Made by a program: the position numbers and the translations under genes | NCBI GenBank assembly: GCA_002269645.1 | Contig: NIVC01001885.1 | Coordinates: 1 to 46,200 of the forward strand | Direction of reading: 5' to 3' | DNA: 46,200 nt | Source of the DNA: Macrostomum lignano | Lineage: Eukaryota | The notes under the pieces: model-generated | The model's input: only the letters and a program-made list of their open reading frames with translations | What the model was told of the DNA's origin: nothing | The model's database searches: none | Shown here: positions 1-46,200 of the stretch, one piece after another | How the letters are laid out: each line of letters begins with the position of its first letter | Numbering within the stretch: the first letter of the stretch is position 1

Positions 1-861
1 CCAAAAAAGTGATCGGCTTAGTTTTCATGCTAAATCTTGATCAACTTATATCTACTAGCGTACTCAAGTTTTTAGCCATCTAACATAAAGTAAATCTTAA
101 TAACGCTCTTAGAAGAATTATTAAACTGTTCGATTCGACCCTGCTTACATTTTTTCTATCGTTCTCTACGAGCCAGTTCACGGCGATCCCCGCACCGGTA
201 GCAAGAAAAAAATTGTTTTCAACCGAGCCTTAAAGAACAAATTCGCGCAAGGGTTGGAGGGTTGGCGTTGCCTAAAGAACGTTTTGCAGTTTTCGTTTCT
301 TTCCTCGTGATGCGCCAAACGGACTGCGGCAAGGAAGTTTGGGGAATTCCCAATGCGCAAGTTCAGTGCAGCGTTAGAGGACGAAAAACACAGGGCTAAC
401 GGAAGCGGTTAAACGGGAACAGTTCGTCAGCTAAGCGGACAAACATGTTTACTGGTAGCGAACGGGGGTTCTGAAAGTTCGTGGTGCACACCTATCTGAG
501 GGTGCTGCTGGATTCTTCATCTGAATACGTCAGAACTTTTCCAGAACTGGATACGTAACCAACAACTGCCAATCGGATTCTCCACTTCCTTGGGCCAATC
601 TGGCCGGCCCAGCCGCAGTCAAAAACACTTTGGTGCCGGGTTCCCAGCCCATTCCGAATTGCCGACGTCAACAGAATTCGAACTCTTAAGAAGGTCGAAC
701 AAAACTAAGGTGCAAAACAGATCGATGTATCGCCTAAGAGTTCGAAAAACAACTCCAGTCTATATATACGATGCAGGTGAAGGCCTGTCCAGCAACAAAT
801 CTCCAAGGAGCTCATCCAGCGCTAGAAAGCTTTACTGCCAAGCAAGCTCGAAAAACCCAGC

Positions 862-2451
862 ATGAACTTCATCAAGGATTCGATCTTCGGCCGGCCGGAC
901 GAGCCGGAGAAGCTCAAGAAGAAGATCCCGGGCCCGGAGTGCCGATTCTGGCGACCTGCCGACCGCCACCAAGTGGACGCTGGCGAACCCGGGCAAGCTG
1001 CCGATGCACCGCACCCTGGAGCTGCACGGCCAGTTCGGCCCGGTCTACTCCTTCGGCGTCGGCTCGGCCACCTTCGTGATCGTCGGCGACCCGGCCATGT
1101 TCCGCCAGGTGCTCACTCACGAGGACTTTCAGGAGCACATCAACCTGCCATTCCTCAAGACCTTCGGCGCCCGCAAAGGAATCTTCATGGCCGACTACGA
1201 GCGCTGGAAGGTGCCGCCGGTTCAGCCATCGCATCCTGCGAGACCTGGGCTTCGGCAAGATCCAGATGCAGGTGAGAGACGCAGCTGATCATGGTTGAGT
1301 TCAGGTGCAGCCCATCCAATCATTCAGGCATTCCAAATCAAGCACTGTTACTCCCCTCTCCCCCCAATCAGGACAACATCCTCCGTGAGGCAACTCACCT
1401 GGTGGACGATCTCCGGTCGCGATGCTCGGAGCCGGTGGAGACGCGCGCCGCCATGTCCTGCGCAGTGTCCAACGTCATCAACCAGCTGGTGTTCGGCAAG
1501 CGGTTCGACTACAGCGAGCCGGAGTTCGCCAGGCAGCTGGACAGCGCCCGCATGGTCACCAACATCAGCCTGACTCTCGTGTTCTTCCCCATGATGTTCC
1601 CCTGGCTGGAGGGCCACCCGGACGTCATGAAGGCCCTGCCGGGCTCCGCCAGCTTCGCCGAGGGCTACGCCTTCATTAAGGCCTTCTGCAAGCGCGAGAT
1701 CGCCTGGCACAAGGAGAAGTTGGACTTCAACAATAACGAGGCCGACCAGCCCGAGGACTTCATTACCGCCTTCCTCCGCGAGCAGGTGCACCAGGACCCC
1801 GAATCGGAGCACTACTTCACTGACGACGATCTGTGCGACATTGTGGCCGATTTCTTCGTGGCCGGCACCGACACCACGGCCGTGGCGCTCACCTGGGCCG
1901 CCCTGCTGCTGGCCAAGCACCAGGACGTGCAGGACCAAGTCCGCGCTGAGCTCTTCTACCTCGGCGACACCATCCTGGAGAAGCAGGCCGGCCTGCACTA
2001 CACCCGCGCCTTCTGGGACGAGGTGCTGCGCTTCTGCATGCTGGTGCCCCTCAACATGCGCCACTCAGTCCGAGAGACCAGCGTCGGCGGCTACCGTATC
2101 CCGGCCGACACGGTGGTCGGCGCCAACGCCTACGCGGTGTCGCGCAACGCCGAGCTGTTCCCCGAGCCGGAGACGTTCCGGCCGGCGCGGTTCCTGGACG
2201 CCGAGGGCTGCTACTGCCGCAGCCCGGCCATGGACGGCCTCGTGTTCGGCGCCGGCAAGCGGGGCTGCATGGGCGAGAGCCTCGCCCGCATGGAGATGCT
2301 GGTCTTCCTGGCCAGCCTGGTGCAGAACTTCCAGCTGGAGCTGCCGGAGAAGGAGCGACCGAGGCTCAGCGAGATCTTCATCGGCGAGGACGGCGCCGTG
2401 CACCAGCCAAAGCAGCACCGGATTCTGTTCACCGAGCTGCACAGGGACTGA
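862..2451 (+). CDS. Cytochrome P450, CYP2-clan-like; exon 1 862-1271 (about 3 small frameshifts), intron 1272-1371, exon 2 1372-2451
   Basis: I-helix FVAGTDTT, K-helix EVLR, PETFRPARF (PERF-like) and heme motif FGAGKRGCMGE. KLKKKIPGP-GVPIL Pro-rich hinge and C-helix WKV.RRFSHRILRDLGFGK are recovered across frameshifts at ~935, ~950 and ~1213. The 100-bp GT..AG intron is phase 0. Confidence 0.92.
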
Positions 2452-3004
2452 GCCTCATAGCCTCATAGCCCTTGACTTACCTCTACTTGTCTGCTAGTGC
2501 TTGTTCTATTTTTGTTCCACGCTTCTCTAGTCTGCAGATTCACAACCGTAATGTACTTGTTTATTGGTACAGCAGAAATCATTTTTCCTCCCCCTGGAAA
2601 TCCATTGGGGGGAAGACTTTTTTGGTTGTTAACCTCTCGTGTACAAAGTTTGCATCTAAAAATACAAAAGCACTGCGCTCGATCGTACTGAAGCGCATTT
2701 GCCAAATACGGCAATCGGAAAATACTCATCATTTGTGCTAGCAATTGTCAAAGACGTTTTTGGCCAAGAATTTAGCATGGCGCTGGTTGGGGTCTTCTAT
2801 GACCGTGAACTATTGTGCATAGCGGTTAGAAGTATTTGACATAGTTTATCTCAAAGATAGCAACTTCAATAGTTGACAAAGGTTAAACAGTAAAGAAAAT
2901 AAACTGAACAGTAAACTGAACGTACGAGCGTACATGTAAACTAAACAGCCAAGCTCCAAAGTTCTTATGCAAGGCATCCTGTTTTGACTCTTGGTGTAGA
3001 TCTT

Positions 3005-3330
3005 GCTCTGGTGACTGTCGACTCTCAAGAGACGTCTTTGGTGGCTCCTGCCGCTAAGGAAGCTACTTTGGTGGCTGTCGACTCTCAAGAGACGTCTCTG
3101 GTGGCTCCTGCCGCTAAGGACACTACTCTGGTGACTGTCGATTCTCAAGAGACGTCTCTGGTGGCTCCTGCCGCCAAGGAAACTACTCTGGTGGCTGTCG
3201 ATTCTCAAAAGATGTCTCTGGTGGCTCCTGTCGCTAAGGAAGCTACTTTGGTGGCTGTCGACTCTCAAGAGACGTCTTTGGATGCTCCTGACGCCAAGCA
3301 AACTACTATGTTGGCTGTCAACTCGCAAAA
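3005..3330. repeat. 60-bp tandem repeat (~5.5 copies, itself a diverged 2x30-bp dimer)
   Basis: Unit GACTGTCGACTCTCAAGAGACGTCTTTGGTGGCTCCTGCCGCTAAGGAAGCTACTTTGGT-like recurs every 60 bp. Confidence 0.9.
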
Positions 3331-3523
3331 GATACATCTCTGGATGCTTCTGCCGCCAACACGCACCTACTTCAGTTGCAATTCGGAAGTCCAGAAGCTG
3401 AGATATTATGAATTTATTGCTAAAAAGTTGAAAACTTTCTGACGTGACGCGAAAGTCGGGAACCGAATGTTGTTTAAACGAGTGTAAATTCTTGCGATAT
3501 ATTTGTAGTAGAATAGTCTACTA

Positions 3524-4571
3524 GGGCCCGTTCTATAAAGCTTGCGTATCCTTAAGTTCAAACTTACGTTCGCGCCGTGTCGTAAAATGTTTGGTGAAAC
3601 CATCGTTTCTTAAGACCGTTCTTAGATTTAAGAAGCTTCTTAAGTTATCGCGCACGCGTAATTTGCGTTCGGTGAAACTTTCGTAAGTCACTTCGGCTTC
3701 TTAAGTTCCGCCGTAAATCTAAGACAGGTCGGACCTGTCGTAAGTCACTCTTTAGTTGTGAAAATGCACAGCGCCGACTTCATTCAGTCGTCAGTCTTTC
3801 CTGCTCAACGCGTAGACGTTCCGTCTCGATCTTCAGCCTCTCTCTCTCGACAAACAATCTGTCGTTTTCAACTTCCAATCGAGCTTCCTCCACCCGAAGA
3901 CGTTTTATTTCTAAGCTTTCGATCAGCCCAAGTTTGCTCTGCTTTCGCTGACGCTTCGTGTTCTTGGCAGCGGGGTTAGCAACAGACTCTTCACTTTTTT
4001 CGTCGTAAGCTGTCTCGTACTCAGGCGATGCGCTTCTGCCAACAGCTTCGGAAAATTCATCAGCAGGCGCACTTGCGATATCAATGTACTTGGCCGCCGA
4101 GCTTGATGCTGCACTGTTGGATTTAGGCAGCTGCAGCGTGTCAACACCACGTGGCACGCCTTCCACGACCTGTTTTCGGATGGACTGCGCCGCCTTCTCC
4201 TCTAAACTCGACAGCTGTGGGGCCTGCGATGGACCGCCTCCTGTCTTAGCTTGCTCCTTGCGGATGCTGGCTACTTTGTTCTTCAGTTGACTCTTGAAGT
4301 CAGACCACCGCTTTCGGCAGTTCTCTCCAGAACGTCCTTGTCCACCGACTGCATTCACGATATCGGCAATTTGCTGCCATCCGCGTTTTTGCGAAAATTC
4401 GCTTTGACAGTATTTGCGGGGCTCTCCAGGTAACTTTTCCGTTCGGTCGTTGCTTCTTGCAGCGTCTCCAGTTCCGCCGTTGACCAGTTCGCCGCGCGTT
4501 TTTGTGCTACATTAGACTTCATTGCATTCCAATTATTTGGCACTTTCGACCGTATCAGCTTCTCTTTATGC
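3524..4571 (-). mobile_element. PIF/Harbinger-like DNA transposon fragment (one terminus plus Myb/SANT gene)
   Basis: GGGCCCGTTCTATAAAG after CTA at 3524 resembles Harbinger termini. Palindromic subterminal motifs follow (CTTAAG repeats, TTAAGAAGCTTCTTAAG). A Myb/SANT-like ORF is adjacent. No transposase or second TIR was found. Confidence 0.55.
3780..4522 (-). CDS. Myb/SANT-like DNA-binding protein (Harbinger accessory/NAIF1-TSNARE1 type), one frameshift at ~4382
   Basis: Joined reading MKSNVAQKRAANWSTAELETL...KNA(G)WQQIADIVNAVGGQGRSGENCRKRWSDFKSQLK...KTGGGP matches the Myb_DNA-bind_5-type pattern. C-terminal coiled coil EIKRLRVEEARLEVE. Confidence 0.85.
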
Positions 4572-4690
4572 TGTTATACGAGCTATACGAGCGTAATTGC
4601 CACTCTACTTAAATATCGATTGGTCAAGGCTGTTTGCAACCCTTCGACGGCAAGATCAATTAGAGTCCTTCTTATTGCTACGACACGACA
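4572..4690 (+). repeat. Putative 5' LTR (TG...CA)
   Basis: Starts TGTTATACG, ends GACACGACA, and is followed by the PBS-like TGGCGTCGCGA at 4692. The left boundary is inferred. Confidence 0.6.
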
Positions 4691-7600
4691 ATGGCGTCGC
4701 GATCAGACGACCTGCCGCTGAACGACCCCGCAATGACGGAAGCTTGGCTACGAAGCTTCGCTGCTCTCAGCCGCAGCAAAAATCTCACGGACAGCGCAGA
4801 AAATCGGCAGGTCACTGACCTCTTCCTGGCGAAAGCCGGCGTGAATGCAGTGCGGATAGTCAGCGTCATGGCAAAGCCCAAGGAGCTGGAGGAGATGGAC
4901 TTCGCAGATATAAAAAATTGATAATCGAGAAGACTCTCCCGAAGAAGAAGCTTGTCATTGCTGAACGATCGATATTCATGTCGATGCGCCAGGAGCCAAT
5001 TGAGTCAGTGCAGGCCTTCGCACAGAGACTTCGGGATGCCGCCCGCTTCTGCGAATTCGACCAGTTGAATGCGGAGGACAGCCACCAGTCTGCCGAGGAC
5101 GAGCTCATGCAGACGATGCTCGTCAGCGGGCTGCACAATGCGCAGCACCGCAGCCGGATTCTGGAGCACATTCAGGGCTCATCGCAGCCGGTGGTTCTCG
5201 ACAGCAGCGTCGAGTTCATCCAGCAACTCGAGTTGATCCAGCAGTACGGCGGCGCGGACAGTCAGAAAACAGGGGAGACTGCAGCCCTAGCGCCTGCTTC
5301 CATCGCCAGCATCGACAAGAACAGGCGAGCTAGATGGACGAGCAACTTGCAGCTCTTGCGGAATGCAGCACCAACCCGGCCGTTGCCCAGCTCGAGGCAA
5401 GACCTGCAACAAGTGCAGCAAGCGCAACCATTTCGCGGCGGTGTGCAAGTCCGCCCCCAGATCAGCTCACGAAGTCGAGGCGGCCGAGGCAACGGAGGAT
5501 GGACCCATCTTCTCTGTCATTAGCACCCAGCAGCACAAGACCAGCAGCCTGAAGACCGTGCTGATTGACGGTCACGCTCTGGCGATGCAGCTGGACTCGG
5601 GATCGGACAGCAGCATCATCCCACAGAACTTCTGGAAGCAGCTCAGCGAGCCCCGGCTGCGGAAGTGCAGGCGCCAGCTTCGCCAGTTTGATGGCTCGAT
5701 CATCAAGACTCTCGGCAGCTTCACAGCGGCTGTCGAACTGGAGAACAAGATTGCGTGCGTGGAAGTCACGGTCGCGGCCTGCAGCAAGACCCTCCTGCAG
5801 TTCGATCTGGACGCTGTCTGTCTCAACCACGTGGGGCAGGCGCAGGAAACGCCTCTCGGGAAGCTGAATGCCTTCAAGGCGCGCATCCTGCTGAGGGACA
5901 ATGTCCGGCCGAGTTACTTCGAGGCGCAACCAGTGCCCATTCACCTGAAGCCGCTGGTCATCACGAAGCTCCGGAAGCTCATCGACAGCGGTGTTCTGGT
6001 GTCAGTCGCGCCAGGCGGCAGTCAGTGGGCGTCTCCGATCGTGGTCGTGAGGAAGCCCAACGGCGACATCAGGATCTGTGCCGACTACAAGATCGGGTGA
6101 ACCCCAAGATCTGTGCTGATTCCTATCCGCTGCCCAACATCGAGACGGCGTTCTGCGAGCTTGCGGGAATGTCTCACTTCGGCACCATCGCCTGGCGGAC
6201 TCGTACAATCAGCTCGAGCTGGACGAGGCTTCAAAGGAAATTCTCACCATCAACACCCCGATTGGACTGCTACGCTGGACAAGGATGCCCAACGGCGTGA
6301 AGACGCCAAGCGCACAGTTCCAGGCGGCCATGGAAGCAACGATCGGTGGTCTGGTGTCGAACCTAGTCATCTACCAGGACGATGTCTGTGTCGGAGCCAG
6401 GTCCGAGGCCGAGCTAGACGAGAAGGTCGAGAAACTGTTGCGCAGGCTCAAGGCGGCCGGAATGCAGATCAACGAGCGAAAGTGCGTCTTCAGAAGAACC
6501 GCGATCTCATTCCTCGGGTACAAGATCTCCGCTGATGGTGTTCGGCCCGACTCGAAGCTGGTGGGAAAAGTTCAGCAGACCCGTGCGCCGATGAACCGCA
6601 AGGAGCTCGAATCCTTTCTGGGGCTCACAAACTACTACGCGCGGTACGTCCAGGCCTACGCTGAGCGGGCCGAGCCACTCACGAAGCTGAGAAGTAAGCA
6701 GACACCATTCAAGTGGGGCCAGGACCAGCAGAAGGCATTCGACGACCTCAAGAAGGCTCTGGCAGTGTATCCAGTAGTGCGCAGTCTTTGATGCTTCGAA
6801 GCGCACGACACTGACAACAGACGCCAGTGACAAAGCGATCTCGGCCATCCTGACTCAAGACGAGCACCCGGTGATCTACCTGTCTCGACGGCTCACAGCG
6901 GCAGAGCAGAACTACTCCAAAATCGAGCGAGAGGCCCTCGCCATCGTGTGGGCGACTCAGCGAGCACGACACTTTCTGCTGGGCGCCAATTTCACCTTGA
7001 ACTGCGACCATCAGCCGCTGGAGCCAAGGAGATCCCGAAAGTCACGTCTGCGAGAATCACGCGGTGGACGATCCAACTGGCTGCTTTCGACTACGATATC
7101 GCGTACGTCCGCGGAAGAAGCATCCCACATGTCGACGCGATTTCGAGACTCGAGTTCGAGGAGAAGTTCGAGCAACCGGAGGTGGTCGAGAGTGTTATCC
7201 ACTGGACAGAGACGGACGTGCTAAAACTCGAGGACGTTCAGCAGTCAACGGCGACCGACTCAGTGCTGCTGGGCATCAAACGCCGGATCCGCGACAACGT
7301 CTGGAGCAACTGCTCTGCGGCCGAGCGTCCCTTCAAGAGCGTGCGCCAGCAGCTGTCCGTCGAGGACGGCGTCATCTGCATGGGTGACCTGGTGGTGCCG
7401 CCAGCCGCGCTGCGACCTCAGCTGCTGCAAGCGGCACACGGCGACACCCACTGCGGAGCGCTGGCGACGCGCAACCGGCTGAAGCGAGAGGCCTGGTGGC
7501 CAGGCCACTGCGATGACGTCGAGCAATACGTCAAGCAGTGTGTGAAGTGCGCGGAGATCCGCACACCACCAGCCCGCACGACGCACACCTGGCCAGCGGA

Positions 7601-8333
7601 GACCACGGCGTGGCAGCGGGTGCACATCGACCACGCGCACGTGCAAGGAGCCGGCTCCCTCCTCATCGTGGTGGACGCCTTCTCTGGTTGGCCGGAGGCG
7701 GTTCTGGTGCCCGACAGGACGGCCAGAACGACGCTGCAGGTTCTGCGGGCGATCTTCTCGAGGCTAGGCGTGCCCCGGACCTTGGTATCTGACAACGCGC
7801 CAGGCGGCATGGTCCAGACGGTGAAGCACGGGCTCCGGGCATTTGCAGCGCACCGCGGCTCCTTCGAAGCGTACCTGGCCAAGCTGCTGCTCAATTACCG
7901 TTCGACGGCGAGGAGCGACGGCCGGGGCAGCCCGTCGGCGCTGATGGGCCGACAGCTGAGGAGTCCGCTGACAATGACCTTCGAGATCGACGCACCAGTT
8001 GTCTACCAGCCAAGCTCCAGTGCAACGGCCGAGCCCGCTCGCTTTGTGGTCCAAGCAGGCAGCAACACGGCGGTGATCATCCGCGACAACAACCGGCCGG
8101 CCCTTGCCCATCGGGACCAAATTCGGCCGCTGCCGTTCGACTTGACGGTCACGCCAGGGCAGGAGCAAGCGACCGGGCGCGGACAAGAGACAGCGGCTGA
8201 GGAGACTCCGGTCGAGCCCGAGACTCCGATGTCGGGCAGCCCCAACACCGAAATCGAGGTGCCGGCGGCGCCGAGGCGTAGCGAACGCGGAAACAAAGGA
8301 GTTCCCCCCGAGCGGCTCACTCCTCCGTGGTGA
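4691..8333 (+). pseudogene. gag-pol polyprotein, multiple frameshifts and deletions
   Basis: Two Zn knuckles (CSSCGMQHQPGRC, CNKCSKRNHFAAVC), protease LDSGS, RT motifs WASPIVVVRKPNGDIRICADY, YPLP and YQDD, RNase H TDASD...YSKIEREALAIVWA...DHQPL, integrase H-H-C-C (HCG..CVKC) and WQRVHIDHA/VDAFSGW/SDN. Roughly 35 codons appear deleted after SDNAP, removing the usual NG.AE segment. Confidence 0.9.
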
Positions 8334-8498
8334 GGCGTCGCTTGGCGGGGCTCATCAACTATCTCTGACTCGCCTTGCGTATCTGCGTACTTAATATCTA
8401 GTGTACTCATTACCAATGTACTTAGTGTGCACGCGCGGAACGTTGCATCTTTCTATCTATATGCTAAAGCTTAAAGTTTGATCGCGCTGTACTCGTAA

Positions 8499-8637
8499 TG
8501 TAGGCGGCATGTTGCCGTCGGTCGTTTTCAAGTTAATATAAAGACCGGTTTGGCTATCAGTTGCAGTCTCGTATTCTATGCTCAGCTAAGAGCTCTCTTA
8601 AATAGAAAAGAGTCCATCTTATTGCTACGACACGACA
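8499..8637 (+). repeat. Putative 3' LTR (TG...CA)
   Basis: The last 29 bp match 4662-4690 with one mismatch. The start at TGTAGG is inferred and the rest does not align with the 5' LTR. Confidence 0.5.
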
Positions 8638-8892
8638 AAAACATCCCAAAGTAAGGATGTTTGCTCGTTGAGGCTCCTTGACACTTGTCATAGTAGAAGC
8701 TGGCTGGTTGACAGACCATGAGTATTGGCAGCTCCAGATGCAGCCGCAGGGGCTCAGTAGTAACAATGCAGCTAGGTGTTAATAGGAACAAAACCAAAGG
8801 CGGATTTCCAAATCTTCAGCTGGATTCAGAGATTTAAATGCTTCAGAATGCTTCTTGTTCCATTGAGCTAGAAAACGATAAGAATGCAAGAC

Positions 8893-8957
8893 ATCCCGGG
8901 ATTTCGATTGGGCCTAAATCCCGGGATTGACCATCGGGATCCCGATCCCGGTTTGCA
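8893..8957. repeat. ATCCCGGGAT-motif cluster, probable DNA-transposon/MITE subterminal remnant
   Basis: Several ATCCCG/CGGGAT motifs ending in TTGCAAT. The same motifs cluster at 10632-10718. Confidence 0.45.
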
Positions 8958-9099
8958 ATAATTCAATCATTCATTCTCGAGTAGTAGTATCTGCAGCTGA
9001 GCAATTTGTCAGGTGAAAATCATCACCCATTTGTCTTGCTTTGATTTATTAATCTTTTAAGCATGCAGGCTAGTGAGACGGCTAGGACTTCAGGGATAC

Positions 9100-9868
9100 A
9101 ATATAGAATTTTGCAGCCCATTTGGGCTTACGCGCATTTAATTTAATCCAAGATACGTTTGCCAATGTAACAGAGCTTTTGTCTATGGTAGCAAGGCTGG
9201 CGCAGCGGCATTTAATTTGGTCCAAAATTGACCAACAAGCATCCATTTGGTCCAAACACTCGTGAGCCATTGGACAAACTCTTGCCTTCTCTCAACCGTC
9301 TGCAGGTTGTTGCGCACCGCTGGAATGTCAGCGTCTCTACCAAAAGTTTTCAGTTGCTTTTCCAGAGCTCTGCTGATAGTCGAAATCTGATAACCAACTG
9401 GAGCTGTTCCCTCCCCTCAACTTCTGCTGCATTTCTGCAACGTCAACAAAGGGTTCGTCTCCACTGCATCGAGTAGCAGTTGGACCTGAGGCTCTCGAGC
9501 AACTTTCCTTGGCGATTGCCACCCTTTCGCAGGCAATCTCTGCCGGCAGAGTTTCAACGCGCTGCTGGATGCTGTAAACCACCTTTTCTTTTACATTCAG
9601 CAACCTTGCAATGTCCTTTGGGTGTTCACCTCCGTCGAGTGCTTCGATCACAAGCCAATGACATTCGTTCAATAGCCTAGCATATGGTCCACAATTCTGG
9701 GACTGAGCTGAAAATGAACTAAATGGACCAAATTGATGCTTGTTGGACTAAATTAAATGCCGCTGTGCCAGCCTTTCTACCATAGACAAAAGCTCTGTTA
9801 CATTTACAAACGTATCTTGGATTAAATTCAATGCGCGTAAGCCCAAATGGGCTGCAAAAAGCTATATT
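9100..9868 (-). mobile_element. Non-autonomous Tc1/IS630-like DNA transposon with ~150-bp TIRs and a truncated transposase N-terminus
   Basis: 9100-9254 is the reverse complement of 9724-9868. Across frameshifts the interior reads LVIEALDGGEHPKDIARLLNVKEKVVYSIQQRVE..GGNRQGKL..PQVQLLLDAVETNPLLTL..STISRALEKQLKTF..IPAVRNNLQTVERRQEFVQW (HTH region). No DDE domain is present. Confidence 0.75.
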
Positions 9869-10631
9869 GAAGCTATTGGCAGATCGTAAAGGAGATTTTA
9901 GGTGTAACAATGTACGTGCAGCTGTATGTATTTGTTACTCGCAGACTAATGTAATTATTAATCAAAAACCTGTAAGCAGAGCCTAAAGCAATAGAAGCCA
10001 ATTCTCATTGTTTCCTATCACAGCGCTATAGCTTGCCAGACGGGAGTCAAATCATTGTTCATTTGAACTCTCCCTCTATCTCAAACCCAGCTAAAGTCGG
10101 GGGGTCTCGAGTCTCGACCTTGCGCAGATCAGAAGCCTCCTATGCGAAAGACCTCATTCTCAGCACTGTCAGGACACCCTTTAGATGCCCAAATAGGGTT
10201 GGTGGCAGAACTTCTTTAAGCAGTCCCCTACCTTCAAAACTTCTTGGCCGTAGATGGGATTAGAACAGTGGGAGTCCGGACCTTGCTATCGCACCACAAC
10301 CCAAGCTATCTATGGCGGGTGCCCCTGGGAGGGTGAGGTCTGATCCCCTTCTAACCTGGTATCAGTACCTCGCGCCATAGCTCTGTAAGCTATCGTTCCC
10401 CAGGTTACATCACAATCAAGTGTGATTCTCCTGAGCTGATACCGAAATGCAAAAAAGCATGTCTAATACGCCAGCCCGTACATCCCACTCCAATTCAGAG
10501 CTCACTGTCAGTTTCTTGTTTGCAAAAATCTTTTATTCTGTTGTAATTTTATCATTGAAAGCCTTTTAAAATCATATTAGATAGCTTCGTAAAGCAAAAT
10601 TGCACCAACAAAAATTAGAAACCTTTTCAAT

Positions 10632-10718
10632 TCCGGGATCTCGGGATCTCGGCCCAATTCGTCGGGATCCCGGGATTGGCAAAGTCCGGGATATCCCGAT
10701 CCCGAGAATCCCGGGATC
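10632..10718. repeat. ATCCCGGGAT-motif cluster (MITE-like subterminal remnant)
   Basis: About eight CGGGAT/ATCCCG motifs in 90 bp. Confidence 0.45.
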
Positions 10719-12557
10719 AGATTGAGTTTCATGAAATGAGAATTGAAAATTGAGTTCAGTAGTTGATTTTTGCGCTGTTGCGAGTTGCAAAATTTTTACA
10801 TTAGCTTTTATGGCCACATAAGTGGTTAATGAGTGGCCCATCTTGTGTATATATGACCTTTGATCTATACCTGTTACTGACTGTGCTTTAGACACGTACA
10901 CAGCGTGGAAATGGGCATGGAATTAAAAAAGATTGCAATTATCGTGTGTAACGAAATTGCAATTTTTTTTACAATTTTCTTGCTATATATCGCATTTTAG
11001 CACAATCCACTTATCTGGTGAATACTGGGCGCATATACAACCGAAACGGCGTTTCGTGTCGACTGCTTGTTGACCAACAAACGCCGTCCTCGTTGGTGCG
11101 CCGCGTCGACCTGCTGTTCAATTGAGCCTGTCAACGTCCTGATATCGGAGTTTTAAATTTTGGTCCAGTTTGCAATCACGTTTTTGAAGTTTTTTCATCG
11201 AAAAGTACTAATATTTGGTGGTGTTTAAGGAGAATTTAAGCATAGTATCGGATGAAGCATTTAAAAAATTCTGTCCCAAAAGCAGAATGAATGAAATATG
11301 AATATTTAGCCAGTCTCAACTGTCAGAAAGTTGGGCTGCTTGTGACGAGACATTGACAGCTACTCGGGTGGCTGCTGAGAGTTGCGCATGCACACATTTT
11401 TATCCTGTGCTTTGTAAAAATTTGATTGTCAAATTTCAAACAACCCATCTGAATTTTTTGCCCAACATGCGCTTCAAACAGAATCCTTTGCCAACGAGTA
11501 TGAATGCATTGAGCACGGTGGAATCTTTCATGGCCTGCCTTGTGCAGCGCACTTTGATGCGTTTCTTTGAATTCTCGATTGTCCAGACTACTTCAATGTC
11601 ATTCCAATTTCTATATGAATTAAGTGAGCGCATGTGCACCAAAGTTTTAACTCATCACGCTCTCTGGGTGTTGGAAATTACTGAAACTTGCGTAAAAAGT
11701 CAATAGTTTGAGCATCAGAGTATAGGGCTTACTGACGCTAAAACTCTAATCGATAAGCCGTGTAAATAAAGTTAGCATCACGGACTCCGGAAGCATTTTT
11801 AACAAAGTTATAGTGAGATTTCAATTGTTCCTGTCTCTTTTGTGTATTTTTTCGACTGATTCCTAGATTATAATTACCTAGATATAATTACCTAGATTTA
11901 ACACTCCAGCATTCGCTAATGTATGTAGCGGCCATCTCCCAAGACCCGATAACCCCGCGGTTAGGGCCATAGACACTGGCCGCTGCTAATGCTTGAGAGC
12001 AGCAGAAGCTACAGTCTATGGTCTTAACCCCGGGGTTTTTGCGCTGTGGCTAGGCGGCTGGATTATAGAATCTTTGACCGAAGTCTGTCTACACTAAATA
12101 AGGTTTCACCATAGACAAAGTCGGTCGAAAGCATACTGAATGCACTAGCGATACGACTTAGGAGAATGGTCATTTCTAGGAAAATAGAGTGTATAGGCGT
12201 CCTTCTACTTTTAGTTGCAGATGTGCCGCTCTGCAATGTAACGATATATGAAGATTTTTTCGGCAGCAATTGCTGCCGTGAAAGAATCTGTCTATGTCGT
12301 TATTGTACCCTTTTGCCATGGATGAAGGACGTACCCTTTTGCCCTTCATCCATGCCTTTTGCATGAAATTTGTTTTTGCCGGATTTCTAGTCAATTCTGC
12401 TGTCTATGGCACTTTGAAAGAGCAGTAAAGCTAATAGTCAGTCGTCTATGGTAGTTGGAAAGGACAGTGACGACGACTCGACTATCTGTCATAAATAATT
12501 CCCTAGTGGATTTTTCAGCTTTCAATTAAATTACCAATAGAAAAAGGAGCTACATGT

Positions 12558-13060
12558 ATGTTCGTTTCGCTACAAAAACCCTGGCGGAGGAAATGTGGAC
12601 TCTCCACGGACGAGTTGGCTTTGTCAACCGAGAGTCGAGCAGTCGCTTTTCTGGAGATTAACAATTTTGATGCGTCGTTTAGTACCGAAGTGCTGCCTGA
12701 GCTGACTAGCGAAGATCTACAAATGCTGCACCGGATTAAGAATGAATCTGCGCCGAAATCGACCGAGACTCAATGAAAACTTTGCGTGGCAAGGTTCCGT
12801 CAGTTCCTCAACGAGAAGAGGAGTTTAAAGCGCTTGCCGGGTCGATTCCTGAACGATAATCTGAGGCTTTTCTATTCGTCTCTTCGAAAGCAGGATGGAG
12901 CACACTACGCGCTGAAGTCTTTTATCTGTTTTCGTGCGGCAATTCAACGGCACCTGCACTGGAACCCGTCCGTCAATCGCCAGGTGAACATCATTACCGG
13001 AGAATCATTCAAGTGTTAAAACGGAGTTCTTGTCGAACTTATATGTGACAGAAAAATAAT
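12558..13060 (+). pseudogene. Crypton/DUF3504-type tyrosine-recombinase N-terminal remnant
   Basis: Reading through in-frame stops gives ...KNESAPKSTETQ*KLCVARFRQFL...LNDNLRLFYSSLRKQDGAHYALKSFICFRAAIQRHL...QVNIITGESFKC*NGVL. This resembles the RKxDGxxYxxxS...RAAIQRHL...NII...F segment of Crypton/KCTD1/ZMYM-related proteins. The catalytic C-terminus was not seen. Confidence 0.7.
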
Positions 13061-13303
13061 ACTACTCCTTTTGTTGTGTTTGTTGTTGTGCGTCACTGTT
13101 AGATTTCGATTCTTTTCTAGAGCCAAATGCATCTGTTAATTTTCCGGCAGCAATATAAAACAGCCGGCAAACAATTGAATTGTCGCCAAGAGGATCACTG
13201 CCGAAACCAAAGACAAAAGAGTACAATAAAAATTTTATAAAGCTTTTATTCTCTGCAAACTTATCGAGCACACCTCGAACGGAACACATAAGCTGCCTTG
13301 ATT

Positions 13304-13962
13304 AACATAGCTTTTTGCAGCCCATTTGGGCTTTCGCGCATTGAATTTAATCCAAGATACGTTTGCCAATGCAATGGAGCTTTTGTCTATGGTAGCAAGG
13401 CTGGCGCAGCGGCATTTAATTTGGTCCAACAAGCATCAATTTGGTCAAACCATTGGACAAACTCTTGCCTTCTCACAACCGTCTGCAGGTTGTTGCGCAC
13501 CGCTGGAATGCCAGAGTCTCTACTAACAATTTTCAGTTGCTTTTCCAGAGCTCTGCTGATAGTTGAAATCTGATAACCAACTGTTCTTTTAACTTCTGCT
13601 GCATTTCGGCAACGTCAACAAAGGGTTCGTCTCAACTGCATCGAGTAGCAGTTAGACCTGAGGCTCTCGAGCAACTTGCCTTGGCAGAGTTTCAACGCGC
13701 TGCTGGATGCTGTAAACCATATTTTCGTTTACATTCAGCAACCTTGCAATGTCCTTTGGGTGTTCACCTCTGTCGAGTGCTTCGACCACAAGCCAATGGC
13801 ATTCGTTCAACAGCCTAGCATGGTCCACAATTGTGGGGCTGAGCTGCAAATGAACCAAATGACGGAAGGACAAGCAAACAAAGACGGACAAACGAGGCGC
13901 GCTTCTTCTTGCCAAGGCGGACAAATGAAGCGCGCTTGCCCAAGCGTACTAAATGCTATATT
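13304..13962 (-). mobile_element. Second copy of the Tc1/IS630-like element, right TIR replaced by a neuropeptide-gene fragment
   Basis: 13304-13860 is a direct, diverged copy of 9100-9724. 13881-13949 matches the ASFVRLG repeat region at 14489-14590. GCTATATT at 13955-13962 equals the terminal 8 bp of copy 1. Confidence 0.75.
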
Positions 13963-14275
13963 CATTTTAATTTTGTCTGCTTAGTTCAGACTTATTCTTA
14001 TAGACAATAGAGCTAGCATGCAGCGAAATTGAAGAAGCCGAAAAGCAAAAAAGTTTCTGTTGGCTCAGAATAAAGCCAACTTTATTATAGATAGAGCTCC
14101 AGTTGCTTTGTACGCTCGTATATTTTTTCTGTTATTCAATTTCAGATCGTCTGCAATCAGACTTGGGCAGAAGATGACGCTGGTTTGGGGGCGGCGGGGG
14201 TTAACATTGTTCCTATTAATTCATTATCCAGTCTTTGAAACTGGGGGCGACTTGAAATAATAGCAGCTCAAGCCC

Positions 14276-14755
14276 TCAGCCCAGTCGGACAAAGCTCGCC
14301 CTCTTCTTGGCGTCGTTCAGCTGCTCATCGTCCAGGTAGCTCTCGTCCTCCGGCTCGTAGCTTGGCCGCTTGCCAAGACGGACGAACGAGGCGCGCTTAC
14401 CTAGGCGGACAAATGAGGCGCGCTTCTTCTTGCCGAGGCGGACAAACGAGGCGCGCTTGCCAAGACGGACAAACGAGGCGCGCTTTCCAAGACGGACAAA
14501 CGAGGCGCGCTTCTTCTTGCCGAGGCGGACAAACGAGGCGCGCTTCTTCTTGCCAAGGCGGACAAATGAAGCGCGCTTGCCCAAGCGTACAAACGAGGCG
14601 CGCTTGTCGTTGGCTAGGCCGGCCTCCTCGCCGAGCTCCGCGCAGTAGGACAGACAGTCATCGTCCACCTCGTCCGAGAGGCAGTCGGCTGGCGCGCAGG
14701 CGAAGGCGGCGCTGACCGCCAGCAGCAGGCAGAGTCCAATAAGTTCGGCTCGCAT
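14276..14755 (-). CDS. npp-1: Neuropeptide precursor encoding 9 copies of ASFVRLamide (FVRL/FVRIamide family)
   Basis: Signal peptide MRAELIGLCLLLAVSAAFA. Nine ASFVRLG units are flanked by KR/KKKR cleavage sites with a Gly amide donor, and the last ends G-stop. Synonymous codon variation exists between units. The ATG at 14755 is preferred over the ORF-track start at 14824. The symbol is by recalled similarity to flatworm npp-1. Confidence 0.92.
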   Translation of the reverse strand: MRAELIGLCLLLAVSAAFACAPADCLSDEVDDDCLSYCAELGEEAGLANDKRASFVRLGKRASFVRLGKKKRASFVRLGKKKRASFVRLGKRASFVRLGKRASFVRLGKKKRASFVRLGKRASFVRLGKRPSYEPEDESYLDDEQLNDAKKRASFVRLG

Positions 14756-16727
14756 TCTGCGGTTTAAGGGGTTTTGGAATGATAACAGATGTACAGGATG
14801 AGGCCTTTTCAAGTCTATGGACATAAAAAGGTTGAAATGATATGCTTATAAATTAACGGTTGAGATTGTCTGTGGGGAAAAGTATGGTGGACGAAGGGAG
14901 ACGGCTAACTGAAAAGTAGCGAGGCTGAATTGCAAAACAGAAAGTACAAATATTTGCAGGATTGAAATCCGACAATAGTCTATTTGGCCCGGCCAAGGTT
15001 TGACAGTTGTTAGAAGTAGTTATGCAGCTTCAGTCAATTGTAAATGAAGCTATCAATAATTCTAAAACGCTTGCTTGATGGATGGGAATTTTTTTGGAGA
15101 AAAAAATCTAGGAGTCAGTTTCATCTCAAAGCGAAATTCGAAGTCTAAAGCTCCCGATCTCATGTTATTTACTCAGACAAGAGAGGGCTCGACACTGAGA
15201 TCAATCTTGCCCCATTTTCTAGTCTCTGAATATTTGCTTTCCGGTATTGTTTCGATTAAAGAAACTTTGACTTCCTTTTTGACTGAAGAGTTCGGATAAT
15301 TGGATTTTGAGAAATTTGATAACGCACCGCGGTTGCTGGCCAAGCTATACCCGACTTTCCGACTTTCTCCCCGAGAGACTTTGGCAGAAGTTCTCTGCTA
15401 GATGCGCGCTTTGAACGGAATCAGTTCGGCTCAAAAGTGTCAAACCGAATGCTTGCACCCCAGTCTCACTGAATTCTCGTCACTTCAAAGCCCCAAGGCC
15501 TTTTCTTTACTTTGATGGCGATAATTTCGTTAGTTGCTAAGCCACATTCTTCCAGTTTGCGACACCCACACAAAGCATTTGCATTCAGCTGCTGCGTTAG
15601 CGCCAACAAGAGAGAGAGTTTGCAGACTTGCCAACAAGTATCTGCCAATGGAGATCAGTGCAAACACCTGCTAACTGCTTGCCGGAAAGTGTTTACCACT
15701 GTCAGCAATGCCTGCAATTGTTTAAATTCAAACATGCAATAAATGAAGAGGCCTAAGTACTGAGTTGTTAGCTGGCTCCACTCTAGACAGCAGCAATTGT
15801 CTCACGACAAATACTACGGCTTGTATCTTCGGGTGTTCGTCAAAAATTGCTGCAATGGAATTGCCGAATTTAAACAACTTGCCAACTGCAGCACGCCCAG
15901 CTACTCCAGCCAAGCACTCGGGTTTATCGCTAGTCAAAGGATTTGCCAATATCAGCTCTCGGTCCTCGAGTCTGCAGGACTTCGCAGCGCTCTTGAGTTC
16001 TGATGATGGCGACAGGCTGAAAGTCTCAGCAGCCTCCATCTGCGCCTCTCCTATTCCCGTCCGCTTTCTTGGGAAAGGGCGCTTTAGGAAGTGGAGAGTA
16101 GGATAATGTTTCATGCAAAGCAGGGGGCATGGGAGGGGGGGGGTCAGCGGCGCCCGACTTCGAACCTTTGACTCTCTGCAGCCGCTTTGCCAATAAGCAG
16201 CAAGGCTCCGAGCCGTTCGAGCGTTGACAGTAGGAAAATATCAATTCCTTCTGTTCCGGACAGGCCCATAAAGTCTCCGGCTGGCTGAACTCAATAACAT
16301 TTTTTCTGTGCGCCGCCTTGGACTCGTTCGCGCACACGCGAAAAGATTTATAAGGCTCCTCTCACAGAGCGCCATATGGTTTCAGCTGGCTTTTGCTCCG
16401 AGCTGCCCCCGACTGGTTAATAGCCGCGAAATTGAGACCTACGATATCAATAAACGAAACTTCGCAACGCCAAAAGTGGTTTCGGTGTTCTCCGGCTGTC
16501 GAGCTGGCTGTCGAACTGGCTGAGAAGCCAGTTCCCCTAGCAACTGTTATTTGTGGGGCGTCACAAATTATGGCCGGTTCACAGCATCGATTTCTAGTTG
16601 CAGCCCCAGTTCCTCTTATTAAATCGATTTTGATATGCGGCGTAGCAGCTCGACTCAATATTAATAAATTATTAGGCACAAAAGTTGTGTTTTTTTCATA
16701 GCGGGAAAATTCTACTACAGGAGGAAG

Positions 16728-16728
<1 letters not shown>

Positions 16729-16769
<41 letters not shown>
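16729..16769. repeat. (CT)n microsatellite
   Basis: Direct reading of the sequence. Confidence 0.95.
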
Positions 16770-16770
<1 letters not shown>

Positions 16771-17918
16771 GCATCGCAAAACAGACTTCTGAGCAAACTG
16801 CTGGGCACTGTTTGTACAGGGCTTGGAGATTTTTCTTGTTCTAAAAAATCTACAATCTACAAGTCGGAATAGCGATTGTAAACACTTGAAGTCTTTTTAA
16901 GCGATCTCGTACTCTGCCTCGTCCCGATTCTGCAGTTCCTTAGCCTCCTTCCTGGATGAGAGCATTAAAATTTGCACAGAGCAAGCACTTTATTTGCTTT
17001 ATTGCATAGTTACATGTAGACCTAGCCTTGATGCTCACCCAGCCTCTTTAACGGCTGGATCTGCGAGACAATGCGCCGACAGGGGAGTGGCATGGGTAGC
17101 CCCTCAAGAGTCGCTAGTTAGTCAAGTCGACCAGCCCACCGACTTACATTGAGCTTCATCAATATTGCATCCGTTTGCATTGCTAGAAAGAAAGAAATAG
17201 AAAAATCAAGGCGGGGAACCGGGGGGGGGGGTAGGACCGGAGAATAGGGGATATCGGGGATAAAAAATAACGCCACAATGCTAGAGAACCTTTTGCCGGC
17301 AAATTGTCCTTCAAAATACTTATCTAACCCCATTTGAATGTAATAAAGCCGTTTACAAAAAATTTTATCTAGAAGCAATTTTTTTAAAAGCAAAAAAACT
17401 GCAATACATTAAAACAATTCTGTGACATCAAGTTCAAATTGACTTACCTGTAGTGCTTTCTCTGCCTTTGCGTTAGAAATAAGAGGAATTTCAAAAGCAA
17501 CTTTGGTCTGTTGATTGAAGTCCTATACAAAGCCGAGATTTTTTGGGAGCGGCACCCCTCCGGGCCCCGCGGGTCAGCCGCTTTTATCGGCTCTGGATCG
17601 GCGTCCCAACCCCCCCCCCGCCGTCGCTGCACTCGCCCGGCTCTTGCCAGTTGAAGTCACTCAGTCAGCTATTGGCTGGCTTGAAAGGGAGATTCAACTC
17701 TCCATGGCCCAGGAGGTGCAGCTGCTGTCTCTTAGAGCCAGCTATGGACGAGCAAATCAATCATTGCCGCTCTCAGGGTTAATCCGAGTGCTGAAAATTT
17801 TTTAACTTGCTATTAAAGAAATTTTTAAAGATAAACTTTCTAGATTCAGGGAAACTTGATGGACCAGTCCGTTTGTACTTTTATGGCGAAATTCTCCGTA
17901 TTCTGTACCTAGACTATG

Positions 17919-19066
17919 TATGAGAATGGGTATGAGGATGGGTATAAGAATGGGGATGGGGATGGGTATGAAAATGGGGATGGGTATGAAAATGGGGATG
18001 AGAATGAGCTTGAGAACAGATGAGAATGGAGATAAGAATAGAGATGAGAATGAAAATGAGAATGGGGATGAGAATGAGCTTGAGAACAGATGAGAATGGA
18101 GATAAGAATAGGGATGAGAATGAGGATGAGAATGGGGATGAGAATAGCGATGAAAATGGGCTTGAGAACAGATGAGAATGGAGATAAGAATAGGGATGAG
18201 AATGAAAATGAGAATGGGGATGAGAATGGGGGATGAGAATGAGGGATGAGAATGGGGGATGAGAATGGGGGATGAGAATGGGGGATGAGAATGGGGATGA
18301 GAATGGGGGATGAGAATGGGGGATGAGAATGGGGGATGAGAATGGGGGATGAGAATGGGGGATGAGAATGGGGGATGAGAATGGGGGATGAGAATGGGGG
18401 ATGAGAATGGGGATGAGAATGGGCTTGAGAACAGATGAGAATGGAGATAAGAATAGGGATGAGAATGGGGATGAGAATGGGGATGAGAATGGGGATGAGA
18501 ATGAGCTTGAAAACAGATGAGAATGGATATAAGAATAGGGATGAGAATGAAAATGAGAATGGGGATGAGAATGGGGGATGAGAATGAGGGATGAGAATGG
18601 GGCATGAGAATGGGGGATGAGAATGAGGGATGAGAATGGGGGATGAGAATGGGGATGAGAATGGGGGATGAGAATGGGCATGAGAATGGGGGATGAGAAT
18701 GGGGGATGAGAATGGGGGATGAGAATGGGGGATGAGAATGGGGATGAGAATGGGCTTGAGAACAGATGAGAATGGAGATAAGAATAGGGATGAGAATGGA
18801 GATAAGAATAGGGATGAGAATGGGGATGAGAATGGGGATGAGAATGGGGGATGAGAATGAGGGATGAGAATGGGGGATGAGAATGGGGATGAGAATGGGG
18901 GATGAGAATGGGGATGAGAATGGGGGATGAGAATGGGGGATGAGAATGGGGGATGAGAATGGGGGATGAGAATGGGGATGAGAATGGGGGATGAGAATGG
19001 GGGATGAGAATGGGGGATGAGAATGGGGGATGAGAATGGGGATGAGAATGGGCATGAGAATGGGAT
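17919..19066. repeat. 12-13-bp GATGAGAATGGG(G) satellite with an interspersed longer subunit
   Basis: Tandem units plus about six copies of GCTTGAGAACAGATGAGAATGGAGATAAGAATAG. The ORFs here are repeat artefacts. Confidence 0.95.
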
Positions 19067-19611
19067 AAAGACGAGTATCAAGTGGAGACGGTAGTTGAGA
19101 GTAGCAGTAGATGCATTACACCATCTCTCGCAGCTTTACTAAACTCTTGAGCCTATTTTTGTGCTGAAGGAAATTATTGAGCATCAAATTCTGTTGCTAG
19201 GGGATATTTCTTTCCAATAAAATATGCGCAGATTCGGTGCCCGGTAGGCCTGATTAGAATTGAGCATCTCTCTGTCTGCCAGTGAATGGCGCCAGTCCGT
19301 CTTAGGCAATCTGCCGGTCTTGAGTGATATTCCATGTAGGCACAGCTCCACTCTCCCCCCTCAAGTCTCCGGGCTTCGTCAACCAAGCCAACCAGTCAGT
19401 GCACAAAAAATACTCGTATTTGCCAGCAGAACAGGAGAATCTAATTTTCACTCTAACTCTTTCTATCTGGGGTCTGGAGTGGCTTTGGATGAAACATTGA
19501 TATGGCAACCATGGCAACCATCGGAGGTTTGTTGAGGTGAATTGCTGATCGGTTTTATTTGAGCCTGGATCTGATAGACTTAGTTCAGGTGCCAACCAAT
19601 TCTGTTTTTCT

Positions 19612-21070
19612 GACTCGATTGCAGATTCATGACTGACTCGATTGCACACTCATGTCTGACTCGATTGCAGATTCATGACTGACTCGATGGCACACTCATG
19701 TCTGACTCGATTGCAGATTCATAACTGACTCGATGGCACACTCATGTCTGACTCGATTGCACACACTCATGTCTGACTCGATTGCACACTCATGCCTGAC
19801 TCGATTGCACACTCATGCCTGACTCGATTGCAGACTCATGCCTGACTCGATTGCACACTCATGTCTGACTCGATGGCACACTCATGTCTGACTCGATTGC
19901 ACACTCATGCCTGACTCGATGGCACACTCATGCCTGACTCGATTGCAGATTCATGCCTGACTCGATTGCACACTCATGCCTGACTCGATTGCAGACTCAT
20001 GCCTGACTCGATTGCACACTCATGTCTGACTCGATGGCACACTCATGTCTGACTCGATTGCACACTCATGCCTGACTCGATTGCAGATTCATGACTGACT
20101 CGATTGCAGATTCATGCCTGACTCGATTGCAGATTCATGCCTGACTCGATTGCAGATTCATGCCTGACTCGATTGCAGATTCATGACTGACTCGATTGCA
20201 GATTCATGCCTGACTCGATTGCAGATTCATGACTGACTCGATTGCAGATTCATGACTGACTCGATTGCAGATTCATGCCTGACTCGATTGCAGATTCATG
20301 CCTGACTCGAATGCAGATTCATGTCTGACTCGATTGCACACTCATGCCTGACTCGATTGCAGATTCATGCCTGACTCGATTGCACACTCATGCCTGACTC
20401 GATTGCAGATTCATGCCTGACTCGATTGCACACTCATGCCTGACTCGATTGCAGATTCATGCCTGACTCGAATGCAGGTTCATGCCTGACTCGATTGCAG
20501 ATTCATGCCTGACTCGATTGCAGATTCATGCCTGACTCGAATGCAGATTCATGTCTGACTCGATTGCACACTCATGCCTGACTCGATTGCAGATTCATGC
20601 CTGACTCGATTGCACACTCATGCCTGACTCGATTGCAGATTCATGCCTGACTCGATTGCACACTCATGCCTGACTCGATTGCACACTCATGTCTGACTCG
20701 ATTGCACACTCATGCCTGACTCGATTGCACACTCATGTCTGACTCGATTGCACACTCATGCCTGACTCGATTGCACACTCATGTCTGACTCGATGGCACA
20801 CTCATGTCTGACTCGATTGCACACTCATGCCTGACTCGATTGCAGATTCATGCCTGACTCGATTGCACACTCATGCCTGACTCGATTGCAGATTCATGCC
20901 TGACTCGATTGCAGGTTCATGCCTGACTCGATTGCAGATTCATGCCTGACTCGATTGCAGATTCATGACTGACTCGAATGCAGATTCATGCCTGACTCGA
21001 TTGCAGGTTCATGCCTGACTCGATTGCAGATTCATGCCTGACTCGATGGCGGATTCATAACCGACTCGAT
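19612..21070. repeat. 23-bp satellite CATGCCTGACTCGATTGCA(GATT/CACT)
   Basis: About 63 tandem copies with two interleaved variants. Confidence 0.95.
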
Positions 21071-21984
21071 TGCGCCAATTATTTATGACGTGCGTCAGTT
21101 TTTCGTCTTGACTGCAAAACCATAAGACATGTTTTCTTGTGTCTATCTTTAGATGCGAAGTTTCCATATAGGCAAGGTTTGACGTAAAACGATTAACATA
21201 TCTATTATTATTCATAAACTTCGATGAGTTGCTTATATGGCATTTCAAACATTTCGCTGATCAATTTCTGCAGCAAGGTTTGGCGACATAAGGCGATTGA
21301 CTCGTGACTAAACATCCCCGTGAGCTTAAATTGCGGGAAGAAATTTCTCAATTGAGTTGCTAACAGCTCTGCTAACAGCTAGCAAACAGATTACATTGAT
21401 AGATACTAGCAATCTGCGCTCCCATTGGGGAAAGCAACAAAGAGAAGAACCATTTTTCAATAACCAATACGTGTGGCTTCTGACGCTGCACAGTCACTAT
21501 TGCTGGTTTCTTAAGGAAAATAATGTGTAGATCTAAAAAGCAGCAGCCCTAAGCTATCATCTATCTAGGCAACCCCCTCCCCATGAGCCACAGCATTTTA
21601 GCGATTCCACCATGAGCCTTGGCATCTCAGCAACTCTCAGCAAAATGATTTAAGATACCGCTAGACTTTATTAGAGGCAGGGGGGTTGTGTGTACCCTGG
21701 CGCACTTTAAGCGACATTGTCACACAAACCGGCGAGAGGCATTACTGTCCATTCCGCTGACTCCCCTGAGCAGGCATACAAACGCGCGGATACGTACCGC
21801 AGTCATACGCACAGGCACACACTCACACAGTAGTGTACAGCGGCCCTACCAGGTAACTTTATTTATGGCTTGACATGTACACTTCACTGTGCCTTGGGGG
21901 TTGGCCCTCAAGGGCGTTAATTGCACGAGCAGAGTCAAGCTGAGATTCCAATTTAGCCCCAAATTAATGTGACTGCACTTGGAA

Positions 21985-22030
21985 TCGAGCCTGTGCCGCT
22001 GGCACATCAGAGCACTGGGCTACGGTCCCA
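21985..22030 (-). mobile_element. Possible degenerate tRNA-derived SINE head
   Basis: Minus strand GGGACCGTAGCCCAGTG (A-box-like) ... GGCTCGATTCC (B-box-like). Confidence 0.3.
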
Positions 22031-22031
22031 T

Positions 22032-22211
22032 ATACCTCTAGACAGATAAGATACCTCTAGACAGATAAGATACCTCTAGACAGATAAGATACCTCTAGAC
22101 AGATAAGAAACCTCTATACAAATAAGATACCTCTAGACAGATAAGATACCTCTAGACAAATAAGATACCTCTAGACAGATAAGATACCTCTAGACAGATA
22201 AGATACCTCTA
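22032..22211 (-). repeat. 19-bp satellite, inverted short array (~9 copies)
   Basis: ATACCTCTAGACAGATAAG is the reverse complement of the 23051-25187 unit. Confidence 0.93.
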
Positions 22212-23050
22212 CTGATAGACAGATAAGCAACCTCAAAACAGTTTGCCAATAAAAAAGCGTCGTATTTATAAACAAGCCTACAAAAGCATTTAAAACAGTT
22301 TGTTTCCCTATTAAATTACCAAATATTTGCTGCATAACACGAGACTATCCTCAGTGAAATGATCTCGTCGTATTCACAGAGTCAAAAAGTTATTTCTATT
22401 GCGAATTTCGAAGTGTACAGCTATCTTCCTAATAGAGTGAATTTGCAGTAAAACAAATGAATTCTGTTTGAATTGTTTCACCTGTGTGCCATTGCTCTGC
22501 TTGTTTTGCAAATTGTATTCAGCCATTCCGTTTGAATTGAAAAATACGACCGGCTTAGGGGGATCAATAGCTGATAGAGACTGTTCCCAAGCTGATAGCA
22601 AATCCCTATTTAGCGATATTTTCCCAACTAAATTCTTCTAATTGCTAGGCGATTTCCACCCGGAAGAGTGGCAGACTGGAGCAGATGTTCGAGTGGGCCC
22701 CCCTTTCTCTCGGAACCCCCATGCAAAGCATGCCAGGCGCGTGACTTGGCCTTCAATTTTTGCGGCATTTCTTCCCGCCGCATCCCAAACTGGCAGCCAT
22801 CCGCGAACACCTGGCCCGCGATTATATCCGTTCGTGCAGCGGTAATCAGCCACTTTTCTCCTTCTGACAAGCAATTGTTTGCGAGACAAGACAGAGAGGC
22901 ACTTGTGCCGCGAGCCCGTATCGCATTATCGGTTTACAATTGGATCCCTCTCGCTACCTGTACACCGCTGTTAAATTTCTTGGAAATACTGGGTGGTGGC
23001 AATATCACGGAGAGACTTTCTAAGAGAGCGTCTGTGGGTGTCTGTCTATA

Positions 23051-25187
23051 GGTATCTTATCTGTCTAGAGGTATCTTATCTGTCTAGAGGTATCTTATCT
23101 GTCTAGACGTATCTTATCTGTCAAGAGGTATCTTATCTGTCTAGATGTATCTTATCTGTCAAGAGGTATCTTATCTGTCTAGAGGTATCCTATCTGTCTA
23201 GAAGTATCTTATCTGTCTAGAGGTATCTTATCTGTCTAGAGGTATCTTATCTGTCAAGAGGTATCTTATCTGTCAAGAGGTATCTTATCTGTCTAGAGGT
23301 ATCTTATCTGTCAAGAGGTATCATCTTATCTGTCTAGATGTATCTTATCTGTCTAGAGGTATCTTATCTGTCTAGAGGTATCTTATCTGTCTAGAGGTAT
23401 CTTATCTGTCAAGAGGTATCTTATCTGTCTAGATGTATCTTATCTGTCTAGAGGTATCTTATCTGTCTAGAGGTATCTTATCTGTCTAGATGTATCTTAT
23501 CTGTCTAGAGGTATATTATCTATCTAGAGGTATCTTATCTGTCTAGAGGTATCTTATCTGTCTAGAGGTATCTTATCTGTCTAGAGGTATCTTATCTGTC
23601 TAGACGTATCTTATCTGTCTAGACGTATCTTATCTGTCAAGAGGTATCTTATCTGTCTAGAGGTATCTTATCTGTCTAGAGGTATCTTATCTGTCTAGAG
23701 GTATCTTATCTGTCTAGAGGTATCTTATCTGTCAAGAGGTATCTTATCTGTCAAGAGGTATCTTATCTGTCTAGAGGTATCTTATCTGTCAAGAGGTATC
23801 ATCTTATCTGTCAAGAGGTATCATCTTATCTGTCTAGAGGTATCTTATCTGTCTAGAGGTATCTTATCTGTCTAGAGGTATCTTATCTGTCTAGAGGTAT
23901 CTTATCTGTCAAGAGGTATCTTATCTGTCTAGAGGTATCTTATCTGTCTAGAGGTATCTTATCTGTCTAGAGGTATCTTATCTGTCTAGAGGTATCTTAT
24001 CTGTCTAGAGGTATCTTATCTGTCAAGAGGTATCTTATCTGTCAAGAGGTATCTTATCTGTCTAGAGGTATCTTATCTGTCTAGACGTATCTTATCTGTC
24101 TAGACGTATCTTATCTGTCAAGAGGTATCTTATCTGTCTAGAGGTATCTTATCTGTCTAGAGGTATCTTATCTGTCTAGAGGTATCTTATCTGTCTAGAG
24201 GTATCTTATCTGTCTAGAGGTATCTTATCTGTCTAGAGGTATCTTATCTGTCTAGAGGTATCTTATCTGTCTAGAGGTATCTTATCTGTCAAGAGGTATC
24301 TTATCTGTCTAGAGGTATCTTATCTGTCTAGATGTATCTTATCTGTCAAGAGGTATCTTATCTGTCTAGAGGTATCTTATCTGTCTAGAGGTATCTTATC
24401 TGTCTAGAGGTATCTTATCTGTCAAGAGGTATCTTATCTGTCAAGAGGTATCTTATCTGTCTAGAGGTATCTTATCTGTCAAGAGGTATCATCTTATCTG
24501 TCTAGAGGTATCTTATCTGTCTAGAGGTATCTTATCTGTCTAGAGGTATCTTATCTGTCTAGAGGTATCTTATCTGTCAAGAGGTATCTTATCTGTCTAG
24601 ATGTATCTTATCTGTCTAGAGGTATCTTATCTGTCTAGAGGTATCTTATCTGTCTAGATGTATCTTATCTGTCTAGAGGTATATTATCTATCTAGAGGTA
24701 TCTTATCTGTCTAGAGGTATCTTATCTGTCTAGAGGTATCTTATCTGTCTAGACGTATCTTATCTGTCTAGACGTATCTTATCTGTCAAGAGGTATCTTA
24801 TCTGTCTAGAGGTATCTTATCTGTCTAGAGGTATCTTATCTGTCTAGAGGTATCTTATCTGTCTAGAGGTATCTTATCTGTCTAGAGGTATCTTATCTGT
24901 CTAGACGTATCTTATCTGTCTAGAGGTATCTTATCTGTCTAGAGGTATCTTATCTGTCTAGAGGTATCTTATCTGTCTAGAGGTATCTTATCTGTCTAGA
25001 GGTATCTTATCTGTCTAGAGGTATCTTATCTGTCTAGAGGTATCTTATCTGTCTAGAGGTATCTTATCTGTCTAGAGGTATCTTATCTGTCTAGAGGTAT
25101 CTTATCTGTCTAGAGGTATCTTATCTGTCTAGAGGTATCTTATCCTGTATAGAGGTATCTTATCTGTCTAGAGATATCTTATATGTC
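23051..25187 (+). repeat. 19-bp satellite GAGGTATCTTATCTGTCTA (~110 copies)
   Basis: Direct reading of the sequence. Confidence 0.96.
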
Positions 25188-25833
25188 TCATTATTCGATA
25201 TTTCGTCTGCGTTAAATAAATTCATTTCTCTAGCGTGTCAGCTACTGACAGTAGTCTCTGTTAGAGAAATTTTCATGCGTATAATTGATGACGCAAAAGT
25301 CGGGAAAACACAACCAGATTGGGGAAGGTAAAATAGATAAGCGCACCTGATCGCGAATGTCTTATCCCTTAAAAGACTGAACGTTTTTTACTTGCAGGAA
25401 CGAAGCCAATTATAGAAGACTGAGCTGTGGCTTTGCATAAGTAGGTTTAACTCTATGCTTTCAATGCCAGTTGCTACTTGCTGGCAATTTTTTTCGCTAT
25501 CGACTCCCTTATGCACCAGGCTCTGTCTATCATCCAACAGCTCTTTGGATAATTAATCTAATCATTTGATAAAAAACTACATTTCCCTAATCTGCCTTTT
25601 TCATCTATCTTACAATTCCTTAATCTCATTTGGTCTCAACTCCCACATTTGCTCTTTGCATCTTTCTTGATCTGTACCTGACAGTATGATCTATCGGTCC
25701 CTATCTCTTGTATCCCTCGGCTTCTTAAACTGAGGAAGCTGCACGGCTATTCGCCCCCCCTCCCCTCAGCCAGTCTCTGAATCCCGATTGTTGGGGAGTC
25801 GATTAGCTCTGCCGCTCTGCCGGGTGAGAGCGG

Positions 25834-25840
25834 CATAAAA
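25834..25840 (+). promoter_or_regulatory. TATA-like box upstream of the GPCR
   Basis: CATAAAA in GC-rich context about 80 bp upstream of the ATG at 25917. Confidence 0.35.
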
Positions 25841-25916
25841 GCGGCACGGCAGGGGCAGGGCTAAGCAAACCAGCTTACGATAAGAGCAGAGCAAAGAGCA
25901 ACAATTAAGCACTTCA

Positions 25917-28900
25917 ATGCTAGGAAATCATTCAAATCGGTTCGCTGATTCCAGTAGCCATGGCAACGCCACGCTGCTCAGCATGCCAACCTGGACAGTC
26001 GTCGGCGCCGTGAAAGCCACCATCATGCTGGCGCTGTTCCTGACTGCCCTGTTTGGCAATGCCGGGGCCGCTTCCGTGCTGCTGCTCATCCGCCGACGGC
26101 TGAACGGCGGCGGCTGGGACGGCGGCGACAGGGCAGGAGGCGGCTGGACTCTGCTGCTGCACCTTCTGGCCGCCGACACACTGGTTGCCATCTTCTGCAT
26201 GCTCGGCGACGCCATGTGGCAGGCCACGGTGCAGTGGCTGGCCGGCGACGCCATGTGCCGACTGTTCAAATTCTGCCAGTCGGCGGCCCTCGCCGCGTCC
26301 ACCTACGTCACCGTAGCGGTGGGCATCGACCGGGCCATAGGCGTCGTTGACGCCGAAACCTCGGATAGTCCGCAGCGCCGCCGGTGCAGACGGAGACTCC
26401 TGACTGCCGCCTGGGGCCTCGCATTACTGGTCAGCTGCCCGCAGGTTCGTGCACCGGGAGACTGGAACTCGGGAAGCCTGTTCGATAATGATGGAGTGCT
26501 GAGGAGACTGGGAGTTGGATAGCCTGTTCGATAATGATGGAGTGCTAAGGAGACTGGGACTTGGATAGCCTGTTCGATAATGATGGAATGCTGAGGAGAC
26601 TGGGACTTGGATAGCCTGTTCGATAATGATGGAGTGCTGAGGAGACTGGGAGTTGGATAGCCTGTTCGATAATGATGGAGTGCTGAGGAGACTGGGACTT
26701 GGATAGCCTGTTCGATAATGATGGAGTGCTGAGGAGACTGGGAGTTGGATAGCCTGTTCGATAATGATGGAGTGCTGAGGAGACTGGGACTTGGATAGCC
26801 TGTTCGATAATGATGGAGTGCTGAGAAGACTGGGAGTTGGATAGCCTGTTCGATAATGATGGAGTGCTGAGGAGACTGGGACTTGGATAGCCTGTTCGAT
26901 AATGATGGAGTGCTGAGGAGACTGGGACTTGGATAGCCTGTTCGATAATGATGGAGTGCTGAGGAGACTGGGAGTTGGATAGCCTGTTCGATAATGATGG
27001 AGTGCTGAGGAGACTGGGACTTGGATAGCCTGTTCGATAATGATGGAGTGCTGAGGAGACTGGGAGTTGGATAGCCTGTTCGATAATGATGGAGTGCTGA
27101 GGAGACTGGGACTTGGATAGCCTGTTCGATGATGATGGAGTGCTGAGGAGGCTGGATGATTAATTTTATCTTTTCGTCAATGATACATTTACTTGTCAGG
27201 GATGAGTACTCGTATCTCAGGAGAAAACAAAAATCCCCATTATGATTCTCCCAAATCTAGCTGCTACAATTTCGCGTCGCCCGCGGGCCCTGGGAGCTGC
27301 CGTTCTACCAGTGCGTCTCACTGCATGTCGACCCGCCAGCCGAGCTCGCTGGCAGCATTGACCGAATCCTGATGGCCGTGATGATCTTCAACCTGACCCT
27401 CATGTTCCTCCTGCCTGTGACGGTCCTCTCGTTCGCCTACGGCCGCCTCGTGCGCGCCATCGACGAGGGGCGTCGCGTGATCGGTAAATTGAATCACCAA
27501 TTCAGTCACCAATTCAGCCACCAATTCAGTCACCAATTCAGTCACCTATTCATTCACCAATTCAGTCACCAATTCAGCCACCAATTCAGTCACCAATTCA
27601 GTCACCAATTCAGTCACCAATTCAGTAAATAATTCAGTCACAAATTCAAACACCTATTCAGTAAATAATTCAGTCACAAATTCAGCCACCAGTTCAGTCA
27701 CCAATTCAGTCACCAATTCAGTCACCAGTTCAGTCACCAATTCAGTCACCAATTCAGTCACCAATTCAGCCACCAATTCAGCCACCAATTCAGTCACCAA
27801 TTCAGTCACCAATTCAGTCACCAATTCAGTCACCAGCTCAGTCACCAATTCAGCCACCAATTCAGTCACCAATTCAGTAAATAATTCAGTCACAAATTCA
27901 AACACCTATTCAGTAAATAATTCAGTCACCAATTCAGCCACCAATTCAGCCACCAATTCAGTCACCAATTCAGTCACCAATTCAGTCACCAGCTCAGTCA
28001 CCAATTCAGTCACCAATTCAGTAAATAATTCAGTCACTAATTCAATCACCAGTTCAGTCACCAATTCAGCCACCAATTCAGTCACCAATTCAGCCACCAA
28101 TTCAGTCACCAATTCAGTCACCAATTCAGTCATCAATTCAGCCACCAATTCAGTCACAAATTCAGTCACCAATTCAGTCACCAGTTCAATCACCAGTTCA
28201 GTCACCAATTCAGTCACCAATTCAGTCACCAATTCAGTCACCAATTCAGTCACCAGTTCAGCCACCAATTCAGTCACCAATTCAGTAAATAATTCAGTCA
28301 CTAATTCAATCACCATTCAGTCACCAATTCAGTCACCAATTCAGTCACCAATTCAGCCACCAATTCAGTCACCAATTCAGTCACCAATTCAGTCACAATT
28401 CAGTAAATTTCAGTCACAATTCAGTCACCAATTCAGTCACCAGTTCAGCACCAATTCAGTCACAATTCAGTCACCAATTCAGTCACCAATTCAGTCACCA
28501 ATTCAGTCACCAGTTCAGCCACCAATTCAGTCACCAATTCAGTCACCAATTCAGTCACCAATTCAGTAAATAATTCAGTCACCAATTCAGTCACCAATTC
28601 AGTCACCAATTCAGCCACCAATTCAGTCACCAATTCAGTCACCAATTCAGTCACCAATTCAGCCACCAATTCAGTCACCAATTCAGTCACCAATTCAGTC
28701 ACCAATTCAGCCACCAATTCAGTCACCAATTCAGTCACCAATTCAGTCACCAGTTCAATCACCAGTTCAGTCACCAATTCAGTCACAAATTCAGTCACCA
28801 ATTCAGTAAATAATTCAGTCACTAATTCAATCACCCATTCAGTCACCAATTCAGTCACCAGTTCAGTCACCAATTCAGTCACCAATTCAGTCACCAATTC

Positions 28901-31181
28901 AGTCACCAATTCAGTCACCAATTCAGTCACCAATTCAGTCACCAATTCAGTAAATAATTCAGTCACCAATTCAGTCACCAGTTCAGCCACCAATTCAGCC
29001 ACCAATTCAGCCACAAATTCAGCCACCAATTCAGTCACCAATTCAGTCACCAATTCAGTCACCAGTTCAACCACCAATTCAGTCACCAATTCAGTCACCA
29101 ATTCAGTCACCAATTCAGTAAATAATTCAGTCACCAATTCAGTCACCAATTCAGTCACCAGTTCAGCCACCAATTCAGTCACCAATTCAGTCACCAGTTC
29201 AGTCACCAATTCAGCCACCAATTCAGTCACCAATTCAGTCACCAATTCAGTCACCAATTCAGCCACCAATTCAGTCACCAATTCAGTCACCAATTCAGTC
29301 ACCAATTCAGTCACCAATTCAGTCACCAATTCAGTCACCAATTCAGTAAATAATTCAGTCACAAATTCAATCACCTATTGAGTCACCAATTCAGTCACCA
29401 GTTCAGCCACCAATTCAGCCACCAATTCAGTCACCAATTCAGTCACCAATTCAGCCACCAATTCAGCCACAAATTCAGCCACCAATTCAGTCACCAATTC
29501 AGTCACCAATTCAGTCACCAATTCAGTCACCAATTCAGTCACCAATTCAGTCACCAATTCAGTCACCAATTCAGTCACCAGTTCAGTCACCAATTCAGTC
29601 ACCAATTCAGTCACCTATTCAGTCACCAATTCAGTAAATAATTCAGTCACCAATTCAGTCACCAATTCAGCCACCAATTCAGTCACCTATTCAGTCACCA
29701 ATTCAGTCACAATTCAGTCATCAGTTCAGTCACCAGTTCAGTCACCAATTCAGTCACCAATTCAGTCACCAATTCAGTCACCAATTCAGTCACCAGTTCA
29801 GTCACCAATTCAGTCACCAATTCAGTCACCTATTCAGCCACCAATTCAGCCACCAATTCAGTCACCAGTTCAGTCACCAATTCAGTCACCAATTCAGTCA
29901 CCTATTCAGTCACCAATTCAGTAAATAATTCAGTCACCAATTCAGTCACCAATTGAGTCACCAAATCAGTAAATAATTCAGTCACTAATTCAATCACCAG
30001 CTTAGTCACCAATTCAGCCTCCAGTTTAGTCACCCATTCAGTCACCAAATCAGTCACCTGAATGTTTATCAATGTTTCCATCGCGGACGGCAAATCCAAC
30101 GAAAACTCGTGTTATGGTTGATTAAATTGAATAAATTGATTAAACTGATCCAATTAAGTTGATTCGTTATCATTTTTTAATCACGCATGCATGAAGCGAC
30201 AAATTTACTCTAATTAGACAAATTAAAGCTGAAGGATCTGTATTGCCTTAAAAGGTAGTGCCTTCCTTAAACAGTATTGAAAACATTGGGTAAAAGAGTT
30301 ATACAGCTGTATCTTGTTCCAGACCGTCCGCCCCATCACACTTCCCCATCCGCCCACTCCCCCCTCTATCTGCTCCCTGTATTTATCTTCTTCCTATACT
30401 CTTCTGCCTCCATTTAACGGTGTGCATGCTCGTCTCCAACGCCCCACTTTGTACTTCACCGTCCGCCATCATCATCCCTACAACCGCCCCTTCACTAACA
30501 CTCTCTCCGCTCCCTCTCTCCGCTCCCTCTCTCCGCTCCCTCTATCCGCCCCTCTCTCCCGCCCCCTCTACCTGGCTCCGCCCCTATCCGCCCCCTTTAT
30601 CCGCCCCCGCCCCCGCCCCTATCCGCCCACTTTATCCGCCCCCTCTCTCCACCCTCTCTATCCGCCCCCGCTCCTATCCGCCCCCTTTATCCGCTCCGGC
30701 TCCTATCCGCCCCCTTTATCCGCCCCGCCCCTATCCGCCCTCTGCTTTATTCGCAGCCGAGCGGCAAGCTTTGGACAGCGATCGCGAAAGCGGCAGCGTC
30801 GGCGGACTGATGAGGCGTGCCAGAGTGCGGAGCCTGCGGATGTTCGCCGCGATCATCTTGACCTTCATTGTCCTGTGGACACCCTACTGGCTGATCTACC
30901 TCGCCACCTGCGTGAGCAACCTGGTCACCGGTGTTCTAGATCAGACTTCGGACCAGAATTATCACTCCAGACTCGAACTGGCTAGCGATTTAATCTTCTG
31001 CTTCGGCATGAGCGTTAGCTCTGTGAATCCCTTTATCTATGCCTTCTGGGGTGGAGGCAGAGGCGGCGGCGGAGGTGGCGGCGGAGGCGGCGTCGGAGGT
31101 GGCGGCGGAGGCGGCAGCGGAGGCGACGGCGGAGGCCGGAATCATCAGCAAATTCCGCAAATTCCAATGCTAATCATCTAA
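25917..31181 (+). CDS. Rhodopsin-class peptide GPCR of the GnRH/corazonin/AKH receptor family; exons 25917-26444, 27261-27483, 30757-31181 (391 aa)
   Basis: TM1 GN, TM2 HLLAAD, ECL1 WQATVQWLAGDAMCR, DR(A), TM4 W..S.PQ, ECL2 FRVARGPWELPFYQCV, TM5 FLLP, ARVRSLRM, TM6 WTPY, TM7 NPFIY. GT/AG introns have matching phases 0 and 1, and there are no frameshifts. Confidence 0.92.
26476..27150. repeat. 46-bp minisatellite in GPCR intron 1 (~15 copies)
   Basis: Unit GGATAGCCTGTTCGATAATGATGGAGTGCTGAGGAGACTGGGACTT. Confidence 0.95.
27495..30058. repeat. 12-bp satellite CACCAATTCAGT in GPCR intron 2 (~210 copies)
   Basis: Direct reading. The ELVT/HQFS ORFs are artefacts. Confidence 0.96.
30500..30740. 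repeat. C-rich CTATCCGCCC low-complexity repeat before GPCR exon 3
   Basis: Repeated CTATCCGCCC/CTCTCCGC motifs. Confidence 0.8.
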
Positions 31182-31729
31182 ATCTTCATGTTGGATATTT
31201 CTTTATTAACTTACCAAACTCGAGTCAAGAATTCGTAGAAATTACAACTTCCTGAAAGTTAAGCAAAGAAAACTTTTTAACTAATGTCTGGGCGGGATGG
31301 TTTTGAAAGTGAGAAAAGTTTTGTAAAATATTTTCAGGTCTTGACTCGAGGTGCAAATTGTTTGTTTGTCAATTCCCGCTGTATTTCAATAATTTGTACT
31401 GTGAGGCAACCGCTTCATCCTAATCACATAATTACGTAATTAGCCAGTTTTTCTCCTCTAATAAACATCTCTATGAGAGATGGATTTTATGGGTTCTGAT
31501 TGGCATTGTAGTTGCTGTTGCTGTTCGGTGTTGCTAACGCTGCAAGTTAAGCACAGTTGAACACGGTTAGCTATGGGCCATTCCAGCTGCTTCATCTGGC
31601 ATGTATTTCTGTGTTTCTAAATCAAATGTTGCTGCTTTTTTCTTTTCTACTGTTTGATTTTTGGGAAGTATCGTCGTAAAAAGTCTGTGAAAATCTTGAA
31701 AGCCTATGATCTACCTGACAATGTTATAA

Positions 31730-31965
31730 ATAGGATTTGGAAACTGTTTGATAAGATTGTAAAACTGTTTATAGGATTGTAAAACTGTTTATAGGATTGT
31801 GAAACTGTTTATAGGATTGTGAAACTGTTTATAGGATTTGGAAACTGTTTGATAAGATTGTGAAACTGTTTATAGGATTGTAAAACTGTTTATAGGATTG
31901 TGAAACTGTTTATAGGATTGTGAAACTGTTTATAGAACTGTAAAACTGTTTATAAAACTGTGAAA
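31730..31965. repeat. 20-bp tandem repeat TGTGAAACTGTTTATAGGAT
   Basis: About 11 copies. Confidence 0.9.
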
Positions 31966-32514
31966 CTTTTAATTGTTACACAGTTCCCCTGTGAAACTAT
32001 GTATAGAACTATAGAACTGTGAATCTGTTTATAGGGCTAAGAAACTGTTTATCGGACTGAAAAACTGTTTAAATGAGCTAGAAACTACACACATTTATGT
32101 CCAAGATTTGCTACTAAAAGTAGCGCTAGAAAAAGCTTCAACAATTATTCTTGAACAGCCACAATTTTTATGATGGTAAGTTTTCAGTCAGCCTGTTGAG
32201 AAGTGAATTGCCTGTTGAGAAACATTGAAATAGACTAAAATACCTCAGCGCCCTAAGGACAGTCGGTATTTAATTAGAGCGTTAAAATCTTAAAGCTTTG
32301 ATCAGCTGTAAAACGCAATCAAGTACGACATTCTGCAGTGCTTGCCATCCAAAAAGTGTAAGCTCACGCGACTCTTGTATATTTAGCTGGCGCGAATGAA
32401 ATTTTTTCACATTTTCACCTGAAAGAGCGTTAATTAGGGGTGAACAATCTATTAATTCCCAAGGTTTGGGATTAAAAGGCTCGGTGACAATTGGTCACTC
32501 TTTCTTGGCTAACT

Positions 32515-32768
32515 AAGGAATTGCCCTTGTGAATCATATGATATCTGACAGAGGAATTCCCCTTGTGAATCATATGATATCTGACAGAGGAATTTCCCTT
32601 GTGAATCATATGATATCTGACAGAGGAATTTCCCTTGTGAATCATATGATATCTGCCTGAGGAATTCCCCTTCTGAATCATATGATATCTGACAGAGGAA
32701 TTCCCCTGTGCATCATATGAGAGGAATTCCCCTGTTGCATCATATGATATCTGCCTGAGAAATTCCCC
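32515..32768. repeat. 36-bp tandem repeat GAGGAATTCCCCTTGTGAATCATATGATATCTGACA
   Basis: About 7 copies. Confidence 0.9.
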
Positions 32769-32848
32769 CATAGTGATGAGCAATCGGTAAGACCTCAATT
32801 TTATAAACTGTCACCGCGCACAAACGTGAATTCAATCCTACTAAATTT

Positions 32849-35800
32849 CTACACAAATGCTTTCGCTTCGCTTCCGCCTGCGACTCCAGCAGCTGTCGAT
32901 GCCGCAACGCTCGCACCGGAAGCTGTGGCGGCACTTCCGGCCAGTTCGCCGGCTGTGAGCAGGCTGACTGAGAACTTCTTGCCGCTGTTGGCGTTGCCGC
33001 CTCCGCCGCCGCCGCCGGTAGAAGCTGCTGCTCCAGCTATGCCGGATTCGGCGACGTCTTTGAAGTCGGACCGGATGATGTAGAGCAGGAAGCCGAGAAA
33101 CTGGAACACATCGGCCACCACAGCTAGCCAATAGGACCAGCGCAGCTCGTTTCTGTGCAAAGCGTTCTGCTCGCCATGCTTGATAAAATCGCCCCACACA
33201 GCCACGGCTACCAGTAGGCAGAGAACTGCAAGTTTATAATGCAATAATTGCAAGTAATATTTGTATGATGCAATAATCGTGCGTCCCATTCGAAGCTCGG
33301 AGAAGCTCATCACAGCAGGACACTAACCGAGACCAACTCTGCTTAATTTGCACAAGTGGCTGCGAGTTTGCTAAGATCTATCGACCCCTTGCCTAATATA
33401 GTTAACTCAATCCCTTCCAGCCAATAAGAATGGAGCAAAGGATTGGGGAAGCGGGATAGGCGTGAGGTGGGTAACAGTCGCAGCCAATCAAAACTCGTCA
33501 CTGCTAAATCGATACTCACGAAGCATTCGTGATGTACACACTTACAGGAAGCAAGCAGACTGCTGACAAATAGCAATCTCAGAGTCTTGCTGTGCATCGA
33601 GGCCTCGAATTTCATGCGAACAATGCCGATCGCTAGGGAGGCTACGGACGCCACCAGGCCTAGAATGAATGCCGCCCTGGTCTTAATGAAGTCCGCTGCA
33701 ATAGAGACAAGTTTTACACAGATTAGATCTGCTTAACAACAGCTGGCACCCCCCTGAACCCACAGCAATGCCATTCTATTTGATTCGAGACCATTTTATT
33801 TGATTAAGTGCCATTTTATTTGATTGGATGCCATTTTATTTGATTAGACGCCATTTTATTTGATTAGACGCCATTTTATTTGATTAGACGCCATATTATT
33901 TGATTAGACGTCCATTTTATTTGATTAGACGCCATTTTATTTGATTAGACGCCATTTTATTTGATTAGACGCCATTTTATTTGATTAAGTGCCATTTTAT
34001 TTGATTAGACGCCATATTATTTGATTAGACGCCATATTATTTGATTAGACGTCCATTTTGTTTGATTAGACTCCATTTTATTCTATTGGAGGCCATTTTA
34101 TTTTATTGAAGGCTATTTTATTTGACTAGACGCCATATTTTTTATTAGACGCCATTTTATTTTTTGGAGGCCATTTTATTTGAATCAACGCCATATTTTT
34201 TATTAGACGCCATTTTATTTGATTAGACGCCATTTTATTTTATTGGAGGCCATTTTATTTGTTTAGACGCCATTTTATTTTATTGGAGGCCATTTTATTT
34301 CACTAGACGCCATATTATTTGAATAGACGCCATTTTATTAGACTAGACGCCATATTATTTGACTAGACGCCATATTATTTGATTAGATGCCATTTTATTT
34401 GATTAGATGCCATTTTATTTGATTAGATGCCATTTTATTTTATTGGAGGCCATTTTATTTGATAAGGAGGACATCAAGACACCAAAATGTTGGGCGATCA
34501 AGATCAAGATTTGTACGCGAGTTAATGTGTAGCTTAGTGGGTAATTTTCACGCATACGAGGTATGGATTAACTCTGACAGTTCTCAGTTTCTCGGATAAC
34601 TATTCTATCTTCAGAAGACGAAAGACTGTTACTGAGGATACTAAAAGTACTGAAAATGGTAATGGGAGCAGTAATCCTTCAATTGGAATGGGACAAGCTC
34701 ATACTTCGTATAAGGCTCGTATAAGAAGCAAAGTGCTTCCGACTTGTGGTTCCGCTCTCCAATCTTTCTCTTTGCTATGCAAATGCGATTAGTTGTCAAT
34801 TATTTCTGCTTTCTCTTGCCTTATTTTTCCCTCGAAGTCTGACCATCACACAGTAAGTACAAAGTCAGAACTAAGCTGACCGATTTATATTTGTCTTGCG
34901 GGACTATTGCAGTTACGGATGCTTACTAAAGTGCAGACCCGATGGAAGGGCGAATAGCGACTGCCGCAGGCTTGTTCGAAGTTGGCAGTTCCTACTGGAG
35001 CCGTTCGCCCCAGTTACTTTTGCCCGCAGCAGCAGCAGACGCTGCACATAGTCAGCCAGAGCTTTCAGTCCATGCGCACCACTTGCCGCATCGGGCCGCG
35101 AAATCTGCCGGCTGAATCGCGTGCGGTTGGATTGGCGGAGTGCTTTTGTTCCCATGGCTCTTTAGTTAGAATGCTTGAAAGATAGCGATCACCCACGGAG
35201 TTAGGGTAAGAGTTAGGGTAAGAGTCAAGGTAATACAAACTGCTGACAGAGCGGAAGCCTTGTCACCTGTCCGTCAGTGCCTCGGCAGAAAATTTCAGCC
35301 TCGATGTCATCCGGCACGCAGAGCACGACGTGTCCTCGACGGTCGAGGACAGCAGGGCGAGATCGTCGGCGTAGCCAAGCACGCTGAGCCGCCTCTCCGG
35401 TCGACCCACGCGTCGCTGCAACAGGAAGCCGTCTGCCTACCTCGAAGTTTGTCTACCTTGGCGGTCTGGTGCCTGACGTGTGTGACATTTGTCCCACGCT
35501 TGACTGGCTGACAATGTATTTTCTTGTTGTTTTTGGAAGGTAAGGATTAGGGTAAGGATTAGGGTAAGGATTAGGGTAAGGATTAGGGTAAGGATTAGGG
35601 TAAGGATTAGGGTAAGGATTGGGGTAAGGATTAGGGTAAGGATTAGGGTAAGGATTAGAGTAAGAGTTAGGGTTGGGGAAAAATTCAGCATTTTCATCCA
35701 CTGCGCAAGTGTCACTTCAGAATAAATTAACCAGGATTTCTGTTCTCCACCAAGTAAAGAGAAAGTATATCCAGACACTCATCTGCCACACACAGCTGCC

Positions 35801-36914
35801 CAGACTTCCCAGCGGCTGCCTTAGATTGAAGTTGAAGAAAAAAATTGGCAAAGAAGTTTCAGAGACTCTGCCAAGAGGACAGCCAGACGCCATACGGTCT
35901 CTGGTGTTTACGAGTACCAGCTTCAAGCTTTCTCTGTTTAGGTTGAATTTTGTGCAGTCACTTCTGGCTCGCCTGCGCTAGGGAGATAGACAGATTATCA
36001 GTACGGAGAGGAAGGGGGATCATAACCCGGGCAGATTGCGGCAGCTGACGTGGGGCAAAAGAACTTGCTTTTTTTCTGCTGGCCTTTGCAGATCCCACTG
36101 TGACCCGATTTTTTTACACAATTCAAGCTGAGTTTGTAGTGCAGCGCTTTGGGAAGTTATTCTGCAAAGTGTGTTTTTTACTTAATCGTTTTTGCAGCCT
36201 TACCAGAGGATTTGTTCTACAGTGCTTTGGGAATAACTTGAGAAACATGGCGCCTCACTTTTGAGAATCGTGGCGCCTCTCTTTTGAGAATCATGGCGCC
36301 TCACTTTTGAGAATCGTGGCGCCTCTCTTTTGAGAATCATGGCGCCTCACTTTTGAGAATCGTGGCGCCTCTCTTTTGAGAATCATGGCGCCTCACTTTT
36401 TGAGAATCGTGGCGCCTCTCTTTTGAGAATCATGGCGCCTCTCTTTTGAGAATCATGGCGCCTCTCTTTTGAGAATCGTGGCGCCTCACTTTTGAGAATC
36501 GTGGCGCCTCACTTTTGGGATTATGGTGTCTCACTTTTGAGAATCGTGGCGCCTCAATTTTGAGAATCGTGGCATCTCAATTTTGAGAATCGTGGCATCT
36601 CAATTTTCGTGGCATCTCAATTTTGAGAATCGTGGCATCTCAATTTTGAGAATCGTGGCACCTCTTTTTTGATAAACCAACAACAACCAAGGATTAAGAA
36701 TTTATTACTATAGTCCAGAAGTCTTTGGCTGCAACCAAATTCGAGAAAAACTTATTGACAAAAGTCCCAGTGGGAACTCACGCTCAGCCGAGTGATCCTC
36801 CTTCATCACAATTGGCCAGCTCGGCAGCTGGGTGGCTGCCACCACAGTGCCGGCCAGGCCGCAGCCGCAGGCCACCAGTATGGTCCTGTCTATCACTTGC
36901 AGCGAGGGCCACAT
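32849..36914 (-). CDS. Claudin/PMP22-family four-TM protein; exons 36914-36782, 35819-35732, 33695-33546, 33225-32849
   Basis: TM1 ILVACGCGLAGTVVAATQLPSW. ECL1 reads W-E-G-L-W-Q-L-C-V-A-D-E-C if two missing bases are restored. Then DFIKTRAAF-TM2, TM3, and the LRWSYWLAVVA..FLGFLLY TM4 motif. All three introns are phase 1 with GT/AG. Exon 2 is the least certain. Confidence 0.75.
33775..34460. repeat. 20-bp satellite CCATTTTATTTGATTAGACG in claudin intron 2
   Basis: About 33 copies. Confidence 0.93.
35228..35440 (-). mobile_element. Non-LTR retrotransposon (RTE-like) reverse-transcriptase fragment
   Basis: ADGFLLQRRVGRPERRLSVLGYADDLALLSSTVED, then after an internal deletion HVVLCVPDD...LPLCQQFVYL (YADD and F.YLG motifs). 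Confidence 0.8.
35539..35673. repeat. Telomere-like 12-bp repeat (TTAGGGTAAGGA)n
   Basis: About 11 copies. Related short tracts occur at 35197-35226 and 37417-37440. Confidence 0.9.
36239..36668. repeat. 23-bp tandem repeat TTTTGAGAATCGTGGCGCCTCAC in claudin intron 1
   Basis: About 18 copies. Confidence 0.93.
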
Positions 36915-37997
36915 AGCCTTGAATATCGCCAAGTCCCAACACGGCTGCAGACGGCGCGAGCCCTTCTAAGACCAATTTTCTAGCCAATAATCCGAGGAGG
37001 GGGGGGGGGGCGAACTTACTGAATATGCCAGATTCTTGTCCACTGCTCGCATCTGTGTTCAGGCCGTTAGCCTTGTGCGATTGGCTGCGGACGAATAAGT
37101 CCCCCAAGATCCGGAGGGAAATGTGGGGGGGCGAGAGTGATTGAGAGTGGACGGCGCCCAGCGTTTGCTCCGACATAGGAAGTCGAGAATGTTGTGTTGA
37201 GCAGTGATGGCAGCTGGACCACACAGACGGAGCTTTTTCTGTTCAGGCCGCCCCCACACCAATCAAACTATATGCAAGGACTGCGAATGCTTTCTTGGGC
37301 TTTGCAAATGACCCTTGAGGACTGTAGCTCGCTATATGAATATTTGTTAATCATTTTCCCTTGTGTTTGGCCTCCCTGTGCTATCAGCATGGGTGATGAA
37401 AGACTGCTGGGATTGCGGTTAGGGTTAGGGTAAGGTTTAAGGTGTTAACGGCTTCCTGTAAGAGGTCAGATTGTATACTCTGAGGGCATTAGTGGCCAAG
37501 AATTAACATCTCGTTTTAGCAACCGTTTATCTTACTGATATGATCAACAATCGATCAATCAGGCTTAACTGTCAGGATTGAGATTGGCAATTCCAAACAG
37601 CTGAACTCGTGCTTAACTACAGAGAGCTGACAACTGACGGCTCAAAATACAGTTGTTCTAGAAGTGTCTCGCACAAACTATATGACAGGCAGCGGAAATT
37701 AAAACCCCGGTTCTCTATTGGCTATCAAAACTGAAAAAATAACGTTGAATTAGCTTATTTTACTCCTGCCACCTCAGAAATTGACATTCGTCAGTCTACG
37801 ACAGTTGGACAGTTGACTCCTATCAATCACTATGGACTTTGATTTTGAATTTGAGAATACAGATGTAGCGCTCTTTTAATTGGCTTTAACAATTACTCAC
37901 TCACACTGGCTGATGTGAGCAATCCGGCTGGTAAGAAAGTACACTCATTCACCTCCGAATCGTGAACTTTTTTCAAAATCATTTTTTTGAAAAGGCT

Positions 37998-38886
37998 TAT
38001 CAATGAGGGCTAATCAATGAGGGCTAGTCAATGAGGGCTAGTCAATGAGGGCTAGTCAATGAGGGCTAGTTAATAAGGGCTAGTTAATAAGGGCTAATCA
38101 ATGAGGGCTAGTCAATGAGGGCTAATCAATGAGGGCTAATCAATGAGGGCTAGTCAATAAGAGCTAATCAATGAGGGCTAATCAATGAGGGCTAGTCAAT
38201 GAGGGCTAGTTAATAAGGGCTAATCAATGAGGGCTAGTCAATGAGGGCTAATCAATGAGGGCTAATCAATGAGGGCTAATCAATGAGGGCTAATCAATGA
38301 GGGCTAGTCAATGAGGGATAGTTAATAAGGGCTAATCAATGAGGGCTAGTCAATGAGGGCTAATCAATGAGGGCTAATCAATGAGGGCTAGTCAATGAGG
38401 GATAGTTAATAAGGGCTAATCAATGAGGGCTAATCAATGAGGGCTAATCAATGAGGGCTAATCAATGAGGGCTAGTCAATGAGGGCTAGTTAATAAGGGC
38501 TAATCAATGAGGGCTAGTCAATGAGGGCTAATCAATGAGGGCTAGTCAATAAGGGCTAATCAATGAGGGCTAGTCAATGAGGGCTAATCAATGAGGGCTA
38601 GTCAATGAGGGCTAGTTAATAAGGGCTAATCAATGAGGGCTAGTCAATGAGGGCTAATCAATGAGGGCTAGTCAATAAGGGCTAATCAATGAGGGCTAGT
38701 CAATGAGGGCTAATCAATGAGGGCTAGTCAATGAGGGCTAATCAATGAGGGCTAGTCAATGAGGGCTAGTCAATGAGGGCTAGTCAATGAGGGCTAATCA
38801 ATGAGGTCTAGTCAATGAGGGCTAATCAATGAGGGTTAATCAATGAGGGCTAATCCAAAAGGGTTAATCGATGAGGGCTAATCAAT
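37998..38886. repeat. 14-bp satellite CAATGAGGGCTA(A/G)T
   Basis: About 63 copies. Confidence 0.95.
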
Positions 38887-39689
38887 GACGACCATCCCTA
38901 AAGGCGCGCACAGTGTATACACTGACTTTCGATGAAAAAAGTCAGGGCTGCTGTGCACCCTGTGTGACTGTGGCACCTGTGTCAGCCGGTTCAGCGCAAT
39001 GGGCATGACTGCTTGCCTCCCCTCCCTGCTGGATGCGGGTCGAACGTCGCCTTGATTCCCCAAAGCCTCTAACCCAAAAAACTGCATGCAGTTCAAATAC
39101 CACCGCTATCAGAGCACACACAAAGCTCGATAACTTTGATAACGCAAACACATCATTTTTGTACCGTTGAACGAGACTTAACTATTCGCAAGTGACAGTA
39201 ACGCGTGGACTGCGACCACTTAAAAAAGTTCTAGTGCTGCTTTTCAGGTTTGAAAGACAATATTATTTTACAATCAGCCTTCAGCCAATCGAGCTGTTTA
39301 CATAGAGAATTCATTTCATGGCTTCACAGCCATCAGCCAGGGACTTCTCATCCATTCGCTCTAACGAAAGCGAGCAGGGAAATTATTTTTGCAGTGGCGC
39401 ATCAGCAATTCAGGTAAGTTATTACCTAGAAGTCCGGCCCTCTCTCTGAAGCGGCGTTCCTGTCTTTCCAATCAATTCGCGGTGACAGTGGAAACAGCCG
39501 GGGCGGGCAGTCTCCGAGGAAAGATAAATTTACTCTGGGCAAGACAAGTGAGGTGGGAGTGGACAGAAACTGGAGTAGCTAAAAGGAGTGCGGCACAACT
39601 GTCTTCTTTTGCTTTTGAGCCATGTAGTTCAGAATCCAATCACTAATTCATCATTTCTTCTTCTCTTCCGTTCTTTTCTGCTTTCTCCA

Positions 39690-41675
39690 GTCAGCTGGAT
39701 GGTGAGGGCTGTGTGTGTCAAACACGATTTCAGCTGGATTGTGAGAGCTGTGTGTGTCAAACACGAGTTCAGCTGGATTGTGAGGGCTGTTTGTGTCAAA
39801 CACGAGTTCAGCTGGATTGTGAGGGCTGTGTGTGTCAAACACTATTTCAGCTGGATTGTGAGGGCTGTTTGTGTCAAACACGATTTCAGCTGGATTGTGA
39901 GAGCTGTGTGTGTGTCAAACACGAGTTCAGCTGGATTGTGAGGGCTGTTTGTGTGTCAAACACGAGTTCAGCTGGATTGTTAGAGCTGTGTGTGTGTCAA
40001 ACGCGAGTTCAGCTGGATTGTGAGAGCTGTGTGTGTCAAACACGATTTCAGCTGGATTGTGAGAGCTGTGTGTGTGTCAAACACGAGTTCAGCTGGATTG
40101 TGAGAGCTGTGTGTGTGTTAAACACGATTTCAGCTGGATTGTGAGGGCTGTTTGTGTCAAACACGAGTTCAGCTGGATTGTGAGAGCTGTGTGTGTGTCA
40201 AACACGAGTTCAGCTGGATTGTGAGGGCTGTTTGTGTCAAACACGAGTTCAGCTGGATTGTGAGAGCTGTGTGTGTGTCAAACACGAGTTCAGCTGGATT
40301 GTGAGAGCTGTGTGTGTGTTAAACACGATTTCAGCTGGATTGTGAGGGCTGTTTGTGTCAAACACGAGTTCAGCTGGATTGTGAGAGCTGTGTGTGTGTC
40401 AAACACGAGTTCAGCTGGATTGTGAGGGCTGTTTGTGTCAAACACGAGTTCAGCTGGATTGTGAGAGCTGTGTGTGTGTCAAACACGAGTTCAGCTGGAT
40501 TGTGAGAGCTGTGTGTGTTAAACACGATTTCAGCTGGATTGTGAGGGCTGTTTGTGTCAAACACGAGTTCAGCTGGATTGTGAGGGCTGTTTGTGTCAAA
40601 CACGAGTTCAGCTGGATTGTGAGGGCTGTTTGTGTCAAACACGAGTTCAGCTGGATTGTGAGGCTGTTGTGTGTCAAACACGAGTTCAGCTGGATTGTGA
40701 GGCTGTGTGTGTCAAACACGAGTTCAGCTGGATTGTGAGGGCTGTTTGTGTCAAACACGAGTTCAGCTGGATTGTGAGGGCTGTGTGTGTGTCAAACACG
40801 AGTTCAGCTGGATTGTGAGAGCTGTTTGTGTGTCAAACACGAGTTCAGCTGGATTGTGAGAGCTGTTTGTGTGTCAAACACGAGTTCAGCTGGATTGTGA
40901 GGGCTGTTTGTGTCAAACACGAGTTCAGCTGGATTGTGAGGCTGTGTTGTGTCAAACACGAGTTCAGCTGGATTGTGAGGGCTGTTTGTGTCAAACACGA
41001 GTTCAGCTGGATTGTGAGGGCTGTTTGTGTCAAACACGAGTTCAGCTGGATTGTGAGGGCTGTTTGTGTCAAACATGAGTTCAGCTGGATTGTGAGGGCT
41101 GTTTGTGTCAAACATGAGTTCAGCTGGATTGTGAGGGCTGTTTGTGTCAAACATGAGTTCAGCTGGATTGTTAGAGCTGTTTGTGTCAAACACGAGTTCA
41201 GCTGGATTGTGAGGGCTGTTTGTGTCAAACACGAGTTCAGCTGGATTGTGAGAGCTGTGTGTGTGTCAAACACGAGTTCAGCTGGATTGTGAGGGCTGTG
41301 TGTGTCAAACACGAGTTCAGCTGGATTGTGAGAGCTCTGTGTGTGTGTCAAACACGAGTTCAGCTGGATTGTGAGAGCTGTGTGTGTGTGTGTGTGTGTC
41401 AAACACGAGTTCAGCTGGATTGTGAGAGCTCTGTGTGTGTGTCAAACACGAGTTCAGCTGGATTGTGAGAGCTGTGTGTGTGTCAAACACGAGTTCAGCT
41501 GGATTGTGAGAGCTGTGTGTGTGTGTCAAACACGAGTTCAGCTGGATTGTGAGAGCTGTGTGTGTGTGTGTGTGTGTGTGTCAAACACGAGTTCAGCTGG
41601 ATTGTGAGAGCTGTGTGTGTGTGTGTGTCAAACACGAGTTCAGCTGGACTGTGAGAGCTGTTTGTGTCAAACCTG
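39690..41675. repeat. ~39-bp minisatellite with an embedded variable (GT)n tract
   Basis: Unit GTGTCAAACACGAGTTCAGCTGGATTGTGAGGGCTGTTT, about 48 copies. Confidence 0.95.
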
Positions 41676-41904
41676 AGTTTAGATGTCTGTCATTTGTGTC
41701 AAATTTGAGACTGAGAGTGATATGAATGCCTTGAAGGCCTCTCATACTGTACAGTATAATCATAAATCAATCGAGAATGTGACATCAAGGGGCAGAGAAA
41801 TGAGAAACTCGTTTGATAAAATGTTGACCGAACTGTTACTTTCGACAAGTTAACAGAATATTATTCTGCATTTTTGTAAGCTCACTGAACCATCTGCTCC
41901 GTCA

Positions 41905-42680
41905 TAATCACCTCGGCCATACACAGGCCCTTTGCCACAACACTACGAACTCCCGGACAGTCGCTGACTGCACCCGACAGCTCAACCTCCTGGCCAGTTG
42001 CAATACTGTCAGGCTGAAGTGGATCCCAGGGCACTGGAACGAGTTAGCAGACACCCTCGCCAAGAGGGGCGGCTCTGGCTCCTTGGGCCCTGAGCCCCTG
42101 GTCCCTATCCCTTCTACGGTCATCAATCGTCAGATCGATGACTGGGCTGACTCCCTCCACAGGGACAGATGGGCGGGCACCCAAAACTGCCGGCAATCTC
42201 GTGCCGCGGTTCCGTGCCCCTCTCGCAGGCTCAGAAACGTCCTTCTGAACCAAAATCAGAAGGATATTCGAGCCCTCGTCATGACCTTTGCCGGCCATGG
42301 CTACCTCGCCAAGCACTGCTTCCTCCGAAGCGATCTGGAGAGTGAACTTTGTCCTTTTTGCGAGTACAACAATGAAGATGCTCAGCACTTTGTCACTGCC
42401 CTTTTTTTACCAGCGACCGGCTGCGCTACCTCGGGCCAAACCCGTCCATTGACGAGGTCTGCCAGCCCGCGGACAGCATCCCACACGGCTCATCCAGCGA
42501 CAAGCCGAGCCACTTTCTTCCCTAGGAAAGTTTACACTGCAGGACGGACTGGCGGACCACCCTGCGACCCGGCGTCCACGCCTCTGCCTGTCTGCGGGCC
42601 TTCAGGGGTTTAGCGGAATGGGCGACCCTCGCCTCCCTAGTCTACGGATCACCCTCAGCTGAGTCAAGTAAGTCACCTCA
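41905..42680 (+). mobile_element. 5'-truncated non-LTR retrotransposon with RNase H and C-terminal CCHC (I/Loa/R1 group)
   Basis: AIQALCHNTTNSRTVADCTRQLNLLASCNTVRLKWIPGH..NELADTLAKRG (RNase H), followed by FAGHGYLAKH...CPFC...EDAQHF (Zn knuckle). The 3' end contains CAAGTAAG. Confidence 0.85.
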
Positions 42681-43329
42681 GCCATGTTGTCACTGCGCGC
42701 CCATACGGTGCCCAAGCTGTTTTTGCCTTTCCAATTGTCTTATTTGCAGATGCAATAGCAAATTAATTCAGTCTCTGTCGGACAGTCCTACAGTAAATGC
42801 ACAAGCTATAGCCGTAAGCTTAGAGTTTGAACCTGAGGATAGTTCTGAACAGCACCTCAGTGCTGCTTCACAGATTTTAAAAAGATATGCTTCTCTCAAT
42901 TGTTAGACACGGAAATCCCTCAGAATAAGGTAGAACGCCAAGAGAATGAAGAGTTGCAGGAAGTATACTAAGCCTCCTCCCTATACCGCAAGGTGCAGAT
43001 CACCATTGACTGCAGCTTCTAAGCCATCCTGTCAATCGGCTATTGAAGGCAGGTAAATTTGAAGTTGGCCTCTTCTAATTGTGCATGACAGCCTAGCTGG
43101 TGCCGTTCTGGCTCCGCCTCAAAATGCTTCTGCCGGTCTGGGTCCACTAATTTACACAGGAAGTTGCGTGCTGCACTAATTAGGTCAAAAAAATGTTTTT
43201 TTTTTAAGTGTTAGCTAAATTTTGCCTTTGACAATGTTCCTTAACAAAGGAATCAATCAAGCGTTTTATTCGCTTCTCGTCGTTTCAGAAACAAGGCATA
43301 ATAGTATAAGGATACTAACAGTAATAATA

Positions 43330-43617
43330 ATTGATTACACGGTACACCTGCCCCAACAATCGGCCGCCAGATGTGCAACCGACAGCTCAGCCGCAGCTAT
43401 TGCGCGGCGCATCTGAAGGCTGCGTACGGCTGTTCAGTTCAAAGACTGGCGGACACCCTCAATTACCCCAGCTAATGCTGGCACCCATTTTACACCCTGG
43501 GTGGACTGAAGCAATACAGAGGGACCAAGAAGAGGGACGTCTTGCTGAAGGACCAAGAGTCGAGAGTCGAACCCCAGACCTTACAGTCTGGAGTCCGACG
43601 CTCTAACCCTTAGGCTA
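43330..43617 (-). mobile_element. tRNA-derived SINE with CORE-like central domain
   Basis: Minus strand TAGCCTAAGGGTTAGAGCG (A box), GGTTCGACT (B box), then GGTCCTTCAGCAAGAC and CCACCCAGGGTGTAAAATGGGTGCCAGC. AT-rich tail. Confidence 0.7.
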
Positions 43618-44335
43618 CAATTCCCTCAACAAGTTTTGAACGAAATATCGCCAAATAGCTAGAATTTCAAAACTTTCTACTCACTATCATTCTTAGTAAC
43701 AGTAGTAATATCAGAGTTTGCGAAAAATAAGATCAGAGTTATGGTTAAAAATTAAAAACGTTTGTGCATATGAATGTCAGTAAATATTTGTTTTAATGGT
43801 TACAATTACAATTAATGGGTCGGGACTGACTCTGGTACATTTCCCGTAGAAATCCAATTTTATGAGCGTAATTACTCGTAGTGTATCTTGGCAAAAAACT
43901 TTATATTCTTCATTTAAAATATAGAAAAAAGTCAACTTGAGTGCAGATTTGCATAATTAATTAAGCTGGTGATGACTGTGTTTATTTCGAGTCCATATCT
44001 GGAGGTGGGGAGCAGTTTTTTATTAACTACATTTTGATAGCAAATGGGAGTTAGAAAGAATTATAATAGCACACATTGTACAAGTCAAGCAAATTCTAAT
44101 TATCAAATACTAGCGATAAAGGGACTTTCGGACTTGAACATGTCAGTCTCCCCTTAGTCATTTCACTATATAATAAAATAGAAAAAAACAACAGCAGGTA
44201 CAACAGTGAGTGAATTAAGGAAAGGTATTTCAATTAGAGCTTGAACTGGAAGTGAATGGTAGGCATATACCAGGGTAGCAATATGAATGCGGCTTGCTCT
44301 CATTCAATTAGTCGGCAAGGCCTAATTTAAACAAA

Positions 44336-44888
44336 TCAAGCCGGCTGCGATTCAGCGCCAGCGCCTCGCGCGCCTCCGGCTCGCTTCCGTTCGCGCCTGC
44401 GCGCTTTCCTCTGCCTGCGCCGGAGTTTGCGCCTCTCCCGGCGCTGACGCTTGCACTCGGGCGTGCTGCACTTGGAACGTCGGCCGGCCTTTCTGCCGCC
44501 CTTCCGGCGGCCTTTCCGGCCTTTGCGGCCTTTACGGCCTTTCCGACCTTTACGGCCCTTCCGGCCCTTCTTCTTCCTTCGGCCGCGGCGCTTCCGGGCG
44601 CCACTGGGGCTGGCGTCAGATCCGGCGCTGGCGCTAAAAATAAAAATAAATGAATGACAATTCAAGGTGATCGAAAATCAATAGAATGGCGCCTATTATT
44701 TTTACGGTCCAGCATTACAGATGGACTTACACTTCAGGCCGCTGATTTCCGGTCTGAAGTGCGCCGCCTGCTTCAGGAGCCAGAAGCTGCAGCGGCTGTC
44801 GGCCAGAGGCTGGAGCCGCCTCACAGACGAGGCTGTAAGCGGCAACGCTGGCCGCAACGACCAGGGCCAGTGTACAAAGGCCCTTCAT
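44336..44888 (-). CDS. Small secreted Arg/Lys-rich (GRK-repeat) protein, 151 aa; exons 44888-44731 and 44633-44336
   Basis: Exon 1 MKGLCTLALVVAASVAAYSLVCEA... is signal-peptide-like. The 97-bp intron GTAAGT...TTTTTATTTTTAG is phase 2 at both ends. Exon 2 encodes (GRK)6 with varied codons, CSTPEC and a poly-Arg helix. Confidence 0.8.
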
Positions 44889-46200
44889 GTGCGCGCGTCT
44901 TTGACTTTTTAAAAAAGTAAATGTGTATTATAATCTTTTGCTACGAATAGCTGTCCGGTTCGACTCTTGAACGGTAGCAATTTAGTTTTCTGAATGCTGT
45001 TGTGGGCTTTGACTTCTGTTGTGGCCTTAAATATGAAACTTCATAGAGCGAAGGGACGGGGAGGGAGGGTTGACGGAGACGAAAGGAAAGGGAAGGGAAG
45101 GGAAGGCCTTGGGTTTGGCGGCAGCGAGACTGAGGACCCATGCAAAGGGGAGAGTGTGGAATCGGGGGGCTCAAGAGAAGATGGAGGCTTAGGAGCCAAT
45201 GTGCAAACGAAAGAAGGATGAATCGAAGGAATTTAGCCCATGCAGGGTTGGGTAATGTGATGACTAGGCGCCGCGTCCAGCCAGCCCCTCCTCCCCAAGT
45301 CCACACAAGACCCAAACCCTCGCTTTGAAGGCAAGAGGTTTTGCAGTTTCTGCGTTTGCTGTACTCTGAGTAACTGAACATTTAGTTAGTAACCTTGTAC
45401 GCCTCGTCACGTGCGACCGATGCGGACCGCTGGGCCCGCGTCGACTTCGTCGCTCTTGATGTCGCCCGATCTATCCGCACAACCTTTCCTCTGCTCTCTC
45501 CCTCCTTCCATCTACATGTTATTGGGCGAGCGTGTGTTCTTGCATGAAGCTGGGCACATTAGCACTTTTCACCCATCTGGCTGCAGTTAACTTATAGAGT
45601 TCCCTACAGAAAGCGAACTCGATACCTCCTATAAGTCGTGAGACCTATACATGTAACTACTGTATAGCGTGTTGCTGGTCTGGTTGTTGCTAATCAGACC
45701 TATGCTCGTCGTACTATGCGGTCTGCACGAGCGATACGTCTACTACATATATTAGCCAATGCACCTTCCTTTGGTGTACGGCAGATGAACTAGACATACC
45801 GATAGAAGAAAAACGATCGAGCCTTTCAATCCGCCATTGAACACAGCATGATATGCGACGCATCGATAGAGTTCGTCAAGAGACATTGATTTATCAATAC
45901 AGATGCTCATGGCTCAAGTGCGATGATATCAAACTATTATGCTGTGTCGCTGAGACAGTACATGTACATGTACGAGCGTATCTTGATCTTGTTATGTACC
46001 AGAAAGAATTGAGGGGGACAATTCTTATATTTAATTATATATTAAACTTCTAAAAAATTGGCAAATTTATATCATGCATTTTAAATAAAAAGTCTATAAA
46101 AACGTGACAAAGGGGTGTGGTAAATAATTTTGGCACCAGCTGATGGACCATCCCCCGTCCCGCCCGGATCCGGGAATGTAGAAATTTAGTATTACTAACA

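Follow-up and report, generated by a model that had tools for sequence, protein, structure and literature searches.

At one locus of the flatworm Macrostomum lignano, a copy of a DNA transposon carries a short piece of the adjacent neuropeptide gene where its right terminal inverted repeat (TIR) is expected. How did the piece come to be there, and is the resulting chimera a gene-capturing transposon or a repair scar? A first-pass annotation of the sequence had proposed templated gap repair or template switching from the adjacent gene and had described the outcome as Pack-type capture. We analyzed the whole stretch of DNA (the window), which is a complete 46,200-bp contig of M. lignano assembly GCA_002269645.1, together with related M. 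lignano loci. The window holds an intact copy of the element (copy 1) and the chimeric copy (copy 2). The right end of copy 2 is, with good probability, the scar of one inaccurate repair in which a gap was filled by template switching to the adjacent gene.

Other sequences were recognised along the contig. An uninterrupted 386-aa ORF at 1291-2451 (+) matched the cytochrome P450 profile over positions 116-459 (E 7.5e-72), the N-terminal part being absent from the ORF. Degenerate LTR-retrotransposon pol sequence, with gag-asp protease, RVT_1, Integrase_H2C2 and rve distributed over several frames, occupied 4918-8333 (+). A 77-aa ORF at 12786-13019 (+), close to copy 2 on its upstream side, showed a weak QRICH1-domain match (E 3.5e-4, below threshold) and may be a remnant of Crypton-derived or QRICH1/ZMYM-like sequence. 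Two ORFs, 25917-26522 and 30420-31181 (+), matched a rhodopsin-family GPCR (7tm_1), one its first part and the other its last. The ~4 kb between them consisted mostly of a 46-bp satellite (26457-27155), which begins within the first GPCR ORF, and a 12-bp satellite (27494-30058, 214 copies). Satellite arrays were also seen in 17920-21073 (12/26-bp units at 17920-19064, 23-bp units at 19610-21073), in 22032-25188, where a 19-bp unit at 22032-22211 runs in the opposite orientation to the 112-copy array at 23041-25188, and in 31730-41679. Arrays further along had 20-, 36-, 14-, 23- and 39/80-bp units, and tandem repeats made up more than a quarter of the contig.

To the right of copy 2 lies the gene from which the inserted piece derives (Table 1). 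Its ORF encodes a 159-aa product from MRAELIG, with a hydrophobic N-terminus (signal peptide assessed by eye only) and ASFVRLG units bounded by KR or KKKR sites. Matches in a homology search included Schmidtea mediterranea 'Neuropeptide-1' (UniRef E3CTL1, E 1e-6), and the label npp-1 that the gene had been given earlier is therefore reasonable. The Schmidtea precursor likewise has tandem ASFVRLG units between dibasic sites. The M. lignano gene encodes nine such units, and M. lignano differs further in having paralogues with PSFVRLG and ASF/YVRMG units. An exact look-up of the 159-aa precursor gave no match; the gene is annotated as a partial protein of greater length, which was reached by homology search. 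The further npp-1-like genes were located on other contigs (L001, L002, L004-L006). Mlig018704 and Mlig031594 encode PSFVRLG units; Mlig007455 (g1, g3) encodes ASF/YVRMG units and, at three paralogous loci, has an LRR/EGF/laminin-G gene and a thioredoxin-like gene as neighbours.

Table 1. Coordinates of the features of the two element copies and of the donor gene in the window
Feature	Position	Strand	Remarks
Left TA duplication of copy 1	9102-9103		
Copy 1	9104..9864	-	both ends intact; orthologous copy in contig L003 98% identical
TIR-L of copy 1	9104-9254		
Internal ORF of copy 1, HTH remnant	9337-9672	-	
TIR-R of copy 1	9724-9864		
Right TA duplication of copy 1	9865-9866		
Copy 2	13308-13958		
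Left target-site duplication of copy 2	13306..13307		CA in window, TA in L003
Left TIR of copy 2	13308..13446	+	BLAST to copy 1 right TIR
Internal part of copy 2, HTH remnant	13447..13861	-	ends at GAACCAAATG (13852-13861)
Filler	13862..13880		ACGGAAGGACAAGCAAACA
69-bp npp-1 piece	13881..13949	-	U4, U2 and first 12 nt of U1; gene's own orientation
ACTAAATG	13948..13955	+	second copy of the 8 nt preceding the right TIR in intact copies
Last 4 bases of element, GCTA (13955-13958), and right TA duplication (13959-13960)	13955..13960	+	alignment with copy 3
npp-1-like neuropeptide precursor gene BOX15_Mlig028341g1	14276..14755	-	ORF and homology search
Donor stretch in npp-1	14489..14590	-	14489-14521 (U4) and 14555-14590 (U2 and start of U1)

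Three independent copies of the element with differing flanks were found, two in the window and an intact copy 3 on contig NIVC01001942.1 (L007). Copies 1 and 3 diverged by 4.7%, and copy 2 differed from either by 7-10%. Copy 3 sits in unrelated flanks (...ATACTA/TAGCATTTTGCAGCCC ... GGGCTGCAAAAAGCTA/TATTATTC, with slashes marking the boundaries). TIRs in the family are 141-151 bp long and contain internal direct repeats. The inverted-repeat arms of copy 1 matched at 94% (9099-9225 with 9743-9869) and 96% (9232-9254 with 9724-9746), and those of copy 3 at 88% over 147 nt. An alignment of the three copies and a comparison of their six termini showed that the element spans TAG...CTA with TA on each side. 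The arrangement TA/TAG...CTA/TA was seen at all six termini, the left end of copy 2 in the window excepted. The base at -3 differed among the termini (A, A, T, A, C, A) and therefore belongs to the flank and not to the element. Alternative ends (8-bp hAT-like, TTAA, TWA, or a start at CAATATAG) were ruled out, copy 3 showing that the bases outside the TA vary.

The TIRs, TA duplications and dispersed copies support a DNA transposon, as the first-pass annotation had called it, and the features taken together point to a non-autonomous Tc1/mariner-like family of ~760 bp. Within the TIR, GCATTTAATTT[AA/GG]TCCAA occurs at 9134 (9134-9154) and 9208 (9208-9228), and a second direct repeat, ATTTGGTCCAAA, at 9215 (9215-9226) and 9245 (9245-9256). 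Lying at outer and inner positions, these repeats may be transposase binding sites of the IR-DR type; we take their layout to resemble the IR-DR of some Tc1-like elements. Sleeping Beauty, Tc3 and Minos form a group of Tc1/mariner elements with long inverted repeats of this type. The M. lignano element shares with them the TA duplication, the long TIRs and a putative HTH-like N-terminal remnant, the last seen as weak matches to HTH_29, HTH_23 and HTH_28 in the internal ORF of both window copies (E 2e-4 to 6e-3, below Pfam thresholds). It differs from Tc1/mariner elements in its ends, TAG...CTA against the common CAGT, and in its ORF, in which no catalytic DDE/D domain was found.

A word-indexed protein search with the 111-aa ORF of the element gave no match, and a full HMMER scan returned two proteins. 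One of these, BOX15_Mlig015650g2 (P0017), is a 203-aa 'hypothetical protein' whose ORF runs from TIR to TIR through copy 3 (L007:2951-3691). Its place in the gene set is an artefact of the transposon, and it is not a host gene. The other, P0018, is a 798-aa PDZ-domain gene model in which a diverged fourth copy is embedded (residues ~270-400), with 59% aa identity to the HTH ORF and TIR-derived residues upstream. Exonisation could account for the embedded copy, as could an intron that was mis-predicted. P0017, used as a query, retrieved only itself, and no autonomous partner was found in the protein searches.

Copy 2 departs from this family structure at its right end. BLAST of 13200-14050 against the window matched 13304-13861 to 9100-9725 (83% with gaps) and 13882-13952 to 14523-14593 (97%). 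The left TIR of copy 2 matched the right TIR of copy 1 in reverse (13304-13446 against 9868-9726, 93%). The pattern therefore indicates long TIRs in copy 1 and the absence of the right TIR from copy 2. Homology between the copies, which the first-pass annotation had correctly seen to break off here, stops at G13861 rather than at 13860, 1-2 nt inside the inner edge of the expected right TIR. The deletion extends from there to 3-4 nt before the outer end and removes almost exactly one arm: 136 of ~141 nt (copy 1 equivalents 9726-9861) are missing, and ACTAAATG is joined to CTA. The internal part of copy 2 also carries lineage-specific deletions relative to copy 1 and to the paralogous contig L003, described below.

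Between the end of homology and the gene-derived piece lies filler, as reported earlier, although the reported 20 bp is 19 nt unless G13861 is counted. No template for it was found in the window beyond chance-level 9-11-mers, and a greedy decomposition into gene and element pieces performed no better than shuffles. The reverse complement of the gene-derived piece encodes VRLGKRASFVRLGKKKRASFVRL. By script, the piece matched the donor stretch at 69 of 69 positions after removal of one 33-bp unit, and it included the U2- and U1-specific variants. This agrees with the earlier report of a match with diagnostic variants, in which the skipped unit had been given as 30 bp. The unit missing from the copy is U3 (14522-14554, or any register inside a 23-nt identical window). 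Read contiguously against 14522-14590, the piece matched at 67 of 69 positions, with two G-to-A differences. Its donor is 0.54-0.64 kb distant on the same strand. None of the other npp paralogue loci (L001, L002, L004-L006) matched the 69-bp piece, and these loci contained neither the element nor a stray peptide-coding fragment nearby.

Beyond the gene-derived piece, element sequence resumes. The sequence ACTAAATG is also present in copy 1 (9718-9725) and in copy 3, in the context GAACTAAATG/GACC; in the window the count of this 8-mer is 2+1. An insert of ~86 bp is enclosed by this sequence and 13852-13861, which together make up an imperfect 8/10 duplication. Then follows GCTATATT (13955-13962), identical to 9861-9868 and found at just these two sites in the 46.2-kb window on both strands, which bears out the earlier observation that copy 2 ends in the last 8 bp of copy 1. 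The element remnant proper at this end is 4 bases, or ~8 with one mismatch (AAATGCTA against AAAAGCTA), plus the TA. GCTA and TA come after the piece, which places it, as first read, within the element boundaries in the position of the right TIR. The only microhomologies visible on the right side were the AC of ACTAAATG, overlapping the gene-derived GTAC, and a G overlapping GCTA. The left junction, which the filler obscures, has GAC in common at an offset of 1 nt.

A second locus was found through the gene's own protein. The second NCBI member of its 90% cluster, BOX15_Mlig028341g2, is on a 497-kb contig, NIVC01000984.1 (L003), which is collinear with window positions 8000-20000 and carries both element copies. 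The junction reads base for base as in the window, with no difference in the 69 bp or in the ACTAAATGCTATATT tail and 2 differing positions of 20 in the filler. Substitution divergence between the two contigs was 0.4% over 8000-9098, 1.2% in copy 1, 2.9% between the copies, 5.5% in the left part of copy 2, 3.6% upstream of the gene and 0.2% in the npp-1 coding sequence, with no difference in the gene-derived piece (0/69). Within copy 2 each contig has its own deletions, complementary to those of the other, and 211 bp are inserted in L003 at the point corresponding to window position 13100. The patchiness of the divergence over 8000-16000 may reflect conversion between subgenome copies. A divergence of ~2% in SNPs has been reported among the three paralogous subgenomes of Mlig_3_7 (PMC10733133), and the divergence of the flanks (0.4-3.6%) is consistent with that figure.

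The presence of the same junction in two diverged paralogous contigs, both from one assembly and one inbred line, argues that it is not a local misassembly and that it predates their split. To judge from the two sequences compared, the junction is older than the separation of the window and L003 paralogous blocks. No differences separate the 69 bp from the gene, where about one would be expected at the level of paralogue divergence; their absence is unsurprising and is no reason on its own to invoke gene conversion. A search for the junction elsewhere recovered it in the window and in L003, with shared flanks, and nowhere in ~130 kb of other M. lignano loci.

The form of the junction suggests how it arose. 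The insert coincides with the deletion, the TIR-R sequence being gone exactly at the insert site, and a nearby template accounts for the whole gene-derived piece with one repeat-unit slip. The templated gap repair or template switching proposed earlier fits this structure best, with a donor in cis, a coupled deletion and a retained terminus. We infer a single event of synthesis-dependent repair. Copy 2 would be an old insertion in whose right TIR a break or gap opened before the two M. lignano loci diverged. The TIR would have lost its 136 nt, leaving GCTA beside the TA duplication, and the gap would have been bridged by DNA synthesis with a template switch. In the course of this, 69 nt would have been copied from the npp-1 repeat array, with slippage past one 33-bp unit, and ~19 nt of unassignable filler added. 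The element would then have been rejoined a few bases from the point of departure, leaving the imperfect 8-10-nt duplication (GAACCAAATG ... GTACTAAATG).

Such a repair could have taken the form of synthesis-dependent strand annealing (SDSA) or of abortive gap repair following excision; a polymerase-theta-type templated insertion or replicative template switch after some other break is a further candidate. Transposase excision is the leading candidate for the trigger because the length of the right-end remnant roughly corresponds to that of a Tc1/mariner excision footprint, as we take it to be. The fit to footprint size and the fit of the deletion to one arm were both recognised post hoc and are suggestive. 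Several points weaken this reading: the junction microhomologies (AC, G and the offset GAC) are short and imperfect, at 1-3 nt; the 19-nt filler matches no template; no autonomous partner came to light that could have supplied a transposase; and plain abortive gap repair would not lead one to expect the near-exact loss of one inverted-repeat arm. A two-step history, with a deletion and a later, separate insertion, is possible.

Comparable filler DNA is known from other transposons. At excision sites of rice DNA transposons, fillers of 1-123 bp have been credited to SDSA (PMC4423477), and maize Ds-like elements contain filler DNA that is occasionally gene-derived (PMC3260210). Classical cases for the P element, MuDR and Ac are among those cited in PMC6379663. 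Like these systems, copy 2 combines a deletion with a short foreign insert within the 1-123 bp range, keeps its extreme terminus, has short imperfect junctions and drew on a gene as donor. It differs in its flatworm host and Tc1/mariner-like element, in the unambiguous cis donor 0.6 kb away, in the 33-bp tandem unit that was skipped, and in the deletion of almost exactly one TIR. The right end of copy 2 is a known kind of event in a new host.

Other origins can be weighed against the same features. That the deletion comprises almost exactly one arm of an inverted repeat could mean that the long, spaced repeat folded back in the course of replication or resection, that one arm was cut at single-strand/double-strand junctions, and that the gap was filled by fork stalling and template switching (FoSTeS), microhomology-mediated break-induced replication (MMBIR) or polymerase-theta synthesis from the nearby gene; an insert templated in cis and in direct orientation, with a short flanking duplication, would suit this sequence of events. 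The coincidence with the arm was noticed post hoc, however, and folding of the isolated TIR is ordinary (z = 0.8); a self-hairpin of the right TIR was ruled out on that folding energy as the cause of the precise loss. This possibility, which we regard as rather unlikely, differs from the repair described above in its trigger alone and has all the demonstrated steps in common with it. A relic of a partial tandem npp-1 duplicate, alongside which the transposon inserted, would explain a fragment in gene orientation 330 bp past the stop codon. Gene homology, though, ends abruptly at both edges of the 69 bp, and ACTAAATG and GCTA/TA, which are element sequence and target duplication, come after the fragment; moreover, the fragment matches the gene at 69/69 against the 7-10% divergence of copy 2 from the other copies. 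Such a relic is very unlikely. There is even less to be said for a retrocopy of a piece of npp-1 mRNA made by LINE machinery, in which the 8-10-nt duplication would be the target-site duplication: the fragment is exonic and the imperfect 8/10 duplication does surround an insert of ~86 bp, but the sense-strand 3' end has T/G-rich filler and no poly(A), the fragment comes from within the coding region and misses one 33-bp unit, and the duplication is partly due to overlap with the GTAC of the gene. An assembly artefact in Mlig_3_7, through a chimeric read or mis-polishing, must be considered for a contig that is short (46.2 kb) and satellite-rich, in an assembly reported to have 36% of its length in scaffolds that are chimeras of subgenomes (PMC10733133). 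Misassembly had been named from the outset as the way in which the structure could be spurious. It is very unlikely indeed, since NIVC01000984.1 has the identical junction and differs from the window at many nearby positions and indels; the two contigs were therefore built from different reads.

The description of copy 2 as Pack-type capture of a neuropeptide cassette did not hold. In Pack-TYPE elements, host fragments are enclosed by two functional TIRs and become transduplicated (PMC8903248). Copy 2 resembles the Pack-MULE and Pack-CACTA elements of plants (PMC8903248, PMC6379663) in being a non-autonomous class II element with a fragment of a host coding gene inside. The fragment lies between the left TIR and the last bases of the element, with TA on both sides, and in L003 it is in frame with the internal ORF, as would be expected of a chimera that is or was a mobilisable transposon able to transduplicate the cassette. 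Against this, the right-side transposase binding sites went with the TIR, which is reduced to 4 bp, and the chimera is therefore not mobilisable. Both instances share flanks over kilobases, as paralogues do. A search of ~130 kb from other M. lignano loci, a weak test, gave no chimeric copy, nor did proteins similar to npp-1 include one, and no ATG stands ahead of the fragment. Pack-TYPE elements have two TIRs and form families; copy 2 has one TIR, a single locus with two paralogues and a 69-bp cargo. True Pack-type capture is accordingly very improbable. In the favoured route of Pack capture, the Catoni model, two neighbouring insertions are co-mobilised after loss of the inner TIRs (PMC8903248). 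This model does not fit the locus, since copy 2, seen from copy 1, has lost its outer TIR.

The position of the gene-derived piece bears on whether it is used. It lies in sense orientation ~330 bp past the npp-1 stop codon and ~130 bp past the first minus-strand AATAAA (14087-14082), and it is probably outside the mature npp-1 mRNA. In L003, an 83-aa ORF at 13800-14051 (+) that runs from TTG (MGKRASFVRLGKKKRASFVRLFLLVRPSFGSFAAQPHNCGPYARLLNECHWLV...) joins the npp-1 piece in frame to the HTH ORF; stops precede it, with no ATG. In the window, at 13815-13943 (-), a 2-nt deletion ends the L003-type frame early. Neither a start codon nor a signal peptide was found for the 69-bp piece, and no sign of function for the chimera is evident. 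There is only a slight chance that the chimera is used, in small-RNA regulation of npp-1, or once was in translation with the HTH ORF, for which the L003 version retains the frame, or has been mobilised elsewhere. Use would proceed by read-through npp-1 transcripts or by element transcripts carrying a second sense copy of the repeat; mobilisation elsewhere would make it the first animal Tc1/mariner 'Pack' element with a neuropeptide cassette.

Copy 2 is an immobile fossil with an ordinary DNA-repair scar, and it leaves the view of transposon gene capture unchanged. As an example of repair, it is one in which donor, unit slip, kept terminus and minimum age are all legible from the sequence. For annotation of the M. 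lignano genome, it cautions that ASFVRL-coding matches outside the gene do not signify extra neuropeptide genes. It also brings to light a previously undescribed TA-flanked family, one copy of which is now labelled a hypothetical protein. The junction itself serves as a marker common to the paralogous subgenome blocks.

Follow-up and report, generated by a model that had tools for sequence, protein, structure and literature searches.

What does the minus strand encode near the end of this Macrostomum lignano contig, and what would so highly charged a protein do once it left the cell? The window, that is, the whole stretch of DNA analysed here, comprises 46,200 nucleotides (contig NIVC01001885.1, positions 1 to 46,200), and the candidate occupies less than 600 of them. 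We favor the reading, to which we assign a probability of roughly 0.4, that a previously unannotated, taxon-restricted two-exon M. lignano gene encodes a small secretory GRK-repeat polycation that associates with polyanionic glycans as part of a gland secretion. That the candidate is a real, expressed gene is predicted from sequence, and this part of the reading we consider likely. What is new is the small, stand-alone, unannotated candidate itself; secreted flatworm GRK repeats have already been described.

Joining the two exons (Table 1) keeps the reading frame and gives, by direct reading, a coding sequence of 456 nt and a product of 151 amino acids, MKGLCTLALVVAASVAAYSLVCEAAPASGRQPLQLLAPEAGGALQTGNQRPEVASAGSDASPSGARKRRGRRKKKGRKGRKGRKGRKGRKGRKGRRKGGRKAGRRSKCSTPECKRQRRERRKLRRRQRKARRRERKRAGGARGAGAESQPA. 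Both the coordinates and the sequence are exactly those that the earlier note had derived from the DNA. A composition scan places the candidate intron at about 33-34% G+C and the flanking exons at 66-74%, and the donor and the acceptor coincide exactly with the drop and the rise in G+C. In size, the intron is close to the 100-nt GTGAGA...CAG intron (1272-1371) of the neighboring P450 gene. Past the stop codon the DNA is AT-rich.

Table 1. Features of the candidate gene and of its predicted product, in window coordinates
Feature	Position	Strand	Residues	Description	Basis
ATG start	44888	(-)	1		sequence reading
Exon 1	44888..44731	(-)	Met1 to first two bases of codon 53	158 nt; signal-like peptide and start of linker	sequence reading
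Intron	44730..44634	(-)		97 nt, phase 2, GTAAGT...TTTATTTTTATTTTTAG	sequence reading
Exon 2	44633..44336	(-)		298 nt including TGA at 44338-44336; remaining linker, polybasic domain and tail	sequence reading
TATA-like heptamer	44926..44932	(-)		TATAATA, 44 nt upstream of ATG; candidate promoter element	prediction
In-frame TAA	44930-44928	(-)		42 nt upstream of ATG; closes the frame	sequence reading
Pyrimidine/AG tract	44905..44916	(-)		TTTTTTAAAAAG, 17 nt before ATG; possible (trans-)splice acceptor	prediction
Two AATAAA hexamers	43981..44024	(-)		314 and 352 nt past the stop codon; candidate polyadenylation signals	prediction
Signal-like segment	44888-44817	(-)	1-24	one Lys, then uncharged hydrophobic core; Cys and Ala at -3/-1	exon 1
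Linker			25-65	net charge -1	
Basic domain			66-151	48 R/K, 4 D/E, net +44, one large hydrophobic residue	
Polybasic tract	44477..44596	(-)	66-105	RKRRGRRKKK(GRK)6GRRKGGRKAGRR	sequence reading
Six exact GRK units	44566-44513	(-)	76-93		sequence reading
CSTPEC	44453..44470	(-)	108-113		sequence reading
Arg-rich helix	44366..44461	(-)	111-142	PECKRQRRERRKLRRRQRKARRRERKRAGGAR; pLDDT 89-97	AF2 single-sequence model

The predicted protein begins with MKG, followed by a hydrophobic stretch at residues 4-21, with an uncharged core of 14 residues, and by CEA/AP, with small residues at -3 and -1 before residue 25. The signal peptide proposed earlier is thus recovered as a signal-like N-terminus within exon 1, a call defined by a heuristic rule for core and cleavage pattern together with a helix at residues 3-21 in a single-sequence AF2 model. 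The same model breaks at residues 23-25, has low confidence throughout the middle of the protein, which is probably disordered, and regains confidence in the Arg-rich helix, a feature that the earlier note had also named. (GRK)6 and CSTPEC lie where they had been placed, the former embedded in RKRRGRRKKK...GRRKGGRKAGRR. Once the signal is removed, the cysteines of CSTPEC are the sole two remaining, and they may form either a 6-residue loop or intermolecular bonds, should the predicted disulfide be made. Two statements about charge needed correction. The note had counted about 48 Arg and Lys in some 80 residues; the number of basic residues is right, but the span that begins at RKRR (residue 66) is 86 residues long. 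It had also described a neutral pro-region that ends in a furin-type site. The linker is indeed neutral, yet RKRR does not stand out as a specific site for furin that would delimit such a region, as motifs of the form RX[KR]R occur four times where shuffling of residues 66-151 predicts 5.8, and two of the four fall within the predicted helix. The linker also yields a usable tryptic peptide, QPLQLLAPEAGGALQTGNQRPEVASAGSDASPSGAR.

We find no record of this protein. The collection searched holds about 15 billion proteins, including the NCBI and UniProt M. lignano proteomes, and the candidate is absent from both of these. Neither a word-indexed search of the collection nor an exhaustive HMMER search of 1.84 billion representatives returned a homologue of the spliced protein; the only three matches (38-44 bits) are compositional, and composition-corrected BLASTP against them finds nothing. 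With database size kept equal, a phmmer control gives E = 1e-79 for an identical protein, below 1e-26 for copies with 50% random substitutions and below 1e-23 for the single-exon ORFs. The candidate is therefore unannotated, as the earlier note had stated, and without a detectable homologue, with the qualification that low-complexity filtering could hide a match to Mlig-ap1 (MH586844) or to ap3 in such database searches. Given that assembled M. lignano RNA-seq is apparently not part of the collection (the P450 cluster has no Logan member), absence from the database is uninformative about transcription. Pfam gives no match to the spliced protein even at E = 10, and a sequence search of the PDB gives chance matches only, to a WRKY domain and a collagen peptide. 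Exact-sequence look-ups of the exon 1 ORF, of the exon 2 ORF and of an upstream 146-aa ORF are not on record, and the same holds for two UniProt paralogues of the neighboring membrane protein. No gene is called less than 10 kb from the candidate, and Rfam and tRNA scans of the window are empty. A literature search for the string GRKGRKGRK found no paper, and neither GRK strings nor the candidate N-terminus matched in the literature supplements searched, those of PMC5977470 among them. The poor assembly of GRK regions from short reads could perhaps explain the gap in annotation.

Around the candidate, the window is a mixture of genes and repeats. A CYP2-like P450 gene (862-2451, plus strand) is 99% identical to M. 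lignano A0A1I8I3R8, and GenBank contig NIVC01000984.1 is 98.6-99.1% identical to window positions 1-12221. From synteny with this contig, the Mlig_3_7 counterpart of the 553-bp candidate gene is predicted at about NIVC01000984.1:160,050-160,610. Relative to that contig, P450 exon 1 lacks G, G and CA (929, 949, 1213) and its frame is shifted twice, which reflects either assembly indel errors or a pseudogene haplotype. An LTR-retrotransposon-type gag-pol (4918-8333, plus strand) encodes aspartyl protease, reverse transcriptase and the zinc-binding and core parts of an integrase in several overlapping frames, and no gene is called for it in the NCBI copy. Two plus-strand exons (25917-26522 and 30420-31181) encode a rhodopsin-family GPCR (7tm_1) whose C-terminus enters a poly-Gly tract; its intron of about 4 kb is filled by a 12-bp minisatellite (27906-29374) that reads (TELV)n on the minus strand and has a strong GC skew. 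A three-exon gene for a small membrane protein lies on the minus strand (36914-36774, 33696-33535, 33223-32849), with 57-82% identity per exon to M. lignano A0A1I8IQX4 ("DUF202 domain-containing") and A0A1I8GL99; its last exon has a weak PMP22/claudin match, and its own copy is not in the protein collection. On the same strand, a single-exon ORF that resembles a neuropeptide precursor (14276-14824) has the signal-like start MRAELIGLCLLLAVSAAFA and about 10 copies of ASFVRLG flanked by KR or KKKR, from which ASFVRL-amide peptides are predicted. Two versions of this ORF are not on record by exact look-up, and the strings FVRLamide and SFVRLG occur in no paper found.

Repeats account for much of what remains. 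Minisatellite arrays at 17802-19081, 39588-41607, 35437-35778 and 2846-3442 give rise to spurious long ORFs in many frames, with PILI/PHSH, VCVKHEFSWIVRA, LTLI and other repeats as their products, and at one of these arrays, in the interval 18-19 kb, the GC skew is +0.94. About 0.7 kb downstream of the candidate (~43430-43620, minus strand), a head that is tRNA-like by eye (GGGAATTGTAGCCTAAGGGTTAGAGCGTCGGACTCCAGAC...GGTTCGACTC) is followed by a conserved-looking body, which suggests a tRNA-derived SINE; ARAGORN and Rfam reported nothing at this position. At 42044-42613, ORFs of 114-176 aa on both strands include a CxxC...H-like motif (HCFLRSDLESELCPFCEYNNEDAQHF), and the region resembles the C-terminal end of ORF2 from a non-LTR retrotransposon; Pfam has no match to it.

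A question remains, is the two-exon model more than a chance alignment of open frames? The locus may hold no functional gene at all, being instead a GC-rich 9-bp minisatellite with chance frames, or else a decayed or truncated 5' duplicate of a large GRK gene such as Mlig-ap1. We judge this unlikely, if far from negligible, and several observations agree with it. The DNA is a detectable tandem repeat, with seven copies of a 9-bp unit at 44508-44570 (85% matches). Because exon 2 is GC-rich (about 70% G+C) and is open in a second frame as well (a 98-aa ORF, 44308-44604), the length of the ORF says little, and signal-like ATG ORFs, by a crude rule, number 2 in the window against 2.7 expected per window by chance. 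Homologue and annotation are both missing from two proteomes. Codon usage, with log-odds trained on 965 neighboring codons, is uninformative, at -22.6 for the proposed frame and -20.4 for the next one, and GC3 in exon 1 is low (0.58, against 0.65-0.94 in neighboring genes). The complete model is a different matter, being reproduced in one of 150 shuffles that preserve local composition, when a signal-like ORF, a GTRAG donor, a pyrimidine-rich AG acceptor at most 400 nt away and at least 90 further in-frame codons are demanded together; the figure is rough because these criteria were chosen after the candidate had been seen. The repeat itself also behaves as coding sequence. Among the six GRK units there are five differing positions, all of them third-codon positions and all synonymous, whereas the same differences change amino acids in each of the other five frames. 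Variation that is exclusively synonymous has p = 0.0014 if the five are independent events and p = 0.022 if there were three. The codon variants quoted in the earlier note are all present, and its argument from silent change at the level of the protein holds within these limits. Splice sites that fall on composition boundaries likewise speak for a gene, as does an ORF that is intact where the assembly or the locus shows frameshifts in other genes, and the 44 kb downstream are without other GRK-coding segments. The frameshifting indels that separate the nearby P450 gene from its NCBI copy mean that a single-base error within the 456-nt coding sequence is possible. The opposite strand could be read as a PFRPLRP-type, Bac5-like product (PFRPLRPLRPFRP...), a candidate that we rejected: an ATG, a signal and splice sites are all missing on that strand, and the differences between repeat units change amino acids in its frame.

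If the gene is expressed, its product would enter the endoplasmic reticulum co-translationally and lose its signal near residue 24, leaving a mature protein of about 127 residues with a net charge of about +43, mostly disordered save for the Arg-rich helix and the CSTPEC cysteine pair. Because nothing inside the protein neutralizes this charge, there being no charge-balancing acidic pro-piece, a polyanionic partner would be needed, with which the protein would be packaged inside secretory vesicles. Its action would be purely electrostatic, the binding and condensing of polyanions such as the sulfated or carboxylated glycans of glycoproteins or mucus. After release, the flexible GRK tract would bind glycans multivalently, the same action that is proposed for Mlig-ap1, Mile-ap3 and Tmed-ap3, and the rigid Arg-rich helix with the two cysteines could serve as a further site of binding or cross-linking.

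Polycations such as protamine are antibacterial, and a product secreted on the epidermis or the gut surface could kill or agglutinate microbes by charge, like protamine or poly-arginine. A signal peptide on an extremely cationic product would suit such host defence, and orphan status is typical of invertebrate defence peptides. We nevertheless consider this role improbable, and the membrane-active or antimicrobial peptide that the earlier note had listed among its candidates finds little in the sequence to build on: the last 86 residues hold one V/L/I/M/F/W/Y, no amphipathic design is present, and the best 18-residue segment, within the helix, has a mean hydrophobicity of -1.75. Defensin-, cathelicidin- and arminin-type precursors have an anionic pro-piece, and in cationic toxins and defence peptides such a piece masks the charge; here the net charge is -1 in residues 25-65 and +44 in residues 66-151, so that the linker provides no such mask. 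The window contains no paralogue cluster. Polyanion binding fits better than membrane insertion because the linker is non-acidic and so little of the basic domain is hydrophobic. A comparably small chance attaches to a nucleic-acid-binding protein that is transferred or enters cells by way of an Arg-rich RNA-binding or cell-penetrating helix; a component of seminal fluid that acts on the mate would be one example. The confidently modeled helix KRQRRERRKLRRRQRKARRRERKR resembles arginine-rich motifs, a likeness that is compositional. Prostate-limited transcripts of M. lignano are often orphans with a signal peptide (no BLAST match for 31 of 76, signal peptide in 38 of 65; PMC5977470), but nothing links the locus to prostate or testis, and the candidate strings are absent from the supplements of that study.

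The remaining alternative, a prohormone-like precursor, we regard as very improbable. In such a precursor the polybasic run would be a spacer, and processing would release a 40-residue N-terminal peptide and a disulfide-cyclised SKCSTPEC. G-R-K is formally an amidation/cleavage motif, the protein has 28 dibasic pairs, and SKCSTPEC sits between RR and KR. Yet the basic motifs are no commoner than composition predicts, with RX[KR]R at 4 versus 5.8, no conserved peptide or homologue is found, and selection visibly keeps the GRK units themselves. The genuine neuropeptide precursor in the window (14276-14824) looks quite unlike the candidate. A related possibility was tried and rejected, namely a ring-helix peptide of the calcitonin/CGRP type. 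Peptides of this type have a 6-residue disulfide ring in which Thr precedes the second Cys, followed by an amphipathic helix, and they carry an amide signal at the C-terminus; in the candidate, Glu takes the place of that Thr in the ring CSTPEC, the helix consists almost wholly of Arg and Lys, and the end ...AESQPA is without a Gly-basic amidation signal.

For the glycan-binding polycation that we prefer, is a more specific place in the animal conceivable? In M. lignano, heparin stops attachment, and release is stopped by a cationic peptide as well as by lysine or arginine in free form (PMC6410801, PMC8621496); the accepted model is that GRK regions of the Mlig-ap1 type bind negatively charged partners (PMC6410801). 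The candidate could be a native soluble polycation of the duo-gland system, which either condenses the glycosylated glue in the vesicle core or buffers the postulated negatively charged releasing factor and so tunes detachment. We hold this narrower version to be a long shot. If true, a native secreted polycation would supply a regulator that the account of reversible adhesion has so far lacked, given that exogenous cationic peptides already block detachment (PMC6410801). Regardless of this role, expression of the gene would mean that M. lignano has a miniature stand-alone GRK secreted protein beside the giant Mlig-ap1, and that both current M. lignano annotations miss low-complexity secreted genes. 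The 86 basic residues could then be synthesised and would offer a tractable model of GRK-glycan binding and of charge-driven adhesion or vesicle packing, work that the thousands of residues in the known GRK proteins make hard. If the gene is not expressed, the locus is merely a GC-rich coding-like repeat of no consequence.

How does the candidate compare with known secreted or compact polycations? The cement proteins Pc-1, Pc-2, Pc-4 and Pc-5 of the sandcastle worm are, like the candidate, secreted small-to-medium polycations rich in Gly and Lys. They pair with the polyanionic Pc-3, by charge pairing or coacervation in secretory granules. In contrast to the candidate, they belong to another phylum, are rich in Tyr/DOPA and His, and show no homology to it. 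Protamines and other sperm nuclear basic proteins share its charge density and low complexity; protamines are nuclear and without a signal peptide, whereas the candidate has an in-frame signal-like N-terminus in exon 1 and is Gly/Lys-rich as well as Arg-rich. Three marine metatranscriptome proteins, P0001 and P0002 (MERC, ERR1712223, ERR1712088) and P0005 (ENA), are built in a similar order, with a signal-like start, a short spacer and a run of the RRRKGRKGRKGRK or KKGKKGK type. Their spacers are acidic and their C-terminal parts different, the likeness is compositional, and composition-corrected BLASTP finds nothing between them and the candidate. Such examples suggest a repeated origin of secreted proteins with G-[RK]-K repeats.

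The closest likeness is to the GRK adhesive proteins of flatworms. The earlier note had thought protamine-like charge on a secreted protein unusual; in M. lignano and its relatives this is in fact a described class. Its statement that Mlig-ap1 has Lys/Arg-rich regions was correct, and the literature goes further, describing repeats that literally read GRK in adhesive proteins of flatworms (PMC6410801, PMC8621496, PMC6745481, PMC9229212). Mlig-ap1 of M. lignano has 5,407 aa, of which more than 3,600 aa are KR/GRK regions with a pI above 14 (PMC6410801, PMC8621496). In Mile-ap3 of Minona ileanae, "multiple units of the peptide GRK" are present, and after its knock-down the adhesive vesicles have no electron-dense core (PMC6745481). 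In Tmed-ap3 of Theama mediterranea, a signal peptide is followed by a 3,700-aa GRKHS low-complexity region (PMC9229212). GRK regions of this kind are poorly assembled from short-read transcriptomes (PMC6410801, PMC8621496, PMC6745481, PMC9229212). The candidate comes from the same species as Mlig-ap1 and from the same phylum as Mile-ap3 and Tmed-ap3. Like Mlig-ap1, Mile-ap3a/b and Tmed-ap3, it has an N-terminal signal peptide, predicted in its case, and then Gly/Arg/Lys low complexity with literal GRK units, and it shares with them an extreme positive charge, the lack of non-flatworm homologues and poor short-read assembly or annotation.

The differences are chiefly of scale and of domains. 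The candidate has 151 aa, and its basic domain of 86 residues falls about 40-fold short of the length seen in the GRK adhesive proteins known so far; two family features, a signal-like N-terminus and the GRK low-complexity region, are present, and the GRK region of thousands of residues is absent. Mlig-ap1 also has lectin, vWD and EGF domains; in the candidate there are instead a neutral linker of 41 residues, a pair of cysteines and a separate Arg-rich helix. We rejected the possibility that these are the first exons of Mlig-ap1, which is reported on a different scaffold, scaf1170: a stop codon is present, and no further GRK exons follow in the 44 kb downstream. Nor does the candidate form part of a larger GRK gene in the window, given the upstream in-frame TAA, a stop codon followed by AT-rich DNA and no other K/R-rich GRK-type coding segments in the 44 kb downstream or the rest of the window. 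Likened to these proteins by published descriptions, the candidate is filed here not as an ap1/ap3 member, but as a small secreted flatworm GRK polycation.
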